DNA of 57,062 bases from Sphaeroforma arctica JP610 (Eukaryota). Positions within the stretch are counted from its first letter, which is position 1; every line of letters begins with the position of its first letter. The DNA is taken from positions 75,722-132,783 of the forward strand of contig NW_014040463.1 in NCBI RefSeq assembly GCF_001186125.1, written 5' to 3'. Of the stretch, positions 1 to 57,062 are shown one piece after another. The notes beneath the pieces are model-generated. The model saw only the letters and a list, made by a program, of their open reading frames with translations. It did no database searches and had not been told where the DNA came from. The position numbers were made by a program, and so were the translations under genes.

Positions 1-258
1 GTGTGTGTGTTTTGTGTGTGTGTGTGCTACTACATATGTAGTTGTCTATATTAAATACCCACAATTTTATATATATACATTCATTCCCATTCATGATGCC
101 GCTGTACTTATCATGGCACAATGCAATCTTGTGTACCCACGAACTAAGCACGTCCAATAGTCTTTATTATTGTCTCTCCTGGCGCTATTCATAAAGTTCT
201 GCTATTAAATAACTCAGTAACGCTCTTCCTCTACACATACCACGTATTCTCTGCACAG

Positions 259-3200
259 TACCACTGCACTCCCACCCGCACACACAGCCAGTCCGCGTGC
301 AGACAGGGCAGATGCGCCTGTGACGCTGAGCATCAACTGGGTGGACGACACTCACGTACTACGCAACCTAAGCCCAGCCACCACGACCGTACGTGATGTC
401 AAACAAAGACTCAAGAACCTGACTACCCTGGACGTATCGCGACAGTCGCTGTACAACAACAGTGTGTTGGATCCGTCCGATCTGATGACACTGGAGCAAC
501 TTAACTTGGGATCAGACACTACGCTGTTGCTTGTGGACAGGGGCGAGGACGGGGCCAGGGACAATGCACCGGAGGTCGTGTCGAGTGAACCGGAAGAGAG
601 GCCCAGGGGGAACATGTTTGCTGCTTTGGGTATGATTGGTGTTATTTATGTTGGTGTTAGAGGGAATATGTTTGCGTCTTTTGGTATGTTTTGTGTCATT
701 TGTGTTGATGTCAGGGGATATATTTTTGCTGTTTTAGATATGTCTGTGTCAGTTGGATTGAGGTGTAATTTCTCGAGTGTGCTAATTTGGAGGCCGGTGT
801 GTTCACCTGCTCTGGGTATGACTGTGCCATTGTACTGGTGTCATTGGGACCATTCTGGCTACTTTAGGTTTGGTTTCGTCAGTAGTGTACTTTTAAAGGG
901 AGCAACAAGTCTGCTGATTTGAATCGGACATCCAACTGTTCTTACTCCTAGAGGTTGAGTGTATGCCTACTATGATTGCTTATCTATCTACACTGAATCC
1001 GTGGTAGAGTTTGGTGTCTATGTTCTCTTGCATGAATGCTGTCAGGCGGCACTGAGTTTCAACTGGGTAGTCCCAGTGCATCAGGTACATTCCAGCACAA
1101 CTGTCTGTATGTGCACACCAATCCAACGCACTGTGCCACGTGTTCGTGCTACCTGCATGGCTTCACACTCCCCGCCCATGGTATAGCTGTGACTGTGTAT
1201 GAAGTGAGGAGTACGTTTCCTTTGTCTGTTGTCCTCGATTGCCCCACTTTTCAAACTGGGAAAGAGCCTTACCGTCCTGGCGTGTGTGAAAACTCTGACC
1301 AGCTTAATATGTAGATGATACTTGGAGACGACGCTATATCACAGTGTCTAGTAACGGAAACTATTTCATCCCTGCGAGTGGGCGCTTGTTCGTTGGATAG
1401 GGTAGTGATTGGGTGCTGGTATTGTGCCTAACTTTGGTGTAGCATTGACCCAATAGATCTCTTCCACCGCTTCATCGGGTGAGAAACAATACAGCAGTCT
1501 GGCAGTATGGTAGTATAACAACTGTAGTGTAGTGCAGTGTGTTAGGCTTTGGTCTCAGGGCTGCCCTGTACATTCAGGCCCACATACTCAAGCAAGGTGG
1601 CGTCAGCTCGTGATTATCTCTTCAACCACAGATCCCTAGTTCATTGGTCTTCATTGCTCAAACGGTAGATATCCTCGTACCTATTAAGGGGCGTGAGACT
1701 AGTCCTATGTATCAATGCTACTAGTTTACCAGCGGCTGCTAAAACCGCGGTTTACCCCATGTCGACAACATATTATAAACCAGGTTTTTCTCCCCATCTA
1801 TGCATTGTAGGCCATGGAAATAACGGGGATGCTTACCCGGTGGATCAGCCGAACTTGCAATCAGACAGCGACGACGATGCGGCCTCGTTCGCGTCGTACG
1901 ATGATTACGAGGATGAAAGTAAGTGGTAGTTGAGATGGTTCGTATCTCTGTTGTTCTACGTACTTGCGTAACTATAAATTAGAACTGCGTATTGTCGTAC
2001 CAGTCCGTTGGGGCACGCCCATCACAGGAAAAGTAGCCGCGGCTCCAGATATGGACATAACCTTCGTAGGGGTTGTTCACGTGGACAGCAATCCGTGAAA
2101 TACTAGTTGATCTTTTGAACTTCAGATATCTTGGTATAGATTTAATCCGAGTATACACATCCGTGAAATACTAGTTGGTCGTTTGAACTTCAGATATCTT
2201 GGTATAGATTTAATCCGAGTATACACATCCGTGAAGTCCCGGAGTCCCCTTTTTGAAGAGATAGTTGGAGATCACACACCACCCCACCCCCCACTTAATC
2301 ACTGCGAATATCTTGATATCGATAAACAAGCACTGGCTCTCGCGTAGTTCGATCTGTGCGATTGGCATTGAACATACGATGGAACATTCCAATTTGTTGC
2401 CAAATATCAAACGCATACATGACACCTATCGAGTGCACTAGTGGTCTCTCCTGATCTGTATCCGTATATGATATTTATCTACTTTAACGCTCCGATCTCC
2501 GTTTGCGATTGTCCTTACATACCGTATACGTTTCTATATATATATATATTTATATTTATATATATATATACCCACACGAGGATTATTGTGCATACTTATT
2601 CAGTACTTTGTCCACCCTGGCTCCGCTTGCAGGTTTCCCAACATACAATGAAGACTACGACATGGACGAGGACATAGCCCCGCCCAGTTTTGCCCGTCCA
2701 ACGCAATCGCTCATCGACCAGGCGGCGTTCAATGCGCGAGATGCTTCACAACAGTTCGCTATCAACGTAAGTGAATCGCAGATGATCACTACGTGTTCGA
2801 GGAATTGATTGGTTCACCTGGTATCTACCTCTCTTGTATATACAGATCCAACAATGCTAGTGTTTAGGGTTAGGATTTATCCTTTATCGTCTGTTGGCCT
2901 ATGACACGCTACTTGCATGCCTAAACCAAAGTCCATCTGGCTAGTGTGTGCTATTCCGTATTGCACACAACTACATGCTACGCCTCCAGGAATGCAGCTA
3001 GTGCGACTTTGATGCTTATGTACGAAGGCTTTCAACCGAAATGTATGCCTTAGTGTATGCAAGTGATTACTATGTACCGATGTATAGCAATGGAGTGCTG
3101 TGTTTTATTGTTTTAGTTTTAGGGTTTTATAAAAAATTGCATATACATACACACCACACATACATCACAATAACCTACACTATACTACTCGCATGAACAT

Positions 3201-3948
3201 GCACGCACACACGCGTATACTCCCTGTTCGCACAATAAATCATTTGCCCACAAACTGCCCGACTCCAAACTGATATATTGTACCGAATTATATGTTATTT
3301 ATACAAGCCCTTGTTACGTACCCATGATAAGCATGGTACGTCTTACACCCGTGCTCACAAATATCCCTGCTATCTCCGGCCTAAATGGAGTGCATGGGTA
3401 CCTACCCATGGCAGAGATATTTGTGTGTGTGTGTTCACCAAACTGCACACATTCTCACACATGCCAACACGTACCTTTCCATACACGCAACTATACAGTT
3501 CAACGAGAAGTACGCTGGAGGAAACCCTGTGAACTTCCGCGAGGGTACTTTCACAGACGTTTTGACCCAGGCTAAACAGGAGTCCAAGCCATTGCTCGTG
3601 TACATTCACAGTAATATCTCAGTGGAGACCAATGTCTACTGTGTAGCTAGTCTGTGCACACCAGCTGTGAGTAGCCTGATAAACGAGAGATTCATCGCCT
3701 GGGGCTGGGATGTGACATACGAGGTATGTTCAAGTCGGCAAACGATATATATATATATTATAGTGCATATATGTACGTATACATGTATCTATGTACTTAT
3801 CTATGTACGTATGTAAGTATTCGTCCAGGCATGTATTCATATATATATATATATATATTTATGTGTGTGTGTGTGTGTGTGCATGTATATTCGTATTCTA
3901 TTTAACCCATATTCATGTTTTAGCAGGCTCTAATATCTGTATGTATGG

Positions 3949-4018
<70 letters not shown>

Positions 4019-5428
4019 ATGTATATATATTCATTTATTAATATACATAGATATAGATATATATATATATATATGAATGTATTGTGAGTAATTTATTTAG
4101 TTCACGAACGGTGTAGAGTCAAATAGCGTTATACTTTATATCATCACAGTAGTGTAATAGCTTGCAAGATTATGAGGACTGATCATCCCATAACCTTGTC
4201 TTTCAACGAGATATTGCCTATCGTCAGTCCCCTCTGGTTACTGACACAATATCCCTCCGAGTGCCCGGCCTCCTCTGCAGTCCGGCACTCGTCGTCTATA
4301 TGTTTTACATTACTTTACAGCCTATGCTCATGTTCTATTGTATACATTTTACAGCCTCATCATATCTGTAAAACCAATATCACTAGAGACACAGTACTGG
4401 TATTCCACCCTAAAACTAACCCCTCATACACCTTAGTCATCCTTCATGACCCACTACTACACGTGGGCCACACACACATAATATATATCTATATCCATAT
4501 CTATATCTATATCTATATATGTCTATATGTATATATGTGTATATGTATATATATATATATATACATATATACATATATACATATACACATATATACAATA
4601 TATATATATATGTATGTATGTATGTATATGACTCATATATGACTGATATACTGTTTTCCTTCGTTCCCATCCACACAGAGCAACCGAGACCTGCTTACGA
4701 CGCAGATAACACACCCGATGTACGGCCAATTGGTACGGACACCTGAGAACTGCCCCTTCACAGCCGTTGTTCTGAATACAGACGAGGATTCACGGTTATT
4801 CGATTTCTGGAAGTACGAAAGCGGGGAAGGCTTGTACGAAAAGCTCTTTGAACTTCTGGCGAGAGCGGACCCCATTTTGGAAGTGCAATCGTAAGACAGC
4901 GCAGTGCAAGCGCACCAGTGGCATGAATCGGAAGTATCAGGATGTGTTCTCTGGCTGTGTCAATGTATCTAATACGGGTTGACCGGATGCATTGCAGTCT
5001 CTGTCTTTCTCGAGCTCAGCTGTGGATATCACTTCATTGCAGAGTTCGATTTGATCACTTCACTACAGAGTTCGATTTGTTTGTTTGTTTGTTTTTTTGG
5101 GTATTCTAGAGAGCAGTCTGTTTGTATGATACCGATTCAAATTTTCTGATAGAATTGGCATTTGTACAACTCGGACTACAGTGCGTTAAATAGGAAACGA
5201 AAAGAAGACACAGAGACCCGATTGTGGGAGCAAAAAGAACAAAACAGTGCATATGAGCAATCCCTTGAAGATGACCGGGCCAAGGTATGCTGCATCTATT
5301 ACGAACCCCTCACGTACCAGCATGCGTATGTGCACATACGTCAACTAAGAAAATTGTAATGTCCTCGATGAGTTTTAGCGGATATGTGTATGTCTCTATT
5401 CTTCCATTCTTGTTATATGTATATATAT

Positions 5429-5470
<42 letters not shown>

Positions 5471-7353
5471 CATGCATGTATGTGTATACGCACCTTTGCA
5501 ACTCCATTGACTTTATTGTATCCACCCGTCGCCACGCCCCAGGAAACGCAAAGGAAACTCGAGGAGTTGGAGAGAAAGATGAAGCAAGACGAGGAAGACG
5601 CGAGGATAGCGCAGGAGCAGGTTTGTCTATGTACTGTGATCGATCGATTCTTCTAGCAAACACCGTACAAGCAAGTACATTCATTCTAGTTATAGAGGGG
5701 ATGAAGCCACTGTGTGCGCGTATTGGTGTACGAATGTAGCTGGCGAGAATCGGGATGGTCCTTGCCTGTGTGTATGAAGTACAAAAGCAGAGTATGCATA
5801 CATGCTCTTTGTTTTGCGTGAATCTGTAAGTAGATGTATGTAAACGAATAGTTGCATCTGCTTGTTGGTTGCATACTCTGACACGTCACATACGCATTCG
5901 CAACATGTATTGCGCATTGGTGCGTGCATGCAATTTCCACCATTAGCACCCGAGCTTAGTATGGAGGGTTTTACCCTTATTCATATATAAACAGGCAGAG
6001 ATACAGAAGTTGGAGGACGCGATGGTCTCCGAACCTCCTGTCGACTGCGGGAAGCCCATGAGCAGTATCAAGTTTAAGTGCCCCGAGGGTGAAGTGTTTG
6101 ATAGGCGCTTTCTGATGGACGAACACCGAGTCAAGGTACGAGATACACAACACACACGCACGCCAGAATGTCCCAGCCCTGCCCATGTGCCACGGGTGTT
6201 GGTTGCAAGAAAGGATCAATGTGTTGGAGAAGGTGTACGGTGCGTGTAACACATACGTGGCTGGATATGGCACTAGTGTTTATAGATACGCAACAACTCA
6301 CATGCCTGGAGTCGCACTCTCGGCATGCCACCCGCCCACAGAATCTAGTTGTTTGTACTGTACGAGCACGCCAACCCCTACATAAACCCCGTTTCATCAA
6401 CGGGATGTAGGCTTGTATCTTGTTACTGTATGCAGTTAGCGTACCCACAATCCGTATACCTACAGGATGTACTCCCCTGCGCTACCCACGTATACTATTC
6501 ACCTCCACACAACCCATCCATCAACAGCATCTAGTCTGATATTATGTACTACTCCTACATACGTTCCAACGATACACAATCCGTAGACCTACAATATGAG
6601 TTAGTCACATATGCAGCCTTTACAATATGGACCTGCCCACAATCCGTATACCTACAGGATGAGCTAGTCACATATGCTCCCTTTACATGGACCTACCCAC
6701 AATCCGTATACCACCTGCAGGGTAAGCTAGTCACGTATGCTGCCTTTACATGGACTTGCCCACAATCCGTATATCTACAGGATGAGCTAGTCACATGGGC
6801 TCCCTTTACGTGGACCTACCCACAATCTGTATACCTGTAGGGTAAGCTAGCCACGTATGCTGCCTGTACATGGACTTGCCCACAATCCGTATACCTACAG
6901 GATCTGATCACTTACACTGACTATGCCGACTGCACAATTGATACAATCCGTCCAGTGCAAAATCCGTTCACTTTCGCTGTCTCTAAATGCATTCCACCTA
7001 CACACTTCTGATCTCCTATACTGTGCATGCACACTATACGCGAAAACACATCTCAATCATGCACAGGAGTCGTATACTTGCGGACACACAATCCATTTGC
7101 CAATGATTTATTATACACGTAGAATCCGTTCCTCCGCTGGTTTCGAACATCTCTACTTACTAATAACTACCACAAAATCCGTATATACCTACAGGATCTG
7201 ATCACCTATGCAGGGTCTAAGGGATACACTGAACCAGATTTTGTACTGGCCACAAGCTATCCCAGGCGGGTGCTCAACGACGGTGGCAGGGCGCTCACGC
7301 TGAGAGAGGCTAGAATGGCCCAGCGAGAGCTCATACACATCAGTGAACGATAG
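259..7353 (+). CDS. FAF1/UBXN-like p97(Cdc48) adaptor with ubiquitin-like, UAS, coiled-coil and UBX domains; 5' exon(s) lie upstream of the first exon found
   Basis: Phase-consistent GT-AG exons: 259-629 ([18 protein letters not shown]...QSLY), 1811-1918, 2633-2766, 3499-3723 ([16 protein letters not shown]...FIAWGWDVT), 4679-4890, 5182-5284 ([16 protein letters not shown]), 5543-5620, 5995-6135 ([15 protein letters not shown]), 7195-7353 ([10 protein letters not shown]...LTLREA, stop TAG). Confidence 0.85.
606..742 (+). repeat. About 3 degenerate ~54-bp tandem copies spanning a splice donor
   Basis: ggggaacatgtttgctgctttgggtatg / gggaatatgtttgcgtcttttggtatg / ggggatatatttttgctgttttagatatg. 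Confidence 0.7.
2091..2236. repeat. 68-bp intronic tandem duplication
   Basis: atccgtgaaatactagttg...tttaatccgagtatacac occurs twice with 2 substitutions, plus a partial third start. Confidence 0.9.
3745..5490. repeat. Intronic (AT)n/(GT)n/(ATGT)n microsatellite patches (3745-4080, 4470-4640, 5415-5490)
   Basis: Directly visible dinucleotide runs. Confidence 0.9.
6442..6911 (+). repeat. ~57-63-bp minisatellite containing copies of the downstream splice acceptor
   Basis: Unit cccacaatccgtatacctacaggatgagctagtcacatatgc..., about 7 copies. Confidence 0.9.
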
Positions 7354-7666
7354 ACTCGAGGATACGCACGTGTGTATACGAGAGATCATACGCATCAGTG
7401 AACGGTAGACTCAAGGGTACGCATGTGTGTATACGAGAGCTCATACACATCAGTGAACGATAGACCCAAGGATACGCATGTGTATATACGAGAGCCCATA
7501 CACATCAATGAACGATAGACTCAAGGGTACGCATGTGTGTATACGAAAGATCATACGCATCAGTCAACGAGAGATCATACGCATCAGTGAACGATAGACC
7601 CAAAGATACGCATGTGTATATACGAGAGCTCATACACATCAGTGAAGGATACGCATGTGTATATAC
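7325..7666 (+). repeat. ~55-bp minisatellite starting in the last codons and stop of the UBX gene
   Basis: Unit gagagctcatacacatcagtgaacgatagactcaaggatacgcatgtgtatatac, about 6-7 copies. Confidence 0.9.
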
Positions 7667-8291
7667 GTTAACGGTGTACAATACTGGACCGTGGGGTTAC
7701 TTGGCCAGCGTGCTGGGTTGGTGTATCTGATCCATGCAGTGGGTGGTGGAAAGTTGGTTGAGTGAATGCTGGCTGCGGACAGCGTCGTGCGTGTACTTTC
7801 TCAACTGTTGCAAACCTAAAATGCTAATAAAGTTTTCCCTTATCGCAATTGAAGATTTTTAGTCTGTTGTTTTTGTAGTTGTTTAAAAAGGACTATTTTT
7901 GGTTATGCATATTGCTTGTCTCATTTGCTGGCCTGTTTGATTTTGTATGTTCGGGTGTTCTATATCCGTCCTCTTCAGCTTCCAGGGCAAGGTGGTAAAC
8001 TGACGGCACAGTCAGTCAACACATGCGATTGGACATATACATCATAGGTATATCTATATAGGTGGTTGCCTGCATATATTTCTATTTATCATATGGTTAT
8101 GATCCAATATGAGGAATGCAAGCCATTTGATAAGGTCAGAGATGGTGGCCCTGTTGACCAGGAAACCGCATCTGAGAACGTTTATGACCATACGGCCATA
8201 TGCAGTGACTACGGAGATACGAAGTGACTACGGAGATAGCAGAACATCGAAAGCAGCCACCGCAGTCTGATTGTATAGGCCGGATACGACA

Positions 8292-8456
8292 ATAAAAAAA
8301 CAATAATTCATCTCCTCGTGGAAGAAACATCCGAAAGGGATGAGCAAGCTCCCACCGAGCACGACTAAGGGATACGATATATAAAAATTCATTATTCTCC
8401 TCGCGCAAGAAACATCGGAATGGATGAGCAAGCTACCACCGAGCACGACTAAGGGG
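8292..8456. repeat. ~84-bp tandem duplication
   Basis: tctcctcg..aagaaacatc..ggatgagcaagct.ccaccgagcacgactaaggg occurs twice. Confidence 0.8.
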
Positions 8457-10248
8457 TTTTTGTGTGGAAGGTATACATACCAGTCCACTGAGATGTGTGG
8501 TGTATGTATTGTATTGAGGTGGAAATTAATACGTTTATCAAGTCTGAATTGAAGAGGAGCCGATCCTAAGGCATAACAGAATCTGGAAGTAATGCGACCT
8601 ACACTTCAGACGTTGACTGGTCTACTTTTTCTGCCGAGCTTACGTATACTGAGGTGCTTATCATTCGTTAAATGACATTTTTATTGGTATAAATACATAT
8701 AATCCGTGCCGTATCTCCACTTCATCATCCCGCCCCACGCTTAATGGATGATCCTGGAGTTCCTAGCGTCAGCCATACCTCTCTCACATATAGCCGGTTG
8801 TACATATACAGCTAGTTGTAGGGACCCATGTCGTCTGCTGGTACACACCTTCTGTGACTTTCGCTTGATCAGAAAGAGCTGTTAACGCACCCGACCTGTT
8901 AAATGGGCACAGGTGATCCTGCCAGCGATCTGTATTACACAGTCGCCCGACATGGTAGTATCGTTCTTTGTGTGACGGCGACTCAGCCAGGTGTGTTAAG
9001 CAACCTCCTGAGTCTGGAAGAACAAGCCATAGTCACTCATCGGTGCCTTTTACACCGTCGCCATCAACATCATATTGTATTGGTCAATTGCAAGCTGTCA
9101 ATATCTATGACAGTCCTGTCAACGTCACAGTAAGGTCATAGATATGGAAAGTCACTATTCAATTGACCAAGGAAGTATATCGCCGTTTATGGGTCTACGG
9201 CCCATATCATCGCTGATGTTGGCGGTGACAGTGCAAGAGGCACATATGTTTTATGAACAATGATGTAAAAGATTGATTGCTCACTACTGAGCTCATACCC
9301 ATATACATTAGTCAAGTACGAAATCATATTAAGATCAAAACTAATAATCATGTACAATCATATGCAGTACATTTTAATCTGCATATGGGTGTGCAGGTTG
9401 AAGTTGTAACCATAGTATGGTCCTACACTTCGTTATTGTATGATGATATGACTTCGGTTGTGAACAATCTGGGCTCTATATACATATAAAATATATCCAT
9501 GAATTGAGACCTAACTTGTTTTTTACCCCATCATGGTATGCTCTATCAAGATGTTTGAATCTACCTGTACATTTTTGCTAGGGTTTGTATATTATATTCG
9601 ATATACACATAGCATCGAGTAGGAACAAAGAGGTTGAGGTAACAACCAGTACAATATGGTTGGCTCTACGGTATGCTGGTCACTCGCACTAAAAATAGAA
9701 CAATGTATCGCTGTCTACAGTCTACACTGTACACACTATACCGTAATTACCCATCGCATCGAAGGATTAGTTAGATGCTAATGATCATAAACATTGGACA
9801 CTTGCACTAGCCACCGGGCAAAGACCAGTAGGCCATGTATTAGAAAGGGTGAATTTATGATGGAATGGACAGACTACCATCAATACACACGAGAGAGTAG
9901 TCACATGAGGCTCAGTGATGACTTAAGGGTGGTAGAGCGTCGTTGTAACGTCAGACGAAGTGGTTGGGAGTAATAACTTCGAAAGTATGCAGAATATTTG
10001 TCTAGCATTCTGGAGGGTTGGGTGGTATTGGTGTTTGTGAAATATGAAGCGGTGGAAATGTGTGAAGGGACTGTTGCCGCAGGCACTTCACTCTCTGGCA
10101 ACTACCCAAGTATCCGGATGGAACATGAATACGTCAGAGTGACACCTAAATTTCGAGATCTTTGTATTCTCAACACATATACGAACAAGCATGTAAAGGT
10201 GATATATAAGTATATTAATATGTATATATATAAATATGCATGTATATA

Positions 10249-10268
10249 NNNNNNNNNNNNNNNNNNNN
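10249..10268. other. Assembly gap inside an (AT)n microsatellite
   Basis: 20 N bases flanked by (AT)n. Confidence 0.99.
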
Positions 10269-10331
<63 letters not shown>

Positions 10332-11122
10332 ATATATATATATATATATCTATATATATATATTTGAGTGTGTATGAGTGGGCGTAAATAATTATATATA
10401 TATATATATATATTGGGTGTATGTGTAGGTCTGTATTTGCGTGATTTCGTGCGATTTTGTGTTTTTGATACACGATCCATTGCCAGATGCACCTTCAGTT
10501 CAGATCATTATATGGCAACGATAAATAGAACAACGAAACAAAAAACTATAGTGTCACCAGTACGTGAACGGCAGTGCGGACTTCATTGTGATAATAAGGA
10601 ACTGGTATTACAGTATATTGATCTAATAGAAGTTGCGAGTTGTTCGATTGCATACACGAACGACTAACCTTATTGCGCCATCATTCATATTTGATAGCCG
10701 TTCATGAAGCAGCGCTATGTCTTTAATATGTACATACATTGTTTTGTACAATATAGTTATTAAAATGAAGCTTTACATATTATACTCCCTTCTCGTAATT
10801 TTACAGAGTGTATTTATTTACACTATCTCAGTACTACACCTATTATCTAAAAATAAATCATTTTTGCCTCGGTACTACCTACTCTTCAATCAAAACGCTT
10901 GTGTAATATAATATATATTTCATTCCGTCGTAAACCATATACTGTCGCAAATGCTCTTCAATTGCACTAAATTGATCCCAGCCATTTTGAAATTTTGTAT
11001 TCTAACATTTTCTACCGTCGTAAACACGGGGGTTATTGATCTCCATACAGCTCCTCGCGTGCATATTTTGGTTTGAGAACTGTAACACATGGATTTCAAT
11101 ACTAAAACAGACCGGGACGGCA

Positions 11123-11144
11123 CTTCCTAGTTCCTTTTCTCACC
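11123..11144 (+). promoter_or_regulatory. Pyrimidine-rich (TOP/TCT-like) tract just upstream of the RPS9 start codon
   Basis: cttcctagttccttttctcacc ends about 16 nt before the ATG; typical of ribosomal protein gene start sites; TSS not verified. Confidence 0.4.
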
Positions 11145-11159
11145 ACATAGAGTTGCATT

Positions 11160-13089
11160 ATGACTGGCCAGAGACCCAACTGTAAGTGAGAATTAGCAAG
11201 GATGAGTGAGAATAAGCACAGTATAGCGTAGTGTAGGGAGCGTACCGTATAGGGTAGGATCTATGCCAACACGAAGAATCAATCGGAACGACTATTAGCG
11301 TGGGAATAGGAGCTGATGAGGTCCATATACAACCATATATACAGTCATCAACCAAAAATATATATATATATATTGCCGATATATGAAGCAGCAATATAGG
11401 TCCACGCATACAAGCTTTGAGAATAGAGAGAAACAAAACAGGATCCAACGACCGCTGTCTGTCAAACCAGCATTTCCACAACAACCGCCATGAAATATAT
11501 TTAATACAATATGACAGTATCCGATCGCCTACATACCTGACAGTGACCGTAGTATTCGTTTTTGAGAGAACAATCTGCAAGTATCTTCGCATATTAGAAT
11601 ATGCATATATTCACAGCAGTATTTCGGGCAAAGTAGAAAGGGGGAGGAACGAGTTGCGAAGCATCTTGTTAGAGGTTCACTGCCGTATATATGTATATAT
11701 CACCATGTATGTGTGTGTGTAAATGACCTGTTCCTTGGAGACATTCTCTAGTTTATCCACTCATATATACAAAATGAACGTTTGTAATTTGTAGTTTCCA
11801 AGGTCTACAAGACCCCTCGTCGTCCTTTTGAAAAGGAGCGTCTCGATCAGGAGTTGAAGTTCGTCGGAGAGTTCGGACTTCGTAACAAGCGTGAAGTATG
11901 GCGCGTCAAGTACAGTCTTGCTAAGATCCGCAAGGTATGTAGCTTTTTAGACCGCGAATTGTTCAGCGTATCAATTTTTTGACAAATAATTAATATCTCA
12001 AATATGCCTATTTGGTGCAATCGTTGTCTCGATCTCCTTGTACCAATATCACAGCAACCTTTGGCAAACTGACTCGTCATCGCATGTAATATATATTTGT
12101 ATGAGTTTTATATCGACCTTACTACCGTGGTCGAATGGACCAGGATCTCAAATGTTATGTATGTCTTTTTTTGTGCAATTGCCGTCTCGATCTCCATGTA
12201 CCAATATCACAACAACAACCTATGGCAAACTGACTCGTCATTGTACGTAATACATATTTGTATGAATCGTATATCGATCTTACTACTGCTCGAATGGACC
12301 GGGTCAGATCGATCACTGTATTAATATCGCGCATACATCTTCGTCTGCAATCAGGCTGCCCGTGATCTTCTAACCCTAGAAGACAAGGACCCCCGACGCC
12401 TGTTCGAGGGTAACGCGCTTCTGCGTCGCCTGATTCGCATTGGTGTGCTTGATGATACCCAGATGAAGCTCGATTACGTTCTGAATTTGAAGACCGAGGA
12501 TTTCCTTGAGCGTCGTCTTCAGACCCAGGTATGATTCAAAATGGTGTGCATGGCGTAGTAGACAGTAAGTTCAATCGCGTTTTGTTTTTATTGAATTTCC
12601 GTAAGCTACATAGCATATATGGTTAGAATAACATAATTAATCATAGGAAGGGAAAGTCGTATTATTTGATACAGTTTTAATTTTTATGTATGTGTATTAT
12701 GTCTTCATTTCAAGCTAGAATGTGTCGTTTTTAAAACATTTCAACCACGAATATGGTGGTACCATATAATAGGGGGCTATTCTCGAGCTTATGTACTTTG
12801 ATGGATGCCTTGACTAATTAGAAATATCTGTATAATCATCTTTCTTGTTACACAGGTCATGAAGCTTGGTCTAGCCCGTTCCATTCATCACGCCCGTGTC
12901 CTTATCCGTCAGCGTCACATCCGCGTCGGTAAGCAGCTGGTAAACATCCCCTCATTCGTTGTGCGTGTAGACTCACAGAAGCATATTGACTTCAGTTTGA
13001 ACTCTCCTTTCGGTGGAGGCCGTGCTGGACGTGTCAAGCGTAAGAACGCCGGCAAGACGTCTGATGACGCTGAAGATGACGAGGAGTAA
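11160..13089 (+). CDS. RPS9: 40S ribosomal protein S9 (uS4)
   Basis: Exons 11160-11181, 11795-11934, 12355-12528, 12856-13089 splice in phase to [29 protein letters not shown]...EGNALLRRL...[33 protein letters not shown]...GRVKRKN. Confidence 0.97.
11995..12305. repeat. ~160-bp diverged tandem duplication in RPS9 intron 2
   Basis: tgcaat..gtctcgatctcc.tgtaccaatatcac..ggcaaactgactcgtcat..tcgaatggacc occurs twice. Confidence 0.85.
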
Positions 13090-15848
13090 GTATGTACTTA
13101 TAACTTATAAATATAGTATAAATTTACTGGCCAACTCAACTTCTTTGCGTTACGAATAAATACACTCGTGCGGTTAGGCAACAACTGTGTGGAACTGTAC
13201 CTTCTCGCTCGTGTTTGTGCTTTTGATGCTCTGTTCGTATATCGATATATGTGCATTTGTCTTGCAGAGCATACTATTCTGAAGCATGGTTGAGATATTG
13301 TTGATTGTACCTGAAGTAGGCAATTGAAATATTATCTTCGTGATTTTCTAGAATTTAAACATTCTGGCCGAGTTTTTAATAGTATACTAGTTATGTTCCA
13401 TTCTTCGACTCTATTTCGAGGGCGCAATGTGCTGATCAAGTGCCCCTTAGAACTTGTAATGTTGGTTTGTATTTGGTGCACACAAGTCAATTATATATAA
13501 AGCAACTGTATCTGAATTATAGTGTTACATAATCGAGTTAAAATCTGCCCTGTGTTACATATTGGTTTGTAATTCTGGTATACACTGCTGCTGGTTTGAT
13601 ATATTATACATGTTTAATAGTATACGGATATGTGTTGCCGACGCTCTTAAATTGTAAATGATGCGGCGATACGTGCATATCATGGTGGGGTGGGAACTAT
13701 ATAGAGGGCGCGCGTGTTGCCACCCCGACTATACTTCAAATGATGTGGTGGGGACCAAAGAGGCGTCCAATTAGGTGTAATATTGCTACGTTCTGTAAGG
13801 ATGTGGTAAAAAATGATTGATTTTGTTCTGCTGCGCAAACGAAACCGCCAAATCGGGCTACATATGGAGGATGTCGATATCTATTGTGTGGGCTGTCACT
13901 CGTCCAACGTAGTAGATATCATAAACCACGTGCGATTTCGCTGACGGTTAGTACGTACTGCTCCTAGTCGAGTAAGCTACGGACGTTGTAATACCATCAG
14001 AGGTACATTAAGAACTGCTTACGATATGTATTGGTAAGGTTCGGCGAGATTGGATCGTCGTGCCGGCCATGACTCCAGTATGGATAGCTTCGGAAGCGGG
14101 AGATTAAGAGTTGTACTTAGCGAGAGGACCGCAGGATGCTTTCTATTTGCGTTCGTCTGACCATGCCTCTGTTGATATACTTTTGACCGGCGCCTTTGAA
14201 CTCAGATCGCATTTGCTGGCTGGCATTGATTGGGGCTATACTACTATCGATACATATTTACTCGAGGGTTGATTTAGGTTTCGCTGTAGGCTAATATAAA
14301 GGTTTGTCTCGGTACCAATATAGTGGGTACACAATCGAAGGCGAGGGCATAGAATATGTAAGTCTGTTGGTATACTAGTATGCTGCTGAAAAAATGGAAA
14401 CTTACATTGCTGTTAACCGTACATCTGTATAAAGGAAACCATGCGAACTTGCAAGTGCTGCGAAATAGTACATAAAAATGTACTCGAACGGGTCTAAAAA
14501 TCATCAGGTAGCACGCGACTATGTCAGTATACGAGATATACTGAAATGAGGTAAGGGCAGTACAATCTATGAACTAAACCTTTGATCGTACTACAATGAC
14601 TTCCGCCTTTCTTGTGTCGTAAATATATTTAAAAGGTCACCCTCGTCTATACTCCCGGCTCTATACATGCTATACTGTATGCGCTGTGCACCATATAGAA
14701 AAGTACATATGTACGATTAAGATAAGCACCGCTCAGAACTTGCAGGTCGTTGTCAGAAGTACTTGATAGTGTGGCCCTGATACAGACCTAAAGAGACAAA
14801 TACAGTTTTTCACAGCAGAGTTTCAAATGAGAACTGTACAAGTTAATTTACCAATTTGATTGATTGCATGATGAATATAGCCAAGGACCTGGGATTTCAA
14901 TATATTTTAACTTGAAAAATAAAATGCATGTTATAAATATATCATACTTCGCGCCTGCGTTGTGAGAAAAGAGTGAGAAAACATTCCCAAATCCCAATAT
15001 CTACAACGATAAATAAATAACGGTGGTCAACTCCAGTCGCTCCAGTGACCCAGTCTGATCACAGATGGACCTCTGAAAAATATTCTTGTCATTCCATCTG
15101 CTATTAAAAACAAATAGTCCGAATAATAAATAAATACATTGCATTTTGTATTTACTGTACACAACGAGTCAGACGACGTACACTCCTACACGGTACAAGT
15201 CTAAGTACTGATAGCTATATTTTAAAATAAATTTTTTTCCAATTTGAGTGGAGCTGTTCGTATTTCAGTTTTAAATTTATTTATATTGTTATTTTATTTG
15301 TACATGGTCAGTCATACACACGGGTATAGCGGTCCTATAATTGCATCATTTAAAAATATTTTACTAAACTTGCAACCCCCAAGTTGTCAACCAGGTTCAT
15401 AGCAACGTCCAATCAACAGCGTCCCCTCTCAACCGTTGTTGTGGGTGAAAGATTGGCTTTTGTACAGCTGGACGCCTGGTCCCTCTCTAGCACCCGGGAC
15501 CCCCCCCACTTTTTTTTTGGAAACCTCATGAAATTTGCGAAGAATTGCCATATAACCTACACACCTTTACTCACGATGTACTTCTGCTTGGCGTTTGCGC
15601 CTCAGTTTATAGTGCGATAATCACCCTGGCGTTCACTGTGTGTTCTATTGAACGTACAAGTACATATCAGCAAAGGTGCGTTGGGACGCAGAAGAGGCAC
15701 ACTCTGAAAAGAAAAGAAAAAGCAACTGCTTTGGATCAGCCTATGCCGACTCAATTGTAAACCGAGAGCATGTACATGTACGAGTAGCTAGGTAGTTGTC
15801 TTCAAATATATTCCATATGAATATCTATGCCTACCCCTATACTCCACT

Positions 15849-17333
15849 ATGCGAATTCAGCTTCAATTCTCATCCAATTTGTCAGCGTCTCACAACGATC
15901 TCAAAGGGGACAGTTCCGATTCGAATGGATACACGAGCAAATCACCATCACCGCCAGCGTTTAAGAACATCCTGTCGCCGAGGTCGAATAGCCATCATGA
16001 ACCCAATCCATCGCACTCGCCCATATTCCACAGACACCATCCACGCGAGAACGACAATGCATCAGCACGATGTGATGCCACACAAAGAACGCACATGGCC
16101 ACGGATACAACAACGGACAAAACTAAGGCCAAAACAAGTTTACAACAACCACAAGCCTTCAGTAAAACGAAACGCCGTAGAAGTAAAAGCAGTTGCATTC
16201 TTTTGAATAACTCGGGGCGGACGATTAGTACTAGTCAGTTGCCAACAGCATCGTCTGCACGGGCCCCACGGTTCAATCGGATGGCCCCTTCATTGCAATT
16301 TGAGCATAAGAACCGAACCTCTCTTGACGCACAGTCGGCCGTACCAGCGATCGAGAAAGATGCTGCCAACTCTCCTAAAGAGACGGTTGCGAATGCGACG
16401 AGAAGCGAAGGGAATAGTGGAAACGAACCCAATTACAAAGTGTTGCGGGCAATACAGAATGGGATCACATCCACGGTGTTTCAGGCGATTGAGATGAGCA
16501 CAGGGCGAATGGTGGCCATCAAGCGATTGGCCAAATCGCCACACAACCTCAGGCTGGTGCAGACAGAAGCTAGGATTGCACATGCGTTGCAGGATCATAA
16601 GAACATAGTTAAACTCTACGAAGTCGTGGAGACACCCTCACACTACCTCTTAATACAGGAGTACCTGCCCAGCGGGGATCTGTTTGAGTACATCGTCGAT
16701 GTGGATGGGAAAGATTTGTCAGAGAAGGCGTGCCTGCGTATATTCAAGCAAGTTGTCAGTGCACTCTCCTACATGCACACGAAGGGCTGGTGTCACAGGG
16801 ATGTCAAGTTGGAGAACGTTGTCTTAGGGGATGACGGGATCGCCAAGTTATGTGACTTCGGCTTCAGCTGTGCAGTGCATGACACATCGGCAACCACCCC
16901 AGGGACTGTGGAGTACACATGTCCCGAACTTCTTTCTGGACTGTCTAATGTGGATCTCCGTAAGGCTGATGTGTGGAGTGCAGGCATCCTGCTGTTTGCC
17001 TTACTGACCTGTGAAATGGAGTACGAGTTCCCCTGGCCCAGGGCTGCCAACACCTGTGCCGAGTTTCTAAAGTACCGGACTGGCGATGTAGACTCATTGC
17101 CCTGGAACACATTCTCGCCGCTGGTGCGGGTGCTGCTGAGTTACTTGCTGGAGATAGACCCACATAAGAGGTATAGTATGGACGAATGTCTCGCATTCGT
17201 ATGTGAGTACTGGCCTGATCTCGAGGAGGATGTAGACGCAATGGACGAAGGCCAAGAACACGAGCGGGATGGTCAAGTGCTTTCATTGCAGACACTAAAA
17301 CACAATATGCTTAGCGACAAAACACGAGTATGA
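15849..17333 (+). CDS. Intronless Ser/Thr protein kinase (CAMK-like catalytic domain) with a ~190-aa low-complexity N-terminus
   Basis: 494-aa ORF with VAIK, HKNIVKLYEV, HRDVKLEN, DFG, GTVEYTCPE, DVWSAG and P.KR motifs. Confidence 0.95.
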   Translation: MRIQLQFSSNLSASHNDLKGDSSDSNGYTSKSPSPPAFKNILSPRSNSHHEPNPSHSPIFHRHHPRENDNASARCDATQRTHMATDTTTDKTKAKTSLQQPQAFSKTKRRRSKSSCILLNNSGRTISTSQLPTASSARAPRFNRMAPSLQFEHKNRTSLDAQSAVPAIEKDAANSPKETVANATRSEGNSGNEPNYKVLRAIQNGITSTVFQAIEMSTGRMVAIKRLAKSPHNLRLVQTEARIAHALQDHKNIVKLYEVVETPSHYLLIQEYLPSGDLFEYIVDVDGKDLSEKACLRIFKQVVSALSYMHTKGWCHRDVKLENVVLGDDGIAKLCDFGFSCAVHDTSATTPGTVEYTCPELLSGLSNVDLRKADVWSAGILLFALLTCEMEYEFPWPRAANTCAEFLKYRTGDVDSLPWNTFSPLVRVLLSYLLEIDPHKRYSMDECLAFVCEYWPDLEEDVDAMDEGQEHERDGQVLSLQTLKHNMLSDKTRV

Positions 17334-18516
17334 TTGATTGATATCGGGTAAACTCCGTCGACCTAAAAGTCAGCGGGGGGCTCTGGAATATTGCTCTGCA
17401 CATCAAGGAATATGCAGTAGAAGGCCAGAGCGGTCTTAAGTTTGCTTTATTTGGAGTTCATAGAAGTATGCGTCGTCATATATACGACAAAAAAATATAC
17501 TTGTATAACTTTACCTTAACTGCTAAGTGCATTCCGACAGGAATATCCAATATCTGCTACACTATTAGTGCGTGCCGCTAGGCAATGTTGCTGAGGGATG
17601 CTGGGAAAACAACGTACAATATAAATAAACACAAAACAATGCTTTGCTACACATATCAGGATGGGCGTCGATTGTGTTTTAAAAATCCGTACGGCCACTG
17701 CTTTGTTACAGTCCCCGTTCGCACGCACGGGAACACGTGCACGCATTTCGCAACGAACTCTCAGCATTATAAAGAGCGAAATGAAAAGCAGTCTGCTAGA
17801 GGTTCAATCATCAACACTCAATAGCGTATACATTCTCAACATACTGATGTGCTGTGTACACAGAGACTGCCGTTTGGACGCAGACTTGATATAGGGCATT
17901 ACGTCCTGGGCCAGAGACCCACACTCGGAACAAGTATAACCTTCAGGCAGAACTGCATATTTTTAACAACTTTGCCGCTCGTACTGGCACGTGGACTGCA
18001 GTGTACTGCTGAGGCGTACTTGTATTTACTTTCTTTTATTATTCCATCATTGTTTGAGTAGTGACGGCCAGCTCCCCTCCTGCCAGTGCATTAGATCAAT
18101 GTGAGATTCGAGCGTCGATTAGTATCTTGTGACGTTAGCAATTATAATGATACATTGTCGTGCACAATATAAGTATACTTCATGGATATTTGGAAAATGG
18201 TGCGAAGACACTCAAAGGCGATGTCACAAGGCAGAGGATACAATATCTCCAGCTAGGCCTCCTTCAAAGCTCACATCGGATAGACAAACCACTAGCATGT
18301 CAGTAGTCAAGTGGAATACAAACAAGGCCGAACTGCGCAACAAGTTGCGGCAGGGTATTTGTGAACCCAAGTGCGAGTGGTGGTACTGCAAATACCAAAC
18401 TGAGCAAAAGGTCACACCAGTGCTACATATACACACCATATTACAATTTTCAATAGTCAAAGATATATAATTACCTAAACGACTGCAGGAGTATAAGTAT
18501 GCAGAGTCAAGTTTAC

Positions 18517-18903
18517 CTTCTCTTTTGTGATAGTTAAAACAATCTGTCTGCCCTCCCCAGCGCCCTCGATTTCCCAGAAGCTTTCCTCTGGATCGGACGT
18601 ACTGTGCAACGAGCCCTCGATAATTTCCTCTCCACCGACACACAGCCGCAGAGTTTTAGCCTTTATCGTGCACTGTACACCCTTTGACTTCACAGTGCTG
18701 GCTGTAGGTATGTACACTATCAGTGTAGCTGGGGTCTGTGTCCACGTGTATTTTTCGGTCGTGCCCCCAGACAGCTCTGTATGATCGTCCTTGGGAGTGT
18801 TCTTCTTCTTTGTATCGATCTCTTTTTTTTTCCTGTCTACATCGGCCAACATTTGCTTGTCGCCTTTGAGAGAATCATCCATCATCAGCTTTTTGTATAA
18901 CTC
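18517..18903 (-). CDS. CS (NudC/p23-like) domain exon; downstream exons not resolved
   Basis: GGTTEKYTWTQT...IIEGSLHSTSDPEESFWEIE...IVLTITKEK followed by a GTAAAC donor; matches the NudC CS-domain pattern. Confidence 0.8.
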
Positions 18904-20430
18904 CTTCACATGTGGATAAGTAAAATTATTTGACCGTGAGTTTGTGGCTGTATAACATTCGCTCGATCTCTGAAGAAACCTGCTGCACGATTAATTCTAA
19001 GCTTCCAACGCACCTTCGTTGAAAAGAACAGAAATTGTGTGAACTTTGATAAGCGAACAACTCAAGAGTTAATTCGCTGTGTTCTTAGCTCCCTATCTGA
19101 TTCGGTATATAGCCAAATATGATCAAACTTGTTTCGAATCACTTCCCCAAAGTAAGAGATCGCCTAATGCAAAATTTCACACAACTGTACGCGCCGCGCT
19201 TGGCGTACATACACAGACGTGATTGAACGACGCCTAAAATTTAGGTATTGTCTCATTCTGAACCAGAGATTCATGATTGCAAATGATGTAGAAGGAATGT
19301 ATGTACAGGTTTCTATCTTGGTTGACACACTTTATCATTCGTTTACGCAAGTATATGAATCTGACCGAGTGTTATCTGAAAACCAACATCACCATACTGC
19401 CACGTCGACTGAAACTCTGCTGCAGCTCGAGAATATCGCTGACTCACACTCATGACGATATGCACTTATGCGTCAATTACTTCTACACAAAAAGACGCAG
19501 TAAGGTAATTATATGCACAGCATTCCAAGCACTATACCCTAGTAGACGAATCGCCTACTCAAGACGATAAGAGCACAAAAGGAGACGCTCCGGTATTAGT
19601 ATCAATCCCGGTCGCATAAAGATCGGGACCGAGAACGAGGGTGGTGGTGGGGAGATATGACTCAGATGTATCAAAAAGGTAGACGCCTTATTTGATTTTG
19701 ATGCACTCGATCTCCACTCATTACTCAAGAACTTGTATCAAGGGCGCATTATTGCTATATTGCCTCGTGAAGTACCAATTCATTCATCGCTTGCCAAAAG
19801 GCAGGCATAGGCAGTAGAGCAGGTATAGTGAAATCCATCGACTTACTTGTCCCCTTTAACTCATGTTCAGCTACTGCTCGTTTTGGCTTTTTTGCCGACC
19901 GATGACAGGAACATGACAAAGTAACATAACTCGGTGCTTAATAAGGCTTCACGTGTTAACGTGTGCGATGAACAGCAGCTGGTGTGCTCTCGTATAGTAC
20001 ACCTTGAATAACCTACCATCCATAGCACCATAGTTAAGGACGAACATCTGCTTGCTACATAATTCGATGACTATGGAATAGAGGATTACCTTTCTATTTA
20101 GTCATCGATATCTCGGTCACCAACAAAGCAATAGCCACCTAATAAGCAAAATAATTTCCTGTCCCAACCCTATATGTAATGTTCTTCTAATAAAGTTCTT
20201 ATGTATAATGCTTACAGATATATAGTGTTGTATTTCAAAGAGCCCCATGCTGTAGCTCGAGCTCATTCTGGCTCTGAATTTGTTTTCTACTTCAGCTATT
20301 CCTAAGTCGCCACAGACGCCAAACAGCACATCTCGGATATGAGTCGCTCGGATATGAGTCGAACACATACACCCAACACGTACAATATTATGACCATTGT
20401 GAATATCTGGACGAAATACCATACACATAC

Positions 20431-20646
20431 CTTCATATACTCCATTTTCTCGGTTGGTCCTATGCTCTTATCATTCTCGACCCTTTCAAACTCATTGCTT
20501 ATATCCGCCAATACTTTACTTGAGAAATCACCACTGTGTTCTACCAAAGGCTCGGTCATCGGTACACCCTCGCTCTGTAGCTTCTCCGCCAAGTCTGCAT
20601 TTGATTTGTCCTGTGAAGTACTCTGCGAAACTTTTTCCTTGGCCAT
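20431..20646 (-). CDS. Probable first coding exon, possibly of the CS-domain gene
   Basis: MAKEKVSQ...TEKMEYMK then a GTATGT donor (phase 0), compatible with joining to ELYKKL at 18903; the linkage is inferred. Confidence 0.5.
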
Positions 20647-21159
20647 GATGTACAACAGTTCCTTACAAATAGTCTAAACTGGCTAATATATCTCGTAAAA
20701 GTGATCTACGTAACAGTAGCAACACCATGTTTGATATATTAGTACAGATGAATATGAATATCTAATGATTAGGATGATCGGATCCATTTGTTTATTTTAA
20801 GGTCTGTCACGTTTGATAATCCATTACGGTTGTAATATCATATGACGATATAAACCCTTTATTCTGAATCTGGATTCTGGGGAGACTTTCAAGTCTCTCA
20901 TCCCGGTGCACATCAGCCCAAGGCCCCCCGCCCCAGTGTATAATATGATATCATATTTATCTATCCGCATTTCGTAAATGGCACTAATGAATGACTCATC
21001 CTAAATATATATTGATTGTATTTGTACCAGAACACAAATACAAATACACATAAATAAGCCGCTCTGCTATGACCCCACTCTCAGTCGTAGAAAAGATTTA
21101 GCACCCATACAATATATCACAAAAGCAGTACTCATACCATACAATATACAGAAGACACG

Positions 21160-21786
21160 ATGGGCATGTTTGGTAATAACAGTAAGAAGCAACTGGAAGA
21201 TGCTTACTTCCAGATGAAGCTAGCCAGCAAACAATTAGCGAGGCAGTCGGTAAAGGCAGAGAAAGAAGCCAAACAGGCGGAGAATAAGGTGAAACTCAAC
21301 ATGCAGAAGGGCAATCCTGAAAACGCACGGATTTTTGCTGAGAATGCGATTCGTAAAAAGCAGGAATCTGTTAACTTTTTGAGGATGTCATCACGCTTGG
21401 ATGCGACTTCGTCGCGTATACAAACAGCTATCACCATGCAGACTGTCACAAAGTCCATGGGCATGGCCACAAAGGGCATGGACAAGGCATTACAATCTAT
21501 GGATTTGGTTAAAATAACATCGATAATGGAGAAGTTTGAGTCGCAATTCGAAGACCTCGATGTGCAAACGGGTGTTATGGACAATGCCATGTCGGGTGCG
21601 GTGACATCATCTGTACCTGAAGACCAAGTTGAAGCGCTTATATCACAAGTAGCCGATGAGCATGGTTTACAAATGCAAGAAGAACTCAACGCTGTTCCTG
21701 CGGGGAAAACTGCGTTACCTACCATCAGCAACGAGGAGGAGGCTGGGCTATCAGACAGGCTCAAGGCACTAAGGGAGATGGAGTGA
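21160..21786 (+). CDS. CHMP1: ESCRT-III subunit CHMP1/Did2 (Snf7 family), intronless CDS
   Basis: ENARIFAENAIRKK...FLRMSSRLDA...MEKFESQFEDLDV...VADEHGL...LSDRLKALR (MIM1-like C-terminus). Confidence 0.95.
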   Translation: MGMFGNNSKKQLEDAYFQMKLASKQLARQSVKAEKEAKQAENKVKLNMQKGNPENARIFAENAIRKKQESVNFLRMSSRLDATSSRIQTAITMQTVTKSMGMATKGMDKALQSMDLVKITSIMEKFESQFEDLDVQTGVMDNAMSGAVTSSVPEDQVEALISQVADEHGLQMQEELNAVPAGKTALPTISNEEEAGLSDRLKALREME

Positions 21787-22249
21787 GGGCTGAGCTAGGA
21801 TGTATAATATATATCTGTATGTTTTAAATATATTATATATATATATATATATATATAAATGTAGTTGTGTACTGAAGTGTATGTGTGTAATCGCGTACAT
21901 GCACACAAACACGAGTAGTCTGGGACTAGAGATGAAACGAGGAATCCAGCATTGATATGAATGATTATGGGTGACCTGACTGTACGTCGCGGTGTGAGGG
22001 ATGGCAAGCTCTATGGATCTGAAACTATGTATGCTGGAAGTAAAAAATGCAATCGCATTAAGTTTGGGTGAGATTCTGGGTTTCAGACTCGTGTGTTTGG
22101 AGGGCCGATGACTATACTACGTTATGGCATTACAGTAGCGTTACTGTCTATTCTCAATCTGCATTCTCATGGATAATGAATGGCCGACCAGATTCGTCGC
22201 GGCCGTGTGCTTTGAAAGCGCATTTGCATGTTTATAAGTTGAATTATAC

Positions 22250-22915
22250 TATATAATATATATATATATATAGTGTGTGTGAGAGAGTGAGTGCGCACTG
22301 CATCACATAGACACATTCATATGCGCATCTTTTTATTGTTTGTGTGTGTTTATATATATATATATGTATGTATATATATATATGTGTGTGTGCGTGTGTA
22401 TGTATTTGTTTGTGTGTATGTGTATGTATGTATCGTTTTTGGATATATATGTGTGTGTGTGTGTGCGTGTGTGTGTGTGTCTATGTAAGTATGTATATAT
22501 ATATATATATTTCATCATATATATACATATATATATATGTATGTATGTGTGTACGTATGTATGTATGTATGTTCATTTATATATATATATAGTTATACAT
22601 ATATATGTATATGTATATATATATATGTATATATATATATATGTACATGTATGTATGTGTGAGTATAGCTTTATATACATGAATGTGTATACGTATGTAT
22701 ATATGTATATATATATATGTGTGTGTGTATGCATATATATATATGAGTGTGTGTGTGTGTATGTGTACATATATATTCGTATGATAAATATATTTATATA
22801 AATATAGATAAATATCTATATCTATATATATATATGTGTGTGTGCGTGTGTAGGTTTGTATGTATGTATGTATGTATTGTTTATGTACGTATATTTATGT
22901 AAATTTGCATACATA
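22250..22915. repeat. Compound (AT)n/(GT)n microsatellite field
   Basis: Directly visible. Confidence 0.95.
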
Positions 22916-24233
22916 TAAATCAACATGTGGTTTAAATATATTTGTCTTTTAGACGGGAATCACGGGATAAAGGTTTTGTCAGTTTAAATCTTTGACTTCT
23001 GTTACGCAATGCGAACCTGTCTATGTCAAATATCAATTGTGCTTTTACAAACCTTTTTTTTTTTTAATTACATACCATTTCGCATTGGTTGCTAGCAGGC
23101 ATATCCTTTTCCCTGTCCTCTGTAAGAAGTGATTCATTACTTGGCAGTTATCGCATGTTAATTGTGCACGTTTCAGCGTATCTCGAGGTTACGATTCCAG
23201 CATAGCCTACGGACAATGAATTTGACCACACATAAGATCAAAAGATCGAGTGTGGGCGAGTTTGTGAGACAAGAGCTATCAATTACTGTGTTTGTTTCCC
23301 ATGCATGATTTAGGATGCTATAGACAGCACTTTATTACGATCGTTGATTCCAGCGTAACCTGCCAAGACTATACGCTGTAGAAACTCGCGAAATTTTACG
23401 TCGAAGCGAAACAGACTGCGTCACTGCGATGTGTAACGTATAGGTAAAATGAGCATACAAATTCCTTAACCAAAGTTTTGACCAGAGTTTTCGAGGCAGA
23501 CCTATCAAGATACACTCGGTCCTCCCGTATAGCCCATGAATTGCGATATATGGTCACCCAATGGAAATTGTCCAATCTGGCAGTCACAAGGACATAGAAC
23601 AACGCTAGCCACTAGTAGTCGCATACAGTCTTGATATATATGTCTGGTCAATCTTTTTTCTTATCGATCAAGCAAGGTGTTAAATAATATTCATCCAAGT
23701 CAGCAAGTATAATGGATTGTGAATTCCAGCTGCAAATTACTTTATTATTTCGATCTCAGTACCGTATGCTACAGGGCTATTCGATTTGAATACAGTTCCT
23801 TAAAGAGGTGTAAAACAATGCTTTCAACAGAAGCATAGTAAACATGTATGAAAATCGACAGCTGCTCGACCAACACAAAGAGCGATCGAACGATAAGGTC
23901 AATAATCCCTCAATCTACCGATTCAATAGCACATTAGATACCATGGTATGTTGGTATAAATGCGACTCTAGAAGAGAAACGGATACATGCACGCCCAACA
24001 AAGATAGCTCACCCAAAACAATAATAGTCGATACGGAATCAACTCTTACGACTCTGGCCAGCTTGTGCCATTCGAATCAGCAAAGCCTTGCCATTTTGCA
24101 TTCCTCGAGAATCCTTTTGGCAAAGTAAACACCATCACCTTATGTATATTCTAAATTGTGCACTCGCTTTTATTTCTATTTTCGAACTTTGAAAGTCTTC
24201 TATATACACTAAATTTCGATCCAGGCTGACTTG

Positions 24234-27200
24234 TTACTCCTTCTTGGACTTCTTTGATTTCTGTTAAAATGCGAGACAAGTACAAGATGAGCAATACATT
24301 CTCACAACGGTGATTCAAGTAAGCAAAGAAATTGAAAGGCAGCTATACACAACCAGATGCGCGTTATACCGTTATACCAGAAAATACACTAGAGTACAGC
24401 CATTTAAACAGACTATTTTCTGCAGACAATATTAAATTCAATTATATCAAAAATGCATTTCTACATTGAATATGTATACGGATCAGCAATGCAACTGGGT
24501 ACAAATGTCCCGATCACACAATTGGTACCTCCCCGCCCTCGCTATACCGTTTCAGTAGCACAATAGATGCCATAGAGATGTTGGCAAGATTGCGACTCTA
24601 AAAAGAAACGGATTGCTACACCGACCACGCGGAAGCAGCATAACTTTGGTGTACAGAACTATAAGTACCCTACTGGTGAAACACATAAAACCACACCATA
24701 ACAGCCGGTTATCAATCGATACACCACCCTTGGGGACGACCATCCCATAGCACTACAACAACTACAATGTACGTATTCACCTACGTGACCCTTAATATAC
24801 CAGCACCAGGTTAAACAGTGGACACATAGGCTTACCTTCTCTTTCTTAATCTTCTTCTCTTTCTTGACCTTCGTCTCCTCGACGGCGACTGGTTCGGATT
24901 CACTACTCTTCTTGGCCTTTTTGACCTTCTTCTCCTTTTTGACCTTCTTACTCGGTTTGCTTTCTTCTGAACTATCCTCCTCCGCTGCACGCTTCTTTGA
25001 CTGTTTAACTGTCGAGTCACCCTCTGTTGAGAATCCCTTGACCTCCTTGGCCTCTATTCTCTCTGCCGCTGCCTCTCCCTTGGCAAGGCCTGATACACGC
25101 ATTGGTCGGCCCTCCATCTGATTAAATCATTATATCAACATTGAAATTCGCGATTAAACTTGGTAAACTGAAAACCAACATATAAATCGAAGTGGGTTTG
25201 TACATGGATGCAGATGTCCTAGCTGATGGGTCATTGATGCTGTGTTAGCCCCAGCATACCCTACTGTTCAACTGCAAATTGTCCATTCTCTGTGAAACTA
25301 TCAACACACCCAATACGTAAAACATTCAAAACTACATACCTGTCCTAACCGAGCCTCCACTTTAGACCTGGCCTCCAAACCAATGGTGACATTATCTTTA
25401 TCTCCTAGTGCATCTACACGCGCCGACAATGAGGTCTTTGCAGCCAGAACTCGTGAGATTTTACCCTTGTTCTTGGGTGCGCATTGACCTACTAATGATG
25501 CGTGGTAGATAAGACCGTACTTGGGTGTATCACTCTTAGTTTTAAGGGCTCTGAATAGGGCCTTTTCAGCGCCCAGGATTTGTACTGTGGAGGCGGGGTA
25601 CTTGGCCAGGTTGAGCAGTGAACCGGCATGCGAGATCAAACGGGCACCAACCAGCTCACCAACCATACACGTCAAATTGGGTGCAATGGCGTTCATTCGC
25701 GCCTTAAGGTAGTCGAATAGCTGTGTTCGGTATTCTCCGATGCTTATAACTTGGTCACATAGGTAAATAATGTTGTCCATATCCTCGGTAGACACCTCAG
25801 TACCCATACTAATCTCAGCAGCCTGCTTAACCTCCTCGATCATTTCTTCGGGCAAAAACTCCTCCAGATCAGTGGCGGATGTGTTCTTTCGGTCTCTAAT
25901 CTTTCGGATGGTCTTGGCAAACGCGAGATTATCAGGAATAATTCGCGAGATTTCTGGGAAATGCCAACCATACCATTCACGTACTCGCATACTATACGTG
26001 TTCAGCTCCTTGTCTAGATCATCAAGCAAAGCTGTAAATTGTGAAGGTGGAAATTCGTTAGATCACTTTTACAATTGCATGACACGACCGAAGATGCACT
26101 AACTATGCTCAATTTTTTTTCAGGGTTGTCTACACTAAATATTTTCCCATATAACAGTATAGCCTTATTCATACTATTGGAACCACTATCGGATCGCCAT
26201 GTGCTAATATCAAAACAGACACAGATAAAAATATGAACTGATATCCGCGTTTCAGAGACTGCTTTTCAAATGTATAGTACGCCTAACCACCCTAAAAAAC
26301 ACATTATATATACAGGTAATGTGTGCTGCATACTTCTGACAAATTTGAATATTTGAATATTGAACATGCGTTACATATATAACTTACAGATAGCCTGGAC
26401 GATCATGGTGTCCACCTTATCGGGCGAAAACTTGAGTTTATAACGAGACAGAGAGTGAGCCAAACCAAGAGACATGGCCTTCATGGCCTCCTCAGAGGTA
26501 CCAGTGACAAGAGTGTCCATTTGTGTTCTGATACCACGCATGAGCTCGTTAATTACGGTCTCGGTGGCTGTGCGGCAAGGGATTTCGAGTTTGTCCTTGA
26601 TAATTCCAGCCAGTTTGGGGTCGAAAACACCGACCTCATCGGACAGTCCCTTCTTTGTGACCCACTTCTTAAGGAATCCCTTAAGATCCTTGTCCATCTT
26701 ACCCTCGACCAATGCTGTAGCGGCTGCAAGGGCTTGAGTGGTGTCCTCGAACTTCTCGAATGCGTGTAGTTTGACACTATAGTACAAATAACACGGAAAC
26801 ACGTGTGCGTATGTACACACACAGGGGCATAATATGGTTGACGTGTGTGAGTTTGTGTTTGTCATGGTTTTCAATCCTTCAAGATTGTATGTATTCATTC
26901 GCAATTCAAATGCTGAATACAATCACCGACGTTCGGTGACCATCTCATCATATAACACAACTCCAATGTACGTACAGAGAACCACCACAAAAGAGCGCTC
27001 CAAGCAGTAAGAATAACATATAAAAGGTGATATAAAAGATACCTATAAAGAATAATTATCAAAACTATCCAACATAGCTTGGATATCAGAATTCCTTCGA
27101 ACCACATTGCTAACGCCAAAGCACTATGATACAAGAACTTACGTCTTAGTGGCCTGTTCAGGGGTCTCGAACGACTTCCAAATATCATCGGGTTTCTTAA

Positions 27201-27264
27201 GAACACCCTCATCCAATACCTTGAACAAGGCGTAGCCCGCAGGCGTTTCGAATAGCACTAACAT
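24234..27264 (-). CDS. NOP58: Box C/D snoRNP protein NOP58
   Basis: Exons 27264-27143, 26776-26388, 26031-25340, 25117-24836, 24260-24234 splice in phase: [15 protein letters not shown]...[36 protein letters not shown]...[10 protein letters not shown]...[19 protein letters not shown]...TPKYGLIYH, with a KKE-rich tail. Confidence 0.95.
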
Positions 27265-27720
27265 ATCGTACGTGGGTGGGTGGTATGCACTAGCGTGTAT
27301 GTACGTGTATTCGTGAGTGTATTTCCTGCCTACTGCCATGCAACTTGATATTCCTAGCTCATAATATCCAAATTGTTTTGAGGTCGAGGGGCATGTGCAC
27401 TTTCCGAATTGATAATATGTGCTTTGTAATTGTCTACTACCACAACTCGGTCTTGTGCCTTTATAAAATCAGAACCAAATTTCTGGAAATAAAATAATAC
27501 ACGTGACATAAAAATGTCTTTCATTTCTGCCGTCAAAATTTCTGGGGGATTACGCCATGTCGGTACCGAACATTTTATTATCCTGTCCCACTCTTAGTCG
27601 AGTTATTTGGGCTTCGTGAACCAAATAGACCAATAGAGCACATTCCTGTGGCAACACCAATAAGAATTAAATACAAGAGAACCCGCCAAAAACCACACTT
27701 CCATTTGTATAATGTGTTGC

Positions 27721-27748
27721 ACTGTTGCAACTTGCAAGTTGCAACAGT
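27721..27748. promoter_or_regulatory. Perfect 28-bp palindrome in the divergent promoter region
   Basis: actgttgcaacttg|caagttgcaacagt; the palindrome is certain, a regulatory role is inferred. Confidence 0.5.
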
Positions 27749-27906
27749 CCGCGACTCGGCGGTCCGGGCGGTGTCGCCTTTCTCCGATCACCTCCTTTTC
27801 TCTCTTGACAATATTTATTTATGTCTGATTGTTTTTAAAATTTGTTTGATATATGAACAGATCCTATTCGATATTTCCGTCATAATCAGATAGCAAATAT
27901 ATAGAC

Positions 27907-31383
<3,477 letters not shown>

Positions 31384-34300
31384 TTAGGATTTAAAGTATA
31401 CTATTATGGCAATAAACCCCTCCTTTCGTGCACTACCGCAGCTTTGATATAGTAAGAAATTACAATTTTAATACGTATAGATTCCTTCAACCTTATTAAT
31501 AGGAATCATTCGTGTTTGAAGAATCATAAATGGAAATCAACCAATTACAATGTAGCACTTTGAAGTAAGTTGTCTGTTTCCAAACATTTCAGTGTGGTAG
31601 TGAAGTATGTATACGTTGTCGTCTCTATCGGTAGCTATTCAACGAATGCCATTCGTAAGCAATATCTAGAATGATATTGCTTTGTCGAGGTTCGGTATAT
31701 TTCCGCTCGTGGAGAGGCTGATAAACAAGCGTCCGCTGGTGGTCTTCCGTTGATAGTCCGCTGTTGGATAAACTCTACGAGATTGCGGGCATACCCCCAA
31801 GCAGTCGGATACCCTCGTCAAGCAATGTCACCGATATATCATGGTAGTAAAAGATAGACATATCCCTACCCATGGACATAAGGTCTATACAATGACAAAT
31901 ATAGTGATAATGGCCCCGAGACCCTCAATAATTGCCCCATTGTAGCAGTTGAGGGTATGTCACCTGTGCTACTAGTAGTAATAATCATCCACACAGAAAC
32001 ATCGTCACAGGGGGTATAGTAAAGACGTTCATAAAAACTTGGAAGGAAGAAACATGAGTGTACATTTTCAATATTTAGCACAAATGCATGTAAATTGAAT
32101 ACCAATTACCTGGTGGGTAGGCAAGTTTTGTGATTTGTAATATGGAACAACTGATGAAGGTTGAAGCAGGACTCTGGCATCCGCTTGGCCAACTTCAACA
32201 ACAGATAAACTACGTTTTGCTTAGGTCGAACGCATCCTGCAAATATGCCTTACTTATTCCTGTGATGTGCGATATATTTCGAAACTTGATCGATTTTGAT
32301 AAACTTGCAAAATGGCACAAATGAATGTCTATGACCAGGGGTAAATAATCGATCCTTGCGTATCCGCAAAAGTAGTCATCCTAATGATCAGTCTATCGTA
32401 ACGTCTAAGTGTGAAAATTACACTACATCAATTCTATGGCAAGATTTTTGGAAATACATCTGATTCTCTCTCACAGCGACCACCTTGTATCTAGTTCAGA
32501 AACAACTACTTCATCTCGGACGATAGTCGCCTCTAATTGACATATTATTTGTTTCAATATGGGTAAATTTGTATGTCTACAAGCACATCAGGTTTATATT
32601 CGTTGAAGAGATTCTGGGGGAAATGAAGGGAAGTTAAGATTCTCGAACTGCCGCGAGAAGCTCGGGGCGAGTGATGCAACGATGGAAGACATAAGGTGCG
32701 TTAGTTCACGACATACTCTAATAGTGACTCGTGAGTTATTGATATTTTGTACAGCGATTCTTTTGCGAACTCTGCATGAGCATGAATGAGCATGAATGAG
32801 CATCATTTGTTATCAGACAGAAACTTATACTCTGATATTGCTTCTACACACGAATGCAAAAACATTACAAACTAATAGTTTGTGTGTAATCACTGAGAGC
32901 GAACGAGAAATCCGCCTCCCTGGCTCGTGTGGTGAGGAAAAGACAGTGTTTGCAATAATTCTAACTGCCATCTTGTTTGATTGGCATCATCTACTCGTAA
33001 AAATGGAGGCATTAGCGAGCTAGGTATAACTGGAAAATAATAAGTTGTATAGTCAGCCAAAATGACGAGACCAATGGAATTCTAAACTACAGCCCCCGGA
33101 CAGCATAAAAAATACTCGCGACCCAACGAACAGGGAAAAGTTATACCCTTTTATAAACTGACAAAGGCTTCAAAACTGACGCTTGCTATACTCACAGCAA
33201 GTTATTTTGTGCCTAAAACTCCTCGGACATGACTCCGTTCAGGGAGCTAAATTTGATTTAGCTGTATCGATGAAGTGTTATTGCTGTCTTTCGGTTATAA
33301 GTTGTAATAATAATAAATACAAAACTATCCTACACCGATACGTACCGCTATCATTGAATAGTTTAATATCTCGCCTTCCACATCAAACACAACTTCGCTC
33401 ATACTGGGGCTCAGTTGAAATCTCAACCCTTCAATCTGCTATAATTTCGAAGAAGTACACTTTATTGACTTATTTATATTTTCTTTTTCGCGTGTGTTCT
33501 ATTTGTTAGCTCCCATTGCATGATAAAAACACACATTCGTCGTAGAATACAAAGTAGAGTATAACGAGAAAGTTAAACATCATCGCAAATATTGAACAGC
33601 GACCTTTGACAAAAAAAATATTGCTAAACAACGCAATGCCGTAAAGCGACTCACGATCACGACACCATCTCGCTACCTTTTTATAATTCGTCATTTTGAT
33701 CATTCAAACACTTGCATTTCACGAACATATTGCCTGAGCTTTGTATACAACAATCAGTGGACCTGTATCAAAGGACAACAAAGTACACGTCTATGAAAAT
33801 TGCAGTCCCCACTATTCTCTACGTGAATAATATACTGTTTGGTATCAGTCAACTATATACAATCTTACCCATTTTAGATGGTTTCTTCATTCCCTAATCT
33901 TAATCACATAACAACGGCTTCGTCGTTCGCCGTAATATATCGTAGGGCTCTGTGGGAAATATTCTCTTAAGTATTGAGTTGCTAATTAACCTAATCCCAG
34001 CCTAAAAGGAAACGTGGAAAGAAATAGCAGCACATTAGAGATATTATACAAGATCCAAAATCTCTGAGCTTCATGACTTCACGAACGATTTGAAACGCTC
34101 TCTAGAGTTAATGGGATTCTGAACGGGCTTCAAATGAAAGTCTGTCATCTCGAGGGACATTTCAACAGTATTTGATGTCAATTTAGAATTAGACGACAAC
34201 TGCTACACCGAACGTCCTAATCACATATATACTGCTTTGCTGTTCATCGTTATATATTGTAAGACTATGTGTAAAATACTTTCTAAGTATTAACATAAAC

Positions 34301-36079
34301 CGCCAATTTTGATATAGAGAGATTGAGAAAGAATACCACATCAAAAATACCATACAAGATCCGAACTTCTGACCATAAGCCAAGGAGATTTTGTATCAAC
34401 CTCAAACAAAAAATCGCAACCTCGAGTATAAGATATCAACGTACATTTTAGCCGTCTGCAATGCTAATCAAAAATCAGACGACAACTACTGAACCGAAAC
34501 CACCGAATTGAAAAGGAAGGGAGATTATGTATCACTGGAACCGAGGCCAGCTATCATTAAGTTGTACTTATTCAAATGACCCAAAATCAAACTATTTCAA
34601 ACAGGAAAACCCTACGGTTTTAAAAAAAAATCTTTAAGGCTAAATAAATAGCAGAAACAGGGAAATCCGCTATTCTCTTGATATATTGATGCCTTGATTG
34701 GGGCATAAATACAAATAGCTACCAATTTGCTATTGTCAGGTTTATTATGTCTAAATTCGGCCGTCACCTCTCAGATGGTACAGCACTTTTCGACATGTTA
34801 TATATCACATAAGTATACGACAGCTTAGGCTCGGTCTTAACGAAAAGGCCAGGAATTATTATATTTAATTGAATTATAAATTGGTGTAGAGATTGGTACA
34901 GGAAACGTGCGAAGACACTGATTTCATGTGAAACAGTTTATGGAAAATTTGGAAATAAAGGGTTTATATTTTCTGCTATAGGCCAATTGAACAAGAACAA
35001 TTAAACAAGAACAATTGAACATCGTATATGGTTGAAATAGCCATGAACATCTCGCTTTACAGGTATACCTCATGTGGGAAGCTCTAAAATGTCTTCTCTA
35101 CGTTTGTGCTCGTCTACTACATCCTCTTTTGACCAGAGATTGTATGGATGTTGAGACGAGCGCTTTATATCGTATCAATCGACGAGTTCACTGGAGTTTG
35201 CGAATAAAGAGCGACGTCTTGGACAATGTTCTCCAATTTTGTGGGCAATTCATTGTTTGAGGTGCTTCTGCTTTGTGTAAGGGTGTATGCAGGACCATAG
35301 CTCTCGGTAGAGCCCCGAATTTCGATTGAGACATCGAAAGCATGTATGTGCTCTTGTTATACAAAGTTGTGTTCGGTAACTTTGTAATCTGTGGTCGGAA
35401 AATGTGTAACATTATGATACAACCTCCAACCTTCCTACAGCCTAGATACATGATGTATGTATGAGTCTCATACCTGCGCAATGTTTGTTGTGACTCAAAA
35501 GTTTGTTTGCGCACATACATGTACTGCACTTTTTAGAATAAAAAACTTCTAGAAAATTGTATTTTGAGTGCCCTACAAATAGTTTTTCCCTGCAGACGAG
35601 ATGAAAGAACGTACATTTTGCCAGCAAAAATTTTGCAACTTTCTTTTTTGTACCACACATGCCCCAATTTACGATTGCTCTACCGTTCGATCCGATTGAA
35701 ATTGACCGTGCAAAACTATTGCCCCCATATATTTAAGTTATCATGGTAATCACGAGCATGACATAGTTTTCGATCTCTACTATGTGCCAAAAGCCGCGCA
35801 ATATCAATATCATTTAGAGCTCTTTTCAACACGAATTTGTGGTTATTTGCACTTATCGCCTGTTTAACCAATATATCGCGAATATTTCCAGTACTATCTA
35901 TACTTTTATACTTTCTGAAATTTGATTGATTGTACGTATATCTGTTACTTTATTATACTTCTAATAAATTATGCAATACACTATATAAGGCTTATTTGTC
36001 AATATTCCCATCGGCGACTTTTGCTTCGGCTGTTTCGCTTTGATTATTTCCGAAATGTCTGTCACGTTGGGTATAAGAT

Positions 36080-38150
36080 GAGCGTTACCCTTGATAAAAC
36101 ATATCTGCTCAAATGTGGTGCCCGAAAATTTCCTTTCCGACTATCGTCTAGCGCATTTCCTGTCATTGAAAAAACACTTTCTAACCTACAAGATGTGGGT
36201 GAGATTGAGAACAGAAATTAATACCACCAGGTATAAGGTGGGCATTTGCACTCTGTGATCCCTCCATAACTCCATCGCTTGTTCGGGGGGATCCATTTCT
36301 TTCTGTTCATACTTTGCTGCTTGACCTCTGCCGACCTTCACCTTAACCATATTGTTAATCTGTAGTGGTAGAGACTCCCATGTCACAATTTCGGCAGCGA
36401 TCTTTTTTTTTTCATTAGGGTAACGTAGTCGGCCTGGGGTCTTGTTGTATTTTGCTCGAACAATGGCTTCGGTAAGTCACAGCTCCTCGTACTTGCTATT
36501 AACTTTCGTCTTTTGTGTAAGTATGTTTCTTTAGTAGTTTCTTCCGTAATGTTAGTTGGTGTGGTAGCAGCGGATGTGGCCGTCGCTATACCGCCTTGTG
36601 TTTTCTTCTGTGTTTCGTCTCTAGGCTCTATGCCCATCTTTTACTTGCGATGGGTCTTCAAGAGTTTTAGAGTTCGTTTGGACACAGAATCTTTCGCAAA
36701 GTTTTTGCAGTCAAGTGTATCGATCGTAGACAACACCAAACTATTCATTTCTTTGTCCAAAGGGTGCAAATAGTAATGAACAAGCATTTCCGTATCAGGT
36801 TTATGCTCGAAATAGGTATGTAAGCAGTCCCTGAGCCTTCTTCGCAAGCTTCTAATCTCTGGCGTTAGGTGCTCCACGCTATATTGCTCAATTACATCAG
36901 GAGTCCCCGAAACCTTTACCACATCTACCAGAGAATCCTTGCCCAAAGCAAACTTACAAGTCATTACAAGTTCGTTCGCATCTGCCAATGATTGAAACAT
37001 TTTTTTGTATACCAATTTGTTCAAACATCAACGGCTGGAGTACCACTATTAATTCCCGGCGCATCTGTTTCATCCGAGGCGAACACTTACAATTACGTTC
37101 CCTGACCTTGCCGTCTTCGCCGTGCCACAGTCCTCCTGGACCATTCTCACGTGGATCATCCGAGATACTTTTCAGAACCGGATCAATCAAGTCATTACGC
37201 TTGGACATTTTGTACCAGCTCAGCCAACAAGTAGGCGAGCTAGTGATAAGTCTCTTCACACTTTCATCCGCCTTCTCCTGTGCTAAAGCTTGTGCGTCAG
37301 CAGCAACAGTACTCTTGTTAAAAAAGGCTGCTCGTCTTGCTATGTTGCGGATTAATGCCTCAATCGGAGCTGAGTCATACATTTGTTGCTGTATATCTTC
37401 TACACCGGGGTCCATATTGATTAGTCGCTCAAAGACATCCAGTTGATCGTCTACATCCTCGTTGTGCAGATCTTCACTAAAAAATCCCCTAATCTGATCA
37501 GAAGCTGTGATAAACTCTCCACCGATTGAATTCTTGAGACTCAGTTGTATACGATGTGCCATACATTCGGCTACATACACAGCGGTGTCTTCTATAGCTT
37601 TCATTGCATTGGTCGCGTTGCCCAGCGTTCCACTATGAAAAATATCTGTCATTTTTAAAAGCAATCCCCGGGCAAACGCAGTATTCTCCAAGGGGTTCAA
37701 AAAACCCATTACGCTGCCACTCGACTAGATTTGAGGAATAGTGGTTTCCTCAGATCTGAACTAATCCAACGAAGGCGGTATGATGAGTAACGCCATCTAG
37801 ATTGTTGTAATGTATTAATGAAGGATACGGGTGCAGTATAAGTAGAGCAAACTATCATAGGGACTTGCCGAGCAAGACTTATCCACGTCTTGATCTCATC
37901 TTTCTCTTCTAGACTCACGGTAGATCGTACTTACATACATTCACGGCCCATTGTATGTCGCTGAGTTTCGCATTTGTGAAAGTGACTTCTAGTGTAGATG
38001 TATTCTTGGTACCATCTATGACCGCGAAATTGAGTTTTTTTTCTGCTTACAATTGGTAGCGGCCGCGATTATCTTCTTACACTCCTTGTCTAGGCCTGCA
38101 ACCCATTCTTTCAGATGACTCGTTGTGTAATGGGCGATGGCTTCCCTCCC
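36080..38150 (-). pseudogene. Decayed hAT-superfamily DNA transposase
   Basis: CMAHRIQL (CxxH), SPTCWLSWYKM (TRWNS-like), YYLHP, and dimerisation region W....QMPTLY / SPTSCRLESVFSMTG; broken by several frameshifts and stops; TIRs not identified. Confidence 0.85.
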
Positions 38151-38384
38151 TTAGGCCTACTGATTTTCTTCAATCTCTATTATCCTTCAGATCTATCGCT
38201 GTGCAGGGCCAAAATATGAATAATACGTCGATTCCAAAATTTCATATTTCCAATATTTTCACATTATATGCTAAATATTCTCATATCTCTATATTCTCAT
38301 AATATGACCGCGATGGGCGACACCAAATTTGTCTCATAATCCTTACTCATTTTTATGAGTTTCCAGGTTTGCTCTGTTGACGCT

Positions 38385-38471
38385 TTAACGCTTGTTTTGC
38401 TGTACTTTTCTACTCTGCTAGATAAATAATTTCATGGGAAAATTCGGTCTGAAAATGAAACTGCTTCGAGA
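38385..38471. repeat. Satellite-like ~176-bp repeat, left part of the unit split by the LTR element
   Basis: ..gaaaattcggtctgaaaatgaaactgcttcgaga matches the uninterrupted copy near 56517-56540. Confidence 0.85.
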
Positions 38472-38714
38472 TGTAGTAAGTCGTAAAGATAACTGTACCT
38501 CAATGTACTCCACTCGTACAAGGGGAGGCGTTGTTCATTTATTGAACTATTCCTTACACTATATTTTGATCATGTGTTTTCCTACTCAGATTTACTCTGA
38601 ACGGATAAACCCAGTTTCAAAATATAGTCTCTAAGCCCCTAATACTAATTAAACCCTAGTACTAAGTAAACCCTAATCCCCAAATAAACCCTGTCCAGGG
38701 ACCTCCTGACTACA
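38472..38714 (-). repeat. 3' LTR (243 bp)
   Basis: TG...CA bounded; 38581-38714 matches 46651-46783 with about 7 differences. Confidence 0.85.
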
Positions 38715-38722
38715 ACCCCCCC
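38715..38722 (-). other. Polypurine tract
   Basis: GGGGGGG-T immediately before the TGTAGT start of the 3' LTR on the minus strand. Confidence 0.75.
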
Positions 38723-38911
38723 AAGCTGAAGCACAATTTGTGGGCCAGCTTTAAAAATTCGAAGGAGTATCATGAACAGGTTAGTGTGCTGGCATTTATC
38801 CTCAAATAGCTAGAGAGCTCGGTTATTTATTCACCACTCGCGCTGGTGACTAAACATTATGTACATATAACTAACCTAATATATGTATATCTATAAACAA
38901 CTGGATGCTAT

Positions 38912-40200
38912 TTACAACTGGTCACTGCGACGTTTCCTGGCTCGTGTCTGTGTATCCTTATGATAAGCTACAATGTCATTCGCATCGTCAAAAGCATCGG
39001 CTGTTTCCCATGTTGGCACTCCCTCACGCCAACGTACAAGGTATTCCAGCTTCCCCGTATCATCGTTCGTCCGATGTTTGGTAATGTGACGGGATGCTGC
39101 GCCACCTTCATGCCACAGATCATCGTGCAATGAAGAGTCTGTACTGCGGTGGACCAACCGTTGTAACTCTACGCGAATCGGTTTCCCTTTAAACTCCTGG
39201 GGGGTGAACCCATCTCTATGTGTGAGATCATAGCCCTGACCGTTGCGACGTTTGACTACATACGGGCCAAACAGTGGGCACATAGTTTTGGAAGTGCGTC
39301 CCTCCGACTTCACCATTACTACATCACCTTCCTCGAAGTGAACCAAATCATGAGCATGTGGACGGTCAAATATATTCGTTAACTTGTCCGTATATGTCGT
39401 AGTGATCTTATGCAACGTAGACAAAATCGTATCCTGCAACTGGTCCAGCCGTTGTGCCCACGTGTCATTGGTCACGGGTTGTTGCTCGGGAACATCGTGG
39501 GTAAAATCCGCAAGCGGAACATGACGGCGGCCGAAATATAGGCGCTTTTGTGTCGTCGGGAGATACGCAAATTCTGGTAAAGCATGGTAAAAGGTAGCCG
39601 TTCGTCCCATGCCTGAGGTACTGCCTCACAGTAGATGCGTATAGAGCGTGTTATCTATTTGTGTCAACGATCTGTTGCGCCCAGTACTTGCGGTCTGTAT
39701 GGTGGTGAGACCTTATGGAGTATACCCACTTCTTTGACAATAAGAGCTACCATGTTATTAGTGAACTCCGTCCCCATGTCGGTATGCAGCTTGCGTGGGA
39801 ATCCATGTTCACCGAAGATGGCCAGTAACATTTGAGCGGTTGTTTCCTTAGTCTTATCGGGTGTGGCGCGTAATATCGAATTTCCGGATGCGACGTCTAA
39901 CATGTGTAAAACAAATTTATTCTGTCGGGAGGATGTCACCGCCATTGAGATATAGTCCACCTGGATATGGTCCCATGGGGACTTCGCATCAATACTCATC
40001 ATCGGATAGAACCCTTTACGCAAGGTGTCTTGGCCCAAACACTGACCACATTGCCGTTTGATTTCAGTAGCTAGTTCTAACGCCCCCGGCCAGACATGTC
40101 CGTTCCGTTGCAACTGCTGGACAGTATCGGCGGCACTGTGATGGCCTTGCTCATGATGCGCCTGTGTAAGTTGTGTCCGCCGTTGTTGTTCCATCGGAGT
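38912..40200 (-). pseudogene. DDE integrase with HHCC zinc finger, GPY/F motif and C-terminal chromodomain
   Basis: HEQGH...CGQC, WDHIQVDYI, LHTDMGTEF, PYRPQVLGATDR, LFGPYVV, ITKHR...LEYLVRWREGVPTWET; stop and frameshift near 39540-39665. Confidence 0.93.
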
Positions 40201-40369
40201 GGCATTCACGAACGCTGGTTGTGCCGCTTCACTACTCAACGCAACGGAAATCTCCCGCGCAGAGTCCAAACATTGATGGTGTGGTGTGTGACGAGGCTCG
40301 GCGTATCCTAACCGTTGGGTGAAGCTCTCTGCTAGTTGGAATCCCGACGGTGGGCCCACTCGTGCCACC

Positions 40370-40755
40370 CCCGTGTGGCCCATGGAGGGTTCCCGCAAGC
40401 ATACTTCGCATATTTCCGAAATGTATGCGGGGTTCGGGGTACTACCACAGGCTCGGCTTCCAGTAATGATTTAAAGAGGTCGAACCATGGTGCTCGAGGG
40501 GTCCAAGGTAGGCATACCGTTGCCGTGGCTCCATCTGTTTTGATCTTCCGTAGCATGCGGTGTATCAGTTTCCATGGCGTGTTCATCCATCCATCGACCA
40601 GCGCCCAGTCATGGTCAAACGCCCCATTGCGGTCATTCTTAGTTCAGAACCTGGGCAGCTGAGCGCTGTGAGGTGCTGCGAATACGTCTATATTGTTATG
40701 GCCAAAGATAAGTTGAGTCTGTTCAAAATAGCTGGTAAATAGTTGCCAGTAGTCT
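40370..40755 (-). pseudogene. Dam-like DNA N6-adenine methyltransferase domain (DIRS-MT/phage Dam type) within Pol
   Basis: One frame with a single TGA: DYWQLFTSYFEQTQLIFGHNNIDVFAAPHSAQLPRF*TKNDRNGAFDHDWALVDGWMNTPWKLIHRMLRKIKTDGATATVCLPWTPRAPWFDLFKSLL. Confidence 0.88.
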
Positions 40756-40799
40756 GCATACAGCACCTCTGGTACATCCGTCTCCGCCGTTCCTTCATG

Positions 40800-42880
40800 T
40801 ATCCGACTGAGCATGCCCGGCAGTACGTTCTTCTCCCCCGGTATATGCGAAATAGTAAAATTAAAAGGCGCTATGATATGATGCCTACGTTGTAACATAG
40901 GGCTAAGTTTCAGTTGGGTGTTCATATATGCTAAGCCTTGTGGTCCGTAAACACCGCGAAGCGTTGTTCCTCGAGGTAGTCGCGGAAGTGTGTCAACCCA
41001 TAAACGAACGCCAGGAGTTCCTTCATCGGCGGTGCATAGTTCTGCTGAGCGTAATTGAGGGTCTTACTGAAGAACATGGGGTAGTGTTTTGTGCCCTCCA
41101 CCCACTGAAATAGCGCTCCCCCTAGTCCGTAGTCACAAGCGTCCGTCTCGAGGTTGAGTGGGACGTTATCTACTGGGAAGTGTAATGCTACTACGTTCAC
41201 TATCGCATCCTTCATCGCTTGCCAAGCGTCCGCACGGCGTCGCTCCCACCTGTCTCCTATCAGTTCGTTTGGTTTGAGCTTACAGAATTCACGTAGTGGC
41301 GCCACCACGTGTGTAAAATCGGGTAGGTGCTCGTGCAAGAAATTAGCCAGGCCCAACGCTGAGGCAATGTCCTTGTACCGCTGGGGTGTTGGCCAGTCCA
41401 GAAGTTTGGCCTGTTTCTCAAAGTCGACATCAATCCCCTTCGCCAAGACTTTCTTGCCCAGTATCGTAACTTCCGCAATTGCGAAATGACACTTGGCCGG
41501 ATTCAGTTGGAAGCTATGGTATGTCAGTCTCTTGATCACCTCCTTCACTGTAGCCACGTGTTCCTCGTAATCGTCGCTGGCTATTACTATGTCGTCGATG
41601 TAGTGGTGGACTGGCAAACCATCGAGTATCGTACTAAGTGTTCGTTGAAATTGCTGTGTCAGCACGTGCAAACCGAATGGTGCCGATGTGAACGAGTACT
41701 GGTATCTGTCGTGTATGAAGCTGAACAGATATCTAGAGTCGGGATATATTGGGAGTCTATGATATGCTGCCGATATGTCGAGTGTAGTATAGTACTTCCT
41801 ACTTTTTAATCTAGAAATGACCTCATTCACTTTCAGTATCAAGAACTGGTCTCCTGGTCTCAGTGCGTGACCGCTCGCATATCTAGGCAGACGCGTACCT
41901 TCTTAACGTTGCCCTCACTGTCGAATGTCGGAACCGCTAGAAGTGGTAGAGTCGGGATGTATTGGGAGTCTATGATATGCTGCCGATATGTCGAGTGTAG
42001 TATAGTACTTCCTGCTTTATACTCTAGAAATGGCCTCATTCACTTTCGGTATCAAGAACTGGTCTCCTGGTCTCAGTGCGTTGACCGCTCGCATATCTAG
42101 GCAGACGCGTACCTTCTTAACGTTGCCCTCACTGTCGAATGTCGGAACCGCTAGAAGTGGAAGATTATCCGTCGTCGGTCGTACGCTTCGTGATCACCAA
42201 GTCTTTTATCCATTTCTGTACTTGTTCGTCGACGTACGGAAGCCATCGTGTTGACCTTTTCATGCTCATTGCTTGCTCGCGGGTTATTGGTATCGCCACC
42301 TCACTCTCCTCTAAGCGACAACGTGCATTGTCCTCAATAGCGACATTCGTTTCTAAAACTGTGGCAAGTCGTGCCCGCACTCCGTCTGGTTCGGTAATGT
42401 CGGGGGCCTGGCGGCGAGCCACTTGCTTGAGAAGGTCGTCGAGATCTGTTGGGTCGATAGGTATCAACGGTGATTGTATCCCTCCCAGGTATATCCTATG
42501 TTAGGCACCATATCGAACCCAAGTATGATATTGATGCCGTCGGGTAGATTCTTTAGTTCAAACGACCCGTTGATAATTCCGGAACCATAGCGTATCGGTA
42601 GTACCTCTATTGTTCCCAGCCGAGGAGTACGGGCTGCCTTGTCTGCTAAGCATATGAACGAACCGGTTGGTGCTGGTGTGATTGGTCGTCCTAAAAGGTC
42701 TGCGGATGACCGAGCAATGCAGCTACGGTTGGCACCTGTGTCCACCATCGCACGGAATGTACGCCCATTCACTTGCAGTTGGATGTAGACACGGTTATCG
42801 GAAGACAGCAGTGGGTCTTGGATCGCCATTGCTGCCTGCCATATATGTGTCAGCGTAAGTGCTACATCATCGTCGGTCAC
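40800..42880 (-). pseudogene. Pol: aspartic protease, reverse transcriptase and RNase H (frameshifted)
   Basis: AMVDTGA; LDISAAYHRL, APFGL, YIDDIVI; LETDACDYGLGGAL, ELLAFVYGL, FTDHKA, HIPGEKNVLPGMLSR. Confidence 0.96.
41734..42160. repeat. 213/214-bp tandem duplication disrupting RT
   Basis: 41734-41946 repeated at 41947-42160 with several substitutions and a 1-bp indel. Confidence 0.93.
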
Positions 42881-42889
42881 CCTGACGTC

Positions 42890-45095
42890 TCAGGGTTGCT
42901 CCGGGAACGGGGTCCATGACGACTGTGGTGTAGTCGGATAGGAATCGTCGCCTTGTCCAGCTTCCTCCGTCAAGATCGAATGTATATGTATCTCTGTGGC
43001 AGACTGGGTGTCGTTCCGGGGGACGTCCTCTTGTGTGACCACATTAACCTGTGGTGTGGACGTGTTTGTCGTTGGCTGCCTGTTGGAAAACTGCGACTGG
43101 TGGCGTTCTTTCCCTTGCGGTAGCGTTGTACGTTGCGACGACTGTATGTCTCTGCTGTGAATATTGGTATCTGACGATCGCGATCTATTGTCCTGCACCC
43201 CTGATTGTGCCGCCCTGTAATGGTGACACCGTGGTATGTGTCGGAGGCCTGGAGGTGCTTGCGCCCGGCAGCCGTTACATGTGGTTGCTGTAGCCGTCGC
43301 TGTTGGCCGTTGTTGCCACTGTTGGTGTTGACGTTGACCTATATGGGGGCTGGGTCGACCTGTTGCCTCACTTCTGCCTGTGTTCCCATTGTGACCACGA
43401 CGATTCGTTAGACTTTGTGTGGAACGTATCTGTGCCTCTTGGATATCCGGGTTCAGTAGCTGTAGTAACTCGTGGGTTTCCATCAGTTGCCATTTAGGGT
43501 GCAACTGCAAGGTACGTTCATATGTACGCGAGCCAAGAGTATCCTCCAAGAGTTGAACGATGCAGTAAGTTCTGCTTGAACTCGGCATCTGTTTGACAAC
43601 GCTCATGTGCTCGACGGTGCTTATCCATTAGATAAGTCATCTGTTCCATTACTGGGACGTTGCTGATCTTGAGATGGCCCTTCGCTAGCTTACGAAAGGT
43701 CGGGTCGACCGTCGCCTGAGTCTCATGTGAACAAACTTGCGTAATCTGCAACTCGGGAGTCCACGCCACTAGACGTTGATGATTGGATTTAATATATTCA
43801 AGTGTGTATTGTTCAGCTTTGAAATGACTCAACACTTTGTAGAACCCCAACCCTGATATCTGTGCGTTCTTAAGGGCCTCTCGTAAAGCCCCTTTTGTAT
43901 CGCGCTCCATGATGTTGCTAAGGTTGTATCTGTTAGAAGACCATTCAAGCCAGCTACGAGGTTCTCGTGGCTCCTGTTTGTTCGTTGGACGAGAATCATG
44001 CTTTGCCCGTAGTGTCTCGAGCATGCCTCGTAATGCCTCTGCACGTGGTAAGCTATTAGCCTCAACCGCACTACATAGTTCTTCCGATAGTTTAAACATT
44101 CGTGCGTGTAAAGCCTGACGATCGGCTGCTATACTTTCCGGTGTTGGGGGTGTATACTGCTGGTCGAGTCTTCTACGCTTATCTGCCGATACTGATTGAC
44201 TCGACGGAGTAAGTTCAAGCATCCGTTGTGCCGGTAGCATGTGGCTGAGCGTCTCTTGCTCGAATTGGCGACCTTGTCGTCGTGTGTGCAACGATGCCTC
44301 CATGTTATCGCGACGGTTATCCAATGCTTCTCTACCATGAGGGTTCTCCTGAGCCCGGTGTTGTTCTTGTACAAAGTCATGTAGCGATACTTTGTCCTGC
44401 GGCGCCTCACTTCCCTCCTGGTCCGACGATGTATAACCTAATCCCCGTCGCGACTGGTCTGCCCCTCGGATGCGAAACTTTAAGTTGTCGGATGTCTGAA
44501 GTGTGGTAGATCGTCGTAGGCGCTGTAGACGTCGGTCATACTTCTCTAACAAAGATTGTTGACGGCGGAGGAGACTTGTCAGCTGTTCTGGAGTGTCGTT
44601 CTCTCGATCTCAGTTCTGTCTCGTTCCTCTGGGACGATTACGATGACGTCTGCCCGTTGTGTTGTTTACACCCACTCTCACTGTCGCCGTAGCCTGCAGA
44701 TGGTTCTGTGTTGCCAAACGTGCGGCTCCCATTGCCTCGGGGGTCCCCAACCCCTGTTCCGTGAAGTCTACATCACTAGGTGTAGTAATTCTCTCAGTAC
44801 GATTCTGTTGTGCCATCAATGTACGTTGAAGTACCGACTGATTATTCCGGTGTTCTTAGGTTGTTCGGACGTCCTCCGTCCAGAGCTATTCGTTCTTGGT
44901 GCTGTCGTCTACGTCCGCGCTGATGAATGTTCTCGCGTTCGCGCTGCTCCGGGGGGAGCTGCTGCTGTCGACGGCTTTGTCATGTGTTGGCCATACTCAA
45001 TCGTAGCTTATTGTTTTATTTTTGCGATAAACAATGTGATGTTGGGGGACTTCTTCTTTTGTCTTAATACTCGACGTCCCCATGATCCCATCTTC
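42890..45095 (-). pseudogene. gag-position ORFs (344 aa, 238 aa and upstream fragments)
   Basis: Long ORFs directly upstream of the protease; atypical Cys/His cluster CNGC...HIPRC; assigned by position only. Confidence 0.65.
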
Positions 45096-46650
45096 TAAGT
45101 TATGTGATCACACAACCCATCTCATTCATGTGATATATTCTTGTACCGCGGCCTTATTGCTTCGATGTTGTTCGTCTTGATCGGTCTTGCTCCTTGTCTG
45201 CCCCAATTATCGTAACGAGTACTCTTCACTCTTGTAGATGCCCCGGACTCACGACTCACGTGCGCTTACTCCCTTGATGTGGCTCCGTACTCTCTCCATG
45301 ACTACTCCATCTCACTACTGCGCTTGTTTTTACTCTCTTAAACCGTACCTCCTTACGCATCTCTAGCCTATCCGCAATCACGGTGGTAGACTGCGCTTCT
45401 ACCCCGTTTGACGAACCCTCATTCGCTTCTCACACGCAAGACTCGTAATCTCCTCAGAATCTCTGGGTGTTCCCCGCACACAATGTCACTACACCACAAA
45501 CATTTTCACTCTCACTAACACATATCTTACTCACCGTTTTACTTCTCCTGTGTCAGCATTTCTCCTACACGTACTTATGTCCTAATGTGTTCGTCTGTAA
45601 ACTCTATGAACCTTTCATGCGCATGTGCAACCTTCGATGCGCTAGCATCTAATATCCTGTATAGTGTGTAGTGTGTGTCCTAAGACTTTATCTCCGGTGT
45701 ACTTGACTATGTTCTCTCCTATTTATCTACTTCTGTTAGCGTGTGCACAAAGTCTATCCTTTTGCTATGTTGGCTTCCTGTATCATGTGATGTGTGGTTG
45801 TGTGTATCCAGAGCCCTATTTGTTCTTCTTGTGTCCCTTAACCTCTCATGCCTTACCTAATGTCCTTACTTCTAACTCCTCGTTTCCACTTAACAAGTTT
45901 AGACAGCACTTTCTATACACAGGTCTACGTAGTCAACACTAAGAACAACCTTCACTGTCACACTAGTGCGTGTATCCTCTTTACGTACCTTGTCGATGTT
46001 CCTATTGCTTCCCAACTGGGTGCAGTTTTCAACTAAAGACACCTACCTAAAAAATTTCTGCACTCTTCTTTTGTCGCTGTTTACGTCCTGCTGATGTATC
46101 GCCGTCCAATCCGGTGTATAACCAAATCGATGCGATGGAATTGACCTTAGTGTCCATGTCGATGTTGGTGTTGGTCTCTTTTGATCTTGGCCCAACCCTT
46201 CCTATCTCCTAATTCTATTAGTTCCGGGTGTCGTTTCCAGTGGAACCTTCCCTTCAGACTTCCTCTATTTGCTTTCTGGTGACACCACCCTAACATTCAA
46301 TCGGGCGGGATGACTGCGATTGTATAACATCTGTCTACGATTATGTAGTTCCTTTCGTCTTGTGGTTCTCTCAATTTCCTGAGTTCTCCTAACTTCTTCT
46401 GGTTCTGATGCACTGCTTTCGCTTGTTAACGGTGCTGGCATACTGTCACTAGTGTCACTGCTTACGAAACCACTGTCTGTACCGTCTTCTCTTCGCAATT
46501 ATATTCCATGGGACGCCATTTCCGTGGTCGATGTCGATGTTTGAGTAATCTCTTTCCTCCCTTTTCTAATATAAAATTTGATTTTGGGCCCCCGCTAGTA
46601 TCTATTCCTCTTCAGTATATGTTCAATAATGTCCAACCTATAAGTAAGCT

Positions 46651-46783
46651 CCTACTCGAATTTACTCTGAACGGATAAACCCAGTTTCAAAATATAGTCT
46701 CTAAACCCCTAATACTAAATAAACCTTAATACTAGTAAACCCTAATCCCCAAATAAACCCTGTCCAGGGACCTCCTGACTACA
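46651..46783 (-). repeat. 5' LTR, only the outer 133 bp clearly recognisable
   Basis: Matches 38581-38714; ends ACTACA followed by the GAGA TSD. Confidence 0.85.
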
Positions 46784-47100
46784 GAGAATATGGCATGGCA
46801 TAAGTACATCGCCCCTATTGTATCTTTAGGTAGTATCGGAGCAACGTCTGCTGGAAGGAATAAGCTCCGCTGATACTTTACCGCTTGTTTTTATGTATTT
46901 TTCTACTTTGCTAGATAATCTGTTTTTGTGAATACTCAATCTGAAAATGGAACTGTTTCGATTACATGGTATGCCATAAGTACAGCACCCTTAGTTGGTC
47001 TTTAGATAGTATCAAAGCAACGTCTACTCGAAGGAATAACCTCCGTTGATGATCTAATGTTTTTTTCTGAATTCTTCTAATTTGCTAGACAATTGGATTC
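46784..47100. repeat. Satellite-like repeat, ~176-bp period, about 2 diverged tandem units
   Basis: taagtaca at 46801 and 46977; shared gcaacgtct.ct.gaaggaataa and tttgctaga blocks. Confidence 0.85.
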
Positions 47101-47454
47101 CGAGTAAATTTGATTAACTTGTCAGCTTTATTATATGTAATATAATTGGCAGTTCTCAATAGACCACTAAGAGGTTGAATTTAAAACAGTAGCCTTTGAA
47201 CGTAAAATAGTTGCCGGACAATGTGTCAGCGCAGGTTGTAAACTTGCTAGCTTCGATTTCAACATTTTTATTTCACTTATAACATTCCATCTGTGTTTTT
47301 GTTTTCAATAGGTCAATTGATTCTATATAATACATTATTATTTTTTGCTTTATCGTCCGGTTTTTTTTCTCGAGGGGGACATCAATTTTACGCCCTAGCT
47401 AAGTGTATTGATCGCAATAAATCACGATTGTTTACTAAGCATAAAACTAAAACC

Positions 47455-47890
47455 TCTGGATATGGACTAAGGTTTGACCCTGAGATACTTCCACAGCCGG
47501 TAGCTTTCGCTGATGCAAGCTTTGCCTCTGACACAACAGACCGTATTCAACTAGTGGTTACGTCATTTTTATGTGCATTGCACCTGTGATTTGGGGATCA
47601 AGAAAACAGAAATTGACGGCATAGTCCACGTGCGAAGCAGAAGTTATTGCTCTGAATGATGTCACACAGGAAATCAGTTGGCTGCGAAATTTATTTTCGG
47701 AACTTGGTATCGACATTGAACCAATTGTCATCAATCTAGACAACCAATCGGCGAGAAAATTCGCTGAAGATGATAAGGTGAACCGCAGAATCAAACACCT
47801 TGACTTTCAACACTATTTTATCCGGGATAGGATTCAAGACAATTCAGTTGTACTACGATACATGCCCATGGACGAGATGATTGCTGGGGC
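47455..47890 (+). pseudogene. Ty1/Copia RNase H relic
   Basis: AFADASFASD, (S)TSGYVIF, VIWGSRKQ, STCEAEVIAL, DNQSA, RIKHLDFQHYFIRD, EMIAG; one frameshift and one stop. Confidence 0.92.
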
Positions 47891-48499
47891 AATTGTTTGT
47901 GAAACACAAGACAACCATGGTCAGGCCAAGCATGTCATATTTAAGTTACGTACTTTACGTTTTCTTATTTAGTTTTGGAACAGTTTTTAATTGTAATTGC
48001 TTATTAAGAAATCTGTTTCCAATATATTGCATATATATTAATCTAAAATTGGCTACAATGAACTAAAATTACGATTTCTCTATCACATGATAAATTATTA
48101 AGATTAAGAGATACCTGTCATGTTAATATCATTTCTTTTTTATGATATCCTTTCTTCTTAAATAAAATTTCTTAATTAAGAATGTGTTGCCCGTGTATGT
48201 CCTTTCTTAAATAATTATCACATTAAAGCGTGAAATTTTCTTCATATTTCTTAAAACTTAATGTTGTTGACATACAAATCTCGTTTTTATACTAGGTACA
48301 ATTCAGTATAAACTGTTTGTATATGTTTAACACATGTTATGATGTCTAGTTTACAACTGCACATTACGCAACACAATCAACTCAAAGTACATAGAGCCCC
48401 CGAGTCCGAGTCCTGAACGTATCCGGAATATCGCGTAAGTACTAAGTACACCATCAATTACCATTGTTAATATGGGTGCTACCTCTGGTTCTACTTCTC

Positions 48500-49343
48500 G
48501 CCCTCAGTGGAGACCGTTTATTCAAAGAATGATAGAGAATCTCCATAAGCTTCCAAGAAATGTTCAAAATGTTCTCAGATATCCCCTATCGATCGGCAAA
48601 ATAATACAAATCTAATGGATACCTTCATGTATCAGACTGTCGGTGTTCTAGGCATGGAAAGTGTAAGTATTTACCTGGATGTGGGCTATGGAGTTCTAAT
48701 TGAAGTTCATAGGGCAAACAGACACTATACAATACGAGATGGTTTTGAATGGATAGTACGAGCGTTGAAGGGTTCCATAGGAGGCATGCCTTTTCCTGAG
48801 GTTGCCTCATCCTCATTCATATCCCGCAAGAGTTGCGCTGCCCTTGCAATACCTCCCATCTGATACACTGCTCTAAAAGTTTCTCTCAGATGAGGAGGTA
48901 TACTATTTAGTACTATCATTTTAACACGAGTCTCCATGGAAGCCGCTGCTTGTACCATGGTTTCGTCCCAAGATGTCTGTTTATCTTCTTCCGTCAGCAT
49001 TACAGACATGCCTGCCTTAAGGAACGCTGACAGACCACAGCGTATCATTAAATCATATACAGCCCCTTCATGAGCCTCACTCATGCTTTCAAATCGAGTC
49101 AGCAAATCTTGGTAGCAAGGATGCTCCGTATCCATTCCAGAGTCTGGACTGAGTATCATTGATAGGTAACGATGGTTCTTCTATACCTTCATTATTTTCC
49201 AATTCCGAATACTCTTGTAATCGCTTCACGATTGTGGCAACTTGATACACCGTCATCAATGTGCTGGGTCCACTCTTGCCGTACGTCCTGACCAGTTCTT
49301 GGTCGCCATTCGACATTTCAACGTGGATACACCCTTGAACCAT
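48500..49343 (-). pseudogene. Frameshifted unknown protein-coding relic
   Basis: Overlapping 84-aa, 144-aa and 63-aa ORFs with protein-like composition; no family recognised. Confidence 0.35.
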
Positions 49344-49512
49344 TCTTAAACTAGTAGAGCTTCAGAATTAAAATTGCTGAACTCCTCAAAATAAATTATG
49401 TGTTTATACTTGATCAGTACTTCACACAAGGACTTAGCAGCACTATCAGATGTGTCCAGCAATGGTTGTTTTAGGCTTTGTTTCAAACTGGCGATCTGAT
49501 GTCAGCAGGTAC

Positions 49513-49678
49513 CCAATACCTACGCCTACGCATGTGCATGTGCCTGTCCCGGAAACTCCTTTGCCAATACCTACGCCTACGCATGTGCATGTGCCTGTCC
49601 CGAAAACTCTTTTGCCAATACCTACGCCTACGCATGGGCATGTACCTCTCCCGGAAACTCCTTTGCCAATACCTACGC
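49513..49678 (+). repeat. 51-bp in-frame tandem repeat (3.3 copies; PIPTPTHVHVPVPETPL)
   Basis: Units start at 49513, 49564, 49615 and 49666. Confidence 0.93.
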
Positions 49679-52049
49679 CGCCTGTGACTGTACTTATGGC
49701 ATCGCCCATACCAATAGCACCTGTTGTACACACACAACCACTTCTAAAACACACAAGATTACACACAGGATTTACACACAAGCCAAAACTAGTACCTATG
49801 AAATGATGTATAGCTGAAGTATGTGGGGCGCTATCGAGCAATATTAAGAGTGTCAAACCACATAAGAAAGTATGCAAGGCGCTCAATGATGATCCGACTT
49901 TGTATGAGTTAAGACACAACAAATAAATTATTCACTAAATGAAGCGAAGGAAAAAACCGAAATTAAAACCGAAATCATGTAACGAAGAGAATGAAAACAA
50001 AATCATTAAACGAAGAGAATGAAAATAAAATCATGAAACGAAGCGTGAATTATATCACGCATACACTAATTATAAATAATAATTACACACATATATAAAC
50101 AATACAAATTACATATGTGCACATACCTGTTTTGTATCCACATTCACACTATGGCAGTTCGATTCATTATATACGATTGCCAAGCAAAACGCAAGGATAG
50201 CGTCTCCTTGCATAGGTGGCAACCGATTTGGGAGCCAGTTCTTATTGGTCGAGCAATACCACTGTTGGCGTAGCGCGTATGTGTTGGGCACTTCACAGAC
50301 TTGACTGACGTGAAAATCGATAGTAAGAATCGTCTAAGAATTAGACGAGGATGAATGGCATCGCTACACTTGCCACGAAGGAGCCGTAGCAAATACAGAA
50401 GACTATCTCGACCAGACAGACAAATGTAAACATACATTTATTCCCTACAACATATACTTGACACTATATGCACTGTCCTATATACACATCACTATATACT
50501 CACAAGTCCAGCTTCTTGGCCGATGCTGGGCCATCCGTCATTGCAGCAACTCTATCACTTGCCGCTGCCGGCTTAGTCGTTGTTTGTCAGTCAGCTATCC
50601 TCTCGTTGCTCGACTTCGGAATACTTCCAAGAGAACTATAGCCGACTAATATGGTTTTCCATTGCCAGTTCAGTGTATCCAGAACACTTGTGCTGATTGA
50701 CGTATCTTTATCGTCGCTATCTGCCCATGTGGTAAACGTTCTGTTGTATCGCGGGTGCACTATCATCCTTTGCGCTTCGACGCCCTTACTTCTTGCACAG
50801 GAGGTACGTGCTGGTAGTGGCGTTTGATACGTTAGATTGAATTTGCCAACTAATCTATCTTTATCTGCCCAACTACCACTGGGAACGATACTGACAGTTT
50901 GCAATGCCGGAGCTGTACTACTTGGGAAATAGACGATTCGTGAGAAGTGTTAGAGTGCGGTGTGGTAGACTATAAGTAAAGTGGAAATGTATCTAAAGAA
51001 TATGGTGCGTTCGAATAAATTTATTTATGATCTCACCCTCAGTTATATACTGATGGTGCTTATACTAGTGTTCAACCACTTGGGTTGGCTAGGGTAAAAG
51101 CTCATATGATCAGTATGAGAAACCTTTTGCAGAACACTTAAATACTCGGATATATTTTCTAGAAATAAATATATCATATTCTCTTTTACTACACTCAGTC
51201 TCGGACCTCGGCTCTCGGCTAGCCGGTGGCCCGTGTCCTATAAATAGAATTATCTGAGAAGAAGTTTCAAATCACTCTTACGTTCTCTCGGACTGACCCA
51301 CCTATACAATTTGAGAACAACTCCCAAATTACTCTCGGGCTGACGACGTAAACGTTATTAACGTATATAGAAATACGTCTACTTCTGTAGTCTCTCAATA
51401 AGATCAAGTCTGTGCCATACGTGCTCGCTATTAGTTGCCACCCTTCAGTTAATACGCCTGTAATCCCCTTCTTTTCAATGTATTGGGACGGAATGTCGCT
51501 CAACGATCTATACCCCATATGTGTAAATTGGTGGTTTTGAGTCTTAATTACGCGAAAACGAAACTATCAAACTGACAAAGGTATGTATCTTCATGGTAGC
51601 AATACTTTTTCAATATTCATCGAACACAGTGGTAGTATATAAGTTTATCCTTATACCAAAAAAAAATCATATTGTTCCACACTCGCACAAAACATCAACC
51701 AATGGAGTGTATTGCCACTGCTTCCAACGATGCAGAGCGCAAACAACTACGGAATGTACAATGTTGGAGGCACAAAGAATGCACCTCTCATCAACTTGTG
51801 TGACAATCAGACTGCAACAAGAAACAACGCACTACAACAGACTCACACTCAAGAATATACACAACTGATGGAGAGAGACCGGTTAGAAAAAGAACACAAC
51901 AAATATGAAGCCTGATGTGCATGTAGACATATATTATTTTACCCCAAATTAGAATAATAACACTATCTCTAATAACCCTTAAAAAAATACACCCAAAATT
52001 AAACAAATAAAAAATGAATTGGAGCGATCTCAGTTTAAAATTCCAGATG

Positions 52050-52450
52050 CGCCCTTATTTTATATTCAGGTAGTCTCAGAGCAACGTTCGCTCAAATGAA
52101 TAAGCTCCGTTGATACTTAAACGTTTATTTATCTGTATTTTTCTACTTTGCTAGATGAACGATTTCTTGGGGAAATTCTGTCATAACTTACGACTTGTTC
52201 TTTCAATTCTTTCAACAGTACTCTTCCAATTCAGAGTAGCTCTAAATATGTGTATAACTTGATACGTAAACGTTTATTTTTCTGTATTTTTCTACTTTGC
52301 AAGATGAACGATTTCTTGGGAAAATTCTGTCTGAAAATTAAACTGCTTCAAAAAGATGACATGGTATAGGTACAACGCCCTTATTTTATCTTAAATTAGT
52401 GTCAGAGTAACGTCTGCTCATAGGAATGAGCCCTGTTGACGCTTTTAGCT
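52050..52450. repeat. Satellite-like ~176-bp repeat copies with an internal rearrangement
   Basis: gcccttattttat..gagcaacgt..gaataagctccgttgatact..ttctactttgctagat..gggaaattctgtc, as at 46784-47100. Confidence 0.85.
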
Positions 52451-54349
52451 TATTAAGCAACCCAAAAAAGAATTGGAGCGATTGTAGTGCGCTAATACGA
52501 AATAAATTAGTGTACTAAGGTTTTCGGGAGGAAACCACTTTGCAATGATAAAAACCTCGTTTATTACACAGTTTACTATTCAAGTCGTTGACTTTCTCTG
52601 TACGAATTCTTCATTGTCTACGTAGACCCTATTAATACCATTTCAGTCCGTGAACCTTTGCAAGAATTCTTGTCTGCATCTTCTCAATGAATTTTATGTA
52701 TTTCATACAGATAGTCTTGTAAAACTCAAGTCAAACATCATCAAACATCATATATGCGAATACATGCCTTATACAAATCCCCTTCATTCTTAAATAGGGC
52801 ATATTATATTTATAGTCCAATATATATGCATTAACCATTCTGTTAGTCGTTATTAATCCACGACAATAGATTTTGATGGTGTCATGTTAAACATCAGTAC
52901 CACAACACTAGTAATCTCTATCATAGTTGTTTACTTGGTTTCACCTTGATGTAAACATCATAGTTGTGCTAATTTACACTTTTCAAGTATCCATATCCTA
53001 AAGTATATATTAAGATATTGTCAAAGCTATGTGATATGAATAACCTGTGTATGAACCAAGTCTTGTCATAACTTACGACTTGTTCTTTCAATTCTTTCAA
53101 CATTACTCTTCCAATTCAGAGTAGCTCTAAATATGCGTATAGCATACCGATCTTCGGTGTGCGCCCTACACGCCCCTCGATAGAGTGCTGCTTGTGCAAG
53201 CATCCAGCCTCTGCCGAAACATAACAGTTGCACACAAAAGACTGCTGTTGAACACAGCTAATACTTTGTAAACAGTGATTACAAATTACATCCAAATTAC
53301 ATCTACATAAGCACAGTGTTACATTGCATATACAGGTTGGTACCCTCTGAGCCCATTAAACAGCAGTTGACCTGTACTGTGATTGCAAGCGATAGAGTAA
53401 CTATCTACCATGTGATGATTATGTACAATCGATCTCAGTTTAGATTACAAATCCTAGAAGTCCTTTTAACTCATCGTGCATGCATAGTACTAAGTTTGGG
53501 TGACACTAACCATGTGTCAAACTGGCCAGTGTCTCAAGCAATCTTCACAACTTTGTAACTACAAGCCCCTGATTTGTCCCCCACATGGCGAAATGCATCT
53601 TACTTGCCTACACCATCATCATTCATACTTACCTTGTAGAGTAATGACTACGACAGTGGCTTTGAGAACAGTGATTTTAGTGATTCCAGTATGTCAGCGT
53701 TGCTTTCTGCGAGTCCAAGTGATGAGGATCAGTCCTTCGGTAGTCCATCTATATCTGACATGTCAACAGCTTCGCTAAATCAAAACCGCCATCATAATCG
53801 TCGTATGAGCATCCGGCATCAGAAATACATAATGCGTACGCAAGCCACCCTTGCACAACGGCCGATGTCTTATATGGGTGATCTCCAAGTTTACTACACT
53901 TAAGGTATGCGACATATGGGTTTTTTTCCTTCCTTTATATCTGTCCATGGTGACTTAACTGCTTATTTGTACATGCTGATTTCTCTTCGGTACTCTGCAT
54001 TCTTGCACCATTTACATAGTAAGTTATATCCTATGTCTAAGCATACCTGTTATTTGTATAGCATTACATATAACAAATTCATATATGATCACCATCTATG
54101 ACCACATCCATGTTCTCAGATGTACATTTGTTCATCTGTCTTGTGCGTAGAATCCCATCAAAACCCATCTGAACACACATCCTCAATTGTGTAGGTGATA
54201 CATTCGTTGTGAATATGAATTCTACTAGTTGTGGCGCCAGTAGATGTGACCTTGACAACTCTGGGACACGCAACAGATGTCATTTATCTGTACTAGATGA
54301 CTTGTCACACAACACCTAATATCGACTCCGCACTGATTGCATCCGTGTA

Positions 54350-56490
54350 GACCATTCCTTAGTAGCTTTCGAAGTTAATAAAACTCTTGCCAACCGCGCA
54401 CGTACCGCTAGCGGCCTTTGGGCAAATGGTGAATCCCGAAACAACTAATTAAGTGTCCCACCGTCTCCATCTCCGACTCTGTATGTTTTTCTGCATGAAA
54501 TTAGTCTATGTATGTGCGAAGTAGCCTTACTACTTTCCTTTTGTAGCCAAGTACATGCATTACGGGACCTTCATGTGCTGTGACCGTAGCTGGGTAATAC
54601 CACTTGGCCCGCAACTTATGACTACCTATGTCTTTCCAGAAACGAACTATCGTTCCCACCGGTAGTTGTGGGGTCTCAATTCTACCCCTGTCCGTATCCC
54701 TCTGCTGGGCTAATCTTTTACGTTAATCCAGTCTCACTGCTATCCTATCTCTTACCAGCGTGCTCAAACCAGTGTCATTCACAAGCATTTCACCAATTTT
54801 AACTTGTAAAGACATTCGTTGAGGTCCATCATATATCCTCCCAGTATGTAGGAAGTATGGTGAGAAGCCTGTCTGCGGCACAACTGCTGCATTGTATGCC
54901 AGGGCTGCCGCATACACTTTGTGCACCCAGTCATGGTAAGTTGAAGAGTCATTAAGACTCGCTGTCCACTCGGATAATTTGCGGATTGCTCATTCCGCTC
55001 TCCCATTTCTTACATGGTGCCCAGTTGTACTTAAATGTACATAGATGCCATTGTTCAAGGCAAACTGCTCAAATACCAAACTATCAAATTCGGTTCCTTT
55101 GTCAGCAGCTTTTCTTCTGGGTAGTCCCCATGAGAGTTTTTATTATCTCACGAATTTTATGATTCCCAGTGTATTCCGCAAAGTCGCCGTAAATGCACTA
55201 ATCCTTAGCAATTTGGACATTTCATTAACTAGAACCAATACCGAAGTTTCTCCCTTTGGGGCTTGAGGTAAGTCTACAAAGTCATTACTCCAATTTGCTG
55301 TTATTTGTATGGTTTGTTCCGGTTGCTGTAATAGTCCTAAAGCTTCTGGAGGAGGCCTCCCATATTGTTGATAAGGTGTCCACACTCTTCCTATCATTCT
55401 TATCTGCGCACGAAGTCCTTTCCACCCAAGCACGTCCTCTGTCAGATGCTCTAGTCTCTTCTGTGCCGCATGAGCATAAGTTACGTGCGAATATTGCAAT
55501 GCCTTTACCACTTGTGCTCCCGTCAGCGCTGTTCCCCATATTGTCCTAGAGGGGCACTGCATTAAGATAGGCCAGGGATCAACCTTTCCAGGTACTGCGA
55601 TCTGCTTGGGTCGTGAGACTCTTACGCCTTCTTGCATTAATTCTTTCTGCACAGCTTGCTCAGCTTGCCCCTTTTCGCCCAGCATTGTAGCCATTGGTGT
55701 CTTAGTTGCCTGATGCTCCACGTATCATTTCTCTGCGCGCGTAATGGATTGTTCCAACACCGATCGTTCCACGAACTGCACTGGCTCACATGCACCTATG
55801 AATTTCGCCGCCGCCTCCTGTGTCTTACCCACTCTCACATTTTTTTTTGGATTGACTAGCTACAATGGTTGTTTCTCTAGTTCTGGCGCTTCCTGAGACG
55901 CTTTCACCACTTCTTGGCGTTGCAATATCTCACAGTCATTCCATAAGTTTTTTTATTTGCTTGAACTTGCGTGGCCCAAGCCTACATATTATGGTTACAA
56001 AGGAAGGGGGTCCAGTTTCATCATGACCGTGCTTGTTGAATACTTAGTGTGTGGCCAGTAAGAGCAAGACAGAGTACACCACGCCTTCTCTGCTTGTGCC
56101 TTTTACAGTACCATCGACAACAATGTCCAGTGTGGGTTAAAGAACCAATTTATAGTAGGGTCGCCCCAGTGCATACAAAACACACCTCCTTCTAAGCTAG
56201 GCACACAGTAGAAAGGTAGCACTTGGTTACCTGGCAATGCGAATCCATCAGCGGGATGTGGCCCCCATAGTTTCTCAGCTCGCTTAAAGTACTGAGATGT
56301 CAACTGGTATTCTATTGTCGACGCTATACTAATCGATGGTTCTGAAAAATTAACTCGCAAATCCTTGTTTTCTCTTGATATCCGCATAATAGGATCTAGG
56401 GTAACACATAGCCGAGACATTACATCGGCCACTGGATTTTGATCTCCAGGTATGGGAATGATTTCTACCTCAAAGTCTCTGATCACATCA
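54350..56490 (-). mobile_element. 5'-truncated, heavily decayed second Ty3/Gypsy-type element: RNase H end, Dam-like MTase, integrase
   Basis: DFEVEIIPIPGDQNPVADVMSR (RNase H end); MTase motifs; HVTYAH (zinc-finger start), WSNDFVDLP, DKGTEFDS, AYNAAVVPQTGFSPYFLHTGR, KLRAKWYYP. Confidence 0.88.
55990..56312 (-). pseudogene. Dam-like N6-adenine methyltransferase domain of the second element
   Basis: EYQLTSQYFKRAEKLWGPHPADGFALPGNQVLPFYC...GVFCMHWGDPTINWFFNPHWTLLSMVL*KAQAEKAWCTLSCSYWPHTKY. Confidence 0.82.
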
Positions 56491-56505
56491 TAATATCAAC
56501 CAAAA

Positions 56506-56607
56506 TGATTTCTTGGGAAAATTCTGTCTGAAAATGGAGCTGCTTGGAGAATATGGCATGGCATAAGTACATCGCCCTTATTTTATCTTTATGTAGTATC
56601 GGAGCAA
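56506..56607. repeat. Satellite-like repeat fragment that shows the empty insertion site
   Basis: gaaaattctgtctgaaaatggagctgcttggagaatatggcatggcataagtacatcgccc spans the point where the LTR element interrupts the other copy. Confidence 0.88.
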
Positions 56608-57062
56608 TGAAACAGAATACTAAAATGTTTACAATTGTCTTTAAACTGGATTTTAAACAACTGATCCTTTTGGATCATTGTTCCACTCTTTAATAAGGCT
56701 TTTGTCCGACTATGTATTATAACTACATCTAGTTACAATACCTAATATTCGGTATTTCGCCCTTTAAGCTAAAATTCTTCTAAAACGAAAAGAGACTTTA
56801 AACCCTATTGGCTTTTAAAGGTCATAAAACGAGAACATTTCATGTTTCGCCGGATAAGTCAATGCTTTTAACCTCAAGGAAGTCATGCTTGAACCAAGCT
56901 GACAGTCCTCTAATGTGTAACTGTGGGTAATCAGTTTCGCACGAGGAAGATAAGTATTTCTTAACGTGATTTCGTTATCAGAATATATTTATCTCATTTG
57001 CTAGTGATGGAAAACGAAATGATTTAATTCGAGGGAAACCCCTCACTAGGACTCCAAACAAT

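What the first reader, a model, noticed from the sequence alone, without database searches (positions are those of the whole stretch)
38912..41842. Integrase-type (Ty3/Gypsy) LTR retrotransposon with a Dam-like DNA N6-adenine methyltransferase between RNase H and integrase
Seen: right after the RNase H end (HIPGEKN...LSR) the same frame reads YWQL...FG...IDVFA.PHSAQLPRF*T...GAFDHDW...WMNTPWKLIHRMLRKIK..GATATVCLPW.PRAPWF. It is followed by an HHCC/DDE integrase, a GPY motif and a chromodomain, all inside TG...CA ends with a TSD. Established: D.FA...N..L.RF / AF...W / NPP[WFY].LI...L.K / P.W...W is the signature of the phage-Dam-like adenine MTase found after RNase H in DIRS (tyrosine recombinase) retroelements, and canonical Gypsy Pol has no such domain. 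Inference: this is a Gypsy lineage that carries its own 6mA writer plus a chromatin reader in one polyprotein. It could methylate its cDNA or integration site for protection or to mimic host active-chromatin 6mA. I do not know of a description of this architecture, but I cannot check the literature. This copy is decayed, and its catalytic motif reads NTPW, one base (ACG vs CCG) from NPPW.
Basis: partly seen in the sequence, partly recalled or inferred. Interest (0 to 1): 0.93.

Follow-up and report, generated by a model that had tools for sequence, protein, structure and literature searches.

The report
Known methylase-carrying jumping gene, decayed copy
This is a broken copy of a Ty3/Gypsy jumping gene that carries an adenine-methyltransferase-like domain between RNase H and integrase; the kind was described in a May 2026 preprint, and the only additions here are a divergent chromodomain that the preprint says this lineage lacks and a predicted fold closest to the RNA cap methylase PCIF1.

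Summary
Observation confirmed. An 8.3-kb minus-strand Ty3/Gypsy element (38472-46783, TG...CA, 4-bp TSD) reads PR-RT-RNase H-Dam-like MTase-integrase-chromodomain. The MTase hits Pfam Dam (E 4.8e-6), folds confidently as a methyltransferase and sits in the same place in intact single-ORF relatives. RT and MTase trees both group it with Abeoforma elements, so it is not a nested DIRS scrap. The novelty claim fails: bioRxiv 10.64898/2026.05.21.726589 describes DAM-LTRs, with and without chromodomains, including an ichthyosporean lineage, and proposes the same 6mA model. This scan found the kind before in other genomes. Two small additions. (1) The preprint says the ichthyosporean lineage lacks chromodomains, yet this element, its Sphaeroforma relatives and an Abeoforma polyprotein carry a divergent one. 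In this element it lacks two of three cage aromatics, so 'chromatin reader' is unproven. (2) The closest solved fold is the cap m6Am methylase PCIF1 (Z 10.1), above T4 Dam (7.2), so RNA or hybrid substrates are plausible. Activity is untested here, and the preprint's E. coli assay was negative. This copy is dead.

The parts
38472..46783 (-). Whole Ty3/Gypsy DAM-LTR element, 8312 bp, TGTAGT...ACTACA ends, inserted in a dispersed host repeat unit
38468..38471 (.). Target-site duplication, left copy (GAGA)
   Evidence: uninterrupted repeat unit with a single GAGA at 56547-56550
46784..46787 (.). Target-site duplication, right copy (GAGA)
38472..38714 (-). Downstream (3') LTR, 243 bp
   Evidence: follows the polypurine tract
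38716..38722 (-). Polypurine tract (G7 on the sense strand) just before the 3' LTR
46650..46783 (-). Upstream (5') LTR, only the first 134 bp match the 3' LTR (94.8%); the remaining 108 bp are absent and no adjacent primer-binding site was found
42893..44609 (-). Two broken open frames in the gag position (no Pfam hit; gag identity inferred from position only)
42494..42805 (-). Aspartic protease (DTGA at 42742-42731)
   Evidence: Pfam gag-asp_proteas E 9.6e-8; tblastn with P0007
41450..42178 (-). Reverse transcriptase (YIDD at 41602-41591), broken by a 214-bp tandem duplication (41734-41950 / 41947-42164, 96%)
   Evidence: best PDB match is Ty3 RT 4ol8, E 5e-38
40806..41248 (-). RNase H, with a frameshift near 40934
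40371..40757 (-). Dam-like (PF05869) / PCIF1-fold adenine methyltransferase domain; one stop at 40646-40644; motif NTPW at 40583-40572
40039..40155 (-). Integrase HHCC zinc finger
39541..39996 (-). Integrase core (D at QVDY, D at TDMG, third acid reads D), with stops and a frameshift
39260..39268 (-). GPY motif of the integrase C-terminal SH3-like region
38960..39094 (-). Divergent chromodomain: chromo fold, W45 kept, Y24 and Y48 equivalents absent, loop shortened

Best explanation
This is a dead copy of a Ty3/Gypsy LTR retrotransposon of the ichthyosporean DAM-LTR lineage, whose Pol carries a DIRS-type adenine-methyltransferase domain between RNase H and integrase and a divergent chromodomain at the end; in intact relatives the domain likely methylates adenine in the element's own replication intermediates. 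Shown: domain order, LTR ends and TSD, a methyltransferase fold, an NPP[W/F] motif kept across the clade, and matching RT and MTase groupings. Inferred (and proposed by the preprint): the MTase is packaged with RT, puts N6-methyl groups on single-stranded or RNA:DNA-hybrid cDNA, and the new insertion then attracts host AMT1 maintenance of 6mA and stays transcribed. Inferred: the chromodomain helps tether integrase to chromatin, without the usual methyl-lysine cage. Identity of the element about 0.95; this mechanism about 0.45.
For: Pfam Dam hit here and in 53 of 60 aligned relatives. AlphaFold pLDDT 89, pTM 0.83. VIA-align top hit PCIF1 6irx Z 10.1, rmsd 2.9 over 127 residues, with adenine MTases below. 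Intact PR-RT-RH-Dam-INT single proteins exist: P0007, P0015 (Abeoforma whisleri), P0020, P0022, P0042. 17 of 150 best hits have an integrase downstream of the MTase, 12 of them among the first 19. NPPW/NPPF is found in 103 of 150 hits and in 14 of the 15 clade members aligned. Against P0007 the RH-end+MTase stretch is as conserved as the integrase (34.8% vs 34.4%). The preprint reports more 6mA-marked and more expressed DAM-LTR insertions in S. arctica and A. whisleri. [quoted passage not shown]
Against: The preprint's DIRS, DAM-LTR and adintovirus domains gave no 6mA gain in dam-minus E. coli. Iyer et al. judged DIRS1 MTase copies likely inactive (PMC4738411 passage). The 6mA enrichment is a correlation and could come from host AMT1 alone. 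No activity, expression or methylation was measured here. The MTase tree's bootstrap had not settled. This copy has a stop, several frameshifts and NTPW, so it cannot itself do any of this.
Confidence: 0.45

Rival explanations
1. The domain works like PCIF1/CAPAM on RNA: it N6-methylates the cap-adjacent or internal adenosines of the element's own transcript, to stabilise, translate or package it, and the DNA 6mA on insertions is host-made.
For: PCIF1 is the top structural match by Foldseek (ranks 1-6, TM 0.64-0.69, E 0.007-0.045) and by VIA-align (Z 10.1; T4 Dam 7.2, E. coli Dam 6.8). 16 of 60 relatives hit Pfam PCIF1_WW at E <= 0.1 (best 3.3e-5). Iyer et al. place DIRS1 MTases in the PCIF1 clade. 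It would explain the negative E. coli genomic-DNA assay. The preprint's text never mentions PCIF1 (0 occurrences).
Against: By sequence the domain is closer to the phage PF05869 family (53 of 60 members, best E 2e-18; PHROG 111 'DNA methyltransferase' for 3 of 4 proteins, not the window's own). The PDB profile search gave no usable hit for that family, so PCIF1 may simply be the nearest solved cousin. The domain is 134 aa against PCIF1's 482 and matches only PCIF1 residues 492-649. A shared fold shows no function.
Confidence: 0.22
2. The domain is non-catalytic or nearly so and is kept as a nucleic-acid-, SAM- or Pol II-binding module, or as a structural spacer between RNase H and integrase.
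For: Negative heterologous assay; Iyer et al. passage; the preprint says the domains align to only part of prokaryotic Dam; 47 of 150 hits depart from NPP[W/F].
Against: NPP[W/F] is kept in 14 of 15 clade members, and D-x-F-A is near-invariant in the 60-sequence alignment. That is hard to explain for a spacer.
Confidence: 0.28
3. The segment is a one-off DIRS fragment nested in an ordinary Gypsy copy, or a chance motif match.
For: The window's own Pfam Dam score is just below the curated cut-off; one contig joint per run skips 39717-40811.
Against: 848 relatives at E <= 0.001. Intact single-ORF relatives have the same order. RT and MTase trees both place the window with the integrase-bearing Abeoforma clade, away from integrase-less DIRS-like proteins. 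Sibling contigs cover the domain in 4 of 4 runs.
Confidence: 0.02

Closest known systems
Ichthyosporean DAM-LTR lineage (Fernandez-Moreno et al., bioRxiv 10.64898/2026.05.21.726589; Pirum, Abeoforma, Sphaeroforma arctica)
   Same: Ty3/Gypsy RT, Dam-like domain, integrase, NPP motif. The best MTase hit is S. arctica SARC_07150 (63%), the next is A. whisleri, and the window groups with them at 97/90.
   Different: The preprint says this lineage lacks chromodomains. This element, S. arctica relatives and A. whisleri P0015 carry a divergent one that mostly scores below a 1e-5 Pfam threshold. The preprint's figures and supplements were not visible to me.
Chlorophyta DAM-chromovirus-like clade (same preprint)
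   Different: A separate lineage by the preprint's trees. I did not have named members of that clade's LTR elements in my trees.
DIRS (tyrosine-recombinase) retrotransposon MT domain
   Same: Same domain, directly after RNase H; most of the 150 best hits with an RT have this integrase-less layout (40 of 56).
   Different: This element has a DDE-type integrase, direct LTRs, PPT and TSD, and a Ty3-type RT.
PCIF1/CAPAM cap m6Am methyltransferase
   Same: Closest solved fold (Z 10.1, rmsd 2.9, 127 residues); same clade according to Iyer et al..
   Different: 14% identity; only the catalytic core matches; cap specificity untested.
Group II retrotransposon chromodomains of plant Gypsy elements (PMC3350952)
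   Same: Chromo fold at the integrase C-terminus, W45 kept, Y24 and Y48 absent.
   Different: Different host group, and the loop after W45 is 3-4 residues shorter; common ancestry with plant group II was not tested.

Membership tests
Ty3/Gypsy LTR retrotransposon | Order PR-RT-RNase H-integrase | tested here: met
Ty3/Gypsy LTR retrotransposon | Ty3-type RT | tested here: met
   Best PDB match Ty3 RT, E 5e-38; RT tree side with all 14 integrase-bearing rows, split 99/96 from 38 integrase-less rows
Ty3/Gypsy LTR retrotransposon | Direct LTRs with TG...CA, PPT, TSD | tested here: met
   the upstream LTR is only partly preserved
Ty3/Gypsy LTR retrotransposon | Primer-binding site next to the 5' LTR | tested here: inconclusive
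   The 3' part of the upstream LTR is missing; none seen by eye
DAM-LTR (2026 preprint) | PF05869-type Dam domain in a Ty3/Gypsy Pol | tested here: met
   E 4.8e-6 here; above the curated cut-off in intact relatives such as P0007 and P0015
DAM-LTR (2026 preprint) | Asn-Pro-Pro catalytic triplet | tested here: met
   Met for the family (14 of 15 clade members; sibling contigs); this copy reads NTP
Ichthyosporean DAM-LTR lineage | MTase groups with Abeoforma / Sphaeroforma elements | tested here: met
   18-row set at 97/90 and 97/96; RT 11-row set at 93/93, not starred
Ichthyosporean DAM-LTR lineage | No chromodomain (as stated in the preprint) | tested here: not met
   Chromo fold predicted and matched. 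Named A. whisleri and S. arctica proteins also carry it, so the statement, not the membership, looks wrong
Ichthyosporean DAM-LTR lineage | 6mA enrichment and expression of insertions | not testable with these tools
   Only contigs were available
DIRS retrotransposon | Tyrosine recombinase instead of integrase; DIRS-type RT | tested here: not met
   Integrase present, RT Ty3-like
Group I (methyl-lysine-reading) chromodomain | Aromatic cage Y24, W45, Y48 | tested here: not met
   Only W45 is kept here and in S. arctica relatives; cage definition from PMC3350952
EpiLTR (Dam + DNMT + chromodomain) | Additional cytosine DNMT domain | tested here: not met
   Pol ends just after the chromodomain and about 200 bp before the 3' LTR; no DNMT hit in the ORFs scanned
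PCIF1/CAPAM cap methyltransferase | Cap-dependent N6 methylation of RNA | not testable with these tools
   Fold resemblance only

The most novel reading that the evidence does not exclude
The 'Dam' of DAM-LTR and DIRS elements is a minimal PCIF1-like enzyme that methylates the element's own RNA (cap or genome) or RNA:DNA hybrid rather than duplex DNA, and ichthyosporean DAM-LTRs pair it with a cage-less chromodomain that targets integration by a non-methyl-lysine route.
Probability: 0.2. Interest if true: 0.65.

Novelty: already known. Interest (0 to 1): 0.2.

Why it matters
The architecture is real and bears on how transposons exploit 6mA-marked active chromatin in unicellular relatives of animals, but it has been reported, in this same lineage. 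What this copy adds is a correction and a lead. The ichthyosporean elements are probably writer-plus-chromodomain elements too, missed by a Pfam threshold. The PCIF1-like fold suggests why the published duplex-DNA assay failed and which substrates to try next.

Tried and rejected
No whole genome is held, so no copy census or dN/dS was done. A word-indexed search for longer relatives of the MTase found none among 50 candidates, which is weak evidence and was overturned. PHROGs gave no hit for the window's own domain. A PDB sequence-profile search with the MTase alignment gave no usable MTase hit (PCIF1 only at E 0.92, on a 35-residue stretch). The PDB profile search with alignment A3 was swamped by RT and said nothing on the chromodomain. 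Foldseek gave no match at E <= 0.001 for either model; the assignments rest on probability, TM/rmsd and VIA Z. No RNA holder was listed, which is no evidence on expression. Whether this copy's lesions are true decay or assembly errors stays open: the second read-laying did not complete. ApT and GATC content of the element is unremarkable. No tRNA gene lies in the window. bioRxiv 10.64898/2026.10.22.757692 (PCIF1 screen) has no mention of retrotransposons or DIRS. Tree placement of the second relic's MTase was unresolved (long branch). 5 of 16 C-termini tested (P0007, P0009, P0010, P0020, P0042) did not exceed the shuffle maximum with my chromodomain profile, though they align by eye.
Full report
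1. Observation. The RNase H end (HIPGEKN, 40847-40827) and the MTase motifs (DYWQL 40754, IDVFA 40691, NTPW 40583, CLPW 40514) share one frame, broken by one TGA at 40646-40644. Pfam on 10 window translations gives aspartic protease (E 9.6e-8), RVT_1 (7.5e-19), RNase H (2e-24), Dam PF05869 (4.8e-6; 26.8 bits against a cut-off of 28.1), Integrase_H2C2 (1.8e-4), rve (7.5e-14) and Chromo (0.0021, under cut-off). The two gag-position frames had no hit. The element spans 38472-46783, with TGTAGT...ACTACA ends, a G7 polypurine tract before the downstream LTR, and GAGA on both sides. It interrupts a dispersed host repeat, and an uninterrupted unit at 56547-56550 has GAGA once, so the 4-bp TSD is supported by an empty site. 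Only 135 bp of the LTRs match (128 identities, 6 mismatches, 1 gap); the other 108 bp occur once in the window. The copy is dead: frame breaks between PR and RT, in RNase H, at the MTase end and in the integrase, a 214-bp duplication in RT, and D for the third integrase acid.

2. The MTase is real and belongs to the family. phmmer over 1.84 billion representatives found 848 relatives at E <= 0.001. The best are Sphaeroforma arctica SARC_07150 (63%) and an Abeoforma whisleri protein (41%). Of 29 hits chosen for a Pfam scan, several are uninterrupted PR-RT-RH-Dam-INT proteins (P0007, P0015, P0020, P0022, P0042), and some have a chromodomain above cut-off (P0006, P0043, P0049, P0096, P0140). With local profiles, 17 of the 150 best hits have an integrase after the MTase, 12 of them among the first 19. 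NPPW or NPPF stands in 103 of 150 hits and in 14 of the 15 clade members aligned. Contigs of four runs laid on the region differ from this copy at its lesions: NPPW in 4 of 4 runs, a sense codon at the stop in 2 of 4, and one-base differences at three frameshifts in 4 of 4 (contigs only, 40 of 510 variant rows shown). Whether the lesions are decay or assembly error is open.

3. Trees. RT tree (57 rows: the window plus the 56 of 150 hits with at least 120 RT residues): the window lies with all 14 integrase-bearing rows, split 99/96 from 38 integrase-less rows, in an 11-row set (93/93, not starred) that holds both A. whisleri RTs. The best solved match is Ty3 RT (E 5e-38). MTase tree (65 of 151 rows; 86 lower-ranked hits without classifiable RT or integrase left out; bootstrap not fully settled): the window pairs with SARC_07150 (100/99) inside an 18-row set (97/90) with the A. 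whisleri proteins; a 42-row rerun gave 97/96. The 'DIRS-like' label for integrase-less rows is inferred from layout; I did not see their recombinases. RT and MTase travel together, which rejects a nested scrap. The host is likely an ichthyosporean, inferred from these relatives only.

4. Fold. The MTase model is confident (pLDDT 89.2, pTM 0.83). Foldseek ranks PCIF1/CAPAM structures 1-6 (TM 0.64-0.69, E 0.007-0.045). VIA-align over 48,161 chains gives PCIF1 6irx Z 10.1 (rmsd 2.9, 127 residues), then RNA MTases near 8, M.TaqI 7.3, T4 Dam 7.2 and E. coli Dam 6.8. By sequence, 53 of 60 aligned members hit Pfam Dam and 16 hit PCIF1_WW weakly. Iyer et al. (PMC4738411, passages) put DIRS1 MTases in the PCIF1 clade and thought them inactive. 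[quoted passage not shown] So 'Dam-like' names a family, not a proven duplex-DNA substrate.

5. Chromodomain. The C-terminal model (pLDDT 88) matches CBX/HP1 chromodomains with probability 1.00, rmsd 1.5-2 over about 50 residues and about 30% identity in the tightest rows, though no E <= 0.001. Eight of its 9 close relatives are named S. arctica proteins and one is unnamed (42-73% identity). Pfam Chromo hits 6 of those 9 at E <= 1, but only 1 at E <= 1e-5. A profile from five Pfam-confirmed chromodomains outside the clade scores the window 23.9 bits, A. whisleri P0015 26.0, and 11 of 16 clade sequences above the maximum of 800 shuffles (6.8). The window and its S. arctica relatives keep W45 but lack the Y24 and Y48 equivalents and have a shorter loop; P0015 keeps F at the first position. 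That resembles group II retrotransposon chromodomains (PMC3350952, passages), so canonical methyl-lysine reading is unlikely for this family.

6. Mechanism. Best reading (0.45): the MTase rides in Pol, N6-methylates adenines in replication intermediates, and primes host AMT1 maintenance at the new insertion. This is the preprint's own model, backed there by more 6mA and expression on DAM-LTR insertions in S. arctica and A. whisleri, and weakened by a negative E. coli assay. Rivals: a non-catalytic module (0.28), a PCIF1-like RNA methylase (0.22), a one-off insertion (0.02). Every functional step is inferred.

7. Prior art. The first literature search returned bioRxiv 10.64898/2026.05.21.726589; I read the whole main text, but not its figures or supplements, which may bear on the chromodomain point. 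It claims the first Dam domains in non-DIRS LTR elements, counts chromodomain-bearing LTRs as 30.9% of DAM-TEs, and names an ichthyosporean lineage (Pirum, Abeoforma, S. arctica) that 'lacks chromodomains'. Its stated hmmsearch threshold of 1e-5 would miss most of the domains I found (inference). Searches (listings only) showed no other description of these elements or of a chromodomain in them; PMC5890265 (passages) mentions Dam only in DIRS. Earlier scan notes report the same kind in other genomes and cite the same preprint; none cover this place.

8. Verdict. Real, correctly read, already known. The residual value is a probable correction (ichthyosporean DAM-LTRs do have a divergent chromodomain) and a substrate lead (PCIF1-like fold). 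Interest 0.2.

Noticed in passing
window 54849-56500, minus strand: A second, much more divergent DAM-LTR relic: RNase H end (IPGDQN...SRL), MTase 56318-55998 (own profile E 9.6e-16; motif NPHW; one stop; 25% identical to the first; no Pfam hit alone) and integrase 55265-54849 (E 2e-8). It is cut at about 56503 by the host repeat, and it did not group with the first element's clade.
   Followed up: partly
window 38371-38471, 46784-47100, 52050-52440, 56504-56607: A dispersed repeat of about 100-180 bp; the main element inserted into one unit, and another unit abuts the second relic.
   Followed up: partly
proteins P0027, P0036 (unnamed): Different layout: protease - APE-type endonuclease - Dam - RT - RNase H - integrase in single proteins of 2100-2400 aa. 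May relate to the LINE-like RT DAM-LTRs that the preprint mentions for Euglena; not tested.
   Followed up: no
proteins P0086 (Cymbomonas tetramitiformis) and P0142: RNase H - Dam followed by a weak Tudor/Agenet-like hit.
   Followed up: no
window 36957-37724, minus strand: 256-aa frame that looks by eye like a hAT-type transposase fragment (label recalled; no Pfam hit).
   Followed up: no
window 47625-47972, plus strand: Fragment that reads like a Ty1/Copia RNase H (label recalled).
   Followed up: no
window 15849-17330, 21160-21783, 24662-26922, 18478-18990: Host genes that look like a Ser/Thr kinase, an ESCRT-III (CHMP1-like) subunit, Nop58 exons and a NudC-like protein (labels recalled from the translations), with TA/TG-rich microsatellites between them.
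   Followed up: no
window 44900-46650: About 1.7 kb of purine-rich (sense strand) sequence between the partial upstream LTR and the gag-position frames; a long leader or an unrelated insert.
   Followed up: no

Follow-up and report, generated by a model that had tools for sequence, protein, structure and literature searches.

A dead retrotransposon fragment in Sphaeroforma arctica, probably of Ty3/Gypsy type, with a Dam-like methyltransferase domain between RNase H and integrase

The window analysed here, meaning the whole 57,062-nucleotide stretch of Sphaeroforma arctica DNA, carries on its minus strand a fragment, designated element 2, that is best explained as a dead Ty3/Gypsy-type LTR retrotransposon of which only the 3' half is left. 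Its RNase H tail, Dam-like methyltransferase (MT) domain and integrase share one frame. The fragment likely belongs to a Gypsy lineage other than that of element 1, a second retrotransposon located 8 kb away with the same LTR termini (TGTAGT...ACTACA), and this combined explanation is held with moderate confidence. The copy itself is dead: gag, protease, reverse transcriptase (RT) and most of RNase H are absent, 11 stops interrupt the frame, and the catalytic proline is gone, as are both cysteines of the zinc finger. Its architecture has already been described in a preprint as the DAM-LTR class, comprising Ty3/Gypsy-type elements whose Pol contains a Dam-like domain next to a DDE integrase (Fernandez-Moreno et al., bioRxiv 10.64898/2026.05.21.726589), and element 2 is one more, decayed example of the class as defined in the main text of that source.

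Extent and coding frame of element 2

The window consists of intron-rich eukaryotic DNA, whose host genes form singleton clusters and are presumably NOP58-, CHMP1- and NudC-like. An assembly gap of 20 N lies at 10249-10268. The features of the two elements, in window coordinates, are as follows.

56503..56607, strand unassigned: dispersed repeat truncating element 2, with 83-95% matches at 38424-38471, 46784-46844 and 52307-52410
56412..56492, minus strand: C-terminal tail of a Gypsy-type RNase H (21.7 bits with the LTR-type tail profile against 8.3 with the DIRS-type), with the 5' part of the element lost
56007..56312, minus strand: Dam-like adenine methyltransferase domain MT2, decayed (profile E=7e-16), with NPHW at 56138 replacing NPP(W/F/Y) and a stop at 56105
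55488..56006, minus strand: C-terminal part of the MT and linker, same frame, six stops; 157 aa separate the MT and integrase profile matches
54855..55487, minus strand: integrase, with a degenerate H2C2 zinc finger and DDE core (profile E=9e-14; Pfam rve, a weak match, E=0.017; atlas Integrase_H2C2 0.96)
54480..54854, minus strand: C-terminal (SH3/GPY-F-like) region of the integrase (post-core profile E=3e-5; chromodomain profile E>=0.7)
53564..53582, minus strand: polypurine-tract-like (PPT) stretch abutting the LTR candidate, seen in the sequence, with a layout as in the 3' LTR of element 1
52483..53563, minus strand: 3' LTR candidate of 1081 bp with termini TGTAGT...ACTACA, the far end of which splits a 13-mer found unbroken at 52016
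38472..46783, minus strand: element 1, a full-length decayed Gypsy (PR-RT-RH-MT(NTPW)-INT-chromo) with termini TGTAGT...ACTACA and a 4-bp target duplication, TCTC

Between 56492 and 54480, the minus-strand frame of element 2 has 671 codons, of which 11 are stops; the other two frames of this strand have 50 and 42 stops. The RNase H tail, the MT and the integrase therefore lie in a common frame. This frame runs without a frameshift through RNase H tail, MT, linker and integrase, in that order. The peptides quoted in a sequence-only reading of this DNA were found at the minus-strand places given there, from the start of the MT at 56312 through WFFNPHW (NPHW at 56138) and the linker into the integrase. 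That reading had placed the element at 54350..56490; the architecture within these limits stands, while the element itself reaches past them, to the end of the 3' LTR candidate at 52483.

The six-base terminal motifs of this LTR candidate are common in the window, with 19 and 26 occurrences, and its identification therefore rests on the coincidence of these termini with the PPT and with a repeat boundary. A second copy of the candidate was not found within the window, and the 5' LTR is absent. An AT-rich dispersed repeat (38371-38471, 46784-47093, 52050-52445 and 56503-56607) abuts element 1 at both ends and adjoins element 2 at both ends; it is possibly a preferred insertion target or the sign of a TE-rich pocket.

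No RT remains in element 2 for classification. As in Ty3/Gypsy elements, RNase H lies upstream of a DDE integrase within a single Pol frame. The D-x35-E triad of this integrase, counted on the translation, is formed by D 55283, D 55103 and E 54995, and the zinc finger retains its His residues. In nine frame translations (52400-56500 minus, 53500-56500 plus) no Pfam family other than rve was detected at E<=0.1. A tyrosine recombinase, which had been named, for intact relatives, as evidence that the integrase is a separate insertion, is not found in the frames scanned of this copy, where a DDE integrase stands in frame instead. Neither a chromodomain nor a PHD finger was detected after the integrase, and decay could mask a chromodomain. 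A Cys/His-rich remnant at 54120-54345 lies 3' of the integrase, split over two minus-strand frames and without a Pfam match in single frames; by eye, its Cys/His spacing resembles that of a PHD finger.

Dam-like domains were also noted in DIRS elements (PMC5890265). DIRS1-type elements resemble element 2 in that a homologous MT directly follows RNase H. They differ in having a tyrosine recombinase and an RNase H-MT linker of 3-13 aa (31 DIRS-like proteins in the sample used here), whereas element 2 has a DDE integrase, a 31-aa linker within the range of 14-93 aa found in 20 LTR-type proteins, a PPT and a TG...CA LTR end. The DIRS-type arrangement, in which an RNase H tail of DIRS type abuts the MT, is thus not that of element 2.

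The methyltransferase domain and its possible role

The RNase H tail and MT segments of the two elements are homologous (BLASTP E=2e-9; 34 of 147 residues identical, 23%), and no gap is needed to align their first 35 MT residues, in agreement with the gapless alignment claimed earlier. The MT cores reach a pairwise score of 95, compared with a shuffle mean of 27, and this score was attained in 0 of 5000 shuffles. Of the two protein comparisons that the sequence-only reading had proposed, the one between the MTs hence demonstrates homology; in the other, the integrases barely align pairwise (E=0.017). Similarity at the nucleotide level had been denied, and indeed the coding regions give no blastn match (word 7, E<=1e-3). 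Profiles of both domains, built without window sequences from phmmer relatives of the element 1 domain (MT1), were scanned over the whole window and matched only two MTs and two integrases.

Pfam recognises Dam in element 1 (E=8.5e-6) and returns 0 families for MT2 at E<=1. The best hit of MT2 in a PDB sequence search has E=0.32, the sequence atlas places the MT open reading frame in unnamed clusters only, and a word-index search of longer proteins with MT2, MT1 and the integrase core retrieved nothing, which counts as weak evidence. A structure model of MT2 (pLDDT 84) was guided by a 20-row alignment of relatives and accordingly displays the fold of the family rather than activity. Among 48,161 chains, this predicted fold is closest to T4 Dam (Z 8.3, rmsd 2.9, 100 aligned), PCIF1, or CAPAM (Z 7.9, rmsd 2.6, 103 aligned), and E. 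coli Dam (Z 7.0), yet the identity to these top matches is 8-15%. Foldseek returned nothing at E<=0.001; its best TM-score, 0.63-0.65 at E of about 1, belongs to PCIF1.

The degenerate motif NPHW is one base away from NPPW, as previously stated, the CAC codon being confirmed from the sequence. Its likely history is suggested by relatives. Contigs of public sequencing runs contain at least two diverged relatives of element 2. One, found in two of four runs, matches the MT core over 24 of 27 nt, a stretch so short that the joint calls for caution, and the zinc-finger region over 54 of 68 nt, in colinear order; the two regions are 767 nt apart, compared with 614 in element 2, and the difference of 51 codons preserves the frame. 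The other, present in all four runs, agrees with the MT core at 31 of 35 nt and then reads NPPW, by hand translation of a 30-nt loose end. Colinear MT and integrase in one relative and NPPW in another indicate that this family has retained the MT as a module, and the NPHW of the present copy is likely a product of its decay. A single-frame search with element 2 for related loci matched 31 stretches, none of them confirmed, and the family motif pattern occurred 0 times in metagenome and viral contigs.

A 441-bp (147-codon) unit at 56048-56488, covering the RNase H tail and MT core, is joined head to tail in contigs of three of the four runs. Its depth is about 1.8 times that of its neighbours in run X12, and it is single-copy in run X5. 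The unit likely represents an in-frame tandem duplication that is missing from this assembly.

In intact Gypsy elements, the protease processes the Pol polyprotein, which is packaged; RT reverse-transcribes the RNA, and the resulting cDNA is inserted by the DDE integrase. Intact members of the element 2 family would replicate as ordinary Gypsy elements in this manner. Following the model in the main text of the preprint, their MT would travel with Pol and deposit 6mA on the cDNA or on the RNA-DNA intermediate, and 6mA on new copies would recruit the AMT1 6mA system of the host, so that the copies stay transcribed. The same text reports more 6mA and more expression for DAM-LTR insertions in S. 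arctica and Abeoforma whisleri (bioRxiv 10.64898/2026.05.21.726589). On this model, the most likely role of the MT would be to seed 6mA on a new copy for AMT1 to keep its transcription on, with chances put at roughly even.

The MT domain may instead be real and retained without being a DNA methylase, its PCIF1-like fold serving to bind or modify element RNA, or to dock Pol. This alternative touches function only and is compatible with the anatomy proposed above; it is a plausible one, judged somewhat short of an even chance. In the fold search PCIF1 and T4 Dam match about equally well, PCIF1 leads in the Foldseek TM-score, and the catalytic motifs are altered in both copies of the window (NPHW and NTPW). 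In addition, Iyer et al. placed the DIRS1 methyltransferases in the PCIF1 clade as likely inactive (PMC4738411), and the E. coli methylation assay given in the preprint showed no gain of 6mA (bioRxiv 10.64898/2026.05.21.726589). Against this stand the raised 6mA on DAM-LTR insertions in that account, the retention of NPP(W/F/Y) in 99 of 152 MT rows, counted by regular expression, and the NPPW of the family relative.

One lineage or two

According to the main text of the preprint (bioRxiv 10.64898/2026.05.21.726589), DAM-LTRs occur in Sphaeroforma arctica, Abeoforma whisleri and Pirum gemmata, their ichthyosporean lineage lacks chromodomains, and the Dam domain was transferred from DIRS to Gypsy elements at least four times independently. 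Given such repeated captures, a common architecture alone is no proof of common capture. Element 2 resembles the DAM-LTRs in encoding an integrase and carrying a Dam-like domain within Pol, and differs from them as a dead fragment with NPHW that would escape the Pfam screen (E<1e-5) described there. It shares with the ichthyosporean lineage the domain order and the absence of a detected chromodomain, and differs from it in integrase signature and tree position.

Element 1, in turn, groups with proteins of S. arctica, A. whisleri and P. gemmata, and the best phmmer match of MT1 is Sphaeroforma arctica SARC_07150 (62%). In contrast to the chromodomain-free description in the preprint's main text, it ends with a divergent chromodomain (38912-39100; Pfam E=0.002, local profile E=5e-9), which eight relatives in its integrase clade also match at E<=0.004. 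Its catalytic MT motif is NTPW (40398-40410), and a later GNPPW corresponds to the conserved C-terminal PPW/TPW motif of relatives, not to the catalytic one. The start of its RT is duplicated (41734-42081; 135 nt, 96%, 213 nt apart).

The comparison sample came from a phmmer search with MT1, which gave 945 proteins at E<=1e-3; the best 150 of the 945 were used. Among these 150 relatives, 28 are single proteins with both an MT and a DDE integrase, the MT preceding the integrase in 25, and a motif of the RNase H tail lies ahead of the MT in 20 of these 25, among the matches listed. The order RT-RH-Dam-rve was confirmed by Pfam in many relatives, in a scan that was first limited to the best five families each for eight proteins, seven of which were rescanned in full. 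Other arrangements were also seen. P0047 and P0064 carry the Dam domain before RT, together with an endonuclease domain, and P0138 carries it after the integrase. In P0055 it lies upstream of a Copia-type RVT_2, a placement that the main text of the preprint does not mention.

MT trees were built from 150, 63 and 45 of the 152 rows, the last set being picked after the earlier trees, integrase trees excluded P0138 and P0059 (short match), and the concatenated tree had 25 rows. All are trees without DAM-less Gypsy references, so that captures are not countable against losses in them. Element 1 falls within a 16-row MT clade (98/92) with named Sphaeroforma, Abeoforma and Pirum proteins and within a 12-row integrase clade (98/92; 97/94 in the LG+G4 analysis). 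Element 2 lies outside the clade of element 1 in every best tree, whether of the MT, of the integrase or of both concatenated. The LG+G4 integrase trees group it with P0013 and P0110, or with the remaining one when either is dropped, and its integrase position is unresolved under the mixture model. The same two proteins are the only ones among the 28 relatives to share its pair of integrase signatures, GLLxxP and TGxSP(F/Y), and the G(Y/F)HP and HxSxP(F/Y) signatures of the element 1 clade are missing from element 2. The placement of MT2 depends on the method, being among DIRS-like MTs with FastTree and in a quick tree and near LTR-type MTs in a careful tree; in a quick MT tree search the constrained tree was better than the free one. 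In AU tests, sisterhood of the two elements is rejected by the integrase (p=0.008) and concatenated (p=0.041) data and not by the MT (p=0.19). Inclusion of element 2 inside the clade of element 1 is not rejected by any of them (p=0.10 for the integrase, 0.35 for the MT, 0.20 concatenated).

These results favour a separate lineage for element 2 without establishing it, as far as sequence comparison goes. The claim that the MT is an ancestral, retained module of a diversified clade and not a chance insertion is therefore borne out in part: the two MTs are homologues, the integrase of element 2 is part of the element that carries its MT, and the family of element 2 has kept this domain. A single MT-bearing ancestor of both elements is the part that the trees do not show, element 2 lying outside the clade in the best ones.

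Such an ancestor would mean that one Gypsy element captured the MT once and that element 2 branched off early within the ichthyosporean DAM-LTR clade, evolved fast and decayed, which appears rather doubtful. The two elements do share domain order, LTR termini and host, and the MT loop is short in both (37 and 35 residues, compared with mostly 40 in DIRS-like proteins). Element 2 is moreover the longest branch in every tree, where possible long-branch attraction was flagged; long branches are readily drawn away from the clade to which they belong, and this could explain its outside position, its inclusion not being rejected. On the other hand, no best tree places element 2 within the clade, sisterhood is rejected on integrase and concatenated data, the integrase signatures of the clade are missing, and repeated captures are reported in the preprint.

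That a DIRS pol end (RNase H-MT) lies by chance beside a separate Gypsy integrase is very improbable and largely refuted: MT2 does fall among DIRS-like MTs in two quick trees and has its highest MT identity in those sets with a DIRS-like protein (34-35%), but a single frame spans the MT-integrase junction, the RNase H tail and linker are of Gypsy type, no recombinase shows in the frames scanned, and a diverged relative keeps both domains colinear at a frame-preserving spacing.

Implications for DAM-LTR elements

Under the favoured explanation, a Ty3/Gypsy-type element of another lineage than element 1, element 2 is possibly an unreported second DAM-LTR lineage in its host. The main text of the preprint names one ichthyosporean lineage and does not mention a second, which its supplementary tables and trees may include, and a literature search found no further DAM-LTR paper. 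Tentatively, and with distinctly less than even confidence, the family of element 2 may represent a further independent capture of a Dam-like domain by a different Gypsy lineage. One ichthyosporean genome would then contain two DAM-LTR lineages of separate origin, in both of which the domain sits between RNase H and integrase. The family would comprise three or more diverged members, of which one keeps NPPW intact, and a PHD-like Cys/His finger may take the place of the chromodomain at its end.

If this separate capture is true, the convergence inside a single host would lend weight to the view that Dam-like domains are selected for in a genome marked by 6mA. It would also allow a within-genome comparison of two DAM-LTR lineages with DAM-less LTR elements, in a species for which the preprint presents a 6mA map.
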